Assembly: GCA_964387845.1 (NCBI GenBank)
Contig: CAYLXA010000001.1
Location: 1 to 64,000, forward strand
DNA from: an uncultured bacterium
GTDB taxonomy: Bacteria > Omnitrophota > Omnitrophia > Omnitrophales > Abzuiibacteriaceae
Length of the DNA stretch: 64,000 bases
Direction: 5' to 3'
In this document: one piece after another, positions 1 to 64,000 of the stretch
How positions within the stretch are numbered: position 1 is the stretch's first letter
Layout: the number at the start of each line of letters is the position of its first letter
The notes under the pieces: model-generated
Seen by the model: only the letters and a program-made list of their open reading frames with translations
What the model was told of the DNA's origin: nothing
Database searches by the model: none
Position numbers and translations under genes: made by a program

Positions 1-119
1 AGAACGCCTGCTGAAGTATTTAATGAATTGTTGCATTAGTAACTTGTATCCACACTGTTCCAAAAGTGCCAGGTTCGCTCTCAAAAATGTCGTATTTTAT
101 GCTTCAAATGAAGAAGTGT

Positions 120-509
120 CTAGCGTGACAATTTTGAACCGGCTCTGCGCCGGCGGGTCTGTTTTGCCACTGAGGGACTTAGTGGCACGGCGCGCATTTG
201 GACGGTGTAGCCGACAAAGCGCAGGACTTTCTGGAGAGTTTCCATGCTCGTAAAATCGCCGCTTTCGATTTTGGAAAGGTGCTGCTGCGAAATCCCAAGT
301 TTCTGGGCAAGCTGCGCCTGCGTCAAGTCATGCTTATTGCGGTAATCGATGATCGGCAGAATGGTGTTTGTTTTCTGCCTTTCTAGCTCATAGAGTTCCC
401 TGAAGTGAGGATCTTTGAGTTCCTCTGCTAACCAATCATCTACTTTTATTAATTTGGGTTTCATTTTAGCCTCTACTTTGCAAATATGAATTCTTACGCT
501 GAACAGCAA
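120..509 (-). CDS. higA: HTH XRE-family antitoxin (HigA-like). The true start is probably near 467 (MKPKLIKV...)
   Basis: The translation has a helix-turn-helix, 'LTQAQLAQKLGISQQHLSKIESG'. It lies immediately downstream of, and overlaps, a RelE/ParE-type toxin ORF. Confidence 0.6.
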   Translation of the reverse strand: MLFSVRIHICKVEAKMKPKLIKVDDWLAEELKDPHFRELYELERQKTNTILPIIDYRNKHDLTQAQLAQKLGISQQHLSKIESGDFTSMETLQKVLRFVGYTVQMRAVPLSPSVAKQTRRRRAGSKLSR

Positions 510-762
510 TCACTTTCTCATGCAGCGGCAATTTATCCGTCTTTTTGATAAAACCGTTTGTAAAGATCACTTCTTCTCCTTTAAAGAAGAAATAAAGCAT
601 TCTCACAGCGCCTTCGTTGCCTGAAAATCTCAACTCAAAGATGCCGTCTCCCACATATTTTGCATAAGGCTCTTTGAGATCCCTGCCTCGATCTTCTAAC
701 AATCTCTTGATGTCAGAAAATTTGGTTCTTGTTCTTCGATCAAGTGACTTGATAAAGTCCAT
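466..762 (-). CDS. higB: RelE/ParE-superfamily toxin (HigB/Gp49-like). The ORF track extends to 816; the probable start is MDFIKSL.
   Basis: It contains 'DGIFELRF...RMLYFFFKGEEVIFTNGFIKKTDKLPLHE', typical of phage Gp49/HigB toxins. The toxin-first order with an HTH partner is typical of HigBA. Confidence 0.55.
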   Translation of the reverse strand: MDFIKSLDRRTRTKFSDIKRLLEDRGRDLKEPYAKYVGDGIFELRFSGNEGAVRMLYFFFKGEEVIFTNGFIKKTDKLPLHEKVIAVQRKNSYLQSRG

Positions 763-858
763 GGCGGGCGAACGGCCCGACGGCAGACAATAGAAATAGC
801 AAACTACTTTACTCACTGACAGCTCCTTTAAGTATACAACCAGATAGTTGTAAAGTCA

Positions 859-905
859 AAAACAAAAAAACCTCCGCGCAGATACCCTTGCGTGGAGGTT
901 TTATA
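859..905 (-). terminator. Rho-independent terminator (hairpin flanked by an A-run and a T-run, so possibly bidirectional) downstream of punA
   Basis: aaaaaaa-CCTCCGCGCA-gataccctt-GCGTGGAGG-tttta: a GC-rich stem with a U-run on the minus-strand transcript. Confidence 0.5.
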
Positions 906-955
906 TGACGATTATGATACTAAATTATTTCTTTTTGTCAATAGAAGATTTTGGC

Positions 956-1777
956 CTAGAGGCTTTTAATCACTGCTTCAAACAGCTGATCTAATTTAGG
1001 ACCGGCCTTCTGGGCGGTTTTGATGATTTCCGAAATGTCCACAGGATGCAGGTTATCGGGATCGCAAGTGTCGGTGACAATGCTGACGCCTAAGATTTCG
1101 AAACCGGCGTGGACGCCCACAATCACTTCCGGAACGGTCGACATGCCGATCACGTCCGCGAATTCGCGGAACATTCTGTATTCCGCGCGGGTTTCGAGAC
1201 ACGGGCCCGTCACGCCCACATAAACTCCCTTTTGCAGCGGAATTTTTTTGGATTGCGCAACTTTCTCTGCAAGTTTCATAAGCTTCTTCGAGAATGGTGC
1301 GCACATATCGGGGAATCTAATTCCCAAACGATGGTCATTCGGCCCTACGAGAGGATTGACGCCCATAAAATTAATTTGGTCTTCAATCAAAATCAAATCG
1401 CCTTTGTTATATTGCAAATTAAGCCCGCCTGCCGCGTTTGACACGAACAAATATTTCGCTCCGAGGCGGCGCATGACTCGCACGGGAAACGTGACTTGTT
1501 CGAGTGAGTAACCTTCGTAGAAGTGGAAACGCCCTTCCATCGCAACCACGACTTGCGAGCCGATTTTGCCGATCACGAGTTTGCCTGCGTGCGACTCGAC
1601 CGTCGATTCCGGAAAGTGCGGAATCGCATCATACGAAAGTTCCACGTCTTTCTTGATTCGTTTCGCAAGATCGCCCAAGCCGGTTCCCAAAATGACGGCG
1701 ACAGTGGGTTTTAACTTGGTGTGCGACTGGATAAATTCCGCCGCGGCTTCAATTTTTTGAAACAGATCTTCAGTCAT
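956..1777 (-). CDS. punA: Purine nucleoside phosphorylase (trimeric PNP-I/PunA type)
   Basis: 273 aa with PNP family motifs: 'VAMEGRFHFYEGY', 'GVTGPCLETRAEYRMFR', 'GMSTVPEVIVG'. Confidence 0.75.
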   Translation of the reverse strand: MTEDLFQKIEAAAEFIQSHTKLKPTVAVILGTGLGDLAKRIKKDVELSYDAIPHFPESTVESHAGKLVIGKIGSQVVVAMEGRFHFYEGYSLEQVTFPVRVMRRLGAKYLFVSNAAGGLNLQYNKGDLILIEDQINFMGVNPLVGPNDHRLGIRFPDMCAPFSKKLMKLAEKVAQSKKIPLQKGVYVGVTGPCLETRAEYRMFREFADVIGMSTVPEVIVGVHAGFEILGVSIVTDTCDPDNLHPVDISEIIKTAQKAGPKLDQLFEAVIKSL

Positions 1778-1835
1778 TTCTCAATCTCCTTCTTTTGGGG
1801 ACAGTCCCAATTGGGACAGTCCCCAATTTCAATTT

Positions 1836-2135
1836 CTAGCCGCTAAATTGGATGGCAAGACGCGTCAAAATACCGACCACAAAATTATCCAGAAAACTAA
1901 TCGCCAGAAACGCAACGATGGGCGATAGGTCCAACATGCCGATCTGGAGCGGCAATTTACGAAACGGCGCCAAAATGGGGTCTGTCACCGCGTAGAGCGT
2001 GCTCACAAAGCCGCTGTAAGGATCCACCGAAAACCACGAAAGAATGATGCGGATCACGAGCAGAAAATACAGCACTTTAAAAATCATGCTGAATAAAAAC
2101 GCGAGACTCGAAAACAATTGCGCAGCAACAAACAT
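1836..2135 (-). CDS. yggT: YggT-family small membrane protein
   Basis: 99-aa hydrophobic protein in the conserved yggS–proC–yggT arrangement. Confidence 0.6.
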   Translation of the reverse strand: MFVAAQLFSSLAFLFSMIFKVLYFLLVIRIILSWFSVDPYSGFVSTLYAVTDPILAPFRKLPLQIGMLDLSPIVAFLAISFLDNFVVGILTRLAIQFSG

Positions 2136-2152
2136 GATTTATCCTTTCGTAT

Positions 2153-2180
2153 GTACGGGCGAGGCATACCTCGCCCCTAC
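2153..2180. repeat. 28-nt palindromic repeat GTACGGGCGAGGCA(T/C)(A/G)CCTCGCCCCTAC, copy 1 (yggT/proC intergenic)
   Basis: Near-perfect 12-bp inverted repeat around a 4-nt centre. Four copies lie between 2153 and 5950. Confidence 0.8.
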
Positions 2181-2182
2181 GA

Positions 2183-2974
2183 TCACGAGCGCGATAATTC
2201 TTTCGCCCGCTTGACCGCTTTTTTCAATGCTTCTTCTACAATTTTGGGCAATTTTCTTTTGAACATCACTTTGAGCGCTGCGTCCGTCGTGCCTTTCTTC
2301 GAAGTGACGCGGGCACGCAGAACAGCCGGTGAGTCTTTCGCGCACGACGCGAGCTTCGCGGAGCCGAGCGCCGTTTGGATCGCGAGCTGGTTGGCTTGTG
2401 CTTCGGACAGTCCACTTTTTTTGGCGTAGCTAGCCAATAACTCCATCAATAAAAAGAAATACGCGGGGCCGCTGCCGCTCACGGCGGTCACTAAGTCTAA
2501 ATATTTTTCAGACGTTCGGATCACTTTGCCGCATGCGGAGAAAATCACTTCCGCTTTTTTTAATCCTTTTGCATCACCCGTCACAGCCGTCATCGATTCG
2601 CCGACAACCGCACCCAAATTCGGCATGGCGCGCACGACGGTGAAATTCTTACCCAAATGTTTTTTGATTTTCGAAACCGGCGTTCCGGCCAAAATAGAAA
2701 TCACGGTGTGACGTTTCGTTAAACCTGCTTTTAATTCCTTCGCAACATTCGCGAGCTCTTGTGGTTTAATCGCGAGAATCACGATACTTGAACTTTTAAG
2801 CACATCGCGATTGTTTCGCACTACGCGAACTCTATACCGCGAGAGATTTCTGGCGTAGGGATCGTGGACAAAAATCTGGCCGGGCGAAGCGAGCTTCTTC
2901 TGCAGAATTCCCTGCAAAATGCCGCCGCCCATGTTGCCGCAGCCGATAAATCCGATTTTTTGGTTTAACATCAT
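2183..2974 (-). CDS. proC: Pyrroline-5-carboxylate reductase
   Basis: 'IGFIGCGNMGGGIL' NAD(P)-binding N-terminus with ProC family similarity throughout. The start is placed at MMLNQK because the longer ORF runs into the palindromic repeat. Confidence 0.8.
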   Translation of the reverse strand: MMLNQKIGFIGCGNMGGGILQGILQKKLASPGQIFVHDPYARNLSRYRVRVVRNNRDVLKSSSIVILAIKPQELANVAKELKAGLTKRHTVISILAGTPVSKIKKHLGKNFTVVRAMPNLGAVVGESMTAVTGDAKGLKKAEVIFSACGKVIRTSEKYLDLVTAVSGSGPAYFFLLMELLASYAKKSGLSEAQANQLAIQTALGSAKLASCAKDSPAVLRARVTSKKGTTDAALKVMFKRKLPKIVEEALKKAVKRAKELSRS

Positions 2975-2986
2975 TTTTATCCTTCT

Positions 2987-3014
2987 GTGCGGGCGAGGCA
3001 TGCCTCGCCCCTAC
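2987..3014. repeat. 28-nt palindromic repeat, copy 2 (proC/yggS junction)
   Basis: gtgcgggcgaggcatgcctcgcccctac. Confidence 0.8.
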
Positions 3015-3700
3015 GTACGCGCTCCAAACACCGCGGTACCGATCCGGATTAAATTGGAACCTTCTTCGATTGCGATTTCAAAATCCGAGCTCATGCCCAT
3101 CGATAATATTTTGAAATCGGGCTTCGCCGTCTTCTTTATTTTTTCAAACAACTCTCTTAACATTTTAAATGAAGCACGTGTTTTTGTTGCGTCATCCGTC
3201 AAAGGCCCGATCGTCATCAGGCCTTTCAAAGCAAGCTGCGGCAAATTCAAAACCGCCTCCGCCAGCTTTTCGGCTTCGTTTGGCGCAACACCGAATTTCG
3301 TGTCTTCCCCGCTCGTATTGACCTGAATCAAGCAATCCACGATCTGGTCTTTCCGGGCAGCTTCTTTATTGATGGTGTTCGCCAGCTTCAAACTGTCGAC
3401 TGAATGAATCAGTACGGGCGAGGCATGCCTCGCCCCTACACAATATTTCACTTTGTTCGTCTGTAAATGCCCGATCAGGTGCCAGCGAATGTCATTCGGC
3501 AGTGCGCGGCTTTTTTCGCGCCATTCCTGGACCCGGTTTTCGCCAAAATCACGGCAGCCGAGCTTATACGCCTCCGAAATCACTTCCGCAGGAATTGTTT
3601 TGGTGACCAAAACCAATTGAATATCCTGAGCGCTTCGGCCTGAGCGTGCACGCGCAGCTTCAATCTTCTCCCTGAGAGTCTCTAAATTCTTGGCAATCAC
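3011..3700 (-). CDS. yggS: YggS-family PLP-binding homeostasis protein
   Basis: 229 aa. 'LVLVTKTIPAEVI', 'FGENRVQE', 'WHLIGHLQTNK', 'LSMGMSSDFEIAIEEGS..IRIGTAVFG' match the YggS/Alr-N-domain fold. Palindromic repeat copy 3 is translated in-frame inside it (VGARHASPVL). Confidence 0.8.
   Translation of the reverse strand: MIAKNLETLREKIEAARARSGRSAQDIQLVLVTKTIPAEVISEAYKLGCRDFGENRVQEWREKSRALPNDIRWHLIGHLQTNKVKYCVGARHASPVLIHSVDSLKLANTINKEAARKDQIVDCLIQVNTSGEDTKFGVAPNEAEKLAEAVLNLPQLALKGLMTIGPLTDDATKTRASFKMLRELFEKIKKTAKPDFKILSMGMSSDFEIAIEEGSNLIRIGTAVFGART
3413..3440. repeat. 28-nt palindromic repeat, copy 3, inside the yggS coding sequence
   Basis: gtacgggcgaggcatgcctcgcccctac at 3413-3440. The yggS reading frame continues through it. 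Confidence 0.8.
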
Positions 3701-3773
3701 AGAGGGACATTTTAGACAAGATTTTATCTGATGTCAATCTAACTGATTGCTGGAAAAAGACTTACAAATAGAT

Positions 3774-3868
3774 TTTCCCTCTCCCTCTGGGAGAGGGATC
3801 AAGGGTGAGGGATTTCAAATCTATCACCCTCATCCTAACCTTCTCCCTCTTCAGAGGGAGAAGGGATA
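3774..3868. repeat. CCCTCTCCC-type hairpin repeat pair (copy A), likely terminator region of the GldG-like gene
   Basis: 'tccctctccctctgggagagggatcaagggtgaggg' plus a perfect hairpin 'ccttctccctc-ttca-gagggagaagg'. It is homologous to 53490-53547. Confidence 0.6.
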
Positions 3869-3871
3869 ATG

Positions 3872-5914
3872 CTAAACCTTATTGAAAACGAGTTTAATAA
3901 ATCCACCTAACAGCAAAATAGCGGGAATAAAGAAAATAGAGACACTAAAGAGAATGGCGTGTTCAGAGCCGCTCAATATAAACGGTTCGCGGGACGACGG
4001 GCTGGCTTTAAATACAAATTTTTCATCCGGGCGCTCAGACATCAGCCATTTAACAATGATGACCAGAAAATCCCGATTCCCGAGCAGCTCAATCCGCGAA
4101 TTCACCAGCCAGTCGCTGTCGCCTATGACCGCCATTTTACCGCCCGACTTTTGCTCCTCCAGCGCGCACACAACCGCCACAGGGCCGGCGATATCTTCCT
4201 TTTCATTAAATTCGGCCTTATCATTTTCCAAATCTGTGAGATTCGTCTCTGCCCAGCTGCCCTTTCCGGTCCGCGCGATTTCGGTAATTTCGATATTGTC
4301 CGGAACGTTGAGGCGCTTGCGGACCGAGCGCGTGACGGGCATGATGACCGGCTTGGTAAAATTTTGGACGCTTGCGTGCGACCCAAAATCGGTGACAACC
4401 ATGGCAAGCTTCTCGACGCCTTGCAGTTGGCTGAATTTATCGATCATCACATTGCGCCCAAAATCAACGCCGAGTTCCCACAAAAACCGCCGGATGTGCT
4501 CGCCTTCTTTGGGAAAGACAGGGTCAACCGCAATCAAAACACTGCCGCCCGATTCAAAATGGCGGCGCAGAACCTCAATCTCATCGCGGCTTAAGTCCGA
4601 ATGCGGGCCGGCCAGCAAAATCAAATCTTGCGGATTCAAATCTTCAATGCGGGTCAAAACCGATTCCTGCAATTCATACCGCAGACTTTTGATTTTGGCC
4701 GCGAGGTTTTCATAGCCCATCTCATTTTGATCCGCGAGACTCGGCTCACCGTGCCCGATGGCAAAAAAAATCCGGCGTTCGCGTTTTTCCAGGAACGACG
4801 CGAGCGCGGCGGTAATTTTATTTTCATCCGGAAAACTGACCGTCATTTTTTTCCCTTTTGCTTCGACAATGGTCGCGCCGTAAGCGTCGACACGGTTTTC
4901 GAGCGCTTCCTCGGGATTTTGATCGGGATCGACGAGTTTGTACTTGAAGCCCGGCGCACGATAAGCGTATTCTTGGAGCACATTCTCAACATTTTTAAAA
5001 TTGACATCGCGGCGCGATAAAAACGCCGTGATTAAAATGGGGTCACGCCCGAATTGTTTTAAAACACCTTCGGTTTGTACGGAAAGAAGATTCTGGTTGG
5101 TGTCTGATAAATCAATCCGGCGTAAAAATTCGGGCGGCAATACGCAGAGCAGCGCAATCACGGCAAGGCTTGTGATGATCCGGCCGTTCGACTTTGATTT
5201 TTGCTTTTTGGCGTAAAAAAGTGTCCGGCTGAAAATAATCCAAACGCACACAGTGTAAATTAAAATCGCTTTGATATCTAAAATTCCCCGGCTGAATTCA
5301 CCGATAAGCGTAAACGGCAGCCATCTTTGGCCCGGCCACGTAAACTGACCGGCAAACCAAAGCAATCCGCACGTGAATAAAGACGCCAGAAAAGCTCTTT
5401 TCCGGTTTTTATCCGCGGCAGTGAAAAAAATCGAGCATGCAACGAACAAAACCGTGACCAACAGAACACCCAGAAAAGCCGATGCAAGCCGCCCGGAATC
5501 CAACCCGCCTTTCATGATCTGTAAAATAAAGAACCCAAGCGACGACGGCAGTAAAATCAAAATCGAAAACGAAAGTACGGTCAAATATTTTCCCGAAAGC
5601 GTTTTGCCGGCCGTCAACTTGATGAAAATCAGTTTTTGGCTTCGGTGAATAACCAAATCCGCCAGGATCGGAACCGCGATGACCAGCACCCACACCACAT
5701 TGACGAGGTGCGGATGGATGAGCGCCTGGTTCAGGTCAAAAAAGTAGTGTGGATCTTCGGCCAGCCGCTTCACGGAAAGTGCGTGCGCCACATACACATT
5801 GGTCCAAAACAGCATTCCTGTGATGAGCGTTCCCAAGATCAGGAACAAAAATTCAAAAAAGGATGATAACTGAAGGTTTAGAAAGGTCCGGGAAGTTTTT
5901 AGAATGGAACTCAT
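3872..5914 (-). CDS. Fused ABC-2-type permease-like N-terminal domain plus GldG-like ABC-transporter auxiliary domain membrane protein
   Basis: 680 aa. An N-terminal multi-TM segment is followed by a central region ('FFAIGHGEPSLADQNEMGYENLAAKI...LILLAGPHSDLSRDEIEVLRRHFESGGSVLIAVDP') matching the ABC_transp_aux/GldG pattern, with a C-terminal TM anchor. Confidence 0.5.
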   Translation of the reverse strand: MSSILKTSRTFLNLQLSSFFEFLFLILGTLITGMLFWTNVYVAHALSVKRLAEDPHYFFDLNQALIHPHLVNVVWVLVIAVPILADLVIHRSQKLIFIKLTAGKTLSGKYLTVLSFSILILLPSSLGFFILQIMKGGLDSGRLASAFLGVLLVTVLFVACSIFFTAADKNRKRAFLASLFTCGLLWFAGQFTWPGQRWLPFTLIGEFSRGILDIKAILIYTVCVWIIFSRTLFYAKKQKSKSNGRIITSLAVIALLCVLPPEFLRRIDLSDTNQNLLSVQTEGVLKQFGRDPILITAFLSRRDVNFKNVENVLQEYAYRAPGFKYKLVDPDQNPEEALENRVDAYGATIVEAKGKKMTVSFPDENKITAALASFLEKRERRIFFAIGHGEPSLADQNEMGYENLAAKIKSLRYELQESVLTRIEDLNPQDLILLAGPHSDLSRDEIEVLRRHFESGGSVLIAVDPVFPKEGEHIRRFLWELGVDFGRNVMIDKFSQLQGVEKLAMVVTDFGSHASVQNFTKPVIMPVTRSVRKRLNVPDNIEITEIARTGKGSWAETNLTDLENDKAEFNEKEDIAGPVAVVCALEEQKSGGKMAVIGDSDWLVNSRIELLGNRDFLVIIVKWLMSERPDEKFVFKASPSSREPFILSGSEHAILFSVSIFFIPAILLLGGFIKLVFNKV

Positions 5915-5922
5915 GTTATTTT

Positions 5923-5950
5923 GTACGGGCGAGGCACGCCTCGCCCCTAC
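5923..5950. repeat. 28-nt palindromic repeat, copy 4 (tyrS / GldG-like intergenic)
   Basis: gtacgggcgaggcacgcctcgcccctac. Confidence 0.8.
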
Positions 5951-7170
5951 TTAAGACTGACGCGGGCAAACTTGCGCTTGCCGCATTGCACAATCACCGC
6001 CGGATCGAGCGCAAAACTGGATTCCGGCGACTCGACTTTTGATTTATTGACTTTGACGCCGCCCTGCTCGACTAAGCGGCGGCCTTCGCTTTTGCTCGCC
6101 ACGAGGCCGGCTTCTTTGAGAAGGTTCACGATATCGATTTTGCCGTTTTGAAGCAAACTTTTAGAAATTTTCACTTCTTCAATTTCATCCGGCATTTCTT
6201 TATTCTTGAATACCTGATCGAACTGGTCGCTCGCTTTTCCGGCAGCGTCTTTTCCGTAATAAATCGTGATAATGTCACGCGCCAGCTGGGCTTTCGCGTT
6301 GCGCGGATTGGTTTCGATTTCTTTGGCGCTGATTTTACTGGAAGTTAAATACTGGAAATATTTGGCAATGAGCGGATCCGGAATCGACATCACTTTTCCG
6401 AACATTTGATCCGGCGCATCCTGCAAAGCAATGTGATTCGAGAGTGATTTGGACATTTTCTGTTTGCCGTCCAAGCCTTCAATGATCGGAAGCGTCATCA
6501 CGACTTGCGGCTCCTGGCCGTAATCGCGCTGAAGTTCACGGCCCACAAGCAGATTGAATTTCTGATCGGTGCCGCCAAGCTCGACATCGGCCTTCAAAGC
6601 AACGGAATCGTAGCCCTGCATCAAGGGATACAGAAATTCCAGAATCGTGATCGGTTGCTTGTCGTCGTAGCGCTTCTTAAAATCATCGCGCTCCAAAATC
6701 CGCGCGACGGTGTATTTAGACGTGAGCGCTAGAAAATCCGCAGGCTTCAAAGCATCCAGCCATTTGGAATTGTAAACCACTTCGACATTTTTATTTTTAT
6801 CGAGAATTTTGAAGACTTGTGCTTGATACGTTTCCGCGTTTTTCTTGATCTCTGCTTCCGAAAGCGGCTTGCGGGTTTCCGAACGGTGCGACGGATCGCC
6901 GATACGCGCCGTAAAATCGCCGATCAGAAAGACGATCGTGTGGCCGAGCTCCTGAAGCGCTTTGAGTTTGCGGAGCGGAACCGTGTGGCCCAAATGCAAA
7001 TCCGGAGCCGAAGGGTCGGCGCCGTATTTGATCCGGAGTGGTTTGCCGCGTTCAAGCTTCTTCAGCAAATCGGCTTCGGAAATCAGGTCGACTGTATTTT
7101 CTTTGAATATTTTGAGCTGGTCTTGGGGCTTCATAGTGTTAAGTTTACAGAAATCAACCGCGCGATTCAA
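5947..7170 (-). CDS. tyrS: Tyrosyl-tRNA synthetase (true start possibly 7134, MKPQDQL)
   Basis: Class I 'HLGH' and 'KMSKS' motifs, with a C-terminal S4-like domain. Confidence 0.9.
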
Positions 7171-7765
7171 TCAATCGTTTAGCACGGAATATTCTTTGAA
7201 TCACCGTGAAATAAATCGCGAAATTGAGGCCGATGAGCGTCCAAAAAAAGAGCGTTTGGCCGGCAATCGTGATTTGAAAAAACTCGGAAATGAAAAACCC
7301 TAGGATAAAAACAATATTGCGCTCAAAACGCTCCATCAAGTCCGGCCATTCCAAGTTCGAGACCGGCGTTTCCATCGCAGCACGCGCTTTCGCATAACTG
7401 ACCAAAAGCCCGCCAGCAAGGCCCGCAAAAATTAAAGTCCACTCGCCCGTAAAAATCGCGGCCGTGAGGGCCGCAACAATATCGAAAATCCGGTCGCACA
7501 TAGCATCCAAATAAGCACCAAACTTACTCTCCGACTTCGTCAGGCGCGCCAGGACACCGTCAAACACATCCACCAGGCCGCTTAAAACGATTAAAACAAA
7601 GAATAGAACGAGATTACCGGTCGCGAGAAAAATCGCGCAGCTTGCGATTCCGAAGATGAGCCCCGCAACCGTCAATTGATTGGGTGTGATTCTTAAAAAT
7701 GCGAAAAACCACGCGACGGGCTTGAACAATCCTTCAAAAAATTGTTTGAAGTTACTGTTGATCAT
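7154..7765 (-). CDS. CDP-alcohol phosphatidyltransferase family protein
   Basis: '[30 protein letters not shown]' matches D-G-x2-A-R-x8-G-x3-D-x3-D in a multi-TM protein. Confidence 0.75.
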
Positions 7766-9011
7766 TTTTCCCTTTCGCCAATTTATAAGTGAAATAAATC
7801 CACAACGTGAGCGCCGAAAACGCGCCGAATCCTAAAAATTTGAAATATTTAACCGCTTGCGCAAAATAAAAAACGGCGGATGTGAGAAGAAACCGCTTCT
7901 CGGTTTTTCTGTTCTTTGCACAGACGCTGATTTGATTGACGAGCACAAGCCACGGGAAAGTCAGAAACACGAAAAAATGGCTGCGCGCTTTCGGTGAAAC
8001 CAATACCATTGTCGTCAAAATCAGGGAAACGGTGTATAAAAATGATTCCTTGTCCTTCATCCGGCCGTTTTTAATCATGATGAAAATAAAAGAGAGAAAA
8101 ATAAATCCGACCGCCGCATTTCCGGCAGTTCCCGACTGCTTTTCACTGAGCCCGTAGGGCAGCCTGAAGAAAAATTCGCGGCCGTGCGGACCTCCCGTCG
8201 CTTCCCTGTGACGCCAATCGATGACCCAGCGAAAGACCACGGCTTTCAAATCTTGGTGGCTCGGGTTGAGCTGGTTGGAATAAAATGCCAAAGTTTTCGG
8301 CATCATGTGGGGCCGGATGGTTTCATCAATCCATTGCCGGTGAAGCTCAATGGTTTTTGAAATACCAAATGAAGCTCCGGGCACCAGACAAATACAAACA
8401 AGAGCGGCCGCCAGCCCGCCCAGCAGCGCAGACCATTTTCGCCTGATGAGAAAATAAGGAAAGAAAATAGCAGGAAACAATTTGATGCAAGCCGCCACGC
8501 CAATCCAAAAGCCCGACCAAAAATCGCGCGCTTTTTCGAGCAGATAAATGCCGAATATAGCGAGAAAAAAAACAAAGCAATTCACCTGCCCCATCACGAG
8601 GTTATCAATCAGGACAGCGGCTGAAAGCACGATAAAAATAATTCCCCAAACAATATTTTTTTGATCCGGGTAAAAAGTTAGATTCATCATCCGGCCCATC
8701 AAAAACAGCGCCGCCAAAAAAGAAAACAAACTGAACGCGTTCCACGCGGCTGCAGCAAAGTAAATCGGAAGGATCGAAAACGGAGTGATGAAAAAAGCGA
8801 AAAACGGCGGATAGACGAACGGGCTTTGGGACAAATTGACAGAATGCTGAGAAATCGTGTAGAGCGGCAAACCTTCTAAAATGGCTTTCCCGGCGTAATA
8901 ATAAGTGTCGAAATCGCTTGAGCCGCTCAAAGCCCGGTGTCCCGCCACCAGAGAGGTCACCGCAAGAATGGTAAGGATTAGGAAAATCTGAAAAATACGC
9001 GATTTGGCCAT
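7752..9011 (-). CDS. Polytopic GT-C-type membrane glycosyltransferase (DUF2029/GT87-like)
   Basis: 419 aa with at least 10 predicted TM helices and a His/Trp-rich loop. It is adjacent to and overlapping the CDP-alcohol phosphatidyltransferase gene. Confidence 0.4.
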   Translation of the reverse strand: MAKSRIFQIFLILTILAVTSLVAGHRALSGSSDFDTYYYAGKAILEGLPLYTISQHSVNLSQSPFVYPPFFAFFITPFSILPIYFAAAAWNAFSLFSFLAALFLMGRMMNLTFYPDQKNIVWGIIFIVLSAAVLIDNLVMGQVNCFVFFLAIFGIYLLEKARDFWSGFWIGVAACIKLFPAIFFPYFLIRRKWSALLGGLAAALVCICLVPGASFGISKTIELHRQWIDETIRPHMMPKTLAFYSNQLNPSHQDLKAVVFRWVIDWRHREATGGPHGREFFFRLPYGLSEKQSGTAGNAAVGFIFLSFIFIMIKNGRMKDKESFLYTVSLILTTMVLVSPKARSHFFVFLTFPWLVLVNQISVCAKNRKTEKRFLLTSAVFYFAQAVKYFKFLGFGAFSALTLWIYFTYKLAKGKNDQQ

Positions 9012-9193
9012 TATTCTTAAGAAGTTATCGGTTAGATTAGATTAAAAACACCTTAATTTCAAGCACAGGTTCGCCTGACAATCACTAAATAAACAGCTTT
9101 AGAAAGCCGATCGGGAGTTTCTCAACTCCTTGTAAGGAGAAGATTAGACTGTTACTTTTTACTTTGTAGAAGCCGATTTTCTATAGGTAACCC

Positions 9194-11203
9194 ATGACAA
9201 ACGCTATCTTCCAGACAGGTTTTTTGATGACGATGTGGGCAGCTGCCGTTTTATCAATCGCCGCCCTGACTGTGGGCGTCAAGCGGCTGAGCGCCATCGC
9301 CCTGTTTTTGATTTTCATGGTGATTGCCGGCTGGGCCTACTTCAGCCAGCAAGCCATGGAACTTATTTTCACGCAAAATGCCGCGCAGCAGTCTTTGCTT
9401 AACCTCGCTTCAATGATTTTGCTTTTACTGCCGCCTCTTTTTTATCATTTAGCCTGCCTCGTGATGCGCAGGTCGTGGACGCTGCGCCTTTCGCTCGGCA
9501 CCATTTATGCCCTGCATCTATTTTTTGTCGGGCTTATTAATTATCGATATGTGCCAGAAGGCGACGAATCGTTCGCGATCCACTTTTGGTTTTTTCAAAT
9601 TTTCCTGTCTGATCTTTACCGCACACTCTTCTTTGCGACTTTCATAGCGGCTATCATCCGCATGGCCCAGTTTCACGTCGAAGTCAACGGGCGACTCCGG
9701 TTCCGGGTCCAGTACCTGCTGCTGTCAATTTTTGTGCTCATCGTCGGATATTTGGGCACACCGGGCTTTAGCAACCTGCTTTTCGGGCTTGATCCGATGC
9801 CGCAAATGCTGCTCGCGTTTCCCTGCTTTGCACTGCTTACTTCTTACGCGATTTTATCCAATGCAACGATGAGCATTCAGCGGGGCACGGTCCGGTTCTC
9901 GATTTTCGCGGCTGTCATCGCCAGTTTCGTCTGGTGCCTGATGACGCTCAGCGCGATTTTGCCGGTCTACGCCGGAAGGCTTGAACTCATCCATCCTTAT
10001 CTGGCGCAAATCCTGGCTGCAGTCATCGTGACCGGTGTTTACATCACCGCATACCGTCTGATTCAAAGTTTGGTTAATAAATTCGCCAAAAAACAAAACG
10101 ACGAGGTCCAAAATACCGTTCTGCAGGTTGCTGCCAAAGCCGCATCCGAAAAGAACCTCACGGAAGCCGTCCGGATTTCGATGGATTTTTTAAGAGATTA
10201 TTTCCGGCTCGACGAAGTAGCGCTGCTTGTTAAAGAGGATGAAAAGGACATTTACACGGTGAAATACTGCCACGGGCTCGATTTCTTCCGGTTGAAGGGT
10301 TTTGAAGTTGCTAAGAGCTTGATCAAATGGCTGAACGACAAGCGCCGCTCTTTTATTTTGAGCGAAGAAATGCAGAACATGACACCTTCGGTTTTTTATG
10401 AACATACTTACACGCTGCGCGATTTAAAATTGGAAGCATGCCATCCGCTGTTCATTAAAGAAGTGTTGGGCGGAATTGTGCTTTTGGGTTTCAAAGAGAA
10501 ACGGCAAATTTATACGCAACGGGATCTGAATCTCATCACCATCATGAGCACCATCCTGGCTTCTATTATCGAAAACCAACGGCTGCTGGGCCAGGCAGTC
10601 ACGGATGGTTTGACCGGCCTTTTCCATCAGAAATATTTCAAGGCCCGCCTGGGCGAAGCGCTTGAGCGCAGCAATCATAATAAATCCGAGCTGGCTTTAA
10701 TTTTGCTCGATATTGACCACTTTAAAAAGCTGAATGATACGCAAGGGCACTTGGCCGGTGACCGGGTCCTTCAGGGCATTTCGAAAACACTGCAGGAAAC
10801 CGTCCGTTCAAACGACATTCTCGCCCGCTACGGCGGTGAAGAATTTGCGGTTTTTATTTACAGGCCTTATGCGGGCAACCAAGTCGAAAAACACGACCTT
10901 TTGACCGCCGCGGAACGGCTTGCCGAAAAAATGCGCGTGAATGTGAAGGACAAGAAAATCCTCTACAACGACCGCCTTCTACAGGCAACCATCAGTGTCG
11001 GCGTTGGCTTTAAAGACCCCGGCGAAACCAATCTTTCGGTTCAGGAACTCATTGAAAGAGCGGATCAAGCGCTTTACCACGCCAAACGGCACGGACGCGA
11101 CCGGGTTGCCATTGCCACGCGGTTCGGGATCCGCATTGAAGAACCTTCTATTGAGCCGCCCGACACCGATCCTTTCTCTAAAAATCCGGGCCCCAACGTT
11201 TAA
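9194..11203 (+). CDS. Membrane-anchored sensor diguanylate cyclase (multi-TM N-terminus, GAF, GGDEF)
   Basis: 'RYGGEEFAVFIY' GGEEF active site. The domain is preceded by a GAF-like region and an N-terminal hydrophobic domain of about 7 TM helices. Confidence 0.85.
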   Translation: MTNAIFQTGFLMTMWAAAVLSIAALTVGVKRLSAIALFLIFMVIAGWAYFSQQAMELIFTQNAAQQSLLNLASMILLLLPPLFYHLACLVMRRSWTLRLSLGTIYALHLFFVGLINYRYVPEGDESFAIHFWFFQIFLSDLYRTLFFATFIAAIIRMAQFHVEVNGRLRFRVQYLLLSIFVLIVGYLGTPGFSNLLFGLDPMPQMLLAFPCFALLTSYAILSNATMSIQRGTVRFSIFAAVIASFVWCLMTLSAILPVYAGRLELIHPYLAQILAAVIVTGVYITAYRLIQSLVNKFAKKQNDEVQNTVLQVAAKAASEKNLTEAVRISMDFLRDYFRLDEVALLVKEDEKDIYTVKYCHGLDFFRLKGFEVAKSLIKWLNDKRRSFILSEEMQNMTPSVFYEHTYTLRDLKLEACHPLFIKEVLGGIVLLGFKEKRQIYTQRDLNLITIMSTILASIIENQRLLGQAVTDGLTGLFHQKYFKARLGEALERSNHNKSELALILLDIDHFKKLNDTQGHLAGDRVLQGISKTLQETVRSNDILARYGGEEFAVFIYRPYAGNQVEKHDLLTAAERLAEKMRVNVKDKKILYNDRLLQATISVGVGFKDPGETNLSVQELIERADQALYHAKRHGRDRVAIATRFGIRIEEPSIEPPDTDPFSKNPGPNV

Positions 11204-11294
11204 TCCTCTTTTTACCTGTCCAAACTGGTAAAACACAAAGTCATACGGCATACTTTTAATAGTAAATGCAGATTAGGAAAGCGTATGAATTTTC

Positions 11295-12419
11295 ATGCCG
11301 CCAAAAGGAGTTCTGTCATTTAAACTTGTCGTGTTATTGGCTTCGGCTGTTTTCGCAGGCTGCAGCGTGGCGCCCAAATCCCCCATCTCCCTTCTTGACC
11401 TGCTTTCAAAACCGGACTCCGGTGAGCATCAAACCTATCGCGGCGTTTTTCATATTCACAGCCGTTATTCACACGATTCTTCGGGATCCGTTTCAAGCAT
11501 CATTAAAACCGCTCGGAAAAACAAACTCGATTTCGTTGTCGTGACCGATCACAACACGACAGAAGCAAAAACCGATCCGGCAGCGGTTCGGCATAGCGGC
11601 TCGCCGCTTTTAATTGTCGGAAGCGAACTTTCGACCACGGACGGCCATCTCATCGCGCTCGGCACTGATCAGAAATTTGAAGATCCGATCAATCCGCAAA
11701 CGGCGATTGATATGATCAAACAAAGCGGCGGATTTTCGGTTTTGGCGCATCCCGTTTGCGACAAATCCTACTGGAAAAATTGGGAAGTCCGGAATTTCGA
11801 TGCCATGGAAGTTTATAATCACGCCTGTGATTTTTATGATGCCAACAAATTCGGCTTTGTGATGAAAACGGTTTTGTTTTCACCGGACCTATTCGCCAAA
11901 TTCATCGTCCGCGAGCCGCGTGAAGCGCTTGGAAAATGGGATACGCTGATGCTCGAACGCGGGCGCGTAATTTCCGCGGTTGGCGCACTCGATGCGCATG
12001 TCCGGTACCGCATTTTGGGATTTCCGCTCATGCGCTACAGCAACGCTCTTCAAATTGTCACGCTTTATGTGCCCGCCAAATCGCTGTCTGAGCAGGAAAT
12101 TTTGCGGAATCTTGCGGCCGGCAACTCTTATTTCGCATTTGAATCGCAGGGCAATGCCGCCGGATTCAAATTTCAGCTCCGGAGCGCTTCGCAAATTTAC
12201 GGCATGGGCAGCACTGCAGAGTCCGAAGCGCCTTTGATGCTGGCGGTTCAGCTTCCCAAATCGGCGGAAGTACGCATCATACACAACGGAAAAATGATCA
12301 AAACGGCATATGCTTCAATCTTTTCGATGGATATTCCGGGTCCCGGCATTTACCGGGTGGAGGTTTTTGAACGTGGAAAAATGTGGATTGTTTCTAATCC
12401 GATTATGGTTCAAGCGTAA
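11295..12419 (+). CDS. PHP-family metal-dependent phosphoesterase, lipoprotein
   Basis: 'VFHIHSRYSHDSSG' and 'DFVVVTDHNT' PHP His motifs. A lipobox-like 'VFAGCSV' follows the signal peptide. Confidence 0.6.
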   Translation: MPPKGVLSFKLVVLLASAVFAGCSVAPKSPISLLDLLSKPDSGEHQTYRGVFHIHSRYSHDSSGSVSSIIKTARKNKLDFVVVTDHNTTEAKTDPAAVRHSGSPLLIVGSELSTTDGHLIALGTDQKFEDPINPQTAIDMIKQSGGFSVLAHPVCDKSYWKNWEVRNFDAMEVYNHACDFYDANKFGFVMKTVLFSPDLFAKFIVREPREALGKWDTLMLERGRVISAVGALDAHVRYRILGFPLMRYSNALQIVTLYVPAKSLSEQEILRNLAAGNSYFAFESQGNAAGFKFQLRSASQIYGMGSTAESEAPLMLAVQLPKSAEVRIIHNGKMIKTAYASIFSMDIPGPGIYRVEVFERGKMWIVSNPIMVQA

Positions 12420-12441
12420 GCCAACGCGCCGCTCAGCGCAA

Positions 12442-13479
12442 ATGATGAGCGCGTGCCTGGCTTTATGCCTCGCGCTCACTTCATGCACAATTTGGCACCC
12501 GATTCTCCCGAGCCAGGATCCGCCGCCGAAACTACCGCCTCAGATTCTAAATTATTATGATTATCCGAAAGCGCCTTACGAATCCGAAGTCATCGAAGAA
12601 AAAGAAGAAAAGAATTACATTTTCAGACAGGTTGAAATCCCGCTTCATTTACCCGAAGACGCGCAGCTGAAACCGCTCGAAGAGTGGAAGCGCGAATATC
12701 ACGACATCAAGCCCACCAATGAGAAAGGTGCGCGCGACCTGAAGCTTCATTTCGTGAACCGGCTGGATATTTATCTGCCGAAGAAAAACCGTCAAAAACG
12801 CCCGCTCATCATCATTTCGCCGATTTTGGGCGGCAACATGGTCGTCGATATCTTCGCGAAATATTTTGCGAAACACGGTTATGTGGCGGTGATCGTCAAC
12901 CGTAAAAAGTCTTTTTACGACGAATCGTTGGGCGGCACGGAGCAAGTTGAGAAATATTTACGCAGCTCCGTCATCCGTCTTCGCCAAGCCATTGATTGGC
13001 TCGAGGTGCAGCCGGAGGTTGATCCGGACCGGATCGGCGCATTCGGCATCAGTTACGGCGCAGTCTTGCACAGTATTTTGGCGGCCATGGAGCCGCGCAT
13101 CAAAGCACACATCCTCGCGATGCCTGCAGGCGACCTGCCGGATGTCATTATGGACTGCCCTGACGGCGGTGTCCGCAAACTCGTCAAACACGTGGAAAAA
13201 ATGGGCTGGTCGCGCGAGAAAATTTATTATTCGCTAAAAGACACCATTCGGACCGATCCGATGCGCTTTGCGCCTTATGTTGATAAAAACCGAATTATGA
13301 TTTTTGCAACACTCTTTGACCGCGTGGTCGGAACTTCGCGCATTTTTAAATTATGGAACGAAATGGGGCGTCCGAAACTCAAAACCATGCCGGTCGGTCA
13401 TTACGGCGCGCTGCTGGTTTACCCCTACCTCGAGTGGGCTTCCCTACGCTTTTTCAAGTCCCGCCTGAAAGTCGTTTAG
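12442..13479 (+). CDS. Alpha/beta-hydrolase (dienelactone hydrolase/S9-like) lipoprotein
   Basis: Lipoprotein signal 'LALTSC'. The 'GISYGA' GxSxG nucleophile elbow follows a beta-strand, and His is near the C-terminus. Confidence 0.55.
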   Translation: MMSACLALCLALTSCTIWHPILPSQDPPPKLPPQILNYYDYPKAPYESEVIEEKEEKNYIFRQVEIPLHLPEDAQLKPLEEWKREYHDIKPTNEKGARDLKLHFVNRLDIYLPKKNRQKRPLIIISPILGGNMVVDIFAKYFAKHGYVAVIVNRKKSFYDESLGGTEQVEKYLRSSVIRLRQAIDWLEVQPEVDPDRIGAFGISYGAVLHSILAAMEPRIKAHILAMPAGDLPDVIMDCPDGGVRKLVKHVEKMGWSREKIYYSLKDTIRTDPMRFAPYVDKNRIMIFATLFDRVVGTSRIFKLWNEMGRPKLKTMPVGHYGALLVYPYLEWASLRFFKSRLKVV

Positions 13480-15916
13480 CAAAGACTCAAAATTGAAGTG
13501 ATGGTACTCGGTTTCAGAGGCCGGCAATTCATCGGTGGCATTCGCCACCCAAAATTCGGGAAATTGATACACCACACTTTGAATATTGGAGTCGGGCGCA
13601 ATTGCCTGCGCGATTTTTCTCGCGATTTCGGGGTCAATTTTTCCGTAATTTTCGATCACAAGCTCGCCTTGCTTTTTGTAGCGTGTTTCATAAGCGCTTC
13701 CGGCCGGAAATTCGAGACCGGGCTTTTTGGGATTGCCTTTCGCGCAAGTCTGCAGATCGCGGACCTGCTGGTCCATCGCCGCATCAGCTCTCAAAAGCGC
13801 GTTTTCAATCGGCATTCCGTAGCTCGCTGCTTTTTCCTTCGGATCATTGTCACGAAAAACCTGAAAGTGATTCGCAGTGGTTTCAATAGCGACAGCTTCT
13901 TTTTTCTTCGCATCTGCAATCATATAATTGAAGCCGCTCGTCCGCGGATTGAGCGTAATGATTTTCTCCGCCGTTTCCAAAGAATCGGCGTTCTGCAGAA
14001 TGCGTTTTAAGAGAAACGGCATCGGCGTTCCTTTGAACGTTTCATCAACCGAATCAGAGCCGACTTGTCCGACCGAAATTCCCTGCTGATTCACGCCCGA
14101 TAAAACGCCCGTAAAGCCGTAATAACCGATGTTCGCGTACGGAATTCCGTTGTCGGGTTTATGGACCATGATAGCCGCCAATCGGTGAACGCCGATGTCT
14201 TTGACCCAATCGAGGTTGCGGATGTGGATTAATTTTTCGCCTTTCGTGGCTTTTCCGAAATAAACGCCGTTGGCACAGAACGATTCGATGTAATCCGGGA
14301 TCGCGTGCAGCCGCTTCACTTCTTTGAATGAAAGTCCTGAGCCGTCGGCAAGACCTTTCATTTCCATCAGTTCACCATATGTCACATAAGGCGCCATCTT
14401 TTTCCAGGCGCGGTTCAGGCGCCATTTCAGAATCCATTTCGAAATGCCCGGAACATAAAGCAAGCGGTTGAGGTAACGGCTGATTTGTTTGTCTGCGGCC
14501 CGGATTTCTTTTTTCATAAGACTTCCGTGCTGAAACCCCATTTCATACGCGCTGCCGTGTAAATACAAAACAGGAATTAGGCCATCGCGGACCAAAATTC
14601 CCTCTTTTGATTCTTTTTTCGAAATTGAATTGAGCAAGCGGTCAAAAGTTTTGTAGAAAAAGAGGTCAAATTTTTTTCCGTAGAAACTCGCGCGGGATTC
14701 ATACTGAGAAGAATCCAAGTAATAACGCTCCGGAATCACGTAGCCCAAGTAATCGTTCGCGTAACCGATTGCAAGCAGCATCAGCTTGCGTGCGTTCATG
14801 AGATTCTCGATTTCGAGCCCAACCTGCGAAGAAGCTTCCGCCGGAAGCGCCGCAAAACCGAGCTCGCCCATTCGGAAAACTTGAAATTCCGATCGGCGCG
14901 GGAAAAACCGGTTTCCGATGACAGGCGGAACACGCAAAAATGATGCGCGCAGCTTGACGCGCGGAAGCCTTGTGCGTTCGTGCGCCGATTTCCATTCGCC
15001 GCTTGCATCCACTTTTTTGAACTGGATAGACTTGATCTTGCTTTTGACGGCTTCTGCATAGAGCTTCATCTTTTTTTCAGGATAATCGGAATCAATACCA
15101 CTCGGGCGCAAATCACCGGAAGCGCCCTGCGCAAACAGTGCGACTGATCCGGGATTCTCGGTTTCCAAGAGTTTCGCGAGCTCGCCGGCGTAATCGGCCG
15201 AAAAATGCCGGTTCATTTTTTTGAGAATGGTTGGATGAGCGCCAAAAAGAACGATTTGAGAAACCAGCCCGTGACCTTCACCGTAAAATCTCACGGCTTT
15301 TACAAGTTCGGGGACTTCAATTTTCTCATCCATCCGGTTTTCAATCAATTCACCCGCATCGATTTCACCGTACTCGATGCGTGAGACTTGCGTTTCATTT
15401 TGAACCGCGAGCACGATGCTTTCTGCAATTTTGTCGGTCGTGAATTCAAAGACCTTGCGGTCAAATCCGCCGCCGATGAACCTTTGCCAGAACCGGCTGC
15501 CGATGGCACCTGTTCCCGAATGCGTGTGCGTCGCGAATATCATCACATGCGATTCAGAAAGGTGCCTGGCACCATTTTGGGCGCCTGGCACCGTCTGGGC
15601 GTTCACTTTTTTGACAACGGATTTTTTCAAATTGGAATCAATGAGGAGAAGATCCGCCGACACAAACACAAACGTTTCTCCGTCTTTTGTAACACTCAAG
15701 GCTCTTGAAAATAGCGGATCGAGAACACCCTTAGACGGCTTTCCGCCCCGCTTACCGTATCCGGCAAGCGGCGTCCCGATGGGCGGCGTAATCTCAATTT
15801 TGGCCGCACCGGCAAAAATCTGGCTCTCTTCGGCAAAAGATTGCTCAGGCAAGCACAATAAGACAAGCAATAGAAAAATGTATATGACGCTAGGACATTT
15901 TAACAACGAAGACATC
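13444..15916 (-). CDS. Secreted two-domain amidohydrolase: neutral/alkaline ceramidase N-terminal domain fused to a peptidase C45 (acyl-CoA:6-APA acyltransferase-like Ntn hydrolase) domain
   Basis: Signal peptide 'KCPSVIYIFLLLVLLCLPEQSFA'. 'AAKIEITPPIGTPLAGYG' and 'ATHTHSGTGA' match the ceramidase family. The C-terminal half ('FCANGVYFG...IRNLDW...IGYYGFTGVLSGVNQQGISVG') matches C45. The ORF track's upstream extension to 16218 is rejected. Confidence 0.55.
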
Positions 15917-16187
15917 GACGAAACCGCGTCTGGAGGCTGCCCGAGCATGGTGGCAAGAATGGGCTTCTCATCCAGCACCGGCACTCGAGCCGCTCCTGCG
16001 GCGCCTCGGTGCCTTCGCTCTCGCTCTTGGGACTTCGCCTTCGGCGAAGACCAAGCTCCCAAGAGCTCCGAGAGATGCTTCTTGAGAAGCCCATTCTTGC
16101 CGAGGGCAGCTGGAAGTCGAGTGAGGATTTCTCGCTGGGAAATCCGAGCGTCGGTAGAGTCGATTGTCTGAGTTAAGTTAAAATGTC
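15894..16187. repeat. GC-rich ~300-nt repeat element with terminal inverted repeats (copy X); overlaps the start of the amidase gene
   Basis: It begins 'gacattttaacaacgaagac' and ends 'gttaaaatgtcc'. It is alignable at roughly 60-65% identity along its length with 59085-59386, with shared blocks (cgcgtctgRagg, ggaagtcgagtgaRga, gagcgtcgg, gtctgag). Confidence 0.6.
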
Positions 16188-16299
16188 CAAAAAGGTCCTT
16201 TTTTATCTGATCGGCCATCTGAAGTTCCTCGCCTTAAAATAGTGCCATCTGTTTTGCTCATCTTCAAGCGGCTTTAAGCCAAACTTCTCTTGTGTTACA

Positions 16300-17160
16300 A
16301 TGCCCGCCATGAAAAATCAGATTCATCCCACAGCCATCATCGGCAAAAAGGTTGATTTGGGCGAAGCGAACGAAATCGGCCCGCATGCCATTATTGAAGA
16401 CGGCGTCAAACTCGGCTCGGCCAACAAGATTCTCGCCAATGCCTACATTTCATCCGGAACCGAATTGGGCAACAATAACGAAATCCACATGGGCGCCATC
16501 GTGGGCCATGCGCCGCAGGATGTGGCTTACAAAGGCGCCAAAACGTTCACTAAAATTGGCGACTCCAATATCATCCGCGAATACGCCACCATTCACCGCG
16601 GCACGAAAGAAGGCACCGCAACCATCATTGGAAACCACAATTTCATCATGGCGAATGCGCATATCGCACACAACTGCGTGCTCGGCAACCGGATCATCAT
16701 GGTGAATATGGCTTCACTCACCGGCCATTGTGAGGTGGAGGACATGGCGTTTCTCTCCGGCATGACGGGCTTTCATCAATTTACGCGCATCGGAACCCTC
16801 GCCATGGTGAGTGCGCTTTCTGCGATCAACAAAGACATTCCGCCCTACATGATTTGCGGCGGACGGCCGGGCGTGATTCAAGGGATTAACGTGGTGGGAT
16901 TAAGGCGCGCCGGAATTTCGCAAGCGATTCGCACGGAAATCAAAGAATCTTACCGGTTACTTTACCGTTCGGGGTTAAATGTAGAACAAGCTCTGAAAGA
17001 AATCGAAAAGAATTTCAAATCCAAAGAAGTCGCTCACCTCACCAGCTTCATCCGCTCCTCGAAGCGCGGCATCTGCGCCGGGCAAAAAGAGGGACTGGAA
17101 ACACTACTCTCCAAAAAAGGCAGCTCCGCTGGAATTCTGGAAGACGAAGAAGAAGTTTAA
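16300..17160 (+). CDS. lpxA: Acyl-ACP–UDP-N-acetylglucosamine O-acyltransferase
   Basis: Left-handed beta-helix hexapeptide repeats and strong colinearity with E. coli LpxA ('HPTAII', 'NAHIAHNCVLGNR', 'DIPPYMI', 'YRLLYRSG'). Confidence 0.85.
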   Translation: MPAMKNQIHPTAIIGKKVDLGEANEIGPHAIIEDGVKLGSANKILANAYISSGTELGNNNEIHMGAIVGHAPQDVAYKGAKTFTKIGDSNIIREYATIHRGTKEGTATIIGNHNFIMANAHIAHNCVLGNRIIMVNMASLTGHCEVEDMAFLSGMTGFHQFTRIGTLAMVSALSAINKDIPPYMICGGRPGVIQGINVVGLRRAGISQAIRTEIKESYRLLYRSGLNVEQALKEIEKNFKSKEVAHLTSFIRSSKRGICAGQKEGLETLLSKKGSSAGILEDEEEV

Positions 17161-18395
17161 ATTTTTCCGATTACAAGAATTGAGTTTTTGCCGCCGAAGC
17201 CGAAGGAATTTTTCATCGCGATGTTGATTTTCGCAGGGCGCGCCTTGTTCGGCACGTAATCCAAATCGCATTCAGGGTCCGGCGTCCCGTAATTAATTGT
17301 AGGCGGCAATGTTTGATTCTCGATGGCGAGCAAAGTCGCAATCAATTCCACGCTTCCGGCCGCACCGATCAAATGCCCGACCATGGATTTGGTTGCGCTC
17401 ACCGGAATTTTCTTCGCGTGATCACCAAACACTTGCTTAATAATCAGTGTTTCGGTTTTGTCATTGAGAGGCGTTGAAGTGCCATGCGCGTTGATGTAAT
17501 CGATTTTGTCAGGCGTGACACCTGCAGTTTTAAGCGCAAGCTGCATCGCGCGAGCCGCTTCTCTGCCGGCCGGATCAGGACTTGTCATATGATATGCATC
17601 GCAAGTCATTCCGCTGCCCAAAACTTCGGCGTAAATATGTGCGCCGCGCTTTTTAGCGTGTTCATATTCTTCAAGAAACATCATGCCCGCACCTTCACCG
17701 AGCACAAAGCCATCACGGTCCCGGCTGAAAGGCCGCGACGCCGTTTCCGGCGCATCATTGCGGGTTGATAGAGCGCGCGCCACGCAAAATGCGGCCAAAA
17801 TTCCGGGATACATCGAAGCTTCAGCACCGCCCGTCAACATGAAATCCGCCGTACCGTTCCGAATCGCTTCCGTCGCGAAACTCACGGCGTCAGACGCTGA
17901 CGAACACGCGGTTGAAACTGAATAACTCGGGCCTGAAATTCCAAATTCGATCGAGACCTGAGATGCGCACGCATCCGGAAACGATGCAAGCGCCGTGTAA
18001 GGGCTGATGCGCATCGGCCCTTTTTCCATCAAAGTTGTGTGCTGATTGAGAATGTAGCCGTGTCCCGCCATCGCGGTTCCGATGATCACGCCCGTACGTT
18101 CGCGGGCCCCATTTTCACCCGGATGAAAACCCGCGTCTTGAACAGCCATCTTGGAACACGCGACCGCAAATTGGGACGTGCGGTCCATGCGCTTCACTTC
18201 TTTGTGTTCGACGTACTGGAGAGGTTCAAAGTTTTTAACTTCGCCACCAAATTTGGTGGTGAAATCGGAAGTGTCGAAAGCGGTAATGGGAGAAACGCCT
18301 GAGCGGCCGTTTTTGAGCGCGTCCCAAAATGCGTCTTTGCCGATGCCATTACAGGCAACGACCCCGATTCCGGTAATGACTACGCGGCGTTTCAC
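17157..18395 (-). CDS. fabF: 3-oxoacyl-ACP synthase II
   Basis: 412 aa KAS II. Active-site Cys is in 'SVSTACSS'. His/His are in 'NAHGTSTPLND' and 'KSMVGHLIGAAG'. Confidence 0.9.
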   Translation of the reverse strand: MKRRVVITGIGVVACNGIGKDAFWDALKNGRSGVSPITAFDTSDFTTKFGGEVKNFEPLQYVEHKEVKRMDRTSQFAVACSKMAVQDAGFHPGENGARERTGVIIGTAMAGHGYILNQHTTLMEKGPMRISPYTALASFPDACASQVSIEFGISGPSYSVSTACSSASDAVSFATEAIRNGTADFMLTGGAEASMYPGILAAFCVARALSTRNDAPETASRPFSRDRDGFVLGEGAGMMFLEEYEHAKKRGAHIYAEVLGSGMTCDAYHMTSPDPAGREAARAMQLALKTAGVTPDKIDYINAHGTSTPLNDKTETLIIKQVFGDHAKKIPVSATKSMVGHLIGAAGSVELIATLLAIENQTLPPTINYGTPDPECDLDYVPNKARPAKINIAMKNSFGFGGKNSILVIGKI

Positions 18396-18482
18396 GATAT
18401 GAAAAACCTTTTTGGGTTACGCGAAAAGCAAGCGGACGATCTCCAGACCTTCTTTCAGCACGTGTCGCCTAGTACAAGAAAA

Positions 18483-20057
18483 TTACTTGGCTTTGAGTGA
18501 AAGTGCGATCTTGCGGGCTTCGGAATCAATGCTGATAACCGAAACCTTAACGCTTTCGCCTGCCTTAAATGCAGATTCAAGCTGAGCTGTTTTCTGATGT
18601 GGAATTTCAGAAATGTGGACAAGGCCTTCCAGCCCGTTTTCAAGCTCCACAAACAATCCGAAATTAACCACTTTGACAATCTTGCCCGATACGGTTGAGC
18701 CGATTTGGACTGCACCGCTCAAACCCGGCCACGGATCATCGGTAAGCTGCTTAACACCGAGTGAAATTTTGTGGCTGGTCGTATCGATTTCGAGAATTTT
18801 TGCCTTCACCGCATCGCCTTTTTTTACAACATCAGACGGCGCTGAAAATTTGCGCGTCCAGGAAATGTCAGAGGCGTGAATCAAGCCGTCAATGCCGGGC
18901 TCGATTTCGAGGAAAATGCCGTAGTCTGTAACATTGCGCACTTTGCCTTCGACGATATCGCCCACATTAAATTTTCCCTGAAGCGATTCCCACGGGCTTT
19001 TTTCAAGCTGCTTGAGGCCGAGGGATAATTTACGGGAAGCTTTGTCGATTGAAAGCACCATCACTTCCACTTCCTCGCCTTGCTTGAGGACTTCAGAAGG
19101 ATGATTGATGCGCTTCGTCCATGAAAATTCACTGATGTGAATCAGGCCTTCGATTCCCTTTTCGAGTTCCACGAACGCGCCGTACGGAAGCAAGTTGGTC
19201 ACTTTTCCGCGGACTTTGGCGCCGGGCGTGTATTTGTCCGCCGCATTTTCCCATGGGCTTGCCGTGATTTGTTTGAGGCCGAGCGACACTTTTTCGTTGT
19301 CGCGGTCAATGCCGATCACAATCACTTGAATTTCATCGCCGAGGTTCAAAATCTCGGAAGGATGCGTAATCCGGCCCCAGCTGATATCCGTGATATGCAG
19401 AAGCCCGTCAATGCCGCCCAAATCAATGAACGCGCCGAAATCCGTGATATTTTTCACGCGGCCTTTCACGACCTGGTTCAGAGACAATGTTTCGAGGAAT
19501 TTGGATTTCGCATGCTCTTTCTCTTTATCGAGAAAATCTTTGCGGGAAACAACAATGTTCTTTCTTTTATGATTGATCTTAACGATCACAAATTTGGAAG
19601 TCTGGCCCAAGAACTGATCGATGTTGCGGACCGGCTTGATATCCAGGAGCGAGGCCGGCAAAAAGGCTTCCATGCCGATATCGACCATGAATCCGCCGCG
19701 GACTTTCTTAAAAATACGGCCTTCCACAACGCCGCCTTCGTTCGCATTGGCGAGCAAATCATCCCAGCATTTCTGGCGGTCAGCCTTGCGCTTCGATAAA
19801 ACCACCATGCCGTTTTCATCTTCCATGAATTCAAACAACACATCGACTTCGTCGCCGACTTTAATGGATTGCGGATCCGCAAATTCATCCAGCGGGAGGA
19901 TTCCTTCAGATTTATAATTGATATCGATGAGAGCTTCGCGCCCGTTGATCGCTACGACTTTACCGCGGACAATCTGACCTTCCTCGAACGACTTGAAAGT
20001 CTGCTCGTAAAGTGCTGCAAATGAAGATGATACTTCTTTCTCTGATTTTAACGCCAT
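18483..20057 (-). CDS. rpsA: 30S ribosomal protein S1
   Basis: 524 aa with multiple tandem S1 domains. Confidence 0.85.
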   Translation of the reverse strand: MALKSEKEVSSSFAALYEQTFKSFEEGQIVRGKVVAINGREALIDINYKSEGILPLDEFADPQSIKVGDEVDVLFEFMEDENGMVVLSKRKADRQKCWDDLLANANEGGVVEGRIFKKVRGGFMVDIGMEAFLPASLLDIKPVRNIDQFLGQTSKFVIVKINHKRKNIVVSRKDFLDKEKEHAKSKFLETLSLNQVVKGRVKNITDFGAFIDLGGIDGLLHITDISWGRITHPSEILNLGDEIQVIVIGIDRDNEKVSLGLKQITASPWENAADKYTPGAKVRGKVTNLLPYGAFVELEKGIEGLIHISEFSWTKRINHPSEVLKQGEEVEVMVLSIDKASRKLSLGLKQLEKSPWESLQGKFNVGDIVEGKVRNVTDYGIFLEIEPGIDGLIHASDISWTRKFSAPSDVVKKGDAVKAKILEIDTTSHKISLGVKQLTDDPWPGLSGAVQIGSTVSGKIVKVVNFGLFVELENGLEGLVHISEIPHQKTAQLESAFKAGESVKVSVISIDSEARKIALSLKAK

Positions 20058-20229
20058 GATGCTTTAGTCCCCTTTCGGACAAATGGAATTGAAGTGCCCG
20101 CTACTTAAAGTCTAATACATAGATTTGAGGAATGGGTCACGACTTGACGCATTATAGCAAAATTACTACCGCTTGAAAAATATTATTTGGTAAAAATAAT
20201 ATTTATATAACCTATTGATATTAATAGAC

Positions 20230-21060
20230 TTACGACAATTTATTAGAAGCGGATTTCAGAAAGGAGGTTAACTGTTTCTGATTGGAACGGCTCAGGCTGG
20301 ACTTTATCTGATTCAAAGTGCGTGAAAATTCTCCTAATTTTCGGAGCAGGTTTCGGCGGTTTGAAAGAAGGATCGGAACCCAAAGCCGTGCGTCACTACG
20401 TGCAATCCGGGTTGTATCGCGAAAGCCGGAACTTGCGAATGGCAAGCTCGTGGTCGAGGCCGACTGGGCGAGAAGCGCCGCAACGACATGCGGCAGGTGG
20501 CTGATTTCGGAAACAATTTTATCGTGCCGTTCCGCAGGCAGGACGACAACTTTCCGGCAAAGTTTTCTCCAAAAAGACACCACCGACTTCAACGATCCTT
20601 TATGAGCGCCCGCATGCTTGGTGACAAACGTGAGCGAATCCCGGTATAAATCGGAACTCGCGTGGCTTAAGCCCGTTAAGTGAGAACCGGCCATGGGATG
20701 AGAGCCGATGAAACGAATGTTTTTGAATTTTCTTTTGGCCGCCCAGCGGATCAGAGTTTCTTTGGTGCTGCCGACGTCCGTCACAATTGCACTTCGCTTA
20801 GCGAAGCGATCGACTTCGGCAATCAGTTTTGGAATGGTATCCACCGGCGTGCAGATGATGATAAAATCCGCGGACTGAACGCCGTTACGTAAATCGCGCG
20901 CGCCATCGGTGATGAGTTTTTTGCGTTTTGCTTCGCGGAGCTTTGAGGCGGAACGGCTGATGCCGATCACGCGCGCATTTCGAAATTGTTTCCGCAGCGC
21001 TCCCGCGAGTGACCCACCCAAAAGCCCGAGGCCGATAATCGCGAAAGTTTGCCGGCGCAT
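20230..21060 (-). CDS. tyrA: Prephenate/arogenate dehydrogenase
   Basis: Rossmann 'IIGLGLLGGSLA' and a TyrA-family C-terminal domain. It is part of an aromatic-amino-acid gene block. Confidence 0.7.
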   Translation of the reverse strand: MRRQTFAIIGLGLLGGSLAGALRKQFRNARVIGISRSASKLREAKRKKLITDGARDLRNGVQSADFIIICTPVDTIPKLIAEVDRFAKRSAIVTDVGSTKETLIRWAAKRKFKNIRFIGSHPMAGSHLTGLSHASSDLYRDSLTFVTKHAGAHKGSLKSVVSFWRKLCRKVVVLPAERHDKIVSEISHLPHVVAALLAQSASTTSLPFASSGFRDTTRIARSDARLWVPILLSNRRNLLRKLGEFSRTLNQIKSSLSRSNQKQLTSFLKSASNKLS

Positions 21061-21065
21061 GCGAT

Positions 21066-22082
21066 TTAAATTTCGCGCCCGACCGCGTGCGCGACCGCTC
21101 TTAATTCCTTCATGAGAGCCACAAAACTCTCCGGCCGAAGCGACTGTTCGCCGTCCGACTTGGCCTCTTCAGGATTGTCGTGAACTTCCAGCATGAGGCC
21201 GTCTGCGCCGGCAGCCACCGCTGCTTTCGCAATCGGCGCCACATAATCCCGCTTGCCGGTTCCATGCGAAGGATCTATTAAAATTGGGAGATGAGTTTCG
21301 TCTTTCACCACCGGAACCGCATTGATATCAATCGTGTTGCGCGTTGCGGTTTCGAAGGTCCGGATGCCGCGTTCGCCTAAGAGTACTTTGAAATTTCCTT
21401 TTGAGAGGATGTACTCCGCCGAAAGAATCAGCTCCTTGATCGTGGCGCTCAAGCCGCGCTTCAAGAGAACGGGTTTCTTGCACATGCCGCATTCCTTCAA
21501 TAAATCGAAATTCTGCATGTTGCGGGCTCCGATCTGCAGCATATCGGAATATTGCGCCACCAAATCCACATTGCGCGGATCCATGACTTCCGTCACAACC
21601 AAAAGCCCGACTTCATCGGCCACTTCACGCAGGTATTTCAAACCCTCTTCGCCGAGGCCTTGAAAACTGTAAGGCGATGTACGCGGTTTAAACGCGCCGC
21701 CGCGAAGGAAGTCGGCGCCTGTTTTCTTCACCGTTTTTGCGATCCTGAGAAGCATGTCGCGGCCTTCCACGGAACACGGGCCCGCCATAACGACAATTTT
21801 TTTGCCTCCGACTTTGACGCCATTGCCCATTTCAAAAACAGTCGGCTCGGGCTTGAAATCTTTACTGGCCAATTTGTAAGGGCGCAGAATCGGAACAACG
21901 TTTTCGACACCTGGAAACGCTTCGAGCGGCTTTACGCGAAGCGTATCTTCTTCGCCGATTACGCCGATGATCGTGCGTTCGACGCCGCGCGAAACCTGGG
22001 GCGTCAGGCCCAACTCTTTTACTTTTTCGCAGATGTGGCTCACCTGCTCCGGCGTTGCATTGGTTTTCAAAACAATAATCAT
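21066..22082 (-). CDS. aroF: 3-deoxy-7-phosphoheptulonate (DAHP) synthase, type I-beta, with an N-terminal ferredoxin-like regulatory domain
   Basis: The '[18 protein letters not shown]' and '[19 protein letters not shown]' KDO8P/DAHPS family core is preceded by an ~80-aa ACT-like domain. Confidence 0.8.
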
Positions 22083-22104
22083 TTTATGTTTTCTCCTTCA
22101 TCTA

Positions 22105-23199
22105 TTATGATTTCAAAACTTCTTTCAGTGCGCGAATGAATTTCTGATTTTCGGCCTGAGTTCCGATCGAAACACGAATATAAGTATCCAATCCGTAAGC
22201 TTTCATTGATCGCACAATAATTCCCTTTTTGAGCAGGGACTCGAACACGTGCGAGGCACTCCGCCTCACGTCAAACAAAATAAAATTGGCTTGGCTTCGA
22301 ACATACCGAAGCTTCAGCTTGTCAAATTCACCGTACAAAAATTTCCGGCCGGCCGAAACGACTTTCTTCGTTTTCGCCAAAAACGCACGGTCATCCAATG
22401 CCGCGCAGGCGGCTTCCTGCGCCAGCCGGTTCACATTAAACGGTTGGCGGATTTTGTCGAGATATTGAATCATCTCAGGACTGCCCAATCCATAACCGAT
22501 CCGCAAGCCCGCCAAGCCGTAGGATTTCGAGAAAGTCCTCAAAATCACCACGTTGGATTTGCCGGATTTTACATGAAAAATCGAATTTGGGAAATCTTTG
22601 CTTTCAACGAAATCATAGTAGGCCTCATCGAAGCAAACGACCACATCGTCGGGCACCTGCCTCAAAAACGCCTCGACTTCGCGCCGGTCCAGATAGGTTC
22701 CGGTCGGGTTATTGGGGTTTGCAATGAAAATGAGGCGCGTTTTGCTGTCAATTTCCCTTAAAATCGCGGCCAAATCATACCGAAAGCTCTTCATTTTGGT
22801 TTCCACATACCGGCCGCCGTAAACCTGGGTAATGATCGGATACACCAGGAACGATGTCTCGGACGAAATCACTTTTTCGCCGTTTCCCAAAAATCCGCGC
22901 GCCAGGAGTTCAATGATTTCGTTCGAACCATTTCCGATGATCACATTCTTCACCGAAACGCCGAGTTCCTTGGCAAGCCGCTTCTTCAAATAAAAACAAC
23001 CGCCATCGGGATATAAAAACGCTTTTTTAGCGCCTTTCCGAAGCGCCTTCACCGCCTTGGGCGATGCACCGAGCGGATTTTCATTGGACGCCAGCTTGAT
23101 AGCTTTTGAAACCCCAAGCTCGCGCTCGACTTCTTCGATCGGCTTGCCGGGTTCATACGGCGCAATTTGAGAAATTTCTTCCTTAAATATTTTTTTCAT
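22105..23199 (-). CDS. hisC: Histidinol-phosphate/aromatic aminotransferase (class II PLP)
   Basis: 364 aa; 'RTFSKSYGLAGLRIGY' contains the PLP lysine motif. Confidence 0.75.
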   Translation of the reverse strand: MKKIFKEEISQIAPYEPGKPIEEVERELGVSKAIKLASNENPLGASPKAVKALRKGAKKAFLYPDGGCFYLKKRLAKELGVSVKNVIIGNGSNEIIELLARGFLGNGEKVISSETSFLVYPIITQVYGGRYVETKMKSFRYDLAAILREIDSKTRLIFIANPNNPTGTYLDRREVEAFLRQVPDDVVVCFDEAYYDFVESKDFPNSIFHVKSGKSNVVILRTFSKSYGLAGLRIGYGLGSPEMIQYLDKIRQPFNVNRLAQEAACAALDDRAFLAKTKKVVSAGRKFLYGEFDKLKLRYVRSQANFILFDVRRSASHVFESLLKKGIIVRSMKAYGLDTYIRVSIGTQAENQKFIRALKEVLKS

Positions 23200-23216
23200 A
23201 GGATTAAATCCGAAAG

Positions 23217-24284
23217 TTACACTTCGCGTATGGATGGATAAGAACCGAGCACTTTCAAAAAGCGCGCGGTCTTTTCAACCTGGTCGAGCGTTTTCTGGAT
23301 GTGCTTGTCTTCAACGTGTCCTTCCAAATCGATGAAGAAATAATAATCCCAGGCCTTTTTCTTGGAAGGCCGCGATTCGATCTTTGTCATGTTAACTTTA
23401 TTCCGGCGGATCGGATCGAGCATTTCATAAAGCGCACCAACTTTATCCTTAATCGAAACCAAAACGGATGTTTTGTCTTTCCCTGTTCTTTTTGAAATCT
23501 GACGGCCGATCACCAAAAAACGCGTTACATTGTTCGGTGAATCTTCGATTCCTTCCGCTAAAATCGGCAGATTATAAACGGATGCTGCCAGCTTCGACGC
23601 AATCGCCGCCGCGCCGTCTTCACGCGAAGCGCGTTCCGCGGCTGCCGTGGTGCTGGTTGTATCGACAAGCTCTGCCTTCGGCAAATTCGTCTCAAGCCAA
23701 ATCCGGCACTGGCCGAACACTTCGGGCTTTGAGTAAATTTTTCGGACTTGCTTCAAATTTGACTGCGACATCAAATAATGCGAAATCTCGAAAATAATTT
23801 CGGAGCAGATTTTGAGATCCGAATCGATAAACATATCGAGTGAGTGGTTCACGGCGCCCTCAATCGAATTTTCAATCGGAATCACGCCATAATCGGCGCG
23901 TTTGCGCGTCACTTCCTGGAAGACTTCCGTAATGCTGATGCAGGGCGTATATTTGACGCTTGTTCCGAATTTTGAGACAGATGCCAAGTGTGTAAACGAT
24001 GCCTGCGGGCCCAGGTACGCAACCGACATCGGTTTCTCAAGCGAAAGGCTGGCCGACATCACTTCGCGGTAAATGGCTTTCAAGGCGTCTTTCGGCATCG
24101 GCCCTTTCGAAAGCTCGTCAATCTTGCGGTACACTTCGCTTTCACGGTCCGGTGAATAAATTTCGGCGCCTTTGGATTCTTTTTCCTTCGCGGTTTTGAC
24201 CGCAAGCTCCGTGCGCTCGTTTAAAAGCTCGATAATTTTCTTATCGAGCGCGTCAATTTTTTTACGGATTTCGTCTAAACTCAT
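23217..24284 (-). CDS. pheA: Bifunctional chorismate mutase/prephenate dehydratase (P-protein) with ACT domain
   Basis: N-terminal AroQ chorismate mutase helix pair ('IDALDKKIIELLNER'), a prephenate dehydratase core and a C-terminal ACT domain. Confidence 0.8.
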   Translation of the reverse strand: MSLDEIRKKIDALDKKIIELLNERTELAVKTAKEKESKGAEIYSPDRESEVYRKIDELSKGPMPKDALKAIYREVMSASLSLEKPMSVAYLGPQASFTHLASVSKFGTSVKYTPCISITEVFQEVTRKRADYGVIPIENSIEGAVNHSLDMFIDSDLKICSEIIFEISHYLMSQSNLKQVRKIYSKPEVFGQCRIWLETNLPKAELVDTTSTTAAAERASREDGAAAIASKLAASVYNLPILAEGIEDSPNNVTRFLVIGRQISKRTGKDKTSVLVSIKDKVGALYEMLDPIRRNKVNMTKIESRPSKKKAWDYYFFIDLEGHVEDKHIQKTLDQVEKTARFLKVLGSYPSIREV

Positions 24285-25069
24285 GGGTTTTCGGTTTGTC
24301 CTTCGGCAGGATTTGCGGCAGGCGCGGACACATTTTCCTCATTCATGACAATCGTCGTTCCTTCGCTTTTGAGCAGGTCTTCACGGCGGACGGAATTTTC
24401 GACGAGTGTTTTAATTTCAGAAATGTTGGGCAAATCATTGAGCGACTTGAGCCCGAAGTGCTCCAGGAATTTGTCGGTCGTACCATACATGTAAGGCCGG
24501 CCCGGGACTTCTTTGCGGCCGACGATTTTAATTAAATTGCGTTCCAGAAGCGTGGACACAACACCCGAAACGTCGACGCCGCGCAAATCCTCGATTTCAG
24601 CACGCGTAATGGGCTGCTTGTAGGCCAAAATCGCAAGTGTTTCGAGTGCAGACTGCGTCGCTTGTTTCGCTTTTTTCTGCAGTTCGAGCTTCACGATCCA
24701 CGGCGCATATTGCGGAAGTGTCGAAATTTCATACCCACCCGCCACTTCATTGATCCGGAATGCGCGGCCGTTCGTTTCATAATCGGTTTTCAGCTCTTCG
24801 ACGATTTTTTGAATCTGCGGCGCCGTGAACCCTTTCAAAACGCGCTTGAATTCCGCAACCGTCATGGTCCGGTTCGATGAAAAAAGAATCGCTTCCACCA
24901 CTTTTTTCACTTCTTCTTCCGACAACTCGGAAGGTTCCACAAACTTGGCAGAACCCGATTGCGCAGGCATTGTGTCCTGCTCGAGCTGCTCTTCCAATTT
25001 TTCTTCAAGCTCCTGGCGGAGGCGCTTCAATTCCAGATTCTTTTCTTTTTCACTTTTGGTTTGTGGCAT
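24281..25069 (-). CDS. scpB: Segregation and condensation protein B
   Basis: Winged-helix 'VVEAILFSSNRTMTV...GGYEI' ScpB pattern, downstream of scpA. Confidence 0.75.
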   Translation of the reverse strand: MPQTKSEKEKNLELKRLRQELEEKLEEQLEQDTMPAQSGSAKFVEPSELSEEEVKKVVEAILFSSNRTMTVAEFKRVLKGFTAPQIQKIVEELKTDYETNGRAFRINEVAGGYEISTLPQYAPWIVKLELQKKAKQATQSALETLAILAYKQPITRAEIEDLRGVDVSGVVSTLLERNLIKIVGRKEVPGRPYMYGTTDKFLEHFGLKSLNDLPNISEIKTLVENSVRREDLLKSEGTTIVMNEENVSAPAANPAEGQTENP

Positions 25070-25072
25070 CGT

Positions 25073-25855
25073 TCAGATCCTTTGAATTAAAATGTCACCA
25101 AAACTTTGTGTTTGAACTACTTTTGCGACTTTTGACCGCACAATTTCGAGAAGCGCCAGAAAAGTCGCAATCAATTCATTCTTCGTTACTTGATCACTGA
25201 AGAGCTTGCGAAACGGGATCGATTCTTCATTCGTAAGCCGGTTTTTAATCATCTCGATTTTTTCTTCGATCGAAACGATTTCCTCGAAAACTTCGTGAAA
25301 ACTTTCTTTTTTGACCTGACTCAGCACGTTGTGAAACGCACCGATCAAATCATACAAATTCGCACTGAAGGTATCGATTCCGACGTCCTCGGGCGACAAA
25401 GTGTTTAAATAATAATCCGAAAGCTGCCGCGTGTAATATTTGCCGCGTTCAGATTCCAATTCGCTTAAGGTTTTTGCCGCTTCACGGAACGCCTGATATT
25501 CCAGAAGTTTGCGCACGAGTTCTTCGCGCGGGTCACCGCCCTCTTCATCCGTTTCAAGCTCTTCGTTCGGCAGGAGCATCTTGGATTTAATGTAAATCAG
25601 CGTCGCTGCCATCACCAAAAAGTCACCCGCTATTTCGAGATTGAGTGCTTTCATTTGACCCAAATGCTCCAAATACTGCTTTGTAATCTCCGAGATTTCA
25701 ATGTTGTAGATATCCATCTCGTTTTTCTTAATGAGATCCAAAAGCAAATCGAGCGGCCCTTCGTAAGCCGCCACTTTGATATGAAGCGGACTGGTCGGGT
25801 CGATCGGTGTTTCAAAACTTTGAACCGGCTGATTGGTATCGTTAGCTTCGCTCAT
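25073..25855 (-). CDS. scpA: Segregation and condensation protein A
   Basis: 'LDLLLDLIKKNEMDIYNIEISEIT' matches the ScpA N-terminal kleisin motif. Confidence 0.8.
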   Translation of the reverse strand: MSEANDTNQPVQSFETPIDPTSPLHIKVAAYEGPLDLLLDLIKKNEMDIYNIEISEITKQYLEHLGQMKALNLEIAGDFLVMAATLIYIKSKMLLPNEELETDEEGGDPREELVRKLLEYQAFREAAKTLSELESERGKYYTRQLSDYYLNTLSPEDVGIDTFSANLYDLIGAFHNVLSQVKKESFHEVFEEIVSIEEKIEMIKNRLTNEESIPFRKLFSDQVTKNELIATFLALLEIVRSKVAKVVQTQSFGDILIQRI

Positions 25856-25861
25856 AATCTA

Positions 25862-26845
25862 TCAAATCCCGACGGCTGTTTTGGCGTCTTGTAATGTTTT
25901 TTCGGCAATTTCGGATGCTTTCTTTGAGCCATTCTTCAAGACATCCAAAACGTAATCTTTCTTCGATTTCAGCTCCGAACGTTTCTCATAAATGGGTGTC
26001 GTAAACGCCTGCAGGCAGCCCGACATCTCGCGCTTGCATTCAACACAGCCGCGCGCAGCCGTCCGGCACTCTTTTGCCACAATTTCGACCTTCTCCGGTG
26101 TATTAAAAATCTTGTGATAAAAATACACCGGACAAACATCCGGATTTCCCTTGTCTTCGCGCCGCTTGCGCGCAGGATCCGTCACCATTTGCATGACTTT
26201 CTTATCCGCTTCTTTCGGCGAATCCGATAAATAAATCGCGTTGCCGTAAGACTTGCTCATTTTCCGGCCGTCGGTGCCGGGCAGCTTTTTTACTTTCGAT
26301 AAAAGCGCTTCAGGCTCCTTGAATGTTTTCTTGCCGTACAAATGATTAAAGCGCCGCGCGATTTCGCGGCAAAGTTCCAAATGTGGCAGCTGATCTTCTC
26401 CGACCGGCACAGTATCTGCTTGATAAAGCAGGATGTCGGCTGCCTGCAGAACCGGATAACCCAAAAAACCGTGCGTGTGCAAGTCTTTCTCTTTGAGTTC
26501 CTGAATCTGATCTTTGTAAGTTGGATTCCGCTCAAGCCACGAGAGCGGCGTAATCATCGATAATAAAAGCGCGAGTTCTGCGTGCTGCCTGACTTGGCTT
26601 TGTATAAAAATTGTCGCGCGGTTCGGATCAAGCCCGCTGGCCAAATAATCAAGTGCAACTTCAAATACATTTTCCCGGATTTTCGTATGAGATTCATATT
26701 CGGTCGTCAGCGCGTGCCAGTCGGCGACCATGAAAAAAGCTTCTTCGCCTTCGAATTTCTTCCAATTTTCAAGCGCGCCCAGCAAATTTCCCAAATGAAG
26801 CTGACTGGTCGGCCGGGTGCCGCTTAAAATCCGTTTTTTTGCCAT
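25862..26845 (-). CDS. trpS: Tryptophanyl-tRNA synthetase
   Basis: 327 aa class I aaRS with 'TGTRPTSQLHLGNLLG' and 'KMSKS'. Confidence 0.9.
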   Translation of the reverse strand: MAKKRILSGTRPTSQLHLGNLLGALENWKKFEGEEAFFMVADWHALTTEYESHTKIRENVFEVALDYLASGLDPNRATIFIQSQVRQHAELALLLSMITPLSWLERNPTYKDQIQELKEKDLHTHGFLGYPVLQAADILLYQADTVPVGEDQLPHLELCREIARRFNHLYGKKTFKEPEALLSKVKKLPGTDGRKMSKSYGNAIYLSDSPKEADKKVMQMVTDPARKRREDKGNPDVCPVYFYHKIFNTPEKVEIVAKECRTAARGCVECKREMSGCLQAFTTPIYEKRSELKSKKDYVLDVLKNGSKKASEIAEKTLQDAKTAVGI

Positions 26846-27039
26846 TTTTACCTGAAATAAGTCTCTATTTTTACCTAAACTACGAAGTTGTCATATCTTA
26901 CAAAAACAGGCAATACTACACTAAAGTACTTAAGAAAGTCAATTAAGCAACGGCCGATCGCTTGTAAAGCTAAAATAATCGGGTTATTCTTAAAGTGTCT
27001 TTAAAAAACTGCTCATTAAAGTGTGAATCGAACGTCCGC

Positions 27040-27215
27040 CAAAGATCGTGGCGGATCCGCTAAGCAGTGTGGCGGAGGTAAACTAACTGAAAAGTTGGGG
27101 CGCAAAGCAAGAGGTCCGAAATGAAATTAAAAGGATGGCTCGGCTGCCGAAATTCATATTCAGAATTTGGAATAAACGCCCGTACTTTTTAGTACGGGCG
27201 TTTATGTTTTTATGG
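27040..27215 (+). promoter_or_regulatory. Candidate c-di-GMP-I (GEMM) riboswitch with an intrinsic-terminator expression platform in the 5' leader of the pilin-like gene
   Basis: 27071-27106 'GGCGGAGGUAAACU-AACU-GAAA-AGUU-GGGGCGCAAAGC' matches the GEMM core 'GGCAAACC-stem-GNRA-stem-GGGACGCAAAGCC' with identical spacing. A 13-bp perfect hairpin plus U-tract sits at 27174-27212, and the ATG is at 27226. Confidence 0.5.
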
Positions 27216-27225
27216 AGAAAAACGG

Positions 27226-28218
27226 ATGAAGCAAAAAAAGTTGGGTGTAACGCTGGTTGAAATCATGATTGTGGTTGCCATCATCGGTATAGTGGCAGCA
27301 TTCGCAATCCCCAACTATCTACGTTCAAGGCAAACAGCCGATACCGCTTCTTTGGAACAAACCGCACGTCAGATTGCGCAAAAAATGGAACAAATTTTCT
27401 GGGGCCAGAATCCAAACGAATATCCGCCGGAATTGTCGATGCCTTCCGGGCTTGTCACGTGGGCTGCGCCAACCAACTTGGGCAATATTCAAGATTTGCT
27501 TGAATTGCTCAAGAAAATTTGTGAACAACAGGGTAAAAGCTTGTCATCCGGCCAAATCGGAGATTTGACGGCCTCTGAAATTGCTGCCGATCCCGAAGCC
27601 ATGCAAGCGCTCGTTGAAACTTGTTTCCAGAACAATCCGCCACTAACATACACAACACCGGCCGGCGGACAAACCTATTTATTTTCTGTGTCATCACCCA
27701 ATGGAACCAACTACACGGCAAGCCCGGGCGGCGTCAGCCAAACGCCTCCCGATTGCACCGGTGATGCCGGATGCGATGACGGTGTTTATTGCAATGGTGT
27801 TGAAACCTGCCAGTACGGAAGCTGCCAGGCCGGAATTAGTCCGTGCGACGAAGGATATACCTGCCACGAATCTTATCAGGAATGTACTGAGGGCATCTGC
27901 GGAAACGGTATTTGGGAAGGTTATGAAGAATGCGGTGAAGAAGATACGGGATTTAGTTATGAATTCATGGAATGCATTAATTGCCGCTGGGAATTCGTCG
28001 GCTGCCCAGAGGGTTACTATTTCTACGACTGGGCATGCTATCCATCGCCGCCCGACTGCCCATCAGGCTCTTACAAACAACCCGGTCTCGGATGCTGTTG
28101 GCCCGATCCCGGCATGCCGCCGTGGCCAAGACCTATTCAACTGCCTACTTGCGGAGAAGTCGCTGAAGTAATCCCGGATGGCGGCGGGCCCCCTCCGATG
28201 GACGACCCGTCATTTTAA
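27226..28218 (+). CDS. Prepilin-type (GspG/type IV pilin-like) protein with a large Cys-rich C-terminal domain
   Basis: N-terminal 'KKLGVTLVEIMIVVAIIGIVAAFAIPNY' class III signal/methylation motif. The C-terminal 160 aa contain about 30 Cys in CGNG..E.CGE-type repeats (myxobacterial Cys-rich-repeat-like). Confidence 0.75.
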   Translation: MKQKKLGVTLVEIMIVVAIIGIVAAFAIPNYLRSRQTADTASLEQTARQIAQKMEQIFWGQNPNEYPPELSMPSGLVTWAAPTNLGNIQDLLELLKKICEQQGKSLSSGQIGDLTASEIAADPEAMQALVETCFQNNPPLTYTTPAGGQTYLFSVSSPNGTNYTASPGGVSQTPPDCTGDAGCDDGVYCNGVETCQYGSCQAGISPCDEGYTCHESYQECTEGICGNGIWEGYEECGEEDTGFSYEFMECINCRWEFVGCPEGYYFYDWACYPSPPDCPSGSYKQPGLGCCWPDPGMPPWPRPIQLPTCGEVAEVIPDGGGPPPMDDPSF

Positions 28219-28264
28219 GATAAGGTTTGGTTGGCTTTTCGATCGTTCGGATCAATTCTGCGGC

Positions 28265-29305
28265 TTACACACTTTGACCAAAAAATTTAACGCCCTCCGC
28301 AGCTGACTTTGGGCAAATCAGAACGGTGTCGTGAGAATCAATCACGATCAAGTCTTTGACGCCCAGCATCGCAACAAGCCGTTTGGGTGAATAAACAAGA
28401 TTATCTCCTGCAGTTTGAGCTAACAACTTCCCAAAAACCGCATTGTTTTGAGTATCTTTCGGCCAAACGGATTCCAACGCGTTCCAGCTCCCGATGTCAT
28501 TCCAATCAAAACGAGCCGGCACAATATAACTTTTCGCTACTTTCTCCATAACACCGTAATCGATTGAAATGGAAGGAAGTTTTTTAAATAATCCGGCTTT
28601 CGGAAGTGTCAGATTTTTCTCAAAAGATCCGGCAATTTGTAAAAGTGTTTTATGATGGCGCGGCAGAAATCGGCGAATCGACTCCAAAATAGTGCTGCAG
28701 CGGAACACGAAGATTCCGGATTGCCATAAAAACCTTCTTCTCTTCAAGAATTGAACTGCTTTTTTGTAAGGCGGTTTTTCAATATACCGCTTCGCTTCAA
28801 AAAGCCCGCTTGCCGGCACTTTCCGGCCGATCTCTAGATAACCATACGCTGTCGAGGGGAAAGTCGGCTTCACGCCAAAAACAACATGATGACTTCCTTT
28901 TGCAGCCCATCGGACTGCGATTTTGAGACAGCGGACAAATTCACGCGTATTTTGAATCACATGATCGGCGGGAAATGCGCACATCACCGCATCGGGATCG
29001 CGTTTGTAAATAATCGCCGCTGCAAGGCCGATGGTTGCGGCCGTATTACGCCCTGCCGGCTCTCCAATGATCTGGTGTCTGGGAATTTTCGGGAAAAGTT
29101 TGCGAACACGCAGAACATGCTCGGCGCCGGTGATAATTAAAATTCGCTTTGCGGGGACAAATTTTGAAATCCGCTCAACGGTGTTCTCAATCAGCGATTT
29201 CTTGCCGAATAGCGTTAGAAATTGTTTGGGATTATCTTTTCGGCTAAGCGGCCACAGGCGCGCGCCCTGCCCTCCCGCCATCACCACTGCCCATGCATTC
29301 ATCAT
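28265..29305 (-). CDS. manC: Mannose-1-phosphate guanylyltransferase
   Basis: 'AVVMAGGQGARLWPLSR' nucleotidyltransferase P-loop with overall GDP-mannose pyrophosphorylase similarity. Confidence 0.8.
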   Translation of the reverse strand: MMNAWAVVMAGGQGARLWPLSRKDNPKQFLTLFGKKSLIENTVERISKFVPAKRILIITGAEHVLRVRKLFPKIPRHQIIGEPAGRNTAATIGLAAAIIYKRDPDAVMCAFPADHVIQNTREFVRCLKIAVRWAAKGSHHVVFGVKPTFPSTAYGYLEIGRKVPASGLFEAKRYIEKPPYKKAVQFLKRRRFLWQSGIFVFRCSTILESIRRFLPRHHKTLLQIAGSFEKNLTLPKAGLFKKLPSISIDYGVMEKVAKSYIVPARFDWNDIGSWNALESVWPKDTQNNAVFGKLLAQTAGDNLVYSPKRLVAMLGVKDLIVIDSHDTVLICPKSAAEGVKFFGQSV

Positions 29306-29525
29306 ATTAACTCCAGATTAAAATTTTCATAACCCATTCAACACAAATAGCTTATGGAAACAAGAGGTATAGTAGCTAAATCGCTTCATAAAGTCAAATT
29401 GACTATTTAAGATGGATTGCAATAGCCCAACATTACAGGTAAATTTTAACAGATGCATCAGAAATGCAGCGACAGCTTACTTCGATTATTAAATTAATAA
29501 AGTAAGCCAAAAGGCCGAAGCAATA

Positions 29526-30779
29526 TTGCACATGAAAACTTCAAAAAAATATGGTTTAACGCTGGTTGAAATTGTGATTGTGGTAGCGCTCATCGCACTT
29601 GTTTCAATGATCGCAATTCCCAACTTTATGCGCAACCATCAAACCGCCAATTCACAATCTTTTGCTCAAACCATTAAACAAATTGCCCAGAAACTGGAGT
29701 TGATATTCTGGGGCCAGAACCCAAACGAATATCCGCCCGTATCCGCCTTTACAAACGGCCTGCAAACCTGGGCAGCGCCTACGAACCTCGGAAACATCGA
29801 GGATTTGGAGCGGCTTCTTCAAAAAGCATGTGAAGAAATTCTAAAACAAAATTTCAGCGCGGCTTCTCTCAACGATCAAACAGTATTTGCCCAGGAACTC
29901 TTTAATTGCCTTGACGGGCATGTGATTGATTATATTGTCACCGAAGACTTACAAAATTATTGGTTTAATTTTGCGGATCCATACACGACCGGCTATTACA
30001 GCATCGGAAATGGTTTTAGCGAACCTAAATACAACGATCCCGTAGTGCCGGCTCCTCCGCCTCCTCCGCCGCCAGCTTGCGGAAACGGCATTGCTGACGC
30101 AGGAGAGTTTTGCGGCGAGCCCCAATTTCCGGGCTGTCACGCAGGTACAACCTGCATTAACTGTCAATGCGAAGCAATAGCAGGCTGTGGTGGCTTCTCA
30201 GGAGGAAGCTGTAATCCTAATTTTCCATCTACCTGTCCGCCCGGATATTCTTGCCATGCACAATGCCGCCAATGCGTGTTCAATAATTGGAACCCTACCG
30301 GGGGCGGCAGCTGTTTTGTCGGTGATACGCAAATTTTGATGACGGACGGAAGCACAAAAGCCATTAGCGATATTCAGGTAGGCGATCAAGTCGCCAGCTA
30401 TAATGAAGAAACTAAAACGGTGGTAGTATCAAAGGTTGATAAATTACTAATCCACGATCCGGAAATTTATTGGATCATCAACGATCGAATCAAAGTAACG
30501 CCGAACCACAGCTTTTATATTGACGGAAAATGGAAGCATATTGGACAAGCTGAGCTGGGTGACAACATGCTCAAGCATGACGGAAATCAGGAAGCTATTG
30601 TAAAAATGGAACTAATTACTATTAAAGAACCTATTTACAACTTGGAAATTCAGGACACGCACACCTACTATGCGGAAGGGGTCTTGGTACATAATGCAAT
30701 CAAGGGGTATACTCCCGGTTGGACGCATGGAAACATGGACGGAATTGAAGCGCCGGACGGTGATGGGGACGGCGGTTGA
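29526..30779 (+). CDS. Prepilin-type (GspG-like) protein with a Pro-run, a Cys-rich module and a C-terminal Hint (intein-like/BIL) autoprocessing domain
   Basis: N-terminus 'KKYGLTLVEIVIVVALIALVSMIAIPNF', paralogous to 27226. The Hint domain lies at nt 30312-30695. Confidence 0.75.
   Translation: MHMKTSKKYGLTLVEIVIVVALIALVSMIAIPNFMRNHQTANSQSFAQTIKQIAQKLELIFWGQNPNEYPPVSAFTNGLQTWAAPTNLGNIEDLERLLQKACEEILKQNFSAASLNDQTVFAQELFNCLDGHVIDYIVTEDLQNYWFNFADPYTTGYYSIGNGFSEPKYNDPVVPAPPPPPPPACGNGIADAGEFCGEPQFPGCHAGTTCINCQCEAIAGCGGFSGGSCNPNFPSTCPPGYSCHAQCRQCVFNNWNPTGGGSCFVGDTQILMTDGSTKAISDIQVGDQVASYNEETKTVVVSKVDKLLIHDPEIYWIINDRIKVTPNHSFYIDGKWKHIGQAELGDNMLKHDGNQEAIVKMELITIKEPIYNLEIQDTHTYYAEGVLVHNAIKGYTPGWTHGNMDGIEAPDGDGDGG
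30312..30695 (+). other. Hint/intein-like domain (blocks A, B, F, G) inside the pilin-like CDS
   Basis: The intein/Hint splicing blocks are present: 'CFVGDTQILMTDGS', 'TPNH' (TxxH), '...YNLEIQDTHTYYAEGVLVHN'. No endonuclease domain is present, and the +1 residue is Ala. Confidence 0.75.
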
Positions 30780-30821
30780 TCAAATTCTCCTTTTTCCGGT
30801 TATGCGATTATTTTGCAAACT

Positions 30822-32222
30822 TTAAGTACCGGAAATTTGATTGACTTTGTCTTCAACTAACTCTCTAATTTCGGCTAGTCTTTTCTCACTTACTGCTTCA
30901 AAACGCATGACCAGTACCGGCTGCGTATTGCTGGCCCGCACCAACCCCCAGCCATCCGGAAATTCAACACGAGCACCATCAATATCCGCTACTTTGTATT
31001 GTTTCTTGAAAAATTCGACTGCCTTCTTAACTACGTCAAACTTTTTTTCATCTGGGCATGTCATACGAATTTCGGGAGTCGCAAACATTTTTGGCAAATC
31101 TGCCAGCAACTCGGAAAGTGGCTTTTTTTCTTGTTCCAAAATTTCAAGTACGCGGCAAGCGGCGTAAATTCCGCTGTCGAATCCGAGCCACCTGTGCTGA
31201 AAAAACATGTGGCCGCTCACTTCGCCCGCAAGCGCTGCATGTTCCTCTTTCATTTTTGCTTTCATCAAAGAATGGCCTGTTTTCCACATAATGGGGCGTC
31301 CGCCGTGTTTGGCAATATCTTTAAACAGCAAACTCGAGCATTTGACGTCTCCGATAATCGTCGCACCGGGATTACTTTTTAAAACACTACGGGCAGCAAT
31401 GATGAGCAAATAATCTCCGTAAATAAAATTTCCTTTTTCATCTACAACGCCTAACCGGTCACCATCGCCATCAAAACCGATTCCAATATCTGCTCCGGTT
31501 TTTTTAACAGCCTTTACGACATCATGCATGTTTTCAGGATCTGACGGGTCCGCCGGATGATTCGGAAATTTACCGTCAATTTCCGTAAATAATTCGACAA
31601 CGTTGTGTCCAAATTTTTTGAAAAGCTGCGGGGCAATCATGGCCGTCATGCCGTTTCCGCAATCAACCACAACTTTGAGCTTCTTTTTGAACTGGAAAAT
31701 TTTGTATATAAAATCGAAATACGCGTCTACTTGTGGTTTTTCCTGAATCGCGCCTTTACCCTTTTCGAAATCGCCTTTTTGAATAATTTTGAGAAGTTCT
31801 TGAATTTGTGACCCAAAGAGACTCGCCTGCCCGATGCACATTTTGAGCCCGTTTTGATCCGGCGGATTGTGAGAACCCGTGATCATGATGCCGCCGTCCA
31901 ATTTTAAATGATGAATGGAAAAATACTGGCAAGGGGTTGTTGCAAACCCGATATCCACCACATCAAGGCCGGTTGATAGGAGGCCTTTCAAAAGCGCTTT
32001 GTGAATTCGGGGAGAACTGACACGCGCATCGCGGCCGATTGAAATCGTATTTTTTTTCTTACGTTTCAGGTAAGTGCCGTAAGCTTTTCCGATAGCTTCA
32101 ACCGCATCATCGGTTAAATCGCGGTCCGCCACACCGCGGATATCGTATTCACGAAAGATGGACGGATTAACTGAAACATTCAATTTCTGACTTGGGACCT
32201 TCTTAATCTTTGTCTGTTTCAT
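30822..32222 (-). CDS. manB: Phosphomannomutase/phosphoglucomutase (alpha-D-phosphohexomutase family)
   Basis: 'GIMITGSHNPPDQNG' active-site Ser motif and 'GFDGDGDR' metal-binding loop. The ORF track extends to 32285; the probable start is MKQTKIKK. Confidence 0.8.
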   Translation of the reverse strand: MKQTKIKKVPSQKLNVSVNPSIFREYDIRGVADRDLTDDAVEAIGKAYGTYLKRKKKNTISIGRDARVSSPRIHKALLKGLLSTGLDVVDIGFATTPCQYFSIHHLKLDGGIMITGSHNPPDQNGLKMCIGQASLFGSQIQELLKIIQKGDFEKGKGAIQEKPQVDAYFDFIYKIFQFKKKLKVVVDCGNGMTAMIAPQLFKKFGHNVVELFTEIDGKFPNHPADPSDPENMHDVVKAVKKTGADIGIGFDGDGDRLGVVDEKGNFIYGDYLLIIAARSVLKSNPGATIIGDVKCSSLLFKDIAKHGGRPIMWKTGHSLMKAKMKEEHAALAGEVSGHMFFQHRWLGFDSGIYAACRVLEILEQEKKPLSELLADLPKMFATPEIRMTCPDEKKFDVVKKAVEFFKKQYKVADIDGARVEFPDGWGLVRASNTQPVLVMRFEAVSEKRLAEIRELVEDKVNQISGT

Positions 32223-32394
32223 AATTGTTAGGATAAAAAATGCGAGCGAGAGGACTTGACGCCTCCAGCTCATTGTCAGCTTCATAATTTGCTTTGCAAA
32301 TTATTCAGCTATTTCGCTTCCGGTCGGTCAGCCGCAGCTTCGAATGAAGTCGATACTCCTAGACGTCGCATCTCCATTTATTTGGCTCAGCTGT

Positions 32395-32460
32395 TCCCAT
32401 TCAAGTCCTGTCATCCATTGTTTTAATTTGGCCTTGAGAAGAAATAAAAGTGATGCTTCG
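32395..32460. repeat. Inverted duplicate of the tRNA-Leu 3' end plus its 3' flank
   Basis: 32395-32460 is the reverse complement, at roughly 85% identity, of 32533-32600 (includes 'ttcaagtcctg', 'cattgttttaatttggcc', 'aaataaaagtgatgcttc'). Confidence 0.7.
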
Positions 32461-32577
32461 CCGCGAGTTCCGCAGGCATCAACCACTTTGTATTTAAGTA
32501 AATATAGAGATGCCGAGGACTGTCTGAGCGCCGAAGCATCACTTTTATTTTGATACGATAAGGCCAAATTAAAACAA

Positions 32578-32658
32578 TGCGCGGGACAGGACTTGAACCT
32601 GCACTCCTTGCGGAACCAGCCCCTCAAGCTGGCGTGTCTGCCATTTCACCACCCGCGC
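32578..32658 (-). tRNA. tRNA-Leu (anticodon GAG), 81 nt with a long variable arm
   Basis: GCGCGGGTGGTGAAATGGCAGACACGCCAGCTTGAGGGGCTGGTTCCGCAAGGAGTGCAGGTTCAAGTCCTGTCCCGCGCA. The cloverleaf has a GTTCAAGTC T-loop and a CTTGAGG anticodon loop. Confidence 0.85.
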
Positions 32659-32935
32659 AAATATAAGCCACTAATCGAAATTTAAAGTCAAAACTGAATA
32701 AGCTGTCACGCCAGCGAAGCGGCGTGTCTGTCCCAGAGTTTCCATAGACTGGTATTCGATTTTTAATTGTAACTCTGGGACTGCCCTGACTTCCGATTAA
32801 AACCCTACTTGTACATCAATGTGAGTCAGGGCTGCCATTTCACCACCCGCGCATAACATAAACTACTAACTAAAATCTAATAAGAAAACGTGATAAGCCG
32901 TCACGCCAGCAAAGCGGGTATTATAGGAAGATTAA
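32659..32935 (-). repeat. Degenerate upstream duplicate of the tRNA-Leu 5' region, interrupted in the D-loop by a two-hairpin ~105-nt element. It also carries a second direct repeat of the tRNA promoter-proximal sequence.
   Basis: Minus strand: 'GCGCGGGTGGTGAAATGGCAG' (32852-32832), then hairpins CCCTGAC..GTCAGGG and TCCCAGAG..CTCTGGGA, then 'ACACGCC...'. A ~95-nt direct repeat is shared with the region immediately 5' of the genuine tRNA. Confidence 0.6.
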
Positions 32936-32957
32936 CAGATAAAGTAAACGGGAATCC

Positions 32958-33407
32958 TTAATGGCCTAAATGATACGGGAGCTTCCGAATGATGGTAAAA
33001 GCCCTATAGACTTGTTCAGCCGCCACAACCGCCGCTAGTTCATGCGGAAGCGTCATTGGTCCAAAACTCCATCTAAAATCAGGTGCGATTTGCTTAATAT
33101 CCGAAAGTCCGTCAGGCCCGCCGATCACGATTTGAAGCTCCTTTGTTCCGGATTGAAGCTCAGTGTCGATCCGTCTCGCCAATTCTTCCGATGAAACCAT
33201 TCGGGATCCGGTATTAAAATCGCAAAACCAGATTTTAACGCCGGATTTTTTCTGATATTGGTCGGCGGAGAAACTCTTAGCTTCAACGGATGAGAATTGA
33301 GAAATGCGCTTCGTGTATTCGGAAAATAATCCGAAGGATTCCGGGTTTTTGAATGATTTAGCGGCAATGTTTCCGCTTTTCTGCCACGCCAGGCAAAATT
33401 GGATTTT
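32958..33407 (-). CDS. rlmH: 23S rRNA (pseudouridine1915-N3)-methyltransferase RlmH (SPOUT)
   Basis: 'MKIQFCL...', 'LQIVIGGPDGLSDI', 'SFGPMTLPHELAAVVAAEQVYRAF...LPYH' are colinear with E. coli RlmH. Confidence 0.75.
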   Translation of the reverse strand, partial: KIQFCLAWQKSGNIAAKSFKNPESFGLFSEYTKRISQFSSVEAKSFSADQYQKKSGVKIWFCDFNTGSRMVSSEELARRIDTELQSGTKELQIVIGGPDGLSDIKQIAPDFRWSFGPMTLPHELAAVVAAEQVYRAFTIIRKLPYHLGH

Positions 33408-33523
33408 CATAGGTAAATTTTGCAGCCCTAAAATATTGATGACCAATCATCTATTTGTTGAGATTTTAGGGCAGCATTTACTTTTGATTAATAAACGAAT
33501 TGACGCTTTAAGGAAAGTAAACG

Positions 33524-33594
33524 CTGGGAGACCTGGATTCGAACCAAGATTGCCTGATCCAGAGTCAGGAGTGCTACCGTTGCACCATCTCCCA
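33524..33594 (-). tRNA. tRNA-Pro (anticodon TGG), approximately 71 nt
   Basis: TGGGAGATGGTGCAACGGTAGCACTCCTGACTCTGGATCAGGCAATCTTGGTTCGAATCCAGGTCTCCCAG. Anticodon loop CTCTGGA, T-loop TTCGAAT. The exact ends are uncertain. Confidence 0.6.
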
Positions 33595-33680
33595 ATGATC
33601 GAACATCGAACGTCGAACGTCGTGATTCGAAAACCGATCTACCATCTAGATAGTCACAATCCGAGGTTCGATGTTCGGCT

Positions 33681-33938
33681 TTATTTATTCAAACAACATT
33701 TCTTATACTTTTTTCCGCTGCCGCAGGGACAAGGATCATTGCGCCCGGCTTTGGCGTGCGGAATATCCTGGATGTCCGCTTTTACTTTCGCCGCGTCTTT
33801 CTTTTTCGCATCCTGCTCCACATGATGCTCGGCATCTTGGCGCATTTTCAGATGCGATTTATCCCGAAAAGAAAGCAAATGGCCCTTGCCCGCTTTTAAC
33901 TGCTGAACTTCTTTCTGGCGATTGTCTATTTGTTTCAT
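33681..33938 (-). CDS. SEC-C motif small metal-binding protein (YecA/SecA C-terminal-like)
   Basis: C-terminal '[14 protein letters not shown]'. Confidence 0.6.
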
Positions 33939-34055
33939 AGATCACCTCTATTTTCAAGGCAGCCCTACGCTTCGCTCAGGGCGATCCCTCAGGAAAACCA
34001 TCGGGAGGGATCGAGTTTAAAGGAAAGAAGGAAGATTTTCAATAGCCAGTGTGGC

Positions 34056-34895
34056 TTATTTCGCGGCGGCTGTTTCCGGCGCAGAGCTTTTTACAAGCAA
34101 GCCCCAAACGACGAACAGATAGATGCCGTAAGCACTGATTTCCACTAATGAAGGATTGCCATTATAACCAAATAGGGCTTTTAAGAACGAGCCGACGCCC
34201 TCTTTTTCATTGAGAATGTGATTGATGTCCCATACATGTTCAATTACAGGCGGAATCCAGTTAATTTCATGCAGTTCGTGAATACCGTACGCCAATAGGC
34301 CCGCCGCTACAAAAATCAGGAAAAATCCCGTGCCGCGGAAGAGCGGTTTTAGCGGCACCCGCTTCCCCCATGCAAAGATCGCAAACGAAATCAAGACGGC
34401 AAGTCCGAATCCTGTAAATCCGCCTATAGCAGAAACCGTTCCGGAATTTTGAAGCGCAACCGCTTTTAAAAACAAAACCGTTTCAAAACCTTCCCGAATC
34501 ACCGCCAAAAAAGGCAGTGATACGATCGCAAAAAGTTCCGAATTGGAAACAGCGCTTTCGAGCTTCGATTCAATTTCAGGACGTATGCGCTTCGCCTGTT
34601 TGTCCATCCAGAAAATCATATACGTAAGCACGCCGCAGGCCAAAATTGAAATACCGCCTTCAAGCGCTTTGGCCGCAACTCCTTCCAGATTCTCGGTCAT
34701 CATATCCAGCGTCCATGCAAGCCCAAGGCTGGCGATCAGCGCTGTTAAAATGCTGGCGCCCACATGCCCCGCATAGCGCATCGCTTTCATGCGATACAGC
34801 AGCGTTAAAATAATTCCGACAATGAGCCCTGCTTCCAAAGTCTCACGAAAAACCACCAAAAAAGTTGACGCCAACACACCTTCGTTCATGACCAA
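34056..34895 (-). CDS. efeU: FTR1/EfeU-family high-affinity iron permease
   Basis: Two REXXE motifs ('FRETLEAG', 'IREGFETV') in a 7-TM protein. Confidence 0.75.
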   Translation of the reverse strand: MVMNEGVLASTFLVVFRETLEAGLIVGIILTLLYRMKAMRYAGHVGASILTALIASLGLAWTLDMMTENLEGVAAKALEGGISILACGVLTYMIFWMDKQAKRIRPEIESKLESAVSNSELFAIVSLPFLAVIREGFETVLFLKAVALQNSGTVSAIGGFTGFGLAVLISFAIFAWGKRVPLKPLFRGTGFFLIFVAAGLLAYGIHELHEINWIPPVIEHVWDINHILNEKEGVGSFLKALFGYNGNPSLVEISAYGIYLFVVWGLLVKSSAPETAAAK

Positions 34896-34903
34896 CTCCT
34901 CAT

Positions 34904-35491
34904 TTAATCTTTGGTTAATACAAAGCGAACCGGAATTTTAACCCACGACGCAAACCGGACACTTCCGACGTGAGCGGGGCTGAACTGCCATTTCCAAATG
35001 GTTTGTACCGCCGAATCATCTAAAATCGTAAAACCTGAGCTGGATTCCACAATCACTTGACTCACTTTCCCGCTATCTTCCACATGAACGCGCAGCACCA
35101 CCAAACCTTCCCACCCGCGTTCGCGCGCATAACGCGGATACGCAGGCGCCGGATTCCGAAGGTATAACGGGTCATTCTCGCGAATCGCCCGCGCTTCCGT
35201 TTCCACCGGCGCTTCCTCAGGTTTTGGTTCCTCTAACTCTTCCTTTTTCTCTTCAACTTGCGGTAATGGCTCAGCCGGCTGGATAGCCGTTAACACTTTT
35301 TCGGGTTCTGCTTTCGGCTTTTGAATATCGGGAACAATCCGGACCGCGATCGTGCTCACGCCCTGGTCTACGGAAAACTCCGGCTTCAAATCCATCAAAC
35401 CCGCGCCGGCAAATGCCGCCAAATGCGCGGCCAGTGAAGCCGCCAGAACCGGTTTAAAAAAATCGTGTTTATAGGAAAAGTGGATTTTCAT
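34904..35491 (-). CDS. tonB: Energy transducer TonB
   Basis: N-terminal anchor, Pro/Glu/Lys-rich spacer ('EPKPEEAPVE') and a C-terminal TonB domain. Confidence 0.75.
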   Translation of the reverse strand: MKIHFSYKHDFFKPVLAASLAAHLAAFAGAGLMDLKPEFSVDQGVSTIAVRIVPDIQKPKAEPEKVLTAIQPAEPLPQVEEKKEELEEPKPEEAPVETEARAIRENDPLYLRNPAPAYPRYARERGWEGLVVLRVHVEDSGKVSQVIVESSSGFTILDDSAVQTIWKWQFSPAHVGSVRFASWVKIPVRFVLTKD

Positions 35492-35889
35492 TTCTTTTGA
35501 CCGTCGTGAATGATATTGATTTGCGAAGCGCCCGCTTGCCGCGCGGAATCCATGACTTCCACAAACAAATGATATGGAATTTTTTCATCACCGCGAAAAT
35601 GCACCGATTTGTCATCGCTAGCTGCCAATTTTGATTCCACCACGGGCTTCAAAGACTGCATCGGTACTTTTTGATTATTGACGAAAATCGATCCCTTCTG
35701 ATCTGCGCTGATCACAATTCTCTCTTGCGGGATGTCATCTTCTATCGAAGCCTTGGGAAGCGTGAGTTTCAAAGCGGGGCTTAAGAACGATGAGCTCAGC
35801 ATAAAAAAAATAAGCAGCTGAAACACGCAGTCAATCAGAGGCGCCATATCGAGCCCAAGTCCGACTTTTTTTGCGCGGATAAAATCCAT
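35488..35889 (-). CDS. exbD: Biopolymer transport protein ExbD/TolR
   Basis: 133 aa with a single TM helix, 'APLIDCVFQLLIFFM'. Confidence 0.8.
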   Translation of the reverse strand: MDFIRAKKVGLGLDMAPLIDCVFQLLIFFMLSSSFLSPALKLTLPKASIEDDIPQERIVISADQKGSIFVNNQKVPMQSLKPVVESKLAASDDKSVHFRGDEKIPYHLFVEVMDSARQAGASQINIIHDGQKK

Positions 35890-36572
35890 CAGGCCGTCAC
35901 TCCAATGTGCTCAGGTTCAACGTCAAAATCTTCCGCTTTGAAATTCTTCTCTGACTGTTTTCCAAAAAATTCATCCAAGTCCAGAACGATATACTGCATC
36001 CGGCGTGCAATTTTATCCGCGCGGCTTTCGAAAGCATGATAGGCCGCCATACAAGGAATCGCCACAACAAGCCCAAAAACCGTGGTGGTGAGAGCCTCCC
36101 AAATTCCGGACGCTAAATCGCCCGGATTAACCTGTCCGCCCAAAAGCTCAATCGCATGAAACGCGCTGACAAGGCCCGTCACAGTGCCCAACAATCCCAA
36201 AAGTGGTGCGATATGCGTCAGCGCCGCAAGCGCACGCAGCCGCTGCTCCACCTTTTCGAGCGCGAGTGAACCCTCGCGCTTCAGGATTTCGCTGCGGATT
36301 TGATCCTCTTTTAAATTGAGAAGGTACTTTTCCGCAATTTTGGCAACCGGATGGGATGACGATTTGCACAGCCGCATTGCATTCTTTAATTTCTTCTTCT
36401 TGAGCTCGGATTTCAACGCGGAACTGAAGCTTGCATAATCAAACCGGAGCCGCAAAAAATAAATCCCCCGCTCCACAATGATGGCAAACCCCACGATCGA
36501 GCAGACCAAGAGCGGCCACATCGCGAAACCGCCCTTTCTGAAGAGTTCAATCAGAGTTTGATCCCAAAACAT
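35889..36572 (-). CDS. exbB: MotA/TolQ/ExbB proton channel
   Basis: 227 aa, 3 TM helices, 'LGLLGTVTGLVSAF' pattern. Confidence 0.8.
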   Translation of the reverse strand: MFWDQTLIELFRKGGFAMWPLLVCSIVGFAIIVERGIYFLRLRFDYASFSSALKSELKKKKLKNAMRLCKSSSHPVAKIAEKYLLNLKEDQIRSEILKREGSLALEKVEQRLRALAALTHIAPLLGLLGTVTGLVSAFHAIELLGGQVNPGDLASGIWEALTTTVFGLVVAIPCMAAYHAFESRADKIARRMQYIVLDLDEFFGKQSEKNFKAEDFDVEPEHIGVTA

Positions 36573-36586
36573 ATTTTTTACCTTTC

Positions 36587-38803
36587 TTAGTAACCAGTCT
36601 TTGCGCTTGCAGGACTTGCAGGATTGGTCTCGCCCGGCAATCCCAAACTGATTTTAAATCCGCCATAGACATTTCGGTCATTGGCAGGATCGATTCCGGC
36701 GCTTGTAACACGCGCATAATAGTTTTCATCAAATAGATTGTTGACGCCTCCGAATAAACTCAGATCAAAAGCATCCCACGCATCCTTGACCAAAACCACT
36801 TCGCCGGTTAAGTCCCAAACCTTATAGGACGGAACCAAACGATTAGGCGTCAATGCATCATCGGCGTATTGATCATCCACAAAAGTACTGAGGATGCTGA
36901 TTTTAACTCTGTCCTTAAAATTATACGTGCTGCCAAACCGCAGAAGATAATCCGGCGCGTACTGAGGCGACTTGCCTTTGTTAGGACCTTGGTCAAATTC
37001 CGCGTCGAGCAAGGTCAGCGCGATAAAAGGCGAAAAAGAACCGATCCTGTTTTCCAACTCGGATTTATTCAGGAAGTCATACAAGCCGACAATGTCGACT
37101 TCTGTGAAAAGCTCGACCCCTTGGTGCCAGGCATCGCCGACGTTAGAAATAGTATTGCCGACTGTTCCGACCTGATCTGAAAAATCCAAGATGAAATAAT
37201 TAATATCCCAGCTCAGAAATGAAAATGGCTCGCCGCGCAAACCAAAATCATACTGTTTCGCAAAACCATCGCTAAGATCATTATCAACAACTTGGTTAGT
37301 TCCAAGCGGCACGCTATCGGCAAAGATTTTAGGCCGGTACGATTGTGACAAATTGATATAAGCCTCCACTTGTTTCACAATTTCGTAGGCAATCCCTAAG
37401 CCGAAAAGCGGAACGGCGCGATGGTCTTTTGCATCCGCAAGCGGAACGGTGGTTTTATCGGCGTTGTATTCCTCATGGATTCTTTGCCAAATATTCTCAA
37501 TACGGACACCGGGCGTGATTGACAACTTTCCGATTCGAAATAGATTTTCCAAAAATACCGAGAGATACCAAAGGCCCCTAAAAACTTCCTTCCGGACAAT
37601 ACCGCTTTCCGCCATCGGATTTGAAGTCCGGCCTTCTACTCGTGGTGAGTGACTGAGAAAAGTATGCGTGCCGGCTGTTAAAGTATGCGTCTCGCCGAAA
37701 AGCTCATAATCGTGACGCACTCTGGGCTCGAAGCCGATATTGTAAAAGTCTTGCTCCTGAATATCGCTCGTTTGGGCTGCCGCTCCGGTTGGCACCGTTC
37801 CGAATCCGCCGCCTCTTTGACGCGTACTCCAACGGCGATAATGGCCGCCGTAGGTCCGCCAATCAAACTGCGTATCCTCTGAAAATTCTTTTTCATAAAT
37901 TAAAGAACCATAATAACGTTCGAGCCTGAAACGATCGTGCTCGCGCGTTGAAAAATTGCGGTTCTGCTCATATGTCGGATTGGCGGTTGTGCTTAAAGAC
38001 AATCCGCCCGGCTCGCCGTGCTCTTCGTGATATTCATCGTAATTAAATGTGAGACGCGAATCGCTCGTTTGATTGAGAACCACTTTAACGCCGGAACTAA
38101 TCACTTCAAAATCACTGTTTGTTTGGCGAAAACCGTCACCCTGCCGTTCATGAAAATACGCGTAATAACCCATCGGACCAACGGTACCGGTTGCGGCATT
38201 GTAAGTTGAAAAATAATTGTCGGAACCAAAAACGTTTTCAGAATAAGTCCGAAGCGGCGTATCCAAGTCAGGCTGTTTTGTAATAAAGTTAAGCGCGCCG
38301 CCGGGCTGAGGGCCGTACATGAGTGCGGAACCGCCGCGAATGTATTCGATATTTTCAATCGATTGGAAAGGCGGTGTGTAATAGGCCTCCGGGTAGCCAA
38401 ACATGTCGGCATGAATCGGAATTCCGTCTTTCATGACTTGAATATATTGAGCCCGGTCCGGCGCAAGGCCCCGCGAACCAATGCTCACAAGCGGCGTTGT
38501 TTCTTCGCTTAGATTAAGCCCCGTTGTTTTCGCAAGAGCTTGGCGATAATTGTTGTTGGTAACGGGAGGAAGTTCTTCAAAATTTAGAAGCGATGTCTTC
38601 TTGCCGGCATTAATCGTTGTCCCTTGGACATCGGGCAGAAAGTTGCTCCGCTCTTCCGGTTTTTTGGCGGCAACCAACACTTCATCGGTTACCGGATCGG
38701 ACGAAGTTGGCTTTTGGACTGCCAAGCCTTCGTTCACTGAGAACAAAGATAAAATTAAAACAAACACTAACGGACGTACCAGCTTCAATCGATGCAAAAA
38801 CAT
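36587..38803 (-). CDS. TonB-dependent outer-membrane receptor
   Basis: Signal peptide, plug domain and 22-strand barrel-length protein (738 aa) with a C-terminal aromatic residue. It lies upstream of exbBD-tonB. Confidence 0.75.
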   Translation of the reverse strand: MFLHRLKLVRPLVFVLILSLFSVNEGLAVQKPTSSDPVTDEVLVAAKKPEERSNFLPDVQGTTINAGKKTSLLNFEELPPVTNNNYRQALAKTTGLNLSEETTPLVSIGSRGLAPDRAQYIQVMKDGIPIHADMFGYPEAYYTPPFQSIENIEYIRGGSALMYGPQPGGALNFITKQPDLDTPLRTYSENVFGSDNYFSTYNAATGTVGPMGYYAYFHERQGDGFRQTNSDFEVISSGVKVVLNQTSDSRLTFNYDEYHEEHGEPGGLSLSTTANPTYEQNRNFSTREHDRFRLERYYGSLIYEKEFSEDTQFDWRTYGGHYRRWSTRQRGGGFGTVPTGAAAQTSDIQEQDFYNIGFEPRVRHDYELFGETHTLTAGTHTFLSHSPRVEGRTSNPMAESGIVRKEVFRGLWYLSVFLENLFRIGKLSITPGVRIENIWQRIHEEYNADKTTVPLADAKDHRAVPLFGLGIAYEIVKQVEAYINLSQSYRPKIFADSVPLGTNQVVDNDLSDGFAKQYDFGLRGEPFSFLSWDINYFILDFSDQVGTVGNTISNVGDAWHQGVELFTEVDIVGLYDFLNKSELENRIGSFSPFIALTLLDAEFDQGPNKGKSPQYAPDYLLRFGSTYNFKDRVKISILSTFVDDQYADDALTPNRLVPSYKVWDLTGEVVLVKDAWDAFDLSLFGGVNNLFDENYYARVTSAGIDPANDRNVYGGFKISLGLPGETNPASPASAKTGY

Positions 38804-38879
38804 CGTACAGCCTCCTTTTTCCTTTTTGCACTTTCTAGCTGGGTATCCATCATTGACTTGAAGGTTTTCCTTGCTGGAT

Positions 38880-39326
38880 TCATGACTTTGGTTGGTTTTG
38901 GTTAATCGGTATCAAAAATTCCATCGGGACCCAAGAGCCGTTTTTGTCGACTTCTACTAATATATGGATTGAGTCAGACCCTGAAACCGGAAGTTCGCTT
39001 TCATAATACTCATCACTCGGACCTGCCTTAAACTCTCCATGGACAGGTTTTTCGCTATCCGGCGATAATGTCCAGCGCGCCTCAATATTCGTCACTTTCA
39101 TTGGCTCCGCTTCTGAATCGTATAAGAAAAAACGAAGCAAATTTTGATTCACCATAAGCAGTTCATAATGATAAATATTCCCGACATCGCCAAAATGACC
39201 GCCGTGACGCGCTTCGTGTCCATGATATTCCTTGGGCATGGTTTCAATAGCAAACATATTGTTCACCAAACCGAAGGAAGCTCCCAAACAGACAAACACG
39301 AAAAGGAAAAATGTGCGAATAATCAT
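38880..39326 (-). CDS. Secreted His-rich small protein, possible periplasmic metal-binding component of the iron-uptake operon
   Basis: Signal peptide followed by 'KEYHGHEARHGGHFGDVGNIYHYE'. It sits between fur and the TonB-dependent receptor gene. Confidence 0.4.
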   Translation of the reverse strand: MIIRTFFLFVFVCLGASFGLVNNMFAIETMPKEYHGHEARHGGHFGDVGNIYHYELLMVNQNLLRFFLYDSEAEPMKVTNIEARWTLSPDSEKPVHGEFKAGPSDEYYESELPVSGSDSIHILVEVDKNGSWVPMEFLIPINQNQPKS

Positions 39327-39489
39327 ATGGTTTATTTATTTAAAATTAACTTGTTGGTTTTTGTGATCAACAACCGGTAGCGGTCCTGATTGTGTAGAAT
39401 CACCACTTCCCGCTTACCCTGAAACAGATGACTGGATTCTAAAACGACCGGGCTGAACATTTCGGCTTTTTCGTTATTTTCGGATTGCT

Positions 39490-39960
39490 TCATGGTTTCT
39501 GGCAATCCTTACATTTTCCAAACAAACGGTGATCATGATACACAAGCTTAAATTGATACTTTTCACAAATTTCTTCCTGCAGCCGTTCGATTTCTTCGCA
39601 TTGAAACTCGATGACTTTGCTGCATTGAATGCAAACCATGTGGTCGTGATGGCCGCGCGCGCTGGTGCGTTCAAAGAATTCTTTTTTGCCGTCGCCCGCC
39701 GATTTTTGGATAACACCGCTTTCGAGCAAAAGCGGAATGGTACGATAAACGGTATCGCGCGAAATCCGGTCGCCGCGGTCTTTAAAGCGGTGATAAAGTC
39801 CGTCGGCGTCGAAATGTTGTTTGAGGCGAGCAACTTCGTCAAAAATAGCCTGACGTTCAAAAGTGTATTTCAAACCCTTCTCTTCCAAGAGAGTTTGAAA
39901 TCGCTTAGCGCCTTCTTTTAGGTCTGAAATTTGGTGATGTTTATGCGCATCCATAATCAA
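39490..39960 (-). CDS. fur: Fur-family transcriptional regulator
   Basis: 'HHDHMVCIQCSKVIEF' and 'HDHRLFGKCKDC' metal sites, with a winged-helix N-terminus. Confidence 0.85.
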   Translation of the reverse strand: MIMDAHKHHQISDLKEGAKRFQTLLEEKGLKYTFERQAIFDEVARLKQHFDADGLYHRFKDRGDRISRDTVYRTIPLLLESGVIQKSAGDGKKEFFERTSARGHHDHMVCIQCSKVIEFQCEEIERLQEEICEKYQFKLVYHDHRLFGKCKDCQKP

Positions 39961-40130
39961 TCTGAATTCGGATTAGTTCCTATTAAGATTCAGTCTTAAT
40001 TGAGGCTATTTTACAGATGGCTGGGTGGATGTCAAATGTTATTTCGAGACCTGGCTAGATTTAAAAGCCAGACCTCGTCCTGAGAGAGCGGAGTGAATCG
40101 AAGGATTACGGCTGGTTTTTGAGCTAATAA

Positions 40131-40796
40131 TCAGCTCTTTTGAAAGCGGCGCTGGAGAAGGAAAAAAACCAAAAGAACAGCTAAAAATAACCACAGATAG
40201 AAGAACTCCATCTGCTGCGAAAAAAGGCCGGTGCCTTCTTGAAACCAAATTTGACGCAGATAGAGACTTGCGATAATCAACCCAATCCCGCTTAACGTGA
40301 TTGGCTCACTGGTTTTTTGGAAACGCGCCCAGCTGAAAGATCCTTCCCCGTTTTTGCGATATTTCTTGAGCGACGGAAAAAAGCGCGGAACTGACTTGCA
40401 ATAATCTTCGAAAGCAGCTCCGTGTTCGCTGGCAAGATATTTTTCTTCCGAAATAATGAGATGACGGTAAAGAAAAAAGAACCCAACAAGATACGCAATC
40501 ACAATCCAAACATTCGACAAGATCAAAACAAAACCAAGGCCGATTAAAAAATTACCCACATACAAAGGATTGCGCACGTAAGCATACGGGCCCCACACCG
40601 CAAGCTTTGTTCTCTTTTCGATACAGCCCTGCGCCCAAATGCGGATTAATTCGCCGAAAATAATAAAAGGAATGCCGGCCAAAAAACCGGCTGTGGAAGT
40701 TTGGGCGATGGAGATAACAACTGCCGCAGAAATCCAGCCGAGGTAAAATCGGAGCTTCGGTTTTTTAAACCGGTTTGAATTTGAATCGGAAGGCAT
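40131..40796 (-). CDS. Isoprenylcysteine carboxyl methyltransferase (ICMT/PEMT)-family membrane methyltransferase
   Basis: 'GPYAYVRNPLYVGNFLIGLG' matches the G-x-Y-x3-R-[HN]-P-x-Y-x-G family motif. Confidence 0.5.
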   Translation of the reverse strand: MPSDSNSNRFKKPKLRFYLGWISAAVVISIAQTSTAGFLAGIPFIIFGELIRIWAQGCIEKRTKLAVWGPYAYVRNPLYVGNFLIGLGFVLILSNVWIVIAYLVGFFFLYRHLIISEEKYLASEHGAAFEDYCKSVPRFFPSLKKYRKNGEGSFSWARFQKTSEPITLSGIGLIIASLYLRQIWFQEGTGLFSQQMEFFYLWLFLAVLLVFFLLQRRFQKS

Positions 40797-40802
40797 GACG
40801 AT

Positions 40803-41147
40803 TTATCTCAGGACAGGGTCTTTTACCTGAATCACGGATGCTTTGAAATCCTCGCCGGAACCAGGCCTTGCAATAATAATCACTTTTGTCCCGGGATTTA
40901 AATCAGCGAGAGACAAAATCTGAGAACCTTTTTTGATCAAAGTATGGTCCGGGTGAACCAGGCATTTGAAAGATTTTCTGAACGAATCCTTGACCAGCAC
41001 GAAAGCGGTCCATTCGCCCGACTTTGTTTCATAAACCCGATCGAGCGACCCGTCAATATACTGGACGGATGATGCAAATCCGCTAACCGGCACAAATAGA
41101 ACCGACAGAATACAGAAAAATAAAATGATAGTTTTCTTCATGACCAT
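40803..41147 (-). CDS. Small secreted hypothetical protein
   Basis: Start MVMKKTIILFFCILSVLFVPVSGFA (signal peptide). The ORF track's longer N-terminus overlaps the upstream gene. Confidence 0.4.
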   Translation of the reverse strand: MVMKKTIILFFCILSVLFVPVSGFASSVQYIDGSLDRVYETKSGEWTAFVLVKDSFRKSFKCLVHPDHTLIKKGSQILSLADLNPGTKVIIIARPGSGEDFKASVIQVKDPVLR

Positions 41148-41803
41148 TTTTTGAACCACTCCGTTTGTAAATCCATGAAAGACCTCCCGCACAAAAATAA
41201 ACCGAACCCCATCAACACAAAACCCGAAATTCTGGCAATCAGCTGCAGCGTTTTCGGATTCAGCATATGATGCGACCGCGCAACATGAAATGCAATTAGC
41301 GAAAACCAGCACATTGACCCGATTCCGCCGAAAACCACAAAAATCAAAATGTTGGATTCGGTCGGATCAAACAGATGGTTCGAAACAATCAAAGTGTAAA
41401 CAATTCCCCACAAAATGAAAAGCCCCGGATTAGACATCGCCATAAAAAACCCGACCGGAAACGCTTTTTGGAAATGGCTCAGCTTGCTTTCCTTTTTCTT
41501 CTCGCGTGGTGTCAGTTTTGTGTGGTCTATTTTCAAATACCGGATCCCGTAAAATAAAATCAAAAGCCCGCTCGTAACTTTGAGAAGGGAACCAACTTCG
41601 TGTGCGCGGTCGGCAAAAGCGGAAAATCCGAAGAACGCCATCGCGCAATAAATCATGTCGCCGGCAACGCCGCCGACACCCACCCATGCTGCACGCCAAA
41701 AACCCTTTCGGAACGCTTCGTTAATCACCATTAGATTAATCGGGCCGATGGGGATCGACAGGAAAAAACCGACCAAAATACCAAGTACGCACGCCACGAT
41801 CAT
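41138..41803 (-). CDS. LysE/RhtB-family amino-acid exporter
   Basis: 'LSIPIGPINLMVINEAFRKG' matches the N-terminal LysE motif; about 6 TM helices. Confidence 0.65.
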   Translation of the reverse strand: MIVACVLGILVGFFLSIPIGPINLMVINEAFRKGFWRAAWVGVGGVAGDMIYCAMAFFGFSAFADRAHEVGSLLKVTSGLLILFYGIRYLKIDHTKLTPREKKKESKLSHFQKAFPVGFFMAMSNPGLFILWGIVYTLIVSNHLFDPTESNILIFVVFGGIGSMCWFSLIAFHVARSHHMLNPKTLQLIARISGFVLMGFGLFLCGRSFMDLQTEWFKKWS

Positions 41804-41807
41804 CGCA

Positions 41808-42146
41808 TCAACCGGGAGGCCAGTGCATGGTCCGTCCGCCCAATAAATGAAGATGAATATGAAAAACCGACTGCCCGGCTCCGGCGCCGTTATTAAAAAC
41901 CAAGCGGTAATCCGAAAGTTTCCGAGCCTGTGCCACGCGTTTGGCAGCATCTGTCAGTTCGCCGATAAGCTGAAATTGATTCTTCTGGACCTCATCGATT
42001 CGAGCAATGTGCTGCTTGGGAATCACCAATAAATGGGTCGGCGCTTGCGGATTGATATCGTGAATGACCACAAGGCTCGCTTCGTCCAACTCGATTTTGG
42101 CCGGAATTTGTTTTGCCACAATTTTGCAGAATAAACAGTCGCTCAT
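41808..42146 (-). CDS. HIT-family (histidine triad) nucleotide hydrolase
   Basis: 'HIHLHLLGG' histidine triad. Confidence 0.85.
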   Translation of the reverse strand: MSDCLFCKIVAKQIPAKIELDEASLVVIHDINPQAPTHLLVIPKQHIARIDEVQKNQFQLIGELTDAAKRVAQARKLSDYRLVFNNGAGAGQSVFHIHLHLLGGRTMHWPPG

Positions 42147-43474
42147 AAAACCTTTTGAGATGAAAAATGCTGCGAAGCTTGCTTTAAACGCTCAATGACT
42201 TTGGTTTTTCCCAATACGCGCATGACCGAAAAAAGGCTTGGACTGACGGACTTTCCGGTCATCGCAATCCGGACCGGATGGATCAAATCGCGCGCCTCAA
42301 TTCCCATCTGTTCGGCGGTATCTCGAAGCGTTAATTCTACCCGTTTTTCATCTGAAAAATCAATTAATTGTTGAAGCGCATCCGACAGTTTTTGCAGCTC
42401 TTTCCCTGTCTTTCCGGCGCGGACATACTGAGCGAGCGCTTCCGGATCATATTGCACTTCATCAACAAACAGGAATTCCGTTTGCCAGATCAAGTCATGC
42501 AGAATGCTGATTCTGGATTTAAAAAGCAGCAAGATCTCGTCGAGATTGAATTGAGAAAGCTTTTCCTTCAAATCAGTATGCGATTCAAGAAATGCGCGCC
42601 CGAGTTTCAAGAATTCCGGATCCGCCGTCGCTCGGAAATGCTCTTTGTTCACCCATTTTAACTTTTCGAGGTCAAATTTGGCGTTGGTTTTGTTAATCCG
42701 GCTGATCGAAAACAGTTTGACTAAATCTTCACGCGTGAAAAATTCCTTGTTGCCGCCCGCAGACCATCCGAGAAGCGCCAAATAATTAAGAAGCCCGTCC
42801 GGCAAATAGCCCTCTTTGCGGTATTGTGTTAAGTTCACAATCGCATCGCGCTTTGATAAGGGTTGCCCGTTGGTGCCGGCCACGAGCGGCAGATGCGCAA
42901 ATTTCGGAGGCTTCCAGCCGAGCGCGATATACATCAAAATTTGACGCGGCGTGTTGGACAAATGGTCATCACCCCGAATCACGTGCGTTATGCCGAATTC
43001 ATGATCGTCCACGACGCACGCAAAGTTATAAGCCGGATAACCGTTCGATTTTAAAATGACAAAGTCATCAAAAGTCGCCGAATCAAACTCGATTTCTCCG
43101 TGCACCAAATCCTTGAACTTGATTTTGGTATGATTCACTTTAAATTTCAGGGCGCCTTGATCGGCGTAAGCTTTTCCCTCCGAAACCAATTGATCCGCAA
43201 ATTTCTTATAAATCGAAAGCCGCGCGCTTTGGCGCTCAACCGGGCCGTCCCATTTGAGGTTGAGCCAGGACAAAGAATCGAGAATATCTTTCTCGAATTC
43301 CGGCTTCGAACGTTCTAAATCCGTATCTTCGATCCGGAGTATGAACGTTCCGCCCTCTTTCTTCGCGTAGAGATAATTAAAAAGCGCGGTCCTGACGCCT
43401 CCGATATGAAGCGGGCCTGTCGGTGACGGTGCAAAGCGAACTTTAATGGCGGCTTTCTCAGCAGTCATGGGCAA
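42143..43474 (-). CDS. gltX: Glutamyl-tRNA synthetase
   Basis: 'RFAPSPTGPLHIGGVRTALFN' HIGH region and 'PLSKRD' KMSKS-equivalent. Confidence 0.85.
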   Translation of the reverse strand: MPMTAEKAAIKVRFAPSPTGPLHIGGVRTALFNYLYAKKEGGTFILRIEDTDLERSKPEFEKDILDSLSWLNLKWDGPVERQSARLSIYKKFADQLVSEGKAYADQGALKFKVNHTKIKFKDLVHGEIEFDSATFDDFVILKSNGYPAYNFACVVDDHEFGITHVIRGDDHLSNTPRQILMYIALGWKPPKFAHLPLVAGTNGQPLSKRDAIVNLTQYRKEGYLPDGLLNYLALLGWSAGGNKEFFTREDLVKLFSISRINKTNAKFDLEKLKWVNKEHFRATADPEFLKLGRAFLESHTDLKEKLSQFNLDEILLLFKSRISILHDLIWQTEFLFVDEVQYDPEALAQYVRAGKTGKELQKLSDALQQLIDFSDEKRVELTLRDTAEQMGIEARDLIHPVRIAMTGKSVSPSLFSVMRVLGKTKVIERLKQASQHFSSQKVL

Positions 43475-43477
43475 TGA

Positions 43478-46400
43478 TTAGGAGGTGTGTAAATCTGCAA
43501 AAAGGTCAGATGAAAGCTGCGCCGGTTTGCCGGATTGGGTTAGCTTTCCGGAGAGAAAATCCTGGGCGCGCGCTTGGGCTTCTTTCATTTTGGGATAACG
43601 GACTTCGCGGTATCCGCGCACGGTTTCCGGAACTTCGAGAGCATTGGCGTAACGTTCGTATTCCTGCGCATTCGCAAACTTGAAATTTTGGGCCAAATCG
43701 ATATACCAATCACGGAATGCCTTTTCCTGCACGTGCCATTCGGGCAGAAGCGCTCTCAAAAATTTCATGTGCTTCATGATCCCGAGCTGCCAATCTTTCG
43801 TCCTGAGTGAAAACCGGATGGTTTTTCCGAAAATCACGAATTCCGGGCTGTTGATGTGCGAATAACGGATTTTATCGCCCTGCTTCGGATTAACGTTGTA
43901 GCGCGCCAAATCCCGCTTGCGCTTTTCTTCACTTGTGAGCAAATGCGCCACATAAACTTCGTCTTTAATCGCCATCACTTTGAACAAATTCCGGATCGCG
44001 GCTTTCGTCGCCCTGAATTGATACGGCCGGGCATCTTTGGCATAAATGCGTTCAACCAATTCGACGTAGCGTTTCGCGAGTTGGAGACTGTCGTATTGAA
44101 TGAGCTCATAAATCCTGAGCGCAAAATGAATCCTCACATCTTCATCAAGGTTCATCTGCGTAGCCGCAGCGCGCGCCAAGCGGCCGTATTCCAACGCAAG
44201 CTCCGGCCCGTACCAAGCTCTGCGCGACAGAATTTCCGATTTCTCATCGATTAATGCGGTCAAAGTTTGAACCGATGTCTCTAAAAAGTCAGTCTCTGAA
44301 ATCGCAAGACGGCGGCCGAGATCAAAAGCTTCCAGATCCTCTTTTAACGCATCTTTGCGGACGGTTTTCTCAATCGCCCACCTTAAATTCTGTAACGTAA
44401 TAGGCAAAAGCCCTTTCTGATAAGCCATGCCAAGCATCATCAAATTCGCATAGAGTTTATTTCCTAAAAATTGTTCGGAAATCGAGGACAGATCAACGCC
44501 CAAATACGACCCTTTTCTGGCTTTGGACCGGATCACGTTTTCAAGCTGTTCAATGTCAAAATCTTCCTTCCCCGTCAAAGTCGCGATAGTCGGTGTTTTG
44601 TGTGTATTGATCAGCGCGGCAGCTCGGCCGGGATGCGCAATGCGCATGTTGGTCGTCGGATCGATGCTCCGCACGGCTTCCAATATATCAAGCCCTAATA
44701 TCAAGTCGGTCTTTCCGTAGGCCGTGACCGGCGATGTATAGTCTCTGTTTTTTAAGAAATGAATGTGGGAATAAACGCCTCCGTTCCGGATCGCAAGTCC
44801 TTTCTTATCGACAAAACGTACTTCATAGCCCTGGCGCATGCCCGCCTGCACCAAAATTGCCGTAATGACGCCGATCCCCATGCCGCCGACGCCGGCCACA
44901 TAAGCGCTCCATACTTTGTCAAAATGAAACGGCCTCGGAATTTCGGGAAGCGTAACGGGTTTCAGCGTCTCCAGCGGCATTGCGGGCGCTTTACTTCTTT
45001 CAATAATCACTTCCTCAAACGAGGGGCATGCGTTGATTTTCGTGCAGGCTCCGTCAGATTTACACCACGACAGATCGGTTTCCAACTTCTTGCCGAACGG
45101 CGTTTCAAGAACCGTCAAGCCGGGACAACCGGTTGCAACCGTGCATTCCAGGCAAAATTCGCAGACGTCCGGCGATAAGTTGATAAAGCGCTTGCGCGGC
45201 AGAAATCCTTTTTGCTTTTTGATTTTTCGCTCAACATCCACAACCTTGCGGTCATACGTAATGCCGCATTCCTTGTCCGCGATAATCACTTTGACACCGT
45301 CTTTTAAAATCGTGTCCTCGATCAGAGATTTGTAGCTCTCGCGGTATGAAGGATCTACGCGATGGACTTGAATATCCGCCAAACTCGCGAGGCCGCGCAC
45401 CACGTTTTCGATATTTTGCGCGACAGTCGGATTGCCTAAAAGATCATATTCCTGCCCCGGCGTCGGCTGATGGCCTGTCATGGCGATCGTGCCATTATCT
45501 AAAATGACGAACGTGATATCCTGTCCGTTTTTAATGGCATCCGAAATCGCGATCATGCCGCTGTGGAAAAATGTGGAGTCGCCCATGAACACGACCTGCT
45601 TGTTGGTAACAAACGGATCAATGCCGGCGCCGGTTCCGCCGCCCAGGCCCATACCCGAATAATTGTGCATGAGGTCCTGATTGGGCTCAAACATGAGCAT
45701 TGTGTAGCAACCCGTATCGCCGTGAAACAAAAGGTCGACCGGTGCGCGGTCAAAATGCTCTTTCATATAGCCAGAATCACGGAACTTGCGTTTCACTTCG
45801 ATAAAAACGCTCGAACTATCGCGATGCGGGCACCCCGGGCAAAAAGTCGGCGTACGCTGCGGAATGGCAATCTGGGCTTCTGCGGTCTGGCGGATCAGCA
45901 CGAGCTCTTTTTCGATCGTTTCCGGCTCAAAATAAATCCGCGCCTGCCGTGCTAGAAAAAGCGGCCCCAAACGCTCGATTAATATGGAGGGATTAAGGCC
46001 TTTGGTAGACGGAATTCCTGCGAGACTATCGGGAAAATGTTTGCCCCAAACAGGCGGCATCCGGTCTAATCGACCGCTCTGAACGGCATCTTTCAGGATC
46101 GCCACCGCCTGAGATTCGACAAAATCGCGTTTTTCTTCGATCACGACAATTTCATCTACTTGGTTCGCAAATTGAATCAAAAGCTGGGCATCCAGCGGAT
46201 AAGTAATGCCGAATTTTAAAACCGGAACTTGCGGCGTCAGGCCGAACGTTTCGAGCACCTGCTCTAAATAAAAATAAGCAAGCCCCGAAGCAACGAAACC
46301 GACGGGCCGTTTTTGAGTTCCCGGCCGGATGATTTTGTTGACCTCCAGTTTGCGGGCTTCATCGATTAACACCGCATAGCGATCCTCCAAAGTCAATTCC

Positions 46401-47077
46401 CGGTCAGCCGTACGCGGCGAAAGAATGACAGTCTCTTTCACGGGAATTGCTTGTGTATCAATCGCGACCGGATGTTTGGTGCTGACCGTCGCGTAATCGT
46501 TTGCGAACACTTCGACTGTGCCGCCGCCGTCCGCAAGGTTTGTGGTTACGAGATATGTCAGATACAGATTGGATTTTTTTGACAAATCAAGCCCGAGGCC
46601 GACCCAATCTTTGAGTTCCTGAAAATTCGAGGGTTCCATGACGGGGATATACAAATGTTTCGAAAGAAACCGGGAATCACTCGGCACCTGCGTGCTGTCT
46701 GACCACGGGTCATCGCCGATCAGGACAAGCGCGCCGCCTTGGTGGCTGGTCTTGGCAAGATTGCCGATGATCAAGCCATCGCTCGCCACATGCGCACCGA
46801 CGCTTTTAACGGCGATAATCGCGCGCACATCCGCCATTTGAGAACCATTTAAGCGCGCCGCTGCAAGCGCTTCATTGTTGGCCATTTCGGCGACAATGCC
46901 ATGCTCATTTAAAATATCTTTGATCGCACGCGCACCGTTAAACACATCCGCAATCGGCGAACCGGGATAGCCCGTGATCAGGCCGACACGGGCTTCAAGC
47001 GCACCTTTCAAGATAAGCTCTGTGCCTGTATAAATTTGCCTGCCGGATTCCTGGAGAAAACGCGGATCAGTGCTCAT
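43478..47077 (-). CDS. Indolepyruvate:ferredoxin oxidoreductase, fused IorA/IorB type (1199 aa)
   Basis: TPP-binding 'GDSTFFHSGM', 4Fe-4S Cys clusters ('CPGCPH', 'CEFCLECTVATGCPG') and a C-terminal IorB-like domain in a single ORF. Confidence 0.75.
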   Translation of the reverse strand: MSTDPRFLQESGRQIYTGTELILKGALEARVGLITGYPGSPIADVFNGARAIKDILNEHGIVAEMANNEALAAARLNGSQMADVRAIIAVKSVGAHVASDGLIIGNLAKTSHQGGALVLIGDDPWSDSTQVPSDSRFLSKHLYIPVMEPSNFQELKDWVGLGLDLSKKSNLYLTYLVTTNLADGGGTVEVFANDYATVSTKHPVAIDTQAIPVKETVILSPRTADRELTLEDRYAVLIDEARKLEVNKIIRPGTQKRPVGFVASGLAYFYLEQVLETFGLTPQVPVLKFGITYPLDAQLLIQFANQVDEIVVIEEKRDFVESQAVAILKDAVQSGRLDRMPPVWGKHFPDSLAGIPSTKGLNPSILIERLGPLFLARQARIYFEPETIEKELVLIRQTAEAQIAIPQRTPTFCPGCPHRDSSSVFIEVKRKFRDSGYMKEHFDRAPVDLLFHGDTGCYTMLMFEPNQDLMHNYSGMGLGGGTGAGIDPFVTNKQVVFMGDSTFFHSGMIAISDAIKNGQDITFVILDNGTIAMTGHQPTPGQEYDLLGNPTVAQNIENVVRGLASLADIQVHRVDPSYRESYKSLIEDTILKDGVKVIIADKECGITYDRKVVDVERKIKKQKGFLPRKRFINLSPDVCEFCLECTVATGCPGLTVLETPFGKKLETDLSWCKSDGACTKINACPSFEEVIIERSKAPAMPLETLKPVTLPEIPRPFHFDKVWSAYVAGVGGMGIGVITAILVQAGMRQGYEVRFVDKKGLAIRNGGVYSHIHFLKNRDYTSPVTAYGKTDLILGLDILEAVRSIDPTTNMRIAHPGRAAALINTHKTPTIATLTGKEDFDIEQLENVIRSKARKGSYLGVDLSSISEQFLGNKLYANLMMLGMAYQKGLLPITLQNLRWAIEKTVRKDALKEDLEAFDLGRRLAISETDFLETSVQTLTALIDEKSEILSRRAWYGPELALEYGRLARAAATQMNLDEDVRIHFALRIYELIQYDSLQLAKRYVELVERIYAKDARPYQFRATKAAIRNLFKVMAIKDEVYVAHLLTSEEKRKRDLARYNVNPKQGDKIRYSHINSPEFVIFGKTIRFSLRTKDWQLGIMKHMKFLRALLPEWHVQEKAFRDWYIDLAQNFKFANAQEYERYANALEVPETVRGYREVRYPKMKEAQARAQDFLSGKLTQSGKPAQLSSDLFADLHTS

Positions 47078-47445
47078 TTGCTCTTCTGCTTTTCCTTTTC
47101 GATATGGCTGATAATGTTTTGAATTTCTTTGATCTTAAACGGCTTGCTCAGGCAGTCATAAGCTCCGGCACGCTTGACCTGAAGCTCCATGTCTTCGGCC
47201 AAATAACCTGACATGATCACGACCGGTGCTTCCGATATCTTTTTGATTTCGACCAGCGCTTCAGAGCCTTCCATTTTGGGCATCAGCATATCCAGAAAAA
47301 TGACGTCGTAAGTTTCTTTTTTGGCTTTTTCAATGCCGTCCTTGGCCTTATCCGTGCAGTGAACCACATGCTTAAACTGTTCTAAAATTTCGGCGAGTTC
47401 GGAACAAACATCGATTTCGTCATCAATCACCAAAACTTTTGCCAT
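47074..47445 (-). CDS. Single-domain response regulator (CheY-like receiver)
   Basis: 'VLVIDDE', 'DVIFLDMLMP', 'KPF' receiver motifs. Confidence 0.8.
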   Translation of the reverse strand: MAKVLVIDDEIDVCSELAEILEQFKHVVHCTDKAKDGIEKAKKETYDVIFLDMLMPKMEGSEALVEIKKISEAPVVIMSGYLAEDMELQVKRAGAYDCLSKPFKIKEIQNIISHIEKEKQKSK

Positions 47446-47478
47446 TCTTCAAGCCCCTCTGCTGTTCGCCAAGCTGGT

Positions 47479-48321
47479 TTAAGCTGGAATCTTAAATTTT
47501 TCCTGCAAGGTTCCCAAATAACTGCGTTTTGAACTTTTGATCAACGGAAATTTGTTGTCGGACGCCGTAATTTCAATCACAAAATGTTTATCGATCTGAA
47601 CGCTTTCCTGCCCGTCGGCTGTGAGCAGCGCCTTGTCCTGCTCCCGGTCACAGGTAATCTGAATCTCTATTTTTTTATCGGCAGAAAGGATGACGGAACG
47701 AAGTGCCGAGACGTGTGGGCAAATCGGCGTGACGACGACCGTATTTAACCCCGGATGAACGATCGGGCCACCGGCCGAAAGTGAGTAAGCCGTTGATCCT
47801 GTCGGGGTTGCGACGATGACGCCGTCGCCCGGAAAACGTGTTACCCGCTCACCGTTTAATTTTAAATCGACATACATATACCGGGTCAATCCTTCGCGAT
47901 TAATCACAAGGTCATTCAAAGCCTGAAACCGCCGTTCAATCGAACCGTTTCCGGAGCGCGCGATTCCGCACAACATCAGCCGGTTTTCAACTTCATATTG
48001 GCCGGAGAGAATGAGTTTGAGCTCATCAAACGCTTCATCAACTTTGACTTCCGTCAAAAATCCGAGACTGCCCATATTGATGCCGAGCACGGGAATCATG
48101 CGCTGGATCATCCGTCCGGCCAGATGCAAGATAGTGCCGTCTCCGCCCAGACAAATGATCAAATCCGCTTCGCGCATGACGCCGTCAAGGTTGTGATCAC
48201 TGCTTTCAATCACCTTGAGACTGCGTTTTTCTAACCAATCTTTCAACTGCTTGGAAAAAGTGCCGATTTCGGGTTTAGCGGAAAAAGCAACAATGCCGAT
48301 TTTATGAAATGCGGTGCTCAT
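47479..48321 (-). CDS. nadK: NAD kinase
   Basis: 'LIICLGGDGTILH' GGDG motif and 'NDLVINR' NE/D motif. Confidence 0.85.
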   Translation of the reverse strand: MSTAFHKIGIVAFSAKPEIGTFSKQLKDWLEKRSLKVIESSDHNLDGVMREADLIICLGGDGTILHLAGRMIQRMIPVLGINMGSLGFLTEVKVDEAFDELKLILSGQYEVENRLMLCGIARSGNGSIERRFQALNDLVINREGLTRYMYVDLKLNGERVTRFPGDGVIVATPTGSTAYSLSAGGPIVHPGLNTVVVTPICPHVSALRSVILSADKKIEIQITCDREQDKALLTADGQESVQIDKHFVIEITASDNKFPLIKSSKRSYLGTLQEKFKIPA

Positions 48322-50222
48322 GAATGAACGAGGCCGGAAATATTTTCCGGCGCTTTAACAGATTGCAGTGCGGCGGATGCAATTTTCTCGGCTGAAAGCC
48401 CGAAACGGTCGAGCAGCGTATCGCGGACACCTTGCTCGATAAATTGATCGGGCAACGCAAGACGTTTCACGTTTGTTTTGATTTGTTTCCGCTCAAAAAA
48501 TTCCAAAACCTTTGAACCGAAGCCGCCTGTAAGGACATGCTCTTCAACAGTGAGAATTAATTTCGTTTTTTTGGCTGCTTCGAGCAGAATTTTTTCATCG
48601 AGCGGTTTTGCAAAACGCATATTGTAAACCGCCGCCGAAACTCCCTGCTTACGCAAAAGACCGGCCGCCTCAATCGACGGGCTGACCATCGTGCCGAACG
48701 CCAAAATGGCTACCTCATTTCCATCGATCAAAAGCTCGCCTTCCCCGATCCGGAAAGGCCGGTTCGAAAGCTGCGGAATTTCGGGAACGCTCGCGCGCGG
48801 ATAACGCAATGCAAACAAATGCGGATATTCGATCCCAAGTTTGAGCATTTGATACATTTCAAATTCGCTCACGGGCGCGGCAATCACTGACTCCGGAATA
48901 TGGCCCAAGTAACTGATGTCAAAAACACCGTTGTGCGTTGCCCCGTCGGCGCCGACAAGCCCTGCGCGGTCAAGGCCGAGTGTGACATTCAGGCGTTGGA
49001 GTGCCACGTCGTGGATTAATTGATCCTGCGAGCGCTGAAGGAAAGTTGAATAAATCGCACAAACGGGTTTCAAGCCGCCTTTCGAAAGCGCGCCGGCAAA
49101 TGTGACAGCGTGCTGTTCGGCAATTCCGACGTCAAAGAAGCGGCTCGGAAATTCCGAAGCGAACTTATTAAGCCCGGTCCCCGAAGGCATGGCGGCCGTA
49201 ATGGCGACCACGCGCTCATCTTCTTTGGCAAGTTTCAATAAAGCATTTGCGAATGCCTGGGTGTATGTGATTTCGGTTTTTGCTTTTACTTCCGCCGGAC
49301 TTTTCATTTTTAGACCCGTCTTAATATCGAAAGGCGTTACGCCATGTAAACGCTCGGGATCTTTGTCTGCAAATTCGCAGCCGAAACCTTTTTTGGTGAT
49401 GACGTGGAGAAAAGAAGCTTCCTCCAGCGGCGCAATGTTGCGTAAAATTTTCACAAGGCCTACGACATCGTGGCCGTCCACCGGGCCGAAATAACGAAAA
49501 CCCAATTCATCAAAAATCAATCCGGGAACCAGCAGATGTTTGAAATTATCGAGCAATTTATTGGCAAGCCGTTCCATGCGCGGAAAATTTTTCAACATGC
49601 GCTCGATTTCGCTGCGGATGCGATTGTACAAAGGGTTTGTGATGACGCCGTTTAAATATTTGCTGATCGCGCCAACATTTTTGGAAATCGACCAGGCGTT
49701 GTCATTCAAAATAATCAGCATCTTCCGCTTGGAGTGCCCTGCGTTGTTCAAAGCTTCATACGCCAACCCGCCCGTTAAACTGCCGTCGCCCACGACCGCA
49801 ATCACATTACCCTTCGCGCCGGTCAGGTCTCTTGCGGCCGCAAGTCCAAACGCTTGCGAAATCGCCGTGCAGGCGTGGCCCACGATGAACTGATCGTGCG
49901 GATTCTCAAACTGGCTCGGGAAGCCGCTCAGGCCTTCTTCCTGGCGGATGGTGCGCATCTGGTCGCGCCGGCCGGTAATCATCTTATGAACATACGCTTG
50001 ATGGCCCACGTCCCAGCAGATTTTATCCGCCGGAGAATCGAACACATAGTGAAGCGCAATATTGAGCTCTAAAGCGCCGAGGCTCGCGCCCAAATGGCCG
50101 CCGGTTTTGGAGATGGTTTCGATTAAAAATTCGCGGTATTCCTGTGCAACCTTGGGAAGCTCCTCAAGCGGAACTTTTTTCAGGTCCTGTGGAGAATTAA
50201 TGTGACGGATATAAGAAAACAT
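48318..50222 (-). CDS. dxs: 1-deoxy-D-xylulose-5-phosphate synthase
   Basis: 634 aa transketolase-like protein with 'GHACTAIS' and 'GDGSLTGGLAYEALNNAG' TPP motifs. Confidence 0.9.
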   Translation of the reverse strand: MFSYIRHINSPQDLKKVPLEELPKVAQEYREFLIETISKTGGHLGASLGALELNIALHYVFDSPADKICWDVGHQAYVHKMITGRRDQMRTIRQEEGLSGFPSQFENPHDQFIVGHACTAISQAFGLAAARDLTGAKGNVIAVVGDGSLTGGLAYEALNNAGHSKRKMLIILNDNAWSISKNVGAISKYLNGVITNPLYNRIRSEIERMLKNFPRMERLANKLLDNFKHLLVPGLIFDELGFRYFGPVDGHDVVGLVKILRNIAPLEEASFLHVITKKGFGCEFADKDPERLHGVTPFDIKTGLKMKSPAEVKAKTEITYTQAFANALLKLAKEDERVVAITAAMPSGTGLNKFASEFPSRFFDVGIAEQHAVTFAGALSKGGLKPVCAIYSTFLQRSQDQLIHDVALQRLNVTLGLDRAGLVGADGATHNGVFDISYLGHIPESVIAAPVSEFEMYQMLKLGIEYPHLFALRYPRASVPEIPQLSNRPFRIGEGELLIDGNEVAILAFGTMVSPSIEAAGLLRKQGVSAAVYNMRFAKPLDEKILLEAAKKTKLILTVEEHVLTGGFGSKVLEFFERKQIKTNVKRLALPDQFIEQGVRDTLLDRFGLSAEKIASAALQSVKAPENISGLVHS

Positions 50223-50236
50223 TTTATCTGTTTTTT

Positions 50237-51067
50237 CTATTTTTTACGCTCAACAACGTAGTCTGCTAAGCTTTCCAATGCTGCTTTCGGCCCCGAAAAA
50301 CCGGACAATTCCTGCTTGGCTTGCTGGATTAATTCCTGGGCCTTTTGGCGGGCTTGGCGCTCATTCATATGATGAAGATAACCATCGGCGTCCATTATAT
50401 CATCGACGATTTGGAAGGCAAATCCCAAATACTCGCCAAACCGTAAGATACGCAATTCTTCTTCATGGCTCACATCCGACACAACCGCCCCGGCCAGGCA
50501 GCTCACCTGGATCAAAGCGCCCGTTTTTTTACGGTTAATGTCGTTTAACTGCTCCAGCGTGATTTTCCGGTTCTTGGCTTCGATATCCAAAACTTGGCCG
50601 CCGATCATTCCAATCGTACCGGCAGCTTTTGCAATATCCGCAACAAGCCGGAAATGTTTCGGATTTTTAAGCCTTCCCAAAATTTCAAAGGCAAGCGTCA
50701 GAAGCGCATCCCCCGTTAAAATCGCCATCGCTTCACCGTAACGCACATGACAGGTCGCCCGGCCGCGCCGCAGCGAATCATTGTCAAGTGAAGGCAAATC
50801 GTCGTGAATGAGTGAGTAAGTATGGATCAATTCGATTGCAGAAGCCGCGATTTTGGCTTGCTCGACCGGTCCGCCGCACATTTCCGCAACCGAAAGCGTC
50901 AGCACGGGCCGAATCCGTTTGCCGCCGCTAAAAACCATGTAGCGCATCGCTTCATGAAGCTTTTCGGGCGATTCGGATTCTTTCGGCAGCAATAAATGAA
51001 GCGCTCGGTCAATCGCATCAGACTTTTGCTGCAAATAACTGTCTAAATCAAACGAAGTGGTCGGCAT
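50237..51067 (-). CDS. ispA: Polyprenyl (farnesyl/geranylgeranyl) diphosphate synthase
   Basis: FARM 'LIHDDLPSLDND' and SARM 'FQIVDDIMD'. Confidence 0.85.
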   Translation of the reverse strand: MPTTSFDLDSYLQQKSDAIDRALHLLLPKESESPEKLHEAMRYMVFSGGKRIRPVLTLSVAEMCGGPVEQAKIAASAIELIHTYSLIHDDLPSLDNDSLRRGRATCHVRYGEAMAILTGDALLTLAFEILGRLKNPKHFRLVADIAKAAGTIGMIGGQVLDIEAKNRKITLEQLNDINRKKTGALIQVSCLAGAVVSDVSHEEELRILRFGEYLGFAFQIVDDIMDADGYLHHMNERQARQKAQELIQQAKQELSGFSGPKAALESLADYVVERKK

Positions 51068-51070
51068 TGA

Positions 51071-51364
51071 TTAAAGTAAAATATCGTCGTCTTCTGATAC
51101 GCTTTTCTGGGGTTTTTTGGATTTGGCCGGTTTTTTAGAGCTTGAATCCGCATCTTCAATATCCGCGGCACCGTTTAAGGAACGCGTCAGCATTTCAATT
51201 TTCTTTTCGGTTTCGTTTAATTTTTTGCTGCACGCACGCGACAATTTGACGCCTTCTTCATATCGTTTGAGCGCTTCATCAAGCGAGAGCTCGCCTGATT
51301 CCAACGCTTCCACGATTTTTTCTAACTTTTCGAGCGCTTTTTCAAATTGAATGTCTTCGTCCAT
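51071..51364 (-). CDS. xseB: Exodeoxyribonuclease VII small subunit
   Basis: 'FEKALEKLEKIVEALESGELSLDEALKRYEEGVKL'. Confidence 0.85.
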   Translation of the reverse strand: MDEDIQFEKALEKLEKIVEALESGELSLDEALKRYEEGVKLSRACSKKLNETEKKIEMLTRSLNGAADIEDADSSSKKPAKSKKPQKSVSEDDDILL

Positions 51365-51365
51365 G

Positions 51366-52610
51366 TTATTCTCCCCGTTCAATTACTTTTGATTTTAAAG
51401 ATCCTTTACTGAATCGCGTTGTCATGGTGCTCCCGACTTGAATTTGTCCTGCGGTTTTAACCAAACTTCCTTTTTCATCCGTCGTCAGACTGTATCCGCG
51501 CTCCAAAACGGACATCGGGCTTAGCGCGTTTAATTTTCCGAGAACATTTTGAAACTCGAGCTTCTTATTTTCTGCCTGAGCACGCAAATAATTCTGCATT
51601 TGCCTCAAGAGCTCATCCACGCGCTGCGACAATTGCCCGAGCTGCGCCATGGGCTGGCGGAATGCATAACTCGTTAAAAGCGATTCGAGATTTTCGCGAT
51701 TGGTTTTCACAATCGACTTCACCGCTATCTGCATCCGGTTTTTGTATTCACGAATCCGCTCATACAATTCATCCCAAAAAAACACAACCTGTTCCGCTGC
51801 AGCGGTCGGTGTGTGCGCTCTTTGATCCGCCACAAAATCGGCAATGGTCCAATCCACTTCGTGCCCGACAGCTGAAATCACGGGAATTTTGGATTTAAAA
51901 ATCGCGCGCGCCACGATCTCCTCGTTAAATGCCCACAAATCTTCCAAACTGCCGCCGCCTCGGCCCACGATCAGCACGTCGGTGTCTTTCTGTGCGTTGA
52001 AATTTTCGATCGCACGCGCAATTTCCGCCGCAGCGCCTTCGCCCTGAACCCGCGCCGGCGTCAAAATGATTTGAAACCCATAAGATTTGCGCTTCAATAC
52101 TTTCAGCATATCCTGCAGTGCGGCGCCCGTCTCGGAAGTCACGATTCCGATCCTATGCGGAAACTTGGGGATCGGCTTTTTCGCCGCCGGATCAAAAAGC
52201 CCTTCGGCCTCGAGTTTCTTTTTTAATTGTTCAAATGCCAGCTGCAGCGCGCCGACACCTTTTGGTTCCACACGTTCGACGTAAAGTTGGTAACTGCCGC
52301 GCGCGTCATAAACGGAAACGCGCCCGATCGCGACGATTTTTATGCCGTCTTCGAGTTTAAAATTAAGCGACTGGTTTGCGCGCGCAAAAAAACAGCAATT
52401 GAGCTGTGCGGCTTCGTCTTTCAGTGTGAAATACATGTGCCCGGACGGCTGTTGGTGTTTGAAGTTGGAAATTTCGCCTTCGACCCACACGAGCGGAAAA
52501 TTTTTCTCTAGCAGTGTGTGAATTTCGCGTGTAATTTCCGAAACTTTGTAAACTTTGCGGCCCGGAACTTGCAGCGGTGGCATTGTCACGGTATTTTTTG
52601 TTTTTTCCAT
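51366..52610 (-). CDS. xseA: Exodeoxyribonuclease VII large subunit (start uncertain; the ORF track extends to 52640, into a palindromic repeat)
   Basis: OB-fold N-terminus with an XseA catalytic core ('GRGGGSLEDLWAFNEE'). Confidence 0.85.
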   Translation of the reverse strand: MEKTKNTVTMPPLQVPGRKVYKVSEITREIHTLLEKNFPLVWVEGEISNFKHQQPSGHMYFTLKDEAAQLNCCFFARANQSLNFKLEDGIKIVAIGRVSVYDARGSYQLYVERVEPKGVGALQLAFEQLKKKLEAEGLFDPAAKKPIPKFPHRIGIVTSETGAALQDMLKVLKRKSYGFQIILTPARVQGEGAAAEIARAIENFNAQKDTDVLIVGRGGGSLEDLWAFNEEIVARAIFKSKIPVISAVGHEVDWTIADFVADQRAHTPTAAAEQVVFFWDELYERIREYKNRMQIAVKSIVKTNRENLESLLTSYAFRQPMAQLGQLSQRVDELLRQMQNYLRAQAENKKLEFQNVLGKLNALSPMSVLERGYSLTTDEKGSLVKTAGQIQVGSTMTTRFSKGSLKSKVIERGE

Positions 52611-52625
52611 TTTTACACTAAATTT

Positions 52626-52687
52626 GTCATTCTGAGGCAAAGCCGAAGAATCTGCGGACTTAGATCCTTCGCTACGCTCAGGATGAC
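52626..52687. repeat. 62-nt imperfect palindromic repeat (copy P)
   Basis: gtcattctgagg-caaagc-cgaagaatct-...-agatccttcg-ctac-gctcaggatgac. Its reverse complement is about 85% identical to 56196-56255. Confidence 0.7.
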
Positions 52688-52695
52688 ACCAAACA

Positions 52696-53478
52696 TCATG
52701 TCAATTTTTCATGGACTCTCTTAATACTTTTTGCCCTGCCGCTTGAGGAGTCAATGTCAATGATCACGCCACTCAGCCGCGCGTCTTCGCTTGCAACTTC
52801 CAAATGAGGCGGCATCTGCGTAATGAAATGCGTGAGCACATCTTCAATTTTGCGGCCGATGACGGATTTGTGCGGCCCGCACATCCCGAGATCCGTGATG
52901 TACGCCGTGCCGTTCGGCAAAATTTCTTCATCCGCCGTTTGCACGTGTGTGTGCGTTCCGACCACTGCGCTCACTTTGCCGTCTAAAAACCAGCCCATCG
53001 CCCGCTTCTCAGACGTAGCTTCGGCATGCAGATCCACAATGATATTGGGCGTTTCTTTACGCAATTTATCGAGCTCTTTCTCGACAGCGCGGAACGGACA
53101 ATCGATGGTTTTAAGAAACACACGGCCCATTAAATTAATCACGGCGACTTTGGTTTTATCCGCGAGTTCAATCACGACGGAACCTTTGCCCGGAGTGCCC
53201 TGCGGATAATTGAGGGGCTTCAAGATGCGGGGATTTTGCTCCAAAAGTTCGATGGAATCTTTTTTGCGGTAAATGTGGTCGCCCGATGTGATCACATGCG
53301 CACCCGAATCAAACAATTCGCGGATGGTATCGGCCGTAATGCTCGAACCGCCCGCGATGTTTTCGCCGTTTACGATAATTAAATCAAGCTTCTCGGATTC
53401 GCGCAGTCTCGGAATAATTTTAAGACATGCCTGACGCCCCGGTTTTCCGACCGTATCACCGACAATTAAAACTCTCAT
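52696..53478 (-). CDS. ymdB: YmdB-like TIGR00282 metallophosphoesterase (2',3'-cyclic-nucleotide phosphodiesterase family)
   Basis: 'MRVLIVGDTVGKPGR', 'GENIAGG', 'DLHAEATSEK', 'GTHTHVQTADE'. Confidence 0.75.
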   Translation of the reverse strand: MRVLIVGDTVGKPGRQACLKIIPRLRESEKLDLIIVNGENIAGGSSITADTIRELFDSGAHVITSGDHIYRKKDSIELLEQNPRILKPLNYPQGTPGKGSVVIELADKTKVAVINLMGRVFLKTIDCPFRAVEKELDKLRKETPNIIVDLHAEATSEKRAMGWFLDGKVSAVVGTHTHVQTADEEILPNGTAYITDLGMCGPHKSVIGRKIEDVLTHFITQMPPHLEVASEDARLSGVIIDIDSSSGRAKSIKRVHEKLT

Positions 53479-53489
53479 TCTTCCTACTT

Positions 53490-53547
53490 TCTAATCATCC
53501 CTCACCCTTCCCTCTCCCTGTGGGAGAGGGATAAAGGGAGAGGGTTT
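53490..53547. repeat. CCCTCTCCC-type hairpin repeat (copy B)
   Basis: 'ccctctccctgtgggagagggataaagggagagggttttt' is homologous to 3785-3830. Confidence 0.6.
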
Positions 53548-54111
53548 TTAATCATGAAAAACGCGCGAGACGGGGATATCAAGTTCCGTCACCGGAAGCG
53601 CGCTTAATATTTGAAATTGAAACGCTATGCCGTAACTCACTGTCTTCTTTGGCAATTTCGCCAAAAAACGGTCGTAGTAACCGCCGCTCCTGCCGAGACG
53701 ATTGTTCGCTTGATCGAACGCAAGACCCGGTACCAATACCAAATCAATTACGTCATTTGAAACCGGCTTCCGGAATTCAGGCTTGGGCTCTAATATTCCA
53801 TAATTACCCGGCACTAAATCTTTTTCCGGATCGTGAATCTTGCAAGGCATGAGCAGTTTACTCTTTGGATCAACCGCCGGCACCACGATGGTTTTCCTCG
53901 CCTTCACCGCTTCTGCCATCAGTTCGTGCGTATCGACTTCTTCATCGGTCGACACGTAAAACATGACCGTTTTTGCCGATTGAAACCGGCTGTCTTTCAA
54001 TATCTTATGACAGACCATGCGGCTGCGCTTCTTACGCTCGCTTGCAGGTTCGGCTTTCAATTTGGTGCGCATTTCAGCGCGTATTTCTTCTTTTTCCTGT
54101 TCGATGGTCAT
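53548..54111 (-). CDS. 5-formyltetrahydrofolate cyclo-ligase
   Basis: 'LVPGLAFDQANNRLGRSGGYYDRFL' matches the 5-FCL signature. Confidence 0.8.
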   Translation of the reverse strand: MTIEQEKEEIRAEMRTKLKAEPASERKKRSRMVCHKILKDSRFQSAKTVMFYVSTDEEVDTHELMAEAVKARKTIVVPAVDPKSKLLMPCKIHDPEKDLVPGNYGILEPKPEFRKPVSNDVIDLVLVPGLAFDQANNRLGRSGGYYDRFLAKLPKKTVSYGIAFQFQILSALPVTELDIPVSRVFHD

Positions 54112-54120
54112 AACGAATCA

Positions 54121-54317
54121 TGCGCCCGGCCGGAATTGAACCAGCAACCCTCTCCTTAGGACGGAGATGCTCTATCCAATTGTCCTGACTTTCATTAAAA
54201 CCCCAATGCGTTTATTCATCGGAAGTCAGGACTACCCTTGCGCTTTCATTAAAACCGATTCATTCGGTCTATCAGTAGCGCAAGGGTTGAGCTACAGGCT
54301 TAGTAAATTTTAATATC
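54121..54317 (-). pseudogene. Second tRNA-Arg(CCT)-like copy with a degenerate acceptor stem and a ~110-nt two-hairpin insertion in the D-loop
   Basis: Minus strand: 'GCCTGTAGCTCAA' + [CCCTTGCGC...GCGCAAGGG, GTCCTGAC...GTCAGGAC] + 'AATTGGATAGAGCATCTCCGTCCTAAGGAGAGGGTTGCTGGTTCAATTCCGGCCGGGCGCA'. Confidence 0.6.
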
Positions 54318-54391
54318 TGCCCTCGGCCGGAATTGAACCAGCAACCCTCTCCTTAGGACGGAGATGCTCTATCCAATTGAGCTACGAGGGC
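54318..54391 (-). tRNA. tRNA-Arg (anticodon CCT), 74 nt
   Basis: GCCCTCGTAGCTCAATTGGATAGAGCATCTCCGTCCTAAGGAGAGGGTTGCTGGTTCAATTCCGGCCGAGGGCA. Confidence 0.9.
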
Positions 54392-54469
54392 ACAATTGTA
54401 GCATTTTATCATAAAACCACGGGGAGATATTCCGAAACTTACAGATAAAAATAAGCCGCAAACGGGAGA

Positions 54470-55003
54470 TTAATACGTGATCAGGGAGTGAAGCGGGAGT
54501 TTGGGAAATTTTGTACGGCCTTTTAAAAATTCAAGCTCGATCACGAACGCGAGGCCGAGCACTTGGCCGCCGAGTTTCTCGACCAACTTCACGACCGCTT
54601 CGGCCGTTCCGCCGGTCGCGAGCAAATCATCAACAATAATGACTTTTTGGCCTTTGTGAATCGCGTCCTTGTGAATTTGCAAATGGTCCTGGCCATATTC
54701 CAAATCATACGAAACCGTCTCGCACGCGTGTGGCAGCTTCCCCTTTTTCCGTACCGGCACAAACCCGGCACCCAATTGATATGCGATCACAGGGCTGAAT
54801 ATAAATCCGCGCGATTCAATTCCAACCACTTGATCAATTTTCTCAGCTTTAAATTTTGACGCCAGCTCATCGCAAATCATGCGCAAAGCTTCCGCGTTCT
54901 GCAAAATGGGCGTGATGTCTTTAAAAATAATGCCCGGCTTCGGGAAATCCGGAACGTCGCGGACGAGCGAGCGGATCAGGGTTGGGTTATATTTCTCAAT
55001 CAT
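54470..55003 (-). CDS. apt: Adenine phosphoribosyltransferase
   Basis: '[14 protein letters not shown]' PRPP-binding motif; 177 aa. Confidence 0.9.
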
Positions 55004-55089
55004 AAGAACCTATTTCGGAATGTGGATTGCGGAATGCGGATTGACCAAATTTTCAATCCGAAATCCGAAATCTGAAATTCGCAATTGAA

Positions 55090-56184
55090 TTACTTTTGTA
55101 CGTAATCGCCTAGCTGATCGGAATCGGATTTGAGCTGGATCCTGATTTTTGCAAGCGCCGCGACTTCGATTTGACGGACACGTTCGCGTGTAATATTGAA
55201 TTTCTTCGCGGTATCTTCCAAAGTTTTCGGCTCATCGCCCCGCAAACCAAATCTTAAAACTAAAATCTCGCGTTCACGCTCGTCCACCATTCCGAGCAAC
55301 TTATCAATCCGTTCAGACGTAAAAAGGTCCTGGATATTCTCCGTTGCGCGCGTAGCGTTTTCGTCCTCGACCAAATCCATGATTTCCGCCGAACCGTCGA
55401 GACTGACGGGCATATTGAGCGAACTCGGCTGCAAAGCAACGCGTTCGATTTCTTTCACTTTTCGAATCGGAATGTCCATCGCGTCCGAAATTTCCTTGCG
55501 CGAGGGCTCGCGGCCAAGTTTCTGCGTGAGACCGTCCCTCACCTTCCGCCACTTGGAAATAATGTCATACATATAAACCGGCACGCGGATCATTTTGCCC
55601 TGGTTGGAAAGCGCGCGCATGATGGCCTGCTTGATCCACCAGGAGGCATAAGTCGAAAAACGGTATCCTTTTTTATAATCAAATTTGTCGACGGCACGCA
55701 TAAGGCCGATGTTGCCTTCTTCCACCAAATCTGAAAATGGAAGGCCGATATTGGCGTAGCGTTTCGCAATGGAAATCACGAGCCGTAAATTGGAACGGAT
55801 CATTTTCGTGCGCGCAGCTTTTGATTCAATCGACTCGCCATCAATCGCTTTGGCAAGACTGACTTCTTCTTCAGGTGTCAGCAGCGGAATGTGCTCGATT
55901 TGCTGAAGATAAATCTTCATCGGCGTTTTATCGAGCGTTGCTTCGCTGGCCAAATCTTCCTCATCCTCGTGCTTGGATTTTTTCTTTTCTTTTTTAGCTG
56001 CTTGCGGTTTCGCGGGTGCTTTTTCCTTGGCCGGAGGCAGGGGCTTGGCCTTTTTGAGAGCTTTTTTTGGTTTTGAGGATTTGAGCTTCTTTTTGGAAGA
56101 ACGCTTGGCGAGTTTCTTGCGAAGTTTTTTCTTTTTCGCGCGCGACAACTTCTTTTTCTTTTTCAAGGACTTCTTTTTTGGCAT
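55090..56184 (-). CDS. rpoD: Sigma-70 family primary-like sigma factor with a poly-Lys N-terminal extension
   Basis: Regions 1.2–4 are present ('YLQQIEHIPLLTPEEE', 'IGLMRAVDKFDYKKGYRFSTYASWWIKQAI', 'TLEDTAKKFNITRERVRQIEVAALAKIR'). The first ~65 aa are K/A/P-rich in place of acidic region 1.1. Confidence 0.8.
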   Translation of the reverse strand: MPKKKSLKKKKKLSRAKKKKLRKKLAKRSSKKKLKSSKPKKALKKAKPLPPAKEKAPAKPQAAKKEKKKSKHEDEEDLASEATLDKTPMKIYLQQIEHIPLLTPEEEVSLAKAIDGESIESKAARTKMIRSNLRLVISIAKRYANIGLPFSDLVEEGNIGLMRAVDKFDYKKGYRFSTYASWWIKQAIMRALSNQGKMIRVPVYMYDIISKWRKVRDGLTQKLGREPSRKEISDAMDIPIRKVKEIERVALQPSSLNMPVSLDGSAEIMDLVEDENATRATENIQDLFTSERIDKLLGMVDEREREILVLRFGLRGDEPKTLEDTAKKFNITRERVRQIEVAALAKIRIQLKSDSDQLGDYVQK

Positions 56185-56195
56185 AGAAAAAGTTC

Positions 56196-56255
56196 GTCAT
56201 CCTGAACGAAGTGAAAGATCTAAGTCCGTAGATTCTTCGCTTCGCTCAGAATGAC
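56196..56255. repeat. 62-nt imperfect palindromic repeat (copy Q)
   Basis: gtcatcctgaacgaagtgaaagatctaagtccgtagattcttcgcttcgctcagaatgac. Confidence 0.7.
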
Positions 56256-56282
56256 GTCGATGATAACGGTTAAAGACAACTG

Positions 56283-58964
56283 TTATTTCAACTTTGCCCG
56301 AACGACTGCCTGTGCTGCCGCAAGGCGCGCGATCGGAACCCGGTACGGAGAACAGCTGACGTAATTCATGCCGATCCGGTCGCAAAATTCAACCGTCGCA
56401 GGATCGCCGCCGTGCTCACCGCAAATACCGACTTTCAGGTCTTTGCGGACCGAACGGCCGCGCTGAATGCCCCACTGAATGAGCTGGCCGATACCTTCTT
56501 GATCGATCGACTGGAACGGGTCCTTCTCCAGAATTCCTTTTTCGACATAAACCTTCAAAAAGTTAGCCGCGTCATCGCGCGAATAACCGAAAGTCATCTG
56601 CGTCAAGTCGTTGGTGCCGAATGAGAAAAACTCGGCTTCCTCGGCGATCTTATCCGCCACAATCGCCGCGCGCGGAATTTCGATCATCGTGCCGATTTTG
56701 TACTCGACTTTCTGCTTTTTCTCTTCGATCACTTCGTCGATCACTTTCTGCATGTCGGCCTTGAGGATTGTAAACTCCTTGATCGTTCCGACCAGAGGGA
56801 TCATGATCTCCGGAATCACCTTGATTCCCTTTTTCTTCATATTGCAGGCCGCTTCCATAATGGCGCGTGTCTGCATGTTATAAATTTCGGGATACGTGAT
56901 ACCGAGACGGCAACCGCGGTGCCCCAACATCGGGTTCATTTCATGAAGGAGCGCGACTTTGCGCTTCACGTCTTCCACCGATTTCCCGATTGATTTCGCG
57001 AGTTCCTGCTGCGCGGCTTCTTCGTGCGGCACAAACTCGTGGAGCGGCGGATCTAAGAGACGGATCGTGACCGGAAGGCCGTTCATTTCTTCAAAGATGC
57101 CTTCAAAGTCTTTCCGCTGCATCGGAAGCAATTTCGAAAGCGCAGCTTCGCGCCCTGCGGTGTCATCCGCCAAGATCATTTCACGGACGGCAACGATCCG
57201 GTCGCCTTCGAAGAACATATGCTCCGTACGGCAGAGCCCGATACCTTCGGCGCCGAACTTACGCGCGACGCGCGCATCGGTCGGTGTATCACCGTTTGTG
57301 CGAACACGCAAACGGCGCACCGCATCGGCCCATTTCATTAAGGTCCCAAAGTGTCCGCTCATCTCAGGTTCCAAAGTAGAAACTTGGCCGAGATAAACTT
57401 CGCCCAAAGATCCGTCCAAGGAAATGTAATCGCCTTCTTTTACGGTCACGCCGCCAGCCGTAAATTTCTTTCCGGCGTAATCAATATGAACATCACCGCA
57501 GCCTGCAACGCAGCAAGTACCCATGCCGCGCGCCACAACGGCCGCGTGCGACGTCATGCCGCCGCGGGCGGTCAAAATGCCTTCTGCTACGTGCATGCCG
57601 CCGATATCTTCCGGCGACGTTTCGATACGGACCAAAATCACTTTTTCCTTCTTTTGTTTGACCCACTCTTCCGCTACATCGGCGTCAAACACGACTTTGC
57701 CGGTCGCTGCGCCCGGAGATGCCGGAAGGCCTTTTGCGATTTTGTTTTTCTTTTCTTTGGGGTCAAAGCGGGGATGGAGCAACTGATCAAGCTGCGCAGG
57801 CTGAACTCGAAGGAGCCCTTGCGATTGCGTGAGCATTTTCTCTTTCACCATTTCAACCGCGATGCGGACTGCCGCGTGAGCCGTGCGCTTTCCGTTTCGG
57901 GTTTGAAGGATGTAGAGCTTTCCTTCTTGGATCGTGAATTCAATGTCCTGCATGTCGCGGTAATGCTTTTCGAGCCGTTCGCGAAATTTGCAGAGCTGCT
58001 TATAGATTTCCGGGTTTTGGCTTTTGAGCTGCGACAAAGGCTCGGGTGTCCGGATACCGGCCACGACGTCTTCGCCTTGCGCATTCATCAAATATTCCCC
58101 GTAAAACACATTTTCACCGGTGGAAGGATCGCGCGAAAAACAAACGCCCGTTCCGGAGGTGTCGCCCATGTTGCCGAACACCATCGACTGAACGTTGACG
58201 GCCGTTCCGAGAAGCCCGCGGATTTCATTGAGTTCGCGGTATTTCAAAGCGCGCGGATTGTTCCACGAATTAAACACGGCGTTGATTGATTTTTGAAGCT
58301 GGAGCCATGGATCGTTCGGAAATTCCTCGCCCGTTTTTTCCTGGTAGATTTTTTTATACTGACGGACAACTTCTTTTAAATCATTGGCGTTGAGGTCGGT
58401 ATCGAGCTTGGTGCCGGCCTTATGCTTGATTTTTTCGAGAATGTGTTCGAAATCATCGTGCGAAACGCCCATCACGACGTTGCCGAACATTTGAATAAAA
58501 CGCCGGTAAGAATCCCACGCGAAACGCTCATTCTCGGTTTTGATAATGAGGCCTTGCACCACTTCGGAAGTGAGGCCCAAATTTAAAATCGTGTCCATCA
58601 TGCCCGGCATCGAAACCGCCGCGCCGGAGCGCACAGAGACAAGCAAAGGATTGTCGCGGCTTCCGAACTTGGCACCCATCGTGCTTTCAAGCTTTTCGAT
58701 GTTGGCTTTCACCTGCGCTTCAAGACCTTCCGGCCATTTGCGCCCGGCTTCATAAAATAAATGACAAGCTTCGGTGCTGATTGTAAATCCTGCGGGAACC
58801 GGAATGCCGAGATTGGTCATTTCCGCGAGGTTGGCGCCTTTTCCGCCAAGGAGGAGTTTTAATTTTGCATCGCCTTCGGCTTTTCCGCCGCCGAAGAAAT
58901 AAACATGCTTTTTGTTCTTGGTTTTTGAGTTTGACTTCGATTTTGACTTGGTCATGGTAGACAT
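56283..58964 (-). CDS. ppdK: Pyruvate, phosphate dikinase
   Basis: 893 aa with the PEP-utilising enzyme phosphohistidine motif 'GGMTSHAAVVARGMG', an N-terminal ATP-grasp and a C-terminal TIM-barrel PEP domain. Confidence 0.9.
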   Translation of the reverse strand: MSTMTKSKSKSNSKTKNKKHVYFFGGGKAEGDAKLKLLLGGKGANLAEMTNLGIPVPAGFTISTEACHLFYEAGRKWPEGLEAQVKANIEKLESTMGAKFGSRDNPLLVSVRSGAAVSMPGMMDTILNLGLTSEVVQGLIIKTENERFAWDSYRRFIQMFGNVVMGVSHDDFEHILEKIKHKAGTKLDTDLNANDLKEVVRQYKKIYQEKTGEEFPNDPWLQLQKSINAVFNSWNNPRALKYRELNEIRGLLGTAVNVQSMVFGNMGDTSGTGVCFSRDPSTGENVFYGEYLMNAQGEDVVAGIRTPEPLSQLKSQNPEIYKQLCKFRERLEKHYRDMQDIEFTIQEGKLYILQTRNGKRTAHAAVRIAVEMVKEKMLTQSQGLLRVQPAQLDQLLHPRFDPKEKKNKIAKGLPASPGAATGKVVFDADVAEEWVKQKKEKVILVRIETSPEDIGGMHVAEGILTARGGMTSHAAVVARGMGTCCVAGCGDVHIDYAGKKFTAGGVTVKEGDYISLDGSLGEVYLGQVSTLEPEMSGHFGTLMKWADAVRRLRVRTNGDTPTDARVARKFGAEGIGLCRTEHMFFEGDRIVAVREMILADDTAGREAALSKLLPMQRKDFEGIFEEMNGLPVTIRLLDPPLHEFVPHEEAAQQELAKSIGKSVEDVKRKVALLHEMNPMLGHRGCRLGITYPEIYNMQTRAIMEAACNMKKKGIKVIPEIMIPLVGTIKEFTILKADMQKVIDEVIEEKKQKVEYKIGTMIEIPRAAIVADKIAEEAEFFSFGTNDLTQMTFGYSRDDAANFLKVYVEKGILEKDPFQSIDQEGIGQLIQWGIQRGRSVRKDLKVGICGEHGGDPATVEFCDRIGMNYVSCSPYRVPIARLAAAQAVVRAKLK

Positions 58965-59084
58965 TCTATCTCCTTTAAATTCAACTAGTTACGCTATATT
59001 ATATATTGCGGAAAGTCAGGTATTGTAGCACATCCACAGATAAAAACCACTGTTTTGTAGACATGTTTTGCGGAGCTGCCGTTT

Positions 59085-59386
59085 GTACATTTTAACAGCG
59101 AAGACCTCAGCTGAGACGCGTCTGAAGGCTCGAGCGGGCATGGGGGGGCGGCAAGGGATATCTTCCGGCACCGGCAGTTCGGCTCTTCCTGCGAGAGCCG
59201 CCTGCCTCGGCGCTCACCGTTTGAATCCCGCCAGAAACGGCGGGAGCCAAGCTTCAAACGGTTGCGCGACGTGCCTACAGATATTCCTTGCCGCCGAGTG
59301 AGAGCCGGAAGTCGAGTGAAGACTTGCCTCGCCGGGGCAAGTCGAGCGTCGGCGAAGCTGAGAGTCTGAGCAAAGTTAAAATGTGC
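59085..59386. repeat. GC-rich ~300-nt repeat element with terminal inverted repeats (copy Y)
   Basis: It starts 'gtacattttaacagcgaagacctcagctgag' and ends 'gtctgagcaaagttaaaatgtgc'. It is homologous to 15894-16187 in the same orientation. Confidence 0.6.
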
Positions 59387-59425
59387 GGGCGCTAGTTCTG
59401 CAGAAAAGTTTTTAGGGTGTGAAAA

Positions 59426-60469
59426 CTACTTGAGCGTCGCGAAAACTTCGCGGTTGGTGGGATACTTGGCGAGCGCTTCTATTAATGTTTTCATGGCTTC
59501 CGGCGGGTTTAGATCGGCGAGTGTATGGCGGATTTTTGCGATTTGTTCGCGCTCTTCTGCGCCAAGCAAAAGTTCTTCTTTGCGCGTACCGCTTTTCGAA
59601 ATATCAACTGCCGGAAAAATGCGCCGGCTCGAGATGTCGCGCGATAAATAAATTTCCATATTCCCCGTTCCCTTGAATTCTTCAAAGATCACTTGGTCCA
59701 TCCGTGAGCCGGTGTCGACCAAAATGGTCGCAAGAATCGTGAGCGATCCTCCGTTTTCGATTTTGCGCGCGGCGCCAAAAATCCGGCGCGGCGTTTCAAG
59801 CGCCCGCGCGTCCACGCCGCCCGAAAGCGTGCGGCCGCTATTACGCTGCTCGGCATTATGAACACGCGCAAGCCGCGTCAGCGAATCCACGAGCAGCACA
59901 ACATCTTTGCCGGCCGCGGTTTCTTCGAAGATTTGCTGCATCAGCGCATTCGCCGTTTCAATATGATGTTCCTGTGATTCGTCAAGTGACGAAGAACGGA
60001 CTTCCGCCGGCACGCTGCGTTTAAAATCGGTGACTTCTTCCGGCCGTTCATTAACGAGCAGGCAATAAAGTTTTGCATTGGGAGAGCATTTGGAAATCGC
60101 GACACAGAGATGTTTCAGAAATGTGGTTTTCCCAGATCCCGGAGGCGCCACGATGAGTCCGCGCTGGCCAAATCCGATCGGACAAATCAGGTCCATCACA
60201 CGCATTGTCATCTCACTTGATCCGTCTTCAAGCCGAATTCTAGGGGACGGATCAATCGCGGTCCCTGCAAGGAACTTTTTCTCCGCTTCACCGGGTTGCA
60301 ACTTCGGACGAGATTTCAAATCTCGCCGAATAGCACTCGAATCATAAGGATTCGAGTGGCGGCGGGACGACGGTTGCTGCCCGCGTTGGCGCGAATCATT
60401 CGGATTCAAGCGGTACGGTTGGTCATAACGATTGTTAGAACGATTATTGGAACGATTGTCTCTTCTCAT
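59426..60469 (-). CDS. rho: Transcription termination factor Rho, short form lacking the canonical N-terminal OB-fold domain
   Basis: The C-terminal RecA-like ATPase is colinear with E. coli Rho from about residue 127 ('[11 protein letters not shown]', '[13 protein letters not shown]', '[39 protein letters not shown]'). The first ~65 aa are R/N/Q/S-rich low complexity. Confidence 0.85.
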
Positions 60470-60517
60470 AATGTATTAATTTGCAGAAGCATATGCCGGA
60501 ATACGGCCGAAGACGGA

Positions 60518-60742
60518 TTAGGAAATAATTCTTTCGTTTTGGGCAATTTGGAATGCTTTATTGGTCGCATCAAACCGGTCAGAAAATTCCACGCCCTCTT
60601 CACGCATTTTAACCATCAGCAGTTCATGATATTTGGTTCTAAGCGCATTCATTTGATCCTTGGCATGATGTTCTTCTTCAGGAATTTCCCGCTCCGCTTT
60701 GACCAAATCCGTATAGATCTTGGCGAGTTCAACTAAACTCAT
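60518..60742 (-). CDS. Hypothetical small helical protein (74 aa)
   Basis: An ORF with no recognisable motif, tightly packed between rho and an SRPBCC gene. Confidence 0.3.
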   Translation of the reverse strand: MSLVELAKIYTDLVKAEREIPEEEHHAKDQMNALRTKYHELLMVKMREEGVEFSDRFDATNKAFQIAQNERIIS

Positions 60743-60752
60743 AATTCCCTAT

Positions 60753-61235
60753 TTACGATCCTGCCCGCTTAATCCTTAATCCTAAAACAGATTCCAGGCG
60801 GTCAAAATTTTCCCCGGTCGCTTGAGAGAGAAAGGCCTTGAGCTTGGCGTTATCCGGTTTGGCATCAAACAGCATCCGCCAGGTCATTTCGGTTTTGCCG
60901 GCGCGCTCCGCGAGCGTGATCGTCATGTAATACCACGGCTGTTTGTGTTCATAAACTATTTTCTCCTCCGGCACGATTTCAAGGAATGTTGATTCGTTGT
61001 TAAAATCCTTGCCGTCAGGACCGTGCATCACAAAAATCCATTTGCCTCCGGGCTTGAATTCAAATGTTTGAAACGTGTTCGTAAAACCTTTCGGCCCCCA
61101 CCATTTGGCAAGTTGTTTGGGATCAGTGAACGCTTCAAACACGCGTTCGCGCGACGCATCAAACACACGCGCCGTGATCACTTCCAGTTCCGGTAGTTTT
61201 GATTTCATAGGTTTTAACACTTCTTTCGCCGGCAA
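60753..61235 (-). CDS. SRPBCC-superfamily (AHSA1/START-like) protein
   Basis: 'WWGPKGFT...FEFKPGGKWIFVMHGPDGKDF' matches the Aha1-C/polyketide-cyclase-like fold family. Confidence 0.6.
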   Translation of the reverse strand: MPAKEVLKPMKSKLPELEVITARVFDASRERVFEAFTDPKQLAKWWGPKGFTNTFQTFEFKPGGKWIFVMHGPDGKDFNNESTFLEIVPEEKIVYEHKQPWYYMTITLAERAGKTEMTWRMLFDAKPDNAKLKAFLSQATGENFDRLESVLGLRIKRAGS

Positions 61236-61238
61236 ACG

Positions 61239-61763
61239 CTAAACAATTTGTTCGACGACGGAACTGCGCGCAATGTCGCCGGGAGAAGTGGTTTCGGATT
61301 TTCCGATTTGGGGCGCGATATCGAGTTTCGATGTGTTAAACGCTTCCCACACGAGTTCGCTGCAGAAATAATCTTTGTCTTTCTGAAATGAATTGTGCAT
61401 CTTAAGCGCTCCGAATGTGAGCAGGCTTCCCGCTTTCATCAGGCCGAGTGAAATCACACCGCCCCAATCATACGGCGCGCCGAGATGGTTCACCAAATAG
61501 GAAATGACTTTCTCAGGGTCAAATTTGTGCGCACTTTTGATGCGGAACAAATCAACGGAAGATTCTTGGAGTTTGCGCAGGTCAAATGCCCGGACGCCGG
61601 CCTGATGCCCCGTGTTGGACTCAATCCCCAAATTCATTTCCGGGTTTACGACCACCGCCACGTGATTATATTTACTCGAGGTTCCGAATTGAATGAGCCA
61701 ACTATTAAATCCAGTGCCTTTGTATAATAAGATATCGCACGATTTGAGTTTGGAGGTGTCCAC
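61239..61763 (-). CDS. YiiX/YaeF (peptidase C92) permuted papain-fold hydrolase family protein
   Basis: 'CDILLYKG...YNHVAVVV' and later 'YDW...YFCSELVWEAF' match the C92 pattern. Confidence 0.45.
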   Translation of the reverse strand: MDTSKLKSCDILLYKGTGFNSWLIQFGTSSKYNHVAVVVNPEMNLGIESNTGHQAGVRAFDLRKLQESSVDLFRIKSAHKFDPEKVISYLVNHLGAPYDWGGVISLGLMKAGSLLTFGALKMHNSFQKDKDYFCSELVWEAFNTSKLDIAPQIGKSETTSPGDIARSSVVEQIV

Positions 61764-61765
61764 GA

Positions 61766-61957
61766 TTAATCAGCTTTTTTGCAGCCCGAATCACAGCCCG
61801 TGAAGTGGCGCAAAATGCACCAGCCGAAAATGCCTTCCGCAACCGGTACCAGACCGATCAAACCCCAGAAACTTTGATAATGATAACCAATTCCCAAAAT
61901 GCCGAGCCCGATTATAACCCTCGCCGCGCGGCCCGCCAGTCCGATATTTTTTTTCAT
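61766..61957 (-). CDS. DUF2892 (YgaP C-terminal-like) small inner-membrane protein
   Basis: 'RVIIGLGILGIG...GLIGLVPVAEGIFGWCILRHFTGC' matches the DUF2892 pattern. Confidence 0.5.
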   Translation of the reverse strand: MKKNIGLAGRAARVIIGLGILGIGYHYQSFWGLIGLVPVAEGIFGWCILRHFTGCDSGCKKAD

Positions 61958-62116
61958 AATGATTGCCTCCGATGCTCAGCTACATTAAAGCTACCCGCAG
62001 AATATCAATTGAAGCTGAGTATCGCCCCTAGGAGCGTTTTTCAGCGACGTGGGGCTACCTTAATTTAAAGTACCTGCTATCCGTAACGAGGCCAACCTTG
62101 AGCCTCGCGCGGAAGC

Positions 62117-62201
62117 ACTCACGCATTAAGCGTGAGCGTCCCCTTTTTTGGTGCCTGGTACTGTCTTACATAGAATCATTTCATCCTGGCACCGTCTTTT
62201 T
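62117..62201 (+). terminator. Two tandem plus-strand intrinsic terminators in a minus-strand gene neighbourhood
   Basis: 'ctcacgc-attaa-gcgtgag-cgtcccctttttt' and 'ggtgcctgg...cctggcacc-gtcttttta'. U-tracts follow the hairpins only on the plus strand. Confidence 0.45.
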
Positions 62202-63105
62202 ATCCCCCGCTTGAACGTGGGGGCACCAGCGCTCCGAACCCACCTGCAGCGGCTCTGCGAAACGCAGAATTTTCAAATAAAGAAAAACTGCTCAGAACCG
62301 TTTTACGCGACTGAACATGATAGGACTCCGGCCTATCAAGAGCTGCCGCTGAAACTTTAAAGATCTGGATTCCTTCACTCGCTAGCGCGCATAAATAGGG
62401 ATTCAAATCATCAGTTTCAACATTTGGATTAAAATTTAGTAAATCACTTTTAATATAATAGATTTGGTAGATACCATGTTGTTTGAAATACTTCGCGGGT
62501 GGTAAATCTTCTTCACTCAGAAAGTATCGATTATCAAAATCATTCTCATTCGGCATGCGATTGCCCAGCCGGCCGCAATCCACCATAAAAAACGGAGGGC
62601 TTTGGCTCGTTAATTTTGAACCGCCCGAAGCCATTTGTGGCGCTAACGCTAGCAAGCTCACTAAAATAGATTCGCAATTGACCAAACCTCTCCAATCTGG
62701 CCAATTGTTAAAAAGCGCCACAGGCTGAAAGCCATAACGGTCTGCAAAATGAGCCGCCAAAATCACAGACTCATCCTGGGACATGTCTGCGATGATTGCC
62801 ACTCCCTGCGAAACCCAATTCAGGGCAGTTAAACTTGTGAGGCGATCTTGAAAAGATCGAGAGAGAATAACCTTGCCCGTCGCGGCAAGCTGCTTATTAC
62901 TGTCGAGACTCGCGAAAAGAGTGGCTTTGTTATAGGGAAACCAAGGGCTATCGGGCCGCGGGGACCAAGCTTTAAAAAGAGTCTCTGCTTTCCACTCGCC
63001 CGCCTGAGCACTCATAACGGCACGTTTAGCGTAAAGGTTACGATGCGGAAATCTCCCCAGCGCGTCAAGAAAGTTTAATAATAGTTGCAACATCCATCGC
63101 CTCAT
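62200..63105 (-). CDS. Hypothetical protein (301 aa), possibly co-transcribed with the GspS-like ATP-grasp gene
   Basis: No recognisable motifs. It overlaps the upstream GspS-like ORF by about 40 nt. Confidence 0.3.
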   Translation of the reverse strand: MRRWMLQLLLNFLDALGRFPHRNLYAKRAVMSAQAGEWKAETLFKAWSPRPDSPWFPYNKATLFASLDSNKQLAATGKVILSRSFQDRLTSLTALNWVSQGVAIIADMSQDESVILAAHFADRYGFQPVALFNNWPDWRGLVNCESILVSLLALAPQMASGGSKLTSQSPPFFMVDCGRLGNRMPNENDFDNRYFLSEEDLPPAKYFKQHGIYQIYYIKSDLLNFNPNVETDDLNPYLCALASEGIQIFKVSAAALDRPESYHVQSRKTVLSSFSLFENSAFRRAAAGGFGALVPPRSSGG

Positions 63106-63943
63106 ACGTGGTTAAAGGAGTTAATGATGCTCTTGTAAAATAACCCGAAAAGCGTCCGTTGATTACAAAAACACCGACGCAAGGATAGCAGTTCGCCAAA
63201 GAAAACTGAACGGGCGCGATATCAAAGCATTCCTGAACGGCATATTGCTCAGGTTTTTTAGACGCGAGGCCGAGGTTTTTTTGCCACTCTTCACTTGTTT
63301 GCAGTTTACCGATACAGACATCATATCCCATTCTTCCGAAAATCGGTTTCAACACCCAACGATCTTTTTCCTCCATATACGCCGGGATTCTCTCCAGCGA
63401 AAAAGGTTCGGTATACGGAATGAAATTTAAACTTGAAGTTGCATCATCCGCCGGAAATAAATGACGCGACTCTTTGTGAAGTACAGCGAAAAAGTTTTTG
63501 CTTTGCGAAATGATCGTGGAAAGCGGGTTGATCATTTGTAAATTTTTTAAGCGAAGCGCGCTTTTCCAATCGGACCTGTTCGGAAGCGCCGAAAACCATT
63601 CCACCGGATAAACTCGATAAATAGCGTCCTGGGGCTCATTCCAGACAGTGGCCTTGTTGCGGGAAGCTCTTAAATGCGAAGGCGAAGCTAAAACAACCTT
63701 CAAGAATGACTGCAAATGGTCTTTCAGAAATAAACAAACCTGTAAATCCTCGGCGTAGGCAGTTCCGTAAATCATAGCCAGCGAACGCAAGTTCTGGGCC
63801 CGAATCGCGCGAACAAAATTTTCGGTCACCGAATCCGGTATATCATACTGCCCCGATCCTTGCCAAGACCGCAGGGCCAATTCGTGCATAAAACCCGACT
63901 CATTGAAGCCGGATGGTACGTCGTTGTTGATTTCGGAAATCAT
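63065..63943 (-). CDS. Glutathionylspermidine-synthase-like (YgiC/YjfC-type) ATP-grasp protein; the N-terminus may extend beyond the window
   Basis: 'WVLKPIFGRMGYDVCIG', 'YAVQECFDI', 'YPCVGVFVINGRFSGYFTRAS' are colinear with the C-terminal half of E. coli YgiC. Confidence 0.55.
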   Translation of the reverse strand: MISEINNDVPSGFNESGFMHELALRSWQGSGQYDIPDSVTENFVRAIRAQNLRSLAMIYGTAYAEDLQVCLFLKDHLQSFLKVVLASPSHLRASRNKATVWNEPQDAIYRVYPVEWFSALPNRSDWKSALRLKNLQMINPLSTIISQSKNFFAVLHKESRHLFPADDATSSLNFIPYTEPFSLERIPAYMEEKDRWVLKPIFGRMGYDVCIGKLQTSEEWQKNLGLASKKPEQYAVQECFDIAPVQFSLANCYPCVGVFVINGRFSGYFTRASLTPLTTYEAMDVATIIKLS

Positions 63944-64000
63944 CCATCGACCATCCGTCGTTTTGAAGAAATCATACCGGGCAATTTCAAGACCTGATTT

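Follow-up and report, generated by a model that had tools for sequence, protein, structure and literature searches.

Intein-like domains and modular pilins

Type-A bacterial intein-like (BIL) domains carry Cys1, a TxxH motif and a C-terminal His-Asn, have no Cys, Ser or Thr at position +1 and no endonuclease, and reside in non-conserved secreted or surface proteins. The C-terminal His-Asn separates type A from type B BILs (PMC4031507). Cleavage dominates in type-A BILs, and ligation is possible without a side-chain nucleophile (PMC4031507; PMC7664689). In BUBL1 BIL2 of Tetrahymena thermophila (PDB 6Y75/6TMM), a eukaryotic, cytoplasmic domain located between ubiquitin-like domains, the thioester is resolved by a lysine ε-amine, and the resulting isopeptide joins the N-extein to other proteins (PMC8616854). 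The PT-HINT domains of polymorphic toxins (MafB, CdiA and Rhs-type; Zhang et al. 2012) belong to PF07591 and have been described as releasing peptidases placed right before the toxin module (PMC3482391). The C-terminal autoprocessing domain of Hedgehog (PDB 1AT0) has the Hint fold as well, ends a secreted protein, and uses a thioester chemistry that is able to pass the N-terminal part of the protein to a nucleophile. Modular type IV pilins, such as PilB and PilC of S. sanguinis, consist of an N-terminal IPR012902 module that is joined by a linker to an extra module (Raynaud et al. 2021). The characterised grafts in these pilins are stable binding or enzymatic modules (vWA, lectin, peptidases).

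Here, we describe a gene from a Candidatus Omnitrophota bacterium whose product, judged from its sequence, is a modular type-IV-pilin-like protein that ends in a Hint domain. This pilin-Hint fusion is a real, uncharacterised variant of the known kinds listed above.

Architecture of the pilin-Hint protein

The open reading frame lies on the + strand of the window (the whole 64-kb stretch of DNA that was analysed), with an in-frame TTG at 29526, an ATG at 29532 and its end at 30779. Residues are counted here from the ATG. Those in an earlier sequence-only reading are 2 higher because the database copy of the protein begins at the ATG. That reading had proposed a pilin-like protein with a complete Hint domain at its end, and the ORF and every feature that it named were borne out: the leader, the PPPPPPP stretch, the Cys-rich module, the Hint blocks, Ala at +1 and the 27-aa tail. 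From the N-terminus, the protein consists of a prepilin leader and α1 helix, a lineage-specific head, the proline linker, a module with 12 Cys, a 128-aa Hint domain and the tail (Table 1). A scan for promoters and terminators gave nothing decisive for this gene.

Table 1. Coordinates of the pilin-Hint gene, its parts and the neighbouring paralogue in the window.
Feature	Position	Strand	Basis or remark
Whole gene, modular pilin-like protein with C-terminal type-A BIL/PT-HINT domain	29532..30779	+	415 aa from ATG; exact protein in NCBI and Logan
Class III (prepilin) leader peptide MKTSKKYG, predicted prepilin-peptidase cut after Gly8	29532..29555	+	TIGR02532; G-1/E+5 pattern from sequence
Pilin α1 helix (hydrophobic α1N and α1C), residues 9 to ~70	29556..29741	+	Residues 3-70 align with α1 of solved pilins
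IFWGQNPNEYPP motif, residues 58-69	End of α1 region	+	Sequence
Lineage-specific globular head, residues ~71-172, motifs WAAPTNLGNI and Cys100/Cys126	29742..30047	+	Conserved in 9 representatives
Proline-rich linker PAPPPPPPPA (PPPPPPP = residues 175-181)	30048..30077	+	Sequence
Cys-rich module starting CGNGIADAGEFCGEP, then Gly-rich N-junction ...NPTGGGS	30078..30311	+	12 Cys between residues 183 and 250
Hint domain, type-A BIL/PT-HINT class, 128 aa, residues 261-388	30312..30695	+	PF07591, BIL matches, AF2 model
Hint catalytic Cys261	30312-30314	+	Sequence
Hint catalytic Thr323	30498-30500	+	Sequence
Hint catalytic His326	30507-30509	+	Sequence
Hint catalytic His387	30690-30692	+	Sequence
Hint catalytic Asn388	30693-30695	+	Sequence
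C-terminal tail (C-extein), 27 aa, AIKGYTPGWTHGNMDGIEAPDGDGDGG, predicted disordered	30696..30776	+	Sequence and model
Lys391 at +3 of C-junction (A-I-K)	30702-30704	+	Sequence
Paralogue P0005, 330 aa: same prepilin leader, head and a Cys-rich module, without Hint	27226..28218	+	Sequence comparison

The N-terminus reads MKTSKKYG/LTLVEIVIVVALIALV (MKTSKKYG/LTLVEI), with Gly at -1, Glu at +5 and a hydrophobic α1N, as expected of a class III signal. The TIGR02532 profile of the prepilin N-terminal domain confirmed this assignment with 18.3 bits against a cutoff of 16.3, and the Pfam N_methyl profile scored slightly under its cutoff (19.9 against 21.2). In a sequence search of the PDB, residues 3-70 aligned with the solved pilins Geobacter PilA-N (1.7e-5), M. 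xanthus PilA, GspG and PpdD. The label 'GspG-like' thus fits the N-terminal helix and not the rest of the protein: TIGR01710 matched residues 8-58 only, with 24.3 bits against a cutoff of 88.85, and we rejected a GspG orthologue. Past α1, the head has no Pfam or PDB homology, and a full-length AlphaFold model built from 3 sequences (pLDDT 36) was unusable for its fold. Some proteins with prepilin-type N-termini have never been shown in filaments.

The Cys-rich segment had been likened to a myxobacterial Cys-rich repeat, a likeness that found no support in this protein, where the segment has no Pfam match; only the paralogue P0005 has a match, to DUF4215, and it is sub-threshold. Together, the Cys-rich module and the PT-HINT domain form a C-terminal extra part unrelated to pilus biology that follows a proline linker, which is how Raynaud et al. 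define a modular pilin.

A type-A BIL domain at the C-terminus

The best Pfam family for the C-terminal domain is PT-HINT (PF07591; E 3.1e-14; 53.8 bits, gathering score 27.7), and the Hint, Vint and Hom_end_hint profiles likewise scored above their cutoffs. PDB sequence matches to BIL domains reached E 7e-13 and extended over its full length. The Hint blocks are CFVGDTQILMTDGS (A) and TPNH (B), and the last residues are VLVHN. Block F has Asn at position 4 in this clade ('YNLE'); many inteins carry Asp there. The AF2 model of the domain has an overall pLDDT of 88, with block means of 92-98 across the domain. With Foldseek, it superposed best on BIL structures (TM 0.77-0.83), followed by inteins and Hedgehog. 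The profile, the BIL matches, the catalytic columns and the model all agree with the earlier description of a complete mini-Hint without a homing endonuclease.

As Cys1, TxxH and the terminal His-Asn are present and the +1 residue is Ala389 instead of Cys, Ser or Thr, the domain is a type-A BIL. The sequence-only reading had reached the same class, and had concluded from the missing +1 nucleophile that splicing is not possible. This goes too far, since ligation by type-A BILs is possible in the absence of a side-chain nucleophile (PMC4031507). In the orthologues, the +1 residue is Ala, Gln or Lys. All of 43 related domains have Cys1, the His of block B and the final His-Asn, and at least 90% have the block-B Thr. 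A larger set of 231 complete related domains starts with Cys in 228 cases and ends with HN in 221, and none has Cys at +1. Among these 221, a Lys lies within +1 to +3 of the His-Asn in 179 (81%, against ~15% expected), which makes it a hallmark of the clade.

Within the protein, conservation is highest in the Hint domain, with 82% and 73% identity to the orthologues against 71% and 49% for the head. The Hint has a pN of 0.10-0.15, and synonymous sites are saturated. The tail is the least conserved part (37-50% identity) and has no family match. Mean pLDDT of the tail per 10-residue block is 67, 43 and 58, with a run below 50, and a motif K-x-x-TP-x-W-x-x-GN is partly kept in the orthologues. 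The GC content of the Hint (40%), the head (44%) and the window (48%) does not clearly indicate a foreign origin.

Three other classes were considered and rejected. A canonical (class 1) intein does not fit the Ala at +1 or a terminal Hint followed by a non-conserved tail, and the Hint-less relatives merely stop earlier. A polymorphic toxin does not fit a Hint followed by 27 disordered residues that match no toxin family, with no immunity gene directly downstream. A Hedgehog-type Hog domain does not fit either, as His-Asn is kept and the tail contains no sterol- or acceptor-recognition region.

Comparison with the described systems reveals where this protein departs from each. The type-A BIL of Clostridium thermocellum (PDB 2LWY) has the same mini-Hint fold (TM 0.72/0.83, 32% identity). 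Unlike in other type-A BILs, the host protein here is of the prepilin type and the Hint lies at its extreme C-terminus with a disordered C-extein of just 27 aa, in a clade marked by the Lys at +1 to +3 and by frequent tandem arrays. BUBL1 BIL2 is the best match in both sequence (E 7e-13) and structure (TM 0.77-0.82), and its use of a lysine amine finds a parallel in the Lys near the C-junction; unlike in BUBL1, the N-extein here is a pilin with a Cys-rich knob, predicted to be extracytoplasmic. The PT-HINT toxins resemble it in the Pfam family and in being secreted bacterial proteins. They differ in that their Hint is followed by a toxin domain and a downstream immunity gene and in their N-terminal trafficking domain, which here is a prepilin signal; the word 'pilin' occurs 0 times in PMC3482391. 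Hedgehog shares the fold (TM 0.66/0.72), the C-terminal position and an N-junction with a small residue before CF. Its domain has no terminal His-Asn but contains a region for sterol recognition, whereas in the present protein His-Asn is kept and only a disordered tail follows. Finally, unlike the stable modules characterised in modular pilins, the graft here would be a single-turnover self-processing domain that is probably not retained on the pilin.

Distribution and genomic context

The exact same protein was found in an independent Logan assembly, and two orthologues from other metagenomes (67% and 43% identity) have the same continuous architecture and the same synteny. The head-domain family occurs only in four related Omnitrophota genomes, and there only in a single syntenic slot (trpS…PGM). 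Three of these genomes, and three of the nine family members, carry the Hint. Hint-less paralogues exist: P0006, at the same position in L002, is the orthologue of the paralogue P0005 of the window, and P0019 is a Hint-less positional equivalent of the gene. The layout of P0003 contains a second Hint in tandem that is just 46% identical. The genes are flanked by genes of the GDP-mannose pathway, and the downstream neighbour is a convergent phosphomannomutase (PGM/PMM). The 64-kb window contains no genes for T2SSE, T2SSF, PilM, a secretin or the prepilin peptidase PilD.

A search for pilin N-termini combined with Hint in other genomes was productive. Among the best 150 matches, a prepilin motif and a Hint of this clade occur together in at least 11 other cluster representatives, and Pfam placed both domains above cutoff in 6 of the 10 such representatives scanned. 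Two of the other prepilin-Hint proteins adjoin pilus-machinery genes. P0016, a different Hint-bearing pilin, lies in an operon with T2SSE, T2SSF and another pilin; its relative P0125 adjoins PilM. P0074 adjoins a gene of the Wzy_C family and glycosyltransferases. In another pilin family, where the Hint is internal, no Hint-less 'empty-site' homologue was found, and NCBIfam matched in silico spliced versions of these 'inserted-Hint' pilins at the N-terminal helix only. Hints of this clade are also found in many unrelated extracytoplasmic proteins, where tandem copies and arrays occur; when C-terminal, these other Hints have tails of only 1-5 residues. One relative carries the NCBI name 'polymorphic toxin-type HINT domain-containing protein'. 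A pattern scan of GTDB representative genomes with the family alignment gave 43 matches, with no relative among them. For this gene the lineage is thus absent from those representatives, and DXS served to place the organism.

Since prepilin and Hint are combined in other environmental bacteria too, the fusion is unusual but not unique. The architecture IPR012902-PF07591 appears once, without comment, in Dataset S1 of the modular pilin survey of Raynaud et al. 2021, and the literature searched contained no functional description of a pilin-Hint fusion. The earlier statement that no described example is known is thus weakened, as the architecture itself had been recorded.

A proposed self-removing maturation module

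We propose that a thioester formed at the N-terminal junction of the Hint domain lets it excise itself from the modular pilin, with or without ligation of the tail, and we regard this as the probable explanation. The domain would then be a single-turnover module and not a permanent enzyme of the filament. After insertion into the inner membrane, prepilin peptidase would take off the leader and the C-terminal part would fold outside the cytoplasm. Cys261, aided by Thr323 and His326, would convert the Ser260-Cys261 peptide bond to a thioester by an N-S acyl shift. Asn388, aided by His387, would cyclise and cut the bond between Hint and tail. The thioester would then react either with water or with the freed tail, through the α-amine of Ala389 or the ε-amine of Lys391. 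By both routes the Hint would be gone, leaving a mature pilin-like subunit with head and Cys-rich knob, to which the tail may or may not be re-attached.

The Hint is kept in three diverged genomes even though a single stop codon could delete a useless C-terminal appendage, which argues for selection on the Hint. The tandem Hint tolerated in the P0003 layout also fits self-removal. The prepilin motif, the α1 match to solved pilins and the pilus-machinery genes beside P0016 and P0125 speak for a pilin. On the other side, mere self-removal leaves the benefit of the Hint unaccounted for, Hint-less paralogues and the Hint-less P0019 exist, the window has no machinery genes for a pilus or T2SS, and a pilin fold of the head finds no support in the model mentioned above. 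The sequence-only reading had suggested an activity at the tip of a filament subunit, a placement that the window, with no pilus machinery genes, does not support. We infer the reacting junction and the cleaved or ligated outcome from relatives with no more than 30-32% identity. The domain more probably removes itself than stays as a resident enzyme, and it may, in addition, join the pilin to a lysine close by.

Alternative explanations

Such ligation could instead be the purpose of the domain. If the Hint conjugates in the manner of BUBL or Hedgehog, an external nucleophile would resolve the Ser260-Cys261 thioester and the pilin C-terminus would become attached in trans. The acceptor could be a lysine on an adjacent subunit, a lysine on a surface protein of a host or prey organism, or a hydroxyl of a glycan or lipid. 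The isopeptide chemistry of BUBL1 BIL2, the nearest solved relative, points in this direction, as does the hallmark Lys within +1 to +3 (A-I-K here); this Lys lies in cis, however, and therefore fits intramolecular ligation equally well. The N-junction, with Gly or Ser at -1 and then CF, recalls the Hedgehog cleavage site, G/CF. The neighbouring GDP-mannose pathway genes, and the Wzy_C-family and glycosyltransferase genes beside P0074, are a further point in favour, but this linkage involves housekeeping genes and may be a coincidence. Omnitrophota have been inferred to be host-attached and reliant on type IV pili (PMC10066038), which also speaks for conjugation. Against conjugation, an acceptor-recognition region is absent, the tail being short, disordered and unlike the sterol-recognition region of Hedgehog, and the strict terminal His-Asn points to C-terminal cleavage too, which pure transfer does not need. 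We consider conjugation unlikely. One form of it, by analogy with BUBL1, is a built-in ATP-independent ligase that would link the pilin C-terminus by an isopeptide to a lysine, whether in the next subunit or in a surface protein of a host or prey organism; this is rather unlikely. The conserved Lys by the C-junction (81% of the clade) would then be a vestige or a cis version of the reaction.

Alternatively, the Hint could be a selfish or relic intein-like element, a BIL that spread into pilin genes and persists by harmless self-excision, with no function for the host. Its patchy presence in the head-domain family and among the four genomes, its tandem copies and the many unrelated extracytoplasmic proteins with Hints of this clade are what such an element would leave. 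However, it has no homing endonuclease, its base composition is not clearly foreign, and the pilin family with the internal Hint yielded no 'empty-site' homologue. One nonsense mutation could drop the Hint together with its C-extein of 20-27 aa, yet the Hint is the most conserved segment at saturated synonymous sites. This makes a selfish element quite improbable.

Release of the tail, as in the pretoxins, is suggested by PT-HINT as the best Pfam family, by the releasing role described for HINT (PMC3482391) and by the partly conserved K-x-x-TP-x-W-x-x-GN motif. The Hint would free the acidic 27-aa tail as a peptide signal or effector, or a soluble Hint with its tail. The tail is nevertheless short (20-27 aa), disordered and less conserved than any other part, with no family of its own. 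The next gene downstream is the convergent phosphomannomutase and not an immunity-like gene, and the other C-terminal Hints of the clade have tails of only 1-5 residues. Pretoxin-type release is decidedly unlikely.

The Hint fold might also stay on the pilin as a non-catalytic structural or binding knob, as modular pilins usually bear binding modules (PMC8179133). All catalytic residues are kept and invariant across the clade (the block-B Thr in at least 90%), which a purely structural role would not lead one to expect; we consider such a role very improbable. A frameshifted or chimeric fusion of two genes, a possibility raised by the sequence-only reading, is practically out of the question, as the gene is read without a break in frame, an independent assembly yields exactly this protein, two more metagenomes have the same architecture and synteny, and the continuous architecture is thus found in three independent assemblies.

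Significance

What bacterial intein-like domains do is still poorly defined, and only recently have modular pilins been recognised as a route to type IV filament diversity. A pilin graft that acts as a single-turnover thioester-forming domain would bring post-export self-processing, and possibly covalent ligation, to pilus subunits, where both would be new. At ~230 residues without its pilin part, the protein is compact and may serve as a model for a terminal BIL without cargo. The Hint clade to which it belongs, with a Lys after His-Asn and tandem arrays, is widespread in uncultured bacteria and apparently unstudied. Should the ligase reading be true, the type IV filament would be covalently cross-linked, or covalently bound to its target. 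This would be the diderm counterpart of pili joined by sortase or of adhesins with thioester domains, in a group, the Omnitrophota, of ultra-small bacteria that are thought to need pili for attachment to their hosts.

Gene structure and pilin part of P0001

The ORF of P0001, the 415-aa protein under study, was borne out in the window, with alternative starts at TTG 29526 or ATG 29532. Residues are numbered here from ATG 29532, the start used in public protein collections; numbers in the sequence-only reading were 2 higher. Every feature named there (leader, PPPPPPP, Cys module, Hint blocks, Ala at +1 and tail) was seen in the translation. An independent Logan assembly carries a protein identical to P0001, and its Hint-bearing orthologues from other metagenomes, P0002 (67% identical) and P0003 (43%), have the same unbroken architecture with the same genes around it. 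This rules out that P0001 arose from a frameshift or by chimeric fusion.

Features of P0001, read from the translation, and of other genes and loci (nucleotide positions, strand in brackets)
Feature	Sequence or content	Position
P0001 leader	MKTSKKYG/LTLVEI	
P0001 proline run	PPPPPPP	residues 175-181
P0001 Cys-rich module	12 Cys	residues 183-250
P0001 Hint block A	CFVGDTQILMTDGS	at residue 261
P0001 Hint block B	TPNH	residues 323-326
P0001 Hint C-terminus	...GVLVHN	last residue 388
P0001 +1 residue (first after Hint)	Ala	389
P0001 tail	27 aa	after Hint
Window, ceramidase-AAT fusion	923 aa	13444-16218 (-)
Window, hairpin	ATAAACGCCCGTACT-TTTT-AGTACGGGCGTTTAT	27172-27205 (+)
Window, P0005 (Hint-less paralogue)	330 aa	27226-28218 (+)
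Window, iron-uptake cluster	TonB-dependent receptor with plug domain, ExbB, ExbD, TonB, FTR1 permease	34056-38803 (-)
L003, subtilase	1512 aa	9607-14145 (+)
L086, Wzy_C-family gene and P0074	767 and 719 aa	5614-10160
L094, duplicated cassette	two genes per copy	5100-12454 (+)

The N-terminus of P0001 scored above the cutoff of NCBIfam TIGR02532 (prepilin-type cleavage/methylation domain; 18.3 bits vs 16.3) and slightly below that of Pfam N_methyl (19.9 vs 21.2), and residues 3-70 match α1 helices of solved pilins and pseudopilins. GspG, PilA and ComG equivalog matches cover the α1 helix only, far under their cutoffs. The earlier description as GspG-like therefore holds for the prepilin-type N-terminus but not for GspG orthology, which we reject. 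Between residues 58 and 172 lies a conserved head, marked by IFWGQNPNEYPP, WAAPTNLGNI and a pair of conserved Cys; no homologues of it were detectable beyond its own small family. A profile search with the Cys-rich module gave no match; a sub-threshold DUF4215 match occurred in P0005 only. P0001 fits the definition of a modular pilin given by Raynaud et al.

The Hint domain resembles BIL domains

The proposed Hint domain was confirmed by PT-HINT (PF07591), at 53.8 bits vs a gathering score of 27.7, with the Hint, Vint and Hom_end_hint profiles likewise above cutoff. It aligns over its full length with solved bacterial intein-like (BIL) domains (6Y75/6TMM, E 7e-13; 2LWY, E 6e-11). Structure prediction agreed: the AlphaFold model, built from a 43-sequence alignment, is a confident Hint fold (pLDDT 88, block means 92-98 over the Hint, low-confidence tail) whose best Foldseek matches are BIL domains. 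BIL2 of the Tetrahymena BUBL1 locus, the closest solved relative, ranked first (TM 0.77-0.82) and a C. thermocellum BIL second (TM 0.72/0.83), followed by mini-inteins and then Hedgehog (TM 0.66/0.72). No sequence of the alignment departs from Cys1, the block-B His or the terminal His-Asn; for the block-B Thr, conservation is 90% or more. At 128 residues, the domain has no space for an endonuclease.

Type-A BILs are defined by a C-terminal His-Asn and the absence of a +1 nucleophile; cleavage is their main outcome, and the freed amine can bring about ligation by attacking the thioester (PMC4031507). Judged by its residues, the P0001 Hint fits this definition, and P0001 has all sequence and structural characteristics of a type-A BIL/PT-HINT domain, but not those of a canonical intein, polymorphic toxin, Hedgehog-type domain or GspG.

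Among the top matches, 179 of 221 HN-ending Hint domains have a Lys within three residues after His-Asn (about 15% expected from composition) and 143 have it at +1 (background Lys frequency 5.1%); none has Cys at +1. P0001 continues with A-I-K. As a hallmark of the clade, this Lys would fit lysine-amine chemistry by analogy with BIL2, where, according to section 2.4 of PMC8616854, a lysine ε-amine resolves the thioester and the N-extein (the part before the Hint) can be conjugated to other proteins.

The clade also includes proteins (P0010, P0032, P0042, P0065, P0067, P0070, P0084, P0094, P0098, P0107, P0129) in which 2-5 back-to-back Hints with HN/K-x(1-4)-C junctions come immediately after a Sec signal peptide that closes with '...FARGG(GG)', a recurrent architecture for which no description was found. 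Five were scanned beyond the Hints, giving Tim44-like domains in P0010, P0042, P0065 and P0107 and a CAP domain in P0084. Once the signal peptide is removed, their N-extein would be only about 5 residues long, so the relevant reaction there must be C-terminal cleavage or ligation. In P0004 (633 aa), a non-pilin with an N-terminal TM anchor, similar 'CGNGILE...' Cys-rich repeats accompany a Hint whose C-terminus is degenerate, without His-Asn; this pairing thus recurs beyond the pilin family.

History of the locus

When 1.84 billion representatives were searched exhaustively by profile, only nine had the head domain, all from one syntenic slot (trpS-scpA-scpB to PGM/PMM) in four related genomes. 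The slot holds P0005 and P0001 in the window, P0006 and P0002 in L002, P0003 with two Hints followed by an S8 peptidase in L003, and P0044, P0081 and P0019 in tandem in L092, with a Hint in none; P0019 is the positional equivalent of P0001. The two Hints of P0003 share only 46% identity, and its distal Hint is the orthologue of that of P0001 (73%). The Hint is the most conserved P0001 segment (82% and 73% identity), compared with the head (71.5% and 48.8%), the Cys-rich module (46%) and the tail (50% and 37%). Its pN is 0.10-0.15, with synonymous sites saturated.

P0005 has a head as in P0001 and a bigger Cys-rich module. At its C-terminus, 'CGEVAEVIPDGGG' is loosely similar to Hint block A (C-x5-[IV]-x2-DG) and could be a lost-Hint relic or coincidence. 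Between the divergent trpS and pilin genes, a perfect 15-bp-stem hairpin, followed by a T-rich run, lies 20 nt ahead of the P0005 start codon. It may act as a terminator or as a regulatory element of the 5'-UTR. The secreted-type subtilase directly downstream of P0003 (Peptidase_S8 and BACON-like domain) is without counterpart in the window.

DXS of the window matches only Omnitrophota MAGs at 62-70% identity (next best about 50%). The window is an ordinary diderm chromosome (LpxA, TonB/ExbBD, TonB-dependent receptor, aromatic amino-acid genes, tRNA synthetases), its iron-uptake cluster confirming the diderm envelope; no pilus or T2SS machinery was found in the 64 kb. In both the window and L002, the two pilin-like genes are interspersed with manC and PGM/PMM. 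The window also encodes a neutral/alkaline ceramidase N-terminal domain fused to an acyl-CoA:6-APA acyltransferase (AAT) domain, which looks unusual for a bacterium.

Other prepilin-Hint proteins

The best 150 matches were filtered with a Hint HMM and with a regular expression for the prepilin motif, which gave at least 11 further cluster representatives that pair a G-F-T-L-I/V-E N-terminus with P0001's Hint clade. Ten were searched with Pfam: all have PT-HINT, and six have N_methyl above cutoff. In one layout, that of P0001, the Hint is C-terminal with a short tail; in the other, it precedes a conserved C-terminal segment of 83-114 aa. A search for Hint-less homologues of the second layout found none, and one such member, from Candidatus Omnitrophota, is labelled 'polymorphic toxin-type HINT domain-containing protein' by NCBI. 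P0016, a pilin with two Hints, shares an operon with T2SSE, T2SSF and another pilin, and P0125, a prepilin-Hint relative, adjoins PilM.

On L094, an Omnitrophota contig, both copies of the cassette, possibly a module of a pilin and its partner, encode a pilin-like protein whose Hint is internal (417 aa in one, 393 aa in the other) and, after it, an unannotated protein about 750 aa long. The prepilin-Hint protein P0074, with 14 Cys ahead of the Hint and a 5-aa tail ending in Cys, directly follows a 767-aa Wzy_C-family protein within a glycosyltransferase/polysaccharide cluster. The Wzy_C family comprises O-antigen ligases and pilin O-glycosylases.

The architecture is thus neither unique nor wholly unrecorded. 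Our literature search found no functional description of pilin-Hint proteins, but the sequence-only reading's statement that no described example is known is weakened: 'IPR012902 - PF07591' appears once, uncommented, among 264 modular-pilin architectures (Dataset S1, Raynaud et al. 2021, PMC8179133).

Proposed processing of P0001

All residues for the N-S acyl shift and Asn cyclisation are present in P0001 and under selection; a +1 nucleophile and a cargo domain are absent, and the tail is predicted to be disordered. Once the protein is exported and its leader removed, the Hint would make a thioester at Ser260-Cys261 and cut at Asn388. The thioester would then be hydrolysed or captured by an amine, leaving a mature subunit without the Hint. 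The clade-wide Lys and the lysine chemistry of BIL2 bear on this resolution and hence on the ranking of readings. Self-excision, with cis-ligation possible, is the probable one. Its main rival, attachment of the N-extein to other proteins in trans as is possible for BIL2, is unlikely. A terminal appendage without function would be expected to be lost by nonsense mutation, and the Hint has instead been retained; a selfish relic is a less likely reading, as are peptide release and a purely structural role.

The combination of a pilin with a Hint is catalogued once, recurrent in metagenomes and uncharacterised. Its novelty lies in pairing a pilin with a module that would process itself in a single turnover and has no cargo downstream.

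Follow-up and report, generated by a model that had tools for sequence, protein, structure and literature searches.

Hairpin units that interrupt spare tRNA copies in an Omnitrophota genome resemble REP-type DNA repeats

In the 64-kb stretch of an Omnitrophota genome examined here (the window), two hairpins sit in a leftover fragment of a tRNA-Leu gene, and two more in a spare copy of a tRNA-Arg gene. Because these hairpins are units of a small lineage-specific family, they look like a REP-like DNA repeat that favors tRNA genes, and not like a new kind of gene. The reading that we prefer, and to which we give slightly better than an even chance, is that they form a lineage-restricted REP/BIME-like repeat family that occurs as single units or tandem doublets, is enriched at tRNA genes, and was inserted after CA into redundant tRNA copies. 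The original prediction of one structured element family at both loci is supported by the common interior of the units and by the two-hairpin insert at 54182-54287, in the D-loop of the second tRNA-Arg(CCT).

Table 1. Features of the analyzed loci in window coordinates (CM, covariance model)
Feature	Position	Strand	Evidence or remark
Intact tRNA-Leu(GAG)	32577-32659	minus	ARAGORN call; Rfam 52.4 bits
Leader copy B with candidate promoter P2, directly upstream of the intact gene	32660-32722	minus	Duplicate of leader A
Resumed tRNA nt 22-28 paired with GGCGTG of leader B	32707-32727	minus	Fold-back junction, third small hairpin; read from sequence
Hairpin unit Leu-b, GTCCCAGAG ... CTATGGAAA CTCTGGGAC	32730-32781	minus	CM R1 49 bits
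Hairpin unit Leu-a, GCCCTGAC ... GGGTTTTAATCGGAA GTCAGGGC	32783-32832	minus	b type; CM R1 53 bits
tRNA-Leu 5' pseudo-fragment (nt -1 to 21)	32832-32853	minus	22/22 identity to 32638-32659
Leader copy A, duplicate of the tRNA-Leu upstream spacer	32855-32917	minus	With GTGACG -35-like box
Candidate promoter P1, TTTACT-17-TATAAT, then GC-rich ACCCGC stretch	32920-32948	minus	Consensus scan 10/12
Two-unit module abutting the tRNA-Gln 3' end	33425-33472 + 33474-33524	plus	1-nt linker
Second tRNA-Arg copy, 3' part (D-loop to 3' end)	54121-54181	minus	Acceptor 3' strand CGGGCGC, as in relatives
Hairpin unit Arg-b, GTCCTGAC ... GGTTTTAATGAAA GTCAGGAC	54182-54232	minus	RNA fold z = -4.5
Hairpin unit Arg-a, ACCCTTGCGC ... 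GGTTTTAATGAAA GCGCAAGGGT	54234-54287	minus	RNA fold z = -7.0
Second tRNA-Arg copy, 5' part (nt 3-15), GCCTGTAGCTCAA	54287-54299	minus	13/13 identity to the tRNA-Arg 5' end of relative L004
Intact tRNA-Arg(CCT), acceptor GCCCTCG/CGAGGGC	54317-54392	minus	ARAGORN; Rfam 63.3 bits
Single unit	61972-62022	minus	CM R1 19.1 bits, E 0.04; 7-bp stem and CTTTAATGT motif

The interrupted tRNA copies

At the tRNA-Leu locus, a second copy of the tRNA 5' end, two hairpins behind it and a resumption of the tRNA sequence had been predicted, and all three were found (Table 1). The copied fragment comprises the acceptor 5' strand, the D-stem 5' strand and most of the D-loop of tRNA-Leu, and the anticodon and T arms are absent from it. 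Both hairpins enclose the same length, Leu-a in the form GCCCTGAC-N34-GTCAGGGC and Leu-b as GTCCCAGAG-N34-CTCTGGGAC, and their RNA folds reach z = -4.0 and z = -4.5, respectively, against dinucleotide shuffles. Behind the hairpins, the tRNA sequence resumes for 7 nt with ACACGCC (32721-32727), corresponding to tRNA nt 22-28, and there the match stops. In inverted orientation, the first 21 nt of leader B match tRNA nt 13-33 at 76%. Leaders A and B are 75% identical over their 63 nt and, as this leader duplicate adjoins the 22-nt exact repeat, the direct repeat has a length of about 85 nt; the repeat described earlier is thus real, but it is shorter than the claimed ~95 nt and its coordinates had been a few bases off. 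At the junction of the duplication, CCGCTT at the start of the leader matches CC(A)GCTT at tRNA nt 27-33. P1, just past the stop codon of RlmH, is, judged by its boxes, a candidate promoter driving the tRNA-Leu region, and the P2 site of the window was missed by the consensus scan and was read by eye. On the other side, 3' of tRNA-Leu, there is a 165-nt palindrome that is bracketed by an inverted 13-nt copy of the T-arm.

At the tRNA-Arg locus, 18 nt separate the intact tRNA-Arg(CCT) from GCCTGTAGCTCAA, behind which come the two hairpins and 56 nt of tRNA sequence, which extend from the D-loop to the T-arm and are 100% identical to the intact gene. ARAGORN, which the original prediction had named as a check, recognized a tRNA-Arg(CCT) whose acceptor stem has two mismatches at its top once the 107-nt insert had been excised in silico. 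An assembly artefact, the objection raised with that prediction, is unlikely because an independent assembly of a relative, L033 (SRR6489006; a different species), shows the same Leu architecture, and because a Logan contig assembled independently from the window's organism ends precisely where the tRNA-Arg repeat does.

A family of hairpin units

The unit of the family is about 50 nt long and consists of a closing stem of 8-10 bp, whose sequence is free while its pairing is kept, and a conserved A/T-rich interior (5' ACTTYNRATKAATAAWCG ... YTTTAATGRAA 3'). Across 12 units, 85% of the closing-stem cells are paired, compared with 61% in shuffles, none of 500 of which was as high; nine of the ten pairs vary on both sides, and the covariation score of the stem is 0.70, as against 0.08-0.23 for slid controls. 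The RNA folds of the four window hairpins reach z = -4.0 to -7.0 relative to dinucleotide shuffles, the DNA folds of whole modules z = -4.7 and -8.0, and the six hairpins that were found first all fold far better than shuffles. The claims that differing stems maintain their pairing and that the hairpins do not reflect random decay are supported by the covariation, but the further step of taking covariation as a sign of function is not, as repeats that are recognized as single-stranded DNA, such as REPs, behave alike and the units are found both with and against the direction of transcription.

Units are arranged singly or, more commonly, as head-to-tail doublets with a linker of 0-1 nt, in both orientations. 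The junctions read GGCA^, CTCA^, GGGCA^ and GGACA^, with the foot of the hairpin 0-1 nt away. The Leu and Arg doublets both follow CA, in variable pockets of the D-loop; since the two targets read GGCA^G and CTCA^A, only CA is common to them, and an apparent 3-nt duplication (CAG, CAA) is possible. The four bases 5' of the stem are GCAG in four, GTAG in one and TCAA in one of the six stems in D-loop modules, and other bases are found in this position in the units of relatives L031 and L046 and in the single unit of the window. Two hairpin types, a and b, can be distinguished; two of the three D-loop modules have the order a-then-b, and the Leu module of the window is b-b. The idea that the doublets of the window and L046 are circular permutations of each other was dropped because hairpin X of L046 has no clear a or b identity. 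The module ends have only CCC/GGG in common, and the flanking repeats at three sites are 3, 3 and 12 nt long. DDE-type MITEs are defined by terminal inverted repeats and target-site duplications of fixed length, and the modules do not conform to this.

Further copies were found with covariance models, R1 trained on four units and R2 with Arg-a in its training set, which has to be considered for the 33.6 bits that Arg-a scores with R2. The two units next to tRNA-Gln, on which R1 had not been trained, scored 21.8 bits (E 0.009) and 33 bits (E 2e-5). This module is oriented opposite to the genes, its first unit lies within the 5' UTR of RlmH, and its ortholog in L033 is at 9886-9985. The single unit lies in a 5' UTR, about 16 nt before a small membrane-protein ORF, and no tRNA-like match was found near it. 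In the relatives, R1 matched an intergenic doublet in L031 (Ga0268299) without a neighboring tRNA, and in L046 (GCA_016206995.1) hairpin X; the L046 pair lies at the 3' end of a reversed tRNA-Arg, and 12 nt of the tRNA-Arg 3' end are directly repeated on either side of it. In total, there are seven units in the window and eight more in ~76 kb of the relatives, all in non-coding DNA, which gives a density of about one per 9 kb that rests on only the seven window units. The conserved motif is sense at Leu and Arg and antisense at Gln. Three of the four insertion sites in the window are adjacent to tRNAs, although tRNA-adjacent sequence makes up only ~15-20% of the non-coding DNA (p ~0.01 by a binomial estimate). 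The original prediction of a specific targeting of tRNA D-loops was too narrow, as units are found at tRNA 3' ends, in a 5' UTR, and in a tRNA-free intergenic region of a relative as well.

Exact patterns failed because the stems are too variable, and the covariance model worked instead: an exact scan of 185,579 species genomes with GGTTTTAATSRAAGTCAGG gave 22 chance matches, none of them with the 5' arm and none in Omnitrophota, AAGGGYAGTCCYGACTTCC gave seven chance matches in JGI metagenomes, and three exact patterns gave 0, 1 and 1 matches in IMG/VR, where both matches fell in coding sequence by chance. In phages and plasmids, BLASTN found no match to the Arg module. A relaxed hairpin-plus-motif descriptor was non-specific (61 sites, compared with 61-89 in shuffles) and was discarded, and its strict version returned known units only.

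Known elements and other explanations

The units have several characteristics of the REP/BIME repeats that are mobilized by RAYTs ("REPtrons"), namely extragenic hairpin palindromes in which the structure is conserved above the stem sequence, frequent pairs with a short linker, and a tetranucleotide 5' of the stem (here GCAG/GTAG) together with junctions at CA, which recalls the GTAG guide 5' of the REP palindrome and the cleavage by TnpA-REP at CT or CA (PMC8266576, PMC3333891, PMC3733652). They differ in that REPs are 20-40 nt long, whereas our units have ~50 nt with a conserved A/T-rich interior of ~30 nt; BIME/REPIN pairs are inverted and not head-to-tail; REPs have a conserved GTAG (or CGTC) at one end of the palindrome, and GTAG is present in only one of six units here; and our units, unlike REPs, are markedly associated with tRNA genes and in part inserted within tRNA-derived sequence. 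IS200/IS605-type PATEs, which had been suggested earlier, are likewise small and non-autonomous with a different hairpin at each end (a, then b in two of three D-loop modules), lack clear inverted terminal repeats, insert 3' of a short sequence, and may use single-strand chemistry on the lagging-strand template (PMC6006769), and the Leu and Arg modules lie on the G-rich strand. However, PATE hairpins are subterminal, with guide tetranucleotides and with cleavage sites offset from the foot, whereas our hairpins start at the junction and leave no space for a guide tetranucleotide and an offset cleavage site. Furthermore, PATEs insert behind a fixed tetra- or pentanucleotide and duplicate no target sequence, and the targets here have only CA in common, there is no TnpA/TnpB gene within the 64 kb, and the unit and not the pair must be the repeated entity because single units exist. 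A PATE identity is thus unproven.

Palindromic elements of Rickettsia are also tolerated within functional genes, but these are longer, occur in high copy number and reside in genes that stay functional, whereas here the interrupted tRNA copies are redundant and the intact genes untouched. An intervening sequence inside a tRNA gene also calls to mind tRNA introns. Bacterial group I introns occupy the anticodon loop of tRNAs, and archaeal BHB introns may occupy non-canonical positions such as the D-loop; movement of archaeal introns from one tRNA gene to another has been proposed. The inserts, however, lie outside the anticodon loop, belong to a bacterial genome, and have no group I or other ribozyme match; at the Leu locus, splicing could not yield a tRNA in any case, because the "host" is a fragment of only 28 nt. 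In the window, the Rfam thresholds were reached by tRNAs and a c-di-GMP-I riboswitch only, no Rfam intron or ribozyme matched the hairpins down to E = 10, and an RsmY-like hit was not significant (17.7 bits, threshold 57). Hammerhead and other ribozymes, integron attC sites and a loop-bulge pseudoknot were rejected by eye, as their core motifs vary between orthologs, and had no Rfam match. A tRNA-derived origin of the units, another earlier suggestion, has no statistical support: alignments to three tRNAs were no better than shuffles, with the sole exception of an arm of hairpin Y in L046, which physically overlaps the tRNA. The ORFs at 32328-32627 and 33304-33825, which overlap tRNAs, had no Pfam match and were taken as spurious.

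It could also be argued that the modules function as RNA domains. At the Leu locus, a P1-transcribed leader or small RNA, composed of the tRNA 5'-half mimic, the two hairpins and the CACGCC/GGCGTG hairpin, would then regulate or chaperone tRNA-Leu maturation or act autonomously, and in the interrupted tRNA-Arg, the tRNA would act as the scaffold of an RNA that is expanded at the D-loop. We regard this as rather unlikely; the comparison with L033 is in its favor. Synonymous sites are saturated between the two species (17 of 49 four-fold sites identical, 35%), and L033 nevertheless has the same Leu architecture, with compensatory changes that keep the stems, as in its Leu-b ortholog, where both sides changed. 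Along the leader, blocks of 48, 26, 13 and 20 nt are 100% identical, among them the P1 block (48/48), the pseudo-fragment with its flanks (26/26) and the first 20 nt of leader B; GGGACAGACACGC and CGCTGGCGTGACAGCTTATT are identical, and the ACACGCC/GGCGTG hairpin has identical stem arms and a loop with 5 nt different. Leader A is absent from L033, which has a 17-nt leader in its place, and the L033 P2 (GTGACA-18-TAGATT) scores 9/12 in the consensus scan. Distant RlmH homologs, the outgroups for this locus, precede gatCAB without a tRNA-Leu. That the whole Leu leader has been retained despite saturation speaks for selection on some or all of the region, and such selection is not what one would expect of a purely selfish repeat. 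It also fits functional RNAs that both insertion points lie in variable D-loop pockets, which are solvent-exposed in tRNA, and that the Arg copy retains a complete tRNA body. Against this stand the orientation of units both with and against transcription (Gln locus, L046) and their presence outside tRNA contexts, the wholesale replacement of the Leu-a stem between the two species, with the window Leu-a being of the b type, and the absence of the interrupted Arg copy in close relatives, along with the loss of its acceptor-stem top. In addition, the Leu pseudo-fragment is without anticodon and T arms, a sequence scan found no canonical terminator 3' of the hairpins, and conservation of P1 is expected anyway if P1 is the tRNA-Leu promoter.

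The similarities between units point in the direction of copying. The window Leu-a is closest to the window Arg-b (z 7.8), with nearly identical 3' halves (GGGTTTTAAT..AAGTCAGG), the window Arg-b is 80% identical to the L033 Leu-b (z 16), and the stem type of the window Arg-a is that of the L033 Leu-a (z 7.1). The tRNA-Arg D-loops of the relatives L029, L002 and L004 are uninterrupted. As the Arg doublet is absent in close relatives and yet resembles the Leu doublet of another species, these alignments show that at least one copying event between loci occurred.

A variant with a distinctly low probability is a targeting guided by structure and not by sequence, in which unpaired D-loop pockets and the 3' end of the cloverleaf, formed by single-stranded tDNA or RNA, would be recognized. 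The cell would then employ the chimeras, which are the long-conserved tRNA-Leu leader with its 5'-half mimic and the tRNA-Arg with its expanded D-loop, as regulatory or scaffolded RNAs.

Very unlikely, in our view, is that the hairpins are scars of site-specific integration, the surviving ends of an integrase-type element with a tRNA-like attP that has lost nearly all of its DNA. Integrated elements classically leave a complete tRNA gene beside a partial copy (PMC9897764), 13 nt of the tRNA-Gln 5' end are present a second time in L033, 89 nt upstream of the gene, and orientation and copy number of tRNA-Arg differ among the relatives. The 12-nt direct repeat around the L046 doublet fits an att-type duplication better than a CA-directed peel-and-paste. 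However, in place of an integrase-carrying island bounded by tRNA direct repeats, only 100-190 nt lie between the copies at every locus, with no integrase in the window or in the relatives' loci. The 5' and not the 3' part is duplicated at Leu, and a local tandem duplication at a microhomology accounts for the window Leu repeat. In the D-loop cases, the hairpins interrupt the fragment instead of bordering it, with tRNA sequence on both sides and at most 3 nt duplicated, and units also occur away from tRNAs.

Quasi-palindrome template switching can yield concerted "compensatory" changes. It is nevertheless most improbable that the palindromes arose de novo when tRNA genes, which are fragile and highly transcribed, underwent template switching or fold-back synthesis, as independent fold-backs would not give the specific interior that units have in common across loci and genomes, and the units are without significant similarity to the adjacent tRNAs; such repair or replication scars may still explain the surrounding tRNA-fragment duplications, given the fold-back between pseudo-fragment and leader, the inverted T-arm copy around the palindrome 3' of tRNA-Leu, and the microhomology at the tandem duplication junction.

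Possible origin and meaning of the insertions

For the preferred reading as REP/BIME-like repeats, we propose that units were copied as folded single-stranded DNA by a hairpin-recognizing enzyme encoded elsewhere, possibly of the HUH/Y1 RAYT type or similar. A Pfam scan of ~40 ORFs of the 64-kb window revealed no gene for a RAYT (Y1 HUH), which REPs typically flank, nor any integrase, transposase or reverse transcriptase, and as no transposase was found in the 64 kb of the genome examined, mobilization is only inferred. Heavy transcription may leave tRNA genes with exposed single-stranded DNA that folds as a cloverleaf, and they could thereby become preferred targets, and insertions inside a tRNA would survive only where an intact copy is present. 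At Leu, this intact copy would stem from a microhomology-mediated tandem duplication of the leader and tRNA nt 1-28, and at Arg from a tandem gene copy. The doublets would be passively transcribed within the pre-tRNA-Leu leader or the tRNA-Arg trailer and removed on tRNA processing.

If the REP-like reading holds, the units represent an undescribed repeat family in a poorly studied phylum, the Omnitrophota, with unusual insertion sites inside sequence coding for tRNA D-loops and flush with tRNA 3' ends. It would offer a tractable case for the target choice of hairpin repeats, where exposure of single-stranded DNA at highly transcribed genes can be set against structure recognition, and for how tRNA loci absorb insertions by duplication and whether repeats join pre-tRNA leaders or not. 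If the targeting were structure-guided, the chimeras would be a bacterial counterpart of mobile tRNA intervening sequences. On the practical side, assemblies break at insertions and tRNA fragments of this kind, and tRNA annotation is confused by them.

Hairpin modules within tRNA-Leu and tRNA-Arg copies

ARAGORN and Rfam identified three tRNAs in the window, Leu(GAG), Gln(CTG) and Arg(CCT), and all relevant features of the Leu and Arg loci lie on the minus strand. The original prediction of a tRNA copy with a two-hairpin insert at the Leu locus, and of the same element family at the Arg locus, was correct, as folding is far better than in shuffled sequences, both for individual hairpins as RNA (z = -4.0 to -7.0) and for whole modules as DNA (z = -4.7 to -8.0). 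The direct repeat that it described at the Leu locus is present, with a length of about 85 nt instead of 95 and coordinates that differ by a few positions.

Features of the tRNA loci and hairpin units (R1, covariance model from four units; leaders A and B, copies of the tRNA-Leu upstream spacer)
Feature	Coordinates	Strand	Context or source
tRNA-Leu(GAG), intact	32577-32659	minus	ARAGORN, Rfam
tRNA-Gln(CTG)	33523-33594	minus	ARAGORN, Rfam
Promoter P1, sigma-70-type, TTTACT-17-TATAAT	32948-32920	minus	upstream of leader A
Leader A, 63 nt		minus	between P1 and tRNA-Leu 5' copy
tRNA-Leu 5'-end copy, 22 nt, exact	32853-32832	minus	3' of leader A
Hairpin Leu-a	32832-32783	minus	directly after 22-nt copy
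Hairpin Leu-b	32781-32730	minus	separated from Leu-a by one A
Resumed tRNA-Leu sequence ACACGCC, 7 nt		minus	after Leu-b, before leader B
Leader B, 75% identical to leader A		minus	between ACACGCC and intact tRNA-Leu
tRNA-Arg(CCT), intact	54317-54392	minus	ARAGORN, Rfam
Second tRNA-Arg copy, 5' part, GCCTGTAGCTCAA = tRNA nt 3-15		minus	18 nt downstream of intact tRNA-Arg
Hairpin Arg-a	54287-54234	minus	after GCCTGTAGCTCAA
Hairpin Arg-b	54232-54182	minus	one A after Arg-a
Doublet, 1-nt linker	33425-33524	plus, inverted relative to genes	R1
Ortholog of 33425-33524 doublet	L033 9886-9985		R1
Single unit	61972-62022	minus	5' UTR of small ORF, no nearby tRNA; R1
Doublet	L031 (JGI relative) 2353-2457		no tRNA nearby; R1
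Hairpin X	L046		between APRT and reversed tRNA-Arg; R1

The tandem repeat unit at the Leu locus comprises GCTTY, the leader and tRNA nt 1-28, and its junctions, CCGCTT at the leader start and CC(A)GCTT at tRNA nt 27-33, mark it as a tandem duplication that arose at a microhomology. The first 21 nt of the leader are an inverted copy of tRNA nt 13-33 (76%), and the junction of pseudo-fragment and leader therefore represents a fold-back, a third small hairpin (CACGCC/GGCGTG). The -10 box of P1 is followed by a GC-rich stretch, a feature of stable-RNA promoters. P1 probably continues to serve as the main promoter of tRNA-Leu, in which case the two-hairpin module would sit in the pre-tRNA leader. 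Another promoter-like site inside the leader was identified by eye in the window and reads GTGACA-18-TAGATT in the relative's contig L033. Further small rearrangements are found around the tRNAs of this lineage. Directly 3' of tRNA-Leu lies a palindrome of 165 nt with arms at 32416-32464 and 32528-32579, which is flanked by an inverted copy of the T-arm 13-mer TTCAAGTCCTGTC (32400-32412 versus 32585-32597) and whose outer arms carry GTTTTAAT (32400-32597); the sequence 3' of tRNA-Leu differs in L033.

In the second tRNA-Arg, Arg-b is followed by the remainder of the tRNA, 56 nt of which match the intact gene at 100% identity, and upon in silico deletion of the 107-nt insert, ARAGORN called a tRNA-Arg(CCT) with two mismatches at the top of the acceptor stem. 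As the D-loops are uninterrupted in the close relatives L029, L002 and L004, this insertion is comparatively recent. The orientation of tRNA-Arg is opposite among relatives: between APRT and 5-FTHF cyclo-ligase, it is forward in the window (54100-54400) and L029, and reversed in L002, L004 and L046. Among the contigs compared (L002, L004/L031, L029, L046/L047), several short-read contigs end inside this tRNA, a picture that suggests its repeated duplication or inversion in this lineage. The JGI relative L004 has a DUF559/MTES_1575 gene (Vsr-like endonuclease fold; 4618-5007) inserted after 5-FTHF cyclo-ligase and three additional genes between APRT and tRNA-Arg, which again marks the locus as a rearrangement hot spot. 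An inverted repeat of GGAAT/GCGGATT-like short repeats is found at 55012-55085, between the APRT and sigma-70 genes.

Members, consensus and junctions of the hairpin family

R1, trained on only four units, was run over 64 kb from the source genome and about 76 kb of sequence from its relatives, with rough E-values. The doublet at the Gln locus abuts the 3' end of tRNA-Gln with its last stem arm. In L046, a second hairpin (Y) bears TTTTAATGAAA and overlaps the tRNA-Arg 3' end with its 3' arm, and the doublet is flanked by a 12-nt direct repeat of that end, GTGCRCCTGGAC. The weakest members (19-22 bits) rest additionally on hairpin, motif and position in a doublet. A second model (R2), built from all 12 units, found no further units in the 140 kb, and the window thus holds seven. 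Three of its four insertion sites are tRNA-adjacent, and non-coding DNA makes up 8.5% of the window, about 15-20% of it tRNA-adjacent spacers (binomial p ~0.01, our own estimate from small numbers). Large public collections were searched with exact patterns only, which this family defeats.

The consensus of the 12 aligned units is G..CT.ACTTC.AAT.AATAATC.AATTG...TTTTAATGAAAGT.AG..C. In the 10-bp closing stem, 85% of cells are paired versus 61% in shuffles (0 of 500 reach 85%), both sides change in nine of ten pairs, and double-change cells number 34 versus 11 ± 3 in shuffles. Covariation in this stem scores 0.70, compared with 0.08-0.23 for a slid partner column. Two large inverted repeats (15952-16101, inside a 924-aa ORF, and 59147-59295; arms of 25-26 nt, 84-88% complementary, about 99 nt apart) do not match the family model.

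The three D-loop modules share the layout CA^[N-stem...stem-N']A[G-stem...stem-C]A, with junctions GGCA^G... (Leu) and CTCA^A... (Arg), internal unit ends GGGCA (GGGTA at Arg) and module ends GGACA. Unit a begins with a base that is paired to the one following its 3' arm (G-C in Leu, A-T in Arg), so what looks like a 3-nt target duplication (CAG, CAA) is equally compatible with insertion after CA without duplication. The modules lie in the two variable pockets of the D-loop, on the 3' side of G18G19 in Leu and on its 5' side in Arg; the Gln-locus module begins immediately at the tRNA end.

Conservation and exchange in a diverged relative

L033 is a Logan contig from a different sample, whose RlmH protein is 83% identical to that of the window. 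Identity at four-fold sites is limited to 17 of 49, which means that neutral sites are saturated. Its Leu architecture is nevertheless the same: P1, a 17-nt leader, tRNA nt 1-21, hairpin a, an A and hairpin b, then ACACGCC, leader and intact tRNA-Leu. P1 with surroundings (48/48), the pseudo-fragment with flanks (26/26) and the blocks GGGACAGACACGC and CGCTGGCGTGACAGCTTATT are identical, whereas the hairpin interiors diverged and the stems differ yet keep pairing, as in Leu hairpin b (CCCAGAG/CTCTGGG in the window, CCCGAC/GTCGGG in L033). The L033 Leu doublet is nearer to the window's Arg doublet than to its Leu doublet: L033 Leu-b and window Arg-b are 80% identical (z 16), and L033 Leu-a and window Arg-a have a common CCCTTGCGC-type stem. 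Window Leu-a is a b-type unit whose 3' half matches Arg-b almost base for base. These similarities indicate that units were copied or exchanged between loci.

L033 also contains a 13-nt exact duplicate of the tRNA-Gln 5' end, TTGGGAGATGGTG, upstream of the gene (9713-9725 versus 9814-9826), with an unstructured 89-nt spacer (z +0.6) that contains no hairpin unit. Four bases upstream of tRNA-Gln, the window carries a hairpin (33600-33677; 16-bp stem, 94% complementary; 46-nt loop); the sequence of L033 at this position is unrelated.

A proposed REP/BIME-like repeat family

Rfam searches down to E = 10 returned only tRNAs at the Leu and Arg loci. The approximately 40 ORFs of the 64 kb, scanned against Pfam, are all housekeeping, without integrase, transposase, HUH enzyme or reverse transcriptase. 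A Gp49-like (DUF891) gene plus an HTH_3 gene (120-816, minus), toxin-antitoxin-like by appearance, is the sole pair of obviously accessory genes. Proteins homologous to those of the flanking genes are named as Omnitrophica/Omnitrophota. A c-di-GMP-I riboswitch (27067-27151, plus; Rfam 52.8 bits) precedes an ORF (27226-28218) whose N-terminus has a type IV pilin-like methylation motif, and another ORF (29526-30779, plus) joins a pilin-like N-terminus to a Pro-/Cys-rich middle and, C-terminally, to a Hint/intein-like domain (PT-HINT, 3e-14). Since plus-strand GC skew is negative throughout, the leading strand is probably the minus strand, on which nearly all genes and the tRNAs are encoded.

All copies are most simply accounted for by a REP/BIME-like hairpin repeat family, as these units are likewise non-coding, conserve structure with free stem sequence, and occur singly or in doublets in either orientation. 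In REPs, a GTAG precedes the stem on its 5' side, and single-stranded REP DNA is cut by RAYT transposases at CT/CA (PMC8266576, PMC3333891, PMC3733652); the units described here, with GCAG/GTAG heads and junctions at CA, recall this pattern, short of proof. However, such a family does not explain well the strong conservation of the whole Leu leader at saturating divergence, and a function of the transcribed leader or hairpins therefore stays a serious rival, although the inverted doublet at the Gln locus, the complete exchange of Leu stem a and the copies away from tRNAs speak against a single fixed function as RNA. The tRNA-fragment duplications may stem from integration scars and fold-back repair, which leave the interior sequence common to the units unaccounted for.

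Insertion into the D-loop part of the only functional copy of a tRNA gene would be lethal, which accounts for the redundancy of the interrupted copies. The preference for tRNA genes could arise because very high transcription leaves their DNA exposed in single-stranded form, and the conserved unit interior could be a protein-binding site.

Follow-up and report, generated by a model that had tools for sequence, protein, structure and literature searches.

The second of two tandem tRNA-Arg(CCT) genes in the window, the whole 64,000-nt stretch of Omnitrophota DNA analysed here, is a dead copy (pseudogene) whose D-loop DNA is split by a 105-nt insert composed of two hairpins. The insert is a member of a family of paired hairpins, which occurs at each of the three tRNA loci in the window. 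Most probably, the insert is a tRNA-seeking miniature mobile element and not a new kind of tRNA. The full explanation that we favour, with moderate confidence, is that a tandem tRNA-Arg copy of the "B-type" described below was interrupted in its D-loop DNA by a 105-bp non-autonomous, lineage-restricted palindromic repeat that has been moved between tRNA loci. The evidence comes from three genomes: that of the window, the relative L016, and a third Omnitrophota MAG (GCA_016206995.1).

The tRNA-Arg(CCT) locus

The locus is composed of the following features.

54318..54391, minus strand: intact tRNA-Arg(CCT) (ARAGORN call; Rfam tRNA, 63.3 bits)
54300..54317, minus strand: 18-nt spacer GATATTAAAATTTACTAA between the intact and the second tRNA-Arg copy
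54287..54299, minus strand: 5' fragment of the second copy, GCCTGTAGCTCAA (from sequence reading and comparison with relatives)
54182..54286, minus strand: 105-nt insert of two hairpins splitting the second copy
54235..54286, minus strand: hairpin 1 (hp1), CCCTTGCGC-N34-GCGCAAGGG, with a perfect 9-bp stem
54233..54234, minus strand: linker TA joining the two hairpins; the Leu inserts have CA instead
54182..54232, minus strand: hairpin 2 (hp2, "H" type), GTCCTGAC-N35-GTCAGGAC (from DNA fold, H profile and covariation)
54121..54181, minus strand: 3' part of the second copy, AATTGG...CGGGCGCA, from the D-loop AATTGG to the discriminator A

The intact gene, with the acceptor GCCCTCG/CGAGGGC ("A-type"), is presumed to be the working copy. 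An initial annotation of this DNA had described a second copy downstream of it on the same strand (54121-54299), with a D-loop insertion, an identical anticodon arm and T-arm and a degenerate acceptor, and this is confirmed: the interior is identical to that of the intact gene, and the acceptor forms five of its seven pairs. The distances given there needed correction, as the gap of "ten nt" is the 18-nt spacer (54317-54300) and the insert of 110 nt measures 105 nt, or 107 nt with the duplicated AA. The 5' fragment consists of GCCTG (acceptor positions 3-7), TA, GCTC (D-stem) and AA, the first two acceptor bases being lost, and matches the "B-type" acceptor GCGCC(C/T)G of the relatives L004, L002, and L025. 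The 3' part ends in the acceptor strand CGGGCGC and stops 9 nt upstream of the 5-FCL ATG at 54111. A repeat finder reports the two copies as a 62-nt direct repeat with 97% identity, the differences lying in the acceptor strand. Logan contigs from the same sequencing run (L001, L009) break off precisely at the borders of the tRNA interior common to the two copies, which fits two tRNA-Arg copies with different flanks and supports them independently.

ARAGORN calls only three tRNAs in the window, none of them at 54121-54299, and the second copy reaches 19.3 bits with the Rfam tRNA model (gathering score 29), the alignment being confined to model positions 9-63. Deleting the insert together with one AA in silico leads ARAGORN to call a tRNA-Arg(CCT), in which the two failing acceptor pairs are 1:72 (A.C) and 2:71 (A.G). 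At the apt/5-FCL locus, relatives have one intact B-type tRNA-Arg without an insert, sometimes inverted, and in close relatives the gene is inverted or duplicated inside a conserved neighbourhood. It is from this B-type tRNA-Arg(CCT) that the second copy probably descends. The spacer resembles, by eye only, the -10-like tail (GATAAAATGC...) of a conserved element upstream of the first copy, a likeness that would fit a tandem duplication of ~92 nt comprising the promoter tail and the tRNA. The repeat period is 197 at the Arg locus and 195 at the Leu locus described below, and the duplication unit of ~92 nt is nearly equal at both. Campbell-type integration of a ~195-nt circle, or a long target duplication, was rejected because the acceptor-stem halves would then mispair (a5 with b3); tandem paralogues plus an insertion are the more economical account.

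Within the insert, the initial annotation had seen two hairpins with a common motif, and both stand: the stems are perfect and GGTTTTAATGAAAG lies once in each hairpin and nowhere else in the window as an exact match (with up to three mismatches allowed, there are 17 matches vs. ~10 expected). The hp1 stem reaches 10-11 bp with the flanking A and the linker T, encloses an inner 5-bp stem and has the motif GGTTTTAATGAAA on its 3' side. The hp2 stem is GTCCTGAC(TT)/(AA)GTCAGGAC. Above it, CCGATG and CATTGG form an upper stem, and TTTTAATGAAA on the 3' side is left unpaired; the profile of the H hairpin type matches hp2 at E = 4e-11, hp2 being one of its four source sequences. Compared with shuffles, the DNA fold has z = -6.1 for hp1 (-15 kcal/mol) and z = -3.6 for hp2, and the RNA fold of the whole 196-nt stretch has z = -5.3. 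The insert lacks terminal inverted repeats, as its ends CCCTTGCGC... and ...GTCAGGAC each pair with an internal arm. It lies at A14/A15, 5' of G18G19, and is flanked by a duplicated AA; an equivalent parse is a duplication-free insertion directly after CA.

Several identities for the insert were tried and rejected. K-turn, box C/D, T-loop, CRISPR-repeat, attC, and IHF-site consensuses do not fit the loop motif by eye. Whether the cutoff is the gathering threshold or E <= 5, Rfam offers no family for the insert; RsmY and YrlA alone turn up, at chance level and far below threshold. Derivation from the host tRNA was discarded, since local alignment on both strands is no better than with shuffles (p = 0.8-1.0). 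The same range applies to complementarity or identity to the host tRNAs as expected of an IS110-type bridge or seek RNA; the short matches (ATTGG) are common to inserts with different targets, although a 2-nt flanking repeat would be compatible with such a guide.

Related hairpins at other tRNA loci and in other genomes

A sister insert is present at the tRNA-Leu(GAG) locus.

32832..32852, minus strand: 5' fragment of tRNA-Leu (nt 1-21), host of the Leu insert, identical in the relative L016
32730..32831, minus strand: 102-nt sister insert, CCCTGACT..AGTCAGGG, CA, GTCCCAGAGTT..AACTCTGGGAC
32578..32658, minus strand: intact tRNA-Leu(GAG), 195 nt downstream of the fragment

The Leu insert is followed by AGACACGCC (32729-32721), which supplies nine further tRNA nucleotides with AG duplicated, and deleting the insert together with one AG restores tRNA-Leu nt 1-30. 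Homology between the Arg and Leu inserts extends from end to end (63% identity vs. a shuffle maximum of 57.5%), and the stem CCTGAC/GTCAGG that had been noted as common to Arg hp2 and Leu hp1 is real. Both inserts lie in the D-loop, as the initial annotation had it, but they do not share one exact position: the Leu insert lies on the 3' side of G18G19, at the AG that precedes the 3' strand of the D-stem, and the Arg insert at A14/A15. CA precedes both of them (as CTCA and GGCA), two shared nucleotides at two sites. The Leu leader with its insert lies downstream of a sigma-70-like promoter (10/12). As a separate observation, this leader contains GCTGGCGTGAC, which comes close to the reverse complement of tRNA-Leu nt 21-31.

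The third locus carries a double hairpin just past the tRNA.

33425..33521, minus strand: double hairpin past tRNA-Gln(CTG), beginning 2 nt after the tRNA 3' end
33477..33521, strand opposite to the tRNA: Gln hpA, an H-type unit in reverse orientation (H profile E = 2e-8; itself a profile source)
33425..33472, minus strand: Gln hpB, GCCCTAAAATC..GATTTTAGGGC, ~90% identical to its L016 counterpart

In both genomes, the H profile recognises Gln hpA on one strand alone, the one opposite to the tRNA. The double hairpin is kept in L016 with compensatory stem changes, and the trailer hairpins end 14-18 nt before rlmH. L016 has a 12-13-nt tRNA-Gln 5' repeat at this locus, and the window has a degenerate Gln-like remnant.

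The relative L016 (about 83% RlmH identity) carries an insert at the same tRNA-Leu D-loop site, and the two Leu inserts span 102-107 nt. Counting this one, three full-length inserts, 63-75% identical, and further single units are distributed over the three genomes. The Arg insert of the window is 74.5% identical to the Leu insert of L016, whereas the orthologous Leu inserts share only 64% (shuffle maxima about 57%), and this closer relationship across loci than between orthologues points to copying between loci. The stems covary: all cells (100%) are paired, five of 10 stem pairs have changed on both sides, no stem has a mismatch, and slid controls are paired in at most 50%. In Leu hp2, four pairs in a row have changed in a compensatory manner between the two genomes, and the tRNA-Leu fragment (21 + 9 nt) is 100% conserved between them, whereas the neighbouring leader diverges. 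With sites shared by two species, perfect stems and compensatory changes, the Leu and Gln elements resemble sequences under selection for function more than decaying selfish DNA.

In GCA_016206995.1 (L026/L027), the 3' end of an inverted tRNA-Arg borders directly on a related double hairpin (p <= 0.003). A 12-nt stretch of the tRNA-Arg 3' end is repeated in direct orientation on either side of this L026 pair, whose centre is an inverted copy of the flanking tRNA end. At the matching site in L004, the hairpin pair is absent, the automatic alignment being ambiguous there. In rlmH relatives at 55-57% identity (L017-L021), no tRNAs adjoin rlmH.

H-type hairpins occur at three of three tRNA loci in the window and two of two in L016. 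The nhmmer profile of this best-conserved hairpin type was built from four sequences, which are also its four strong hits; its only new match is Leu hp1 (E = 0.59), and neither the 64-kb window nor ~90 kb of other loci yields a further copy. The inserts are thus a real element family tied to tRNA genes, as had been proposed, and the many copies at non-tRNA sites that the initial annotation named as the opposing outcome do not appear in the window or in those ~90 kb, since the profile finds nothing else in the DNA examined. Restriction to D-loops, by contrast, had to be given up, because related hairpins lie in reverse 2 nt past tRNA-Gln and at the 3' end of the inverted tRNA-Arg in the other MAG. 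A structural regular expression matched only the three D-loop inserts. The exact pattern CCCT..GGTTTTAAT..AGGG(Y/N)AGTCC gave two matches among GTDB representatives and six in JGI metagenomes, all of them chance matches in coding or unrelated sequence, and exact-pattern scans of IMG/VR gave 0 hits; such patterns are too strict to catch the diverged L026 copy, and the scanned sets did not include the genome of the window. The insert had no blastn match in plasmid and phage collections. Literature searches on bacterial D-loop or palindromic insertions in tRNA genes and on Omnitrophota repeats found nothing equivalent.

A proposed mobile repeat and its alternatives

The insert is read as a DNA-level palindromic repeat of the MITE/REP type that prefers tRNA loci and is not restricted to D-loops, as the Leu host retains only 30 nt of tRNA and the orientation of the units is not fixed. 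The same two observations dispose of the earlier proposal of tRNA-like RNAs with an expanded D-domain: the Leu host is devoid of an anticodon arm, a T arm and a 3' acceptor strand, and reversed hairpin copies would present different RNA loops. The element would consist of two hairpin units of ~50 nt each, of a family restricted to this lineage, and these units probably act as DNA, since either orientation occurs. An enzyme encoded elsewhere in the genome would move or copy them between tRNA loci, where they would land inside or just past tRNA genes and persist only in redundant places, namely a spare tandem copy (Arg), a partial 5' leader duplicate (Leu) or a 3' trailer (Gln, and Arg in the other MAG), with decoding continuing from the adjacent intact tRNA gene. 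The hairpin is the feature under constraint, and most likely the one that the mobilising enzyme recognises on single-stranded or extruded DNA, and this putative enzyme may be analogous to the HUH type (IS200/IS605 or RAYT-like). As part of tRNA operons, the elements would also undergo passive transcription.

Among the 60 called window ORFs, about 50 were scanned, and none of these hit a Pfam family of transposases or recombinases; neither RAYT, TnpA/TnpB nor a DEDD recombinase was seen in the window, and no integrase in the window or in the relative loci examined. Of the features of a classical MITE, in the sense of a DDE deletion derivative, the element has the multiple dispersed homologous copies but lacks terminal inverted repeats, and no parent with a transposase came to light among the ~50 ORFs, plasmids and phages. 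The flanking repeats are heterogeneous, being 2 nt at Arg (AA), 2 nt at Leu (AG), 12 nt at L026 and none evident at Gln, and one classical transposase would not yield such a set. The mobile-repeat reading also leaves the partial tRNA duplicates at each locus unaccounted for.

The hairpins might instead be RNA structures under selection in tRNA-operon transcripts, where, placed between a tRNA and the RNA that follows it, they would serve processing, insulation or stability; we regard this as unlikely. They could form a 5'-terminal hairpin on the rlmH or 5-FCL mRNA after tRNA 3' processing, or a leader decoy carrying a copied tRNA 5' strand that would compete for the 3' strand of the acceptor, the broken tRNA copies then being part of the device. 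All copies do lie in likely tRNA co-transcripts (the Leu leader, the Gln trailer before rlmH, and Arg before 5-FCL), and the conserved sites, perfect and compensated stems, intact tRNA-Leu fragment within a diverging leader and similarity of Gln hpB between two genomes all agree with such a function. However, one hairpin type occurs in both orientations relative to transcription, which prevents its conserved loop sequence from being one RNA motif; relatives do not share the Arg arrangement and have a single insert-free, sometimes inverted tRNA; and the copying between loci that the insert identities indicate speaks against such a function.

Somewhat less probable is that the element is structure-guided mobile DNA that recognises tRNA genes as such, for example through a displaced-strand cloverleaf or an R-loop where tRNA genes are highly transcribed, and moves as a dumbbell of ~105 nt with stacked feet. 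This is suggested by three features. The centre of the insert, AGGG-YA-GTCC, is complementary to its ends when these are joined (GGAC-AR-CCCT). The linker's first base changes together with the target base that flanks the insert (T-A at Arg, C-G at Leu); it can pair with the last target base (A-T and G-C), these being only two independent cases. Finally, the Arg and Leu target sites have no common sequence beyond CA.

Scars of site-specific recombination at tRNA genes, left when integrase-type elements departed or decayed and consisting of att-like tRNA duplicates and hairpin-rich attachment-site arms, are given a low probability, slightly below that of the structure-guided dumbbell. They would explain the partial tRNA duplicates at every locus (Leu nt 1-30, the near-complete Arg copy, the L016 Gln repeat and the Gln-like remnant), the L026/L027 pair with its 12-nt tRNA-Arg 3'-end repeat, which is typical of integrated elements, and the inversion or duplication of tRNA-Arg among close relatives with conserved neighbourhood. 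The D-loop inserts, however, have a repeat of 2 nt only, inside the D-loop, the integrase is absent from the window and the other loci examined, and the inserts are homologous to each other and not to any larger element; at the Arg locus, an attachment-site remnant was rejected on these grounds of repeat, position and missing integrase. The known integrase sublocations in tRNA genes are reportedly the anticodon loop, the T-loop and the 3' end, and no integrase class is known to cross over in the D-loop.

Local birth of the hairpins is very unlikely and would make them no transposing family; in it, template switching during replication, or fold-back synthesis, would have produced them at tRNA genes that are rich in palindromes and highly transcribed. 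Inverted and direct partial tRNA copies at the loci (GCTGGCGTGAC in the Leu leader and the centre of the L026 pair) and the perfect stems throughout would be expected of it, but the loop sequences are homologous between different tRNA loci and genomes, the inserts have no similarity to their host tRNAs beyond the chance level given above, and homologous copies at further unrelated loci, partly seen, go against a purely local origin. An intron that leaves the second tRNA-Arg copy functional after splicing is hardly credible: excising the insert and AA restores the cloverleaf, but no group I, group II or ribozyme model in Rfam matches the insert, the acceptor stem is defective, the Leu host is without two thirds of the tRNA in both genomes so that its exons make no complete tRNA, and 105 nt is below the size of the known self-splicing classes. 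In a survey of 4,934 complete bacterial genomes, the single D-loop insertion was a group II intron (PMC13011429).

If the tRNA preference of the palindromic repeat extends genome-wide, it would be a rare bacterial miniature repeat homing to tRNA genes, D-loop-coding DNA included, and would point to an enzyme that recognises tRNA-gene DNA or hairpin structure; the structure-guided dumbbell, if true, would be a bacterial counterpart of eukaryotic tRNA-gene-targeting retroelements. An ordinary palindromic repeat merely tolerated near tRNAs would be of local interest only. In practical terms, the hairpin elements give rise to tRNA pseudogenes and fragments, which annotation tools overlook or mis-call; they also interrupt short-read assemblies where tRNA loci lie, as in the Logan contigs, and may drive local tRNA-gene duplication and inversion in Omnitrophota.

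Comparison with known systems

Bacterial tRNA introns (group I and, rarely, group II) differ from the element in that it has no ribozyme core and its host copies are incomplete or defective. Tyrosine-integrase islands share with it the preference for tRNA genes, the partial tRNA duplicates beside an intact gene and, in L026, the 12-nt 3'-end repeat, but they are kilobases long, carry an integrase and are not known to cross over in the D-loop, whereas the element is ~105 nt long and has no gene. The mitochondrial double-hairpin elements (DHEs) of Allomyces and other fungi are likewise composed of two adjacent hairpins, show signs of mobility and occupy intergenic and RNA-gene regions; they are organellar, shorter and unrelated in sequence, so that the resemblance is in shape only, and the literature search brought up organellar or eukaryotic reports only.

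Rickettsia palindromic elements (RPEs) are palindromic repeats of ~100-150 bp that are tolerated inside functional genes, RNA genes included. They stay in frame inside working genes, whereas the hosts here are redundant or broken tRNA copies, and the two presumably have no sequence similarity. Miniature elements of IS200/IS605, which are palindrome-associated, resemble the element in that two direct hairpins define the ends, terminal inverted repeats are missing and the target is hardly duplicated, if at all, and the D-loop inserts can be parsed as insertions after a short fixed sequence (CA). Their hairpins are subterminal, whereas those described here have different stems and lie flush with the ends; the shared target here is only 2 nt, and no TnpA/TnpB was seen.

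REP, BIME and REPIN sequences, which are mobilised by RAYT transposases of the HUH type, differ in that the units here are longer (45-54 nt, with a structured loop of 28-35 nt), occur only at tRNA loci within the 64-kb window, with two inside tRNA-coding sequence, and have no RAYT gene in the window. Their likeness to the hairpin element lies in short palindromic units without terminal inverted repeats that often form pairs or mosaics of differing unit types, occur in either orientation in transcribed intergenic DNA and are non-autonomous.

Layout of the tRNA-Arg(CCT) locus

Three tRNA genes were identified in the window by ARAGORN and Rfam, namely Leu(GAG), Gln(CTG), and Arg(CCT), all on the minus strand. 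The Arg locus is arranged as follows:

54391-54318, minus: intact tRNA-Arg(CCT), acceptor GCCCTCG/CGAGGGC (ARAGORN, Rfam)
54317-54300, minus: spacer, 18 nt
54299-54287, minus: second tRNA-Arg copy, 5' piece, 13 nt, GCCTGTAGCTCAA
54286-54182, minus: insert in the second copy, 105 nt
54181-54121, minus: second copy, 3' piece, 61 nt, from D-loop AATTGG to CGGGCGCA

The initial annotation had described an interrupted second copy with two hairpins, which is right except in three minor details: the spacer was given as ten nt and the insert as 110 nt, and the Arg and Leu insertions were assigned the same structural position, while they occupy different sites within the D-loop. The ATG of the 5-formyltetrahydrofolate cyclo-ligase (5-FCL) gene lies 9 nt past the end of the second copy. 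The two copies share a direct repeat of 62 nt with 97% identity, with mismatches in the acceptor strand, and Logan contigs assembled from the same sequencing run end exactly at the borders of this shared interior, the pattern that a pair of copies with differing flanks would produce.

The insert is composed of two perfect-stem hairpins, CCCTTGCGC/GCGCAAGGG and GTCCTGAC/GTCAGGAC, joined by TA, which fold far better than shuffled sequences and both carry GGTTTTAATGAAAG on the 3' side of the loop. It is flanked by the 2-nt repeat AA (AG for the Leu insert), or, in an alternative parse, shows zero duplication with insertion directly 3' of CA. Terminal inverted repeats are absent, and the hairpins define the ends. 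A known RNA family, intron, or ribozyme was rejected, as the insert has no Rfam match; derivation from host tRNAs was likewise rejected, since no similarity to them was found on either strand, which also argues against bridge-RNA-like guides. A survey of tRNA genes in 4,934 complete bacterial genomes reported only one D-loop insertion, a group II intron (PMC13011429), making the D-loop position of the inserts unusual.

The second copy is called neither by ARAGORN nor by Rfam (19.3 bits against a threshold of 29). Once the insert is removed in silico together with a single flanking AA, ARAGORN calls tRNA-Arg(CCT), with five of the seven acceptor pairs kept. The acceptor remnants (GCCTG...CGGGCGC) are of the type found in tRNA-Arg(CCT) at the same locus in relatives (GCGCCTG in L004; GCGCCCG in L002 and L025); the intact upstream gene departs from this type at two base pairs, both compensated. 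Most simply, ~92 nt (promoter tail and tRNA) would have been duplicated in tandem, after which one copy would have stayed functional, and the other would have acquired the insert and been shortened by two bases at its start. If the element is a DNA-level palindromic repeat, the second copy would be a pseudogene, with the insertion tolerated thanks to the intact paralogue 18 nt upstream.

Related double hairpins at other tRNA genes

The Leu locus comprises, in order, a predicted strong sigma-70-like promoter, a leader, tRNA-Leu nt 1-21, a 102-nt two-hairpin insert, nine tRNA nt, a second leader copy, and the intact tRNA-Leu. The same arrangement is found in L016, the rlmH locus of a relative from a different sample (83% RlmH identity), where a 107-nt insert occupies the same position with the same duplicated AG. 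All three inserts can be aligned end to end in one orientation. The window Arg insert is 74.5% identical to the L016 Leu insert, while the two Leu inserts share only 64%, which speaks for copying from one locus to another.

A hairpin scan revealed a third double hairpin in the window (33425-33521, minus), starting 2 nt past the 3' end of tRNA-Gln(CTG), stopping ~18 nt ahead of the rlmH start codon, and kept in L016. Its first unit is of the hairpin type of Arg hairpin 2, on the opposite strand. An nhmmer profile built on this best-conserved hairpin type matched solely at tRNA loci, with none in the rest of the window or in ~90 kb of other loci, and a structural regular expression matched only the three D-loop inserts. 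The GTDB representatives, among which the window's own genome is absent, and JGI metagenomes gave only chance matches to a pattern too strict for diverged copies. All conclusions on distribution draw on the 64-kb window together with a few short loci, three genomes in all. The third genome, the Omnitrophota MAG GCA_016206995.1, has an apt with 77% identity and an inverted tRNA-Arg whose 3' end is directly adjoined by a double hairpin. A direct repeat of the tRNA end, 12 nt long, flanks this pair, and one of the two units, which bears TTATTTTAATGAAAG, shows significant similarity to the hairpins at Arg and Leu. No hairpin pair was seen at the matching site of L004, where the automatic alignment is ambiguous, and the two are thus not called a clean filled-versus-empty pair.

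No main-stem mismatch occurs in any hairpin examined. Among the four clearest homologues, all stem cells (100%) are paired and five of ten pairs are changed on both sides, whereas pairing in slid controls reaches at most 50%. Comparison of the window with L016 shows compensated pairs in Leu hairpin 2 (four, consecutive) and in Gln hairpin A (three). With few sequences, this covariation is supportive rather than conclusive of structure conservation.

Gene neighbourhood and additional features

Homologues of the flanking proteins carry Omnitrophica/Omnitrophota names, and the gene order PPDK-rpoD-apt ... tRNA-Arg ... 5-FCL-ymdB-xseA is conserved. Within it, the placement of tRNA-Arg is unstable:

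Window: forward, doubled
L004 (66%-identity relative): single, inverted
L002: inverted, adjoining 5-FCL
L025: forward, after apt

A conserved element of ~50 nt, TTTTTATCTGTAA...TTTTATGATAAAAT with an extended -10-like TGATAAAAT, lies 5' of tRNA-Arg (window 54393-54445, minus; L025 975-1036; L004 2812-2870). Its orientation is unchanged in L004 despite the inverted tRNA, which suggests an in-place inversion of the gene among close relatives. L004 also has a DUF559/MTES_1575 (Vsr-like endonuclease) gene between 5-FCL and ymdB (3618-4007), absent from the window.

Directly 3' of tRNA-Leu is a very stable hairpin of ~165 nt (~32412-32577, minus; arms TTGTTTTAATTTGGCC.. and ..GGCCAAATTAAAACAA; DNA fold -49 kcal/mol, z = -8.3); the 99-aa ORF predicted over this stretch is without a Pfam match and probably spurious. 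The tRNA-Leu leader is duplicated with 75% identity (32659-32720 and 32853-32917, minus; L016 counterpart 3647-3703) and contains GCTGGCGTGAC, a near reverse complement of tRNA-Leu nt 21-31, within 20 nt identical in L016, which might be an inverted piece of the tRNA or reflect pairing of leader and tRNA. A degenerate tRNA-Gln-like remnant, AGATGGTAGATCGGTTTTCGAATCAC, lies 5' of tRNA-Gln (33600-33655, minus), and in L016 (2714-2815) the first 12-13 nt of tRNA-Gln are repeated exactly, ~100 nt ahead of the gene, so each of the three tRNA loci has partial tRNA duplicates.

Two homologous non-coding elements of ~315 nt (15880-16195 and 59072-59393, minus; 76% identical), preceding a ceramidase-like gene and PPDK, have pairing ends (ACATTTTAAC...GTTAAAATGT) and no Rfam match; RNAalifold predicted 79 pairs, 25 with compensatory double changes, making them candidates for a structured RNA or MITE. 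Four intergenic copies of a GC-rich palindrome, GTACGGGCGAGGCATGCCTCGCCCCTAC (2149-2183, 2983-3017, 3408-3442, and 5919-5953), resemble REPs or terminators and have no relation to the hairpins at tRNA genes. A palindromic repeat, TTCCCTCTCCCTCTGGGAGAGGGAT.AAGGG.GAGGG, has two copies with 89% identity (3775-3818 and 53508-53551), one just downstream of 5-FCL. A c-di-GMP-I riboswitch (27067-27151, plus; 52.8 bits) precedes a pilin-like gene (27226-28218, plus; N-terminal methylation motif), whose paralogue 2.3 kb downstream (29526-30779, plus) has a C-terminal HINT/pretoxin domain. At the window edge (120-816, minus), Gp49/HigB-like and HTH (HigA-like) genes form a putative toxin-antitoxin pair.

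Nature of the element

Four observations favour a palindromic repeat acting at the DNA level, with a preference for tRNA loci: the tRNA sequence hosting the Leu insert is just 30 nt long, hairpin units are seen in either orientation, inserts have been exchanged between loci, and copies lie at tRNA genes with D-loops not the sole site. A serious rival is a function at the RNA level, in the processing of tRNA operons or the protection of mRNA, because a purely selfish reading is opposed by element sites conserved in two species with maintained stems, by a tRNA-Leu fragment perfectly conserved beside a diverging leader, and by heterogeneous flanking repeat lengths. A third candidate explanation is that integrase-type elements left scars of their attachment sites. 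The insert had no match in plasmid, phage, and viral collections, and no transposase or recombinase was found among the ~50 of 60 called window ORFs scanned with Pfam.

For a DNA-level repeat, the mobiliser would, we infer, most likely belong to the enzyme class of REP/BIME units or IS200/IS605-type miniature elements, acting on DNA hairpins. These systems are the closest in traits, with a flanking repeat of 2 nt or none, no terminal inverted repeats, and hairpin-defined ends, and their enzymes work on DNA hairpins.
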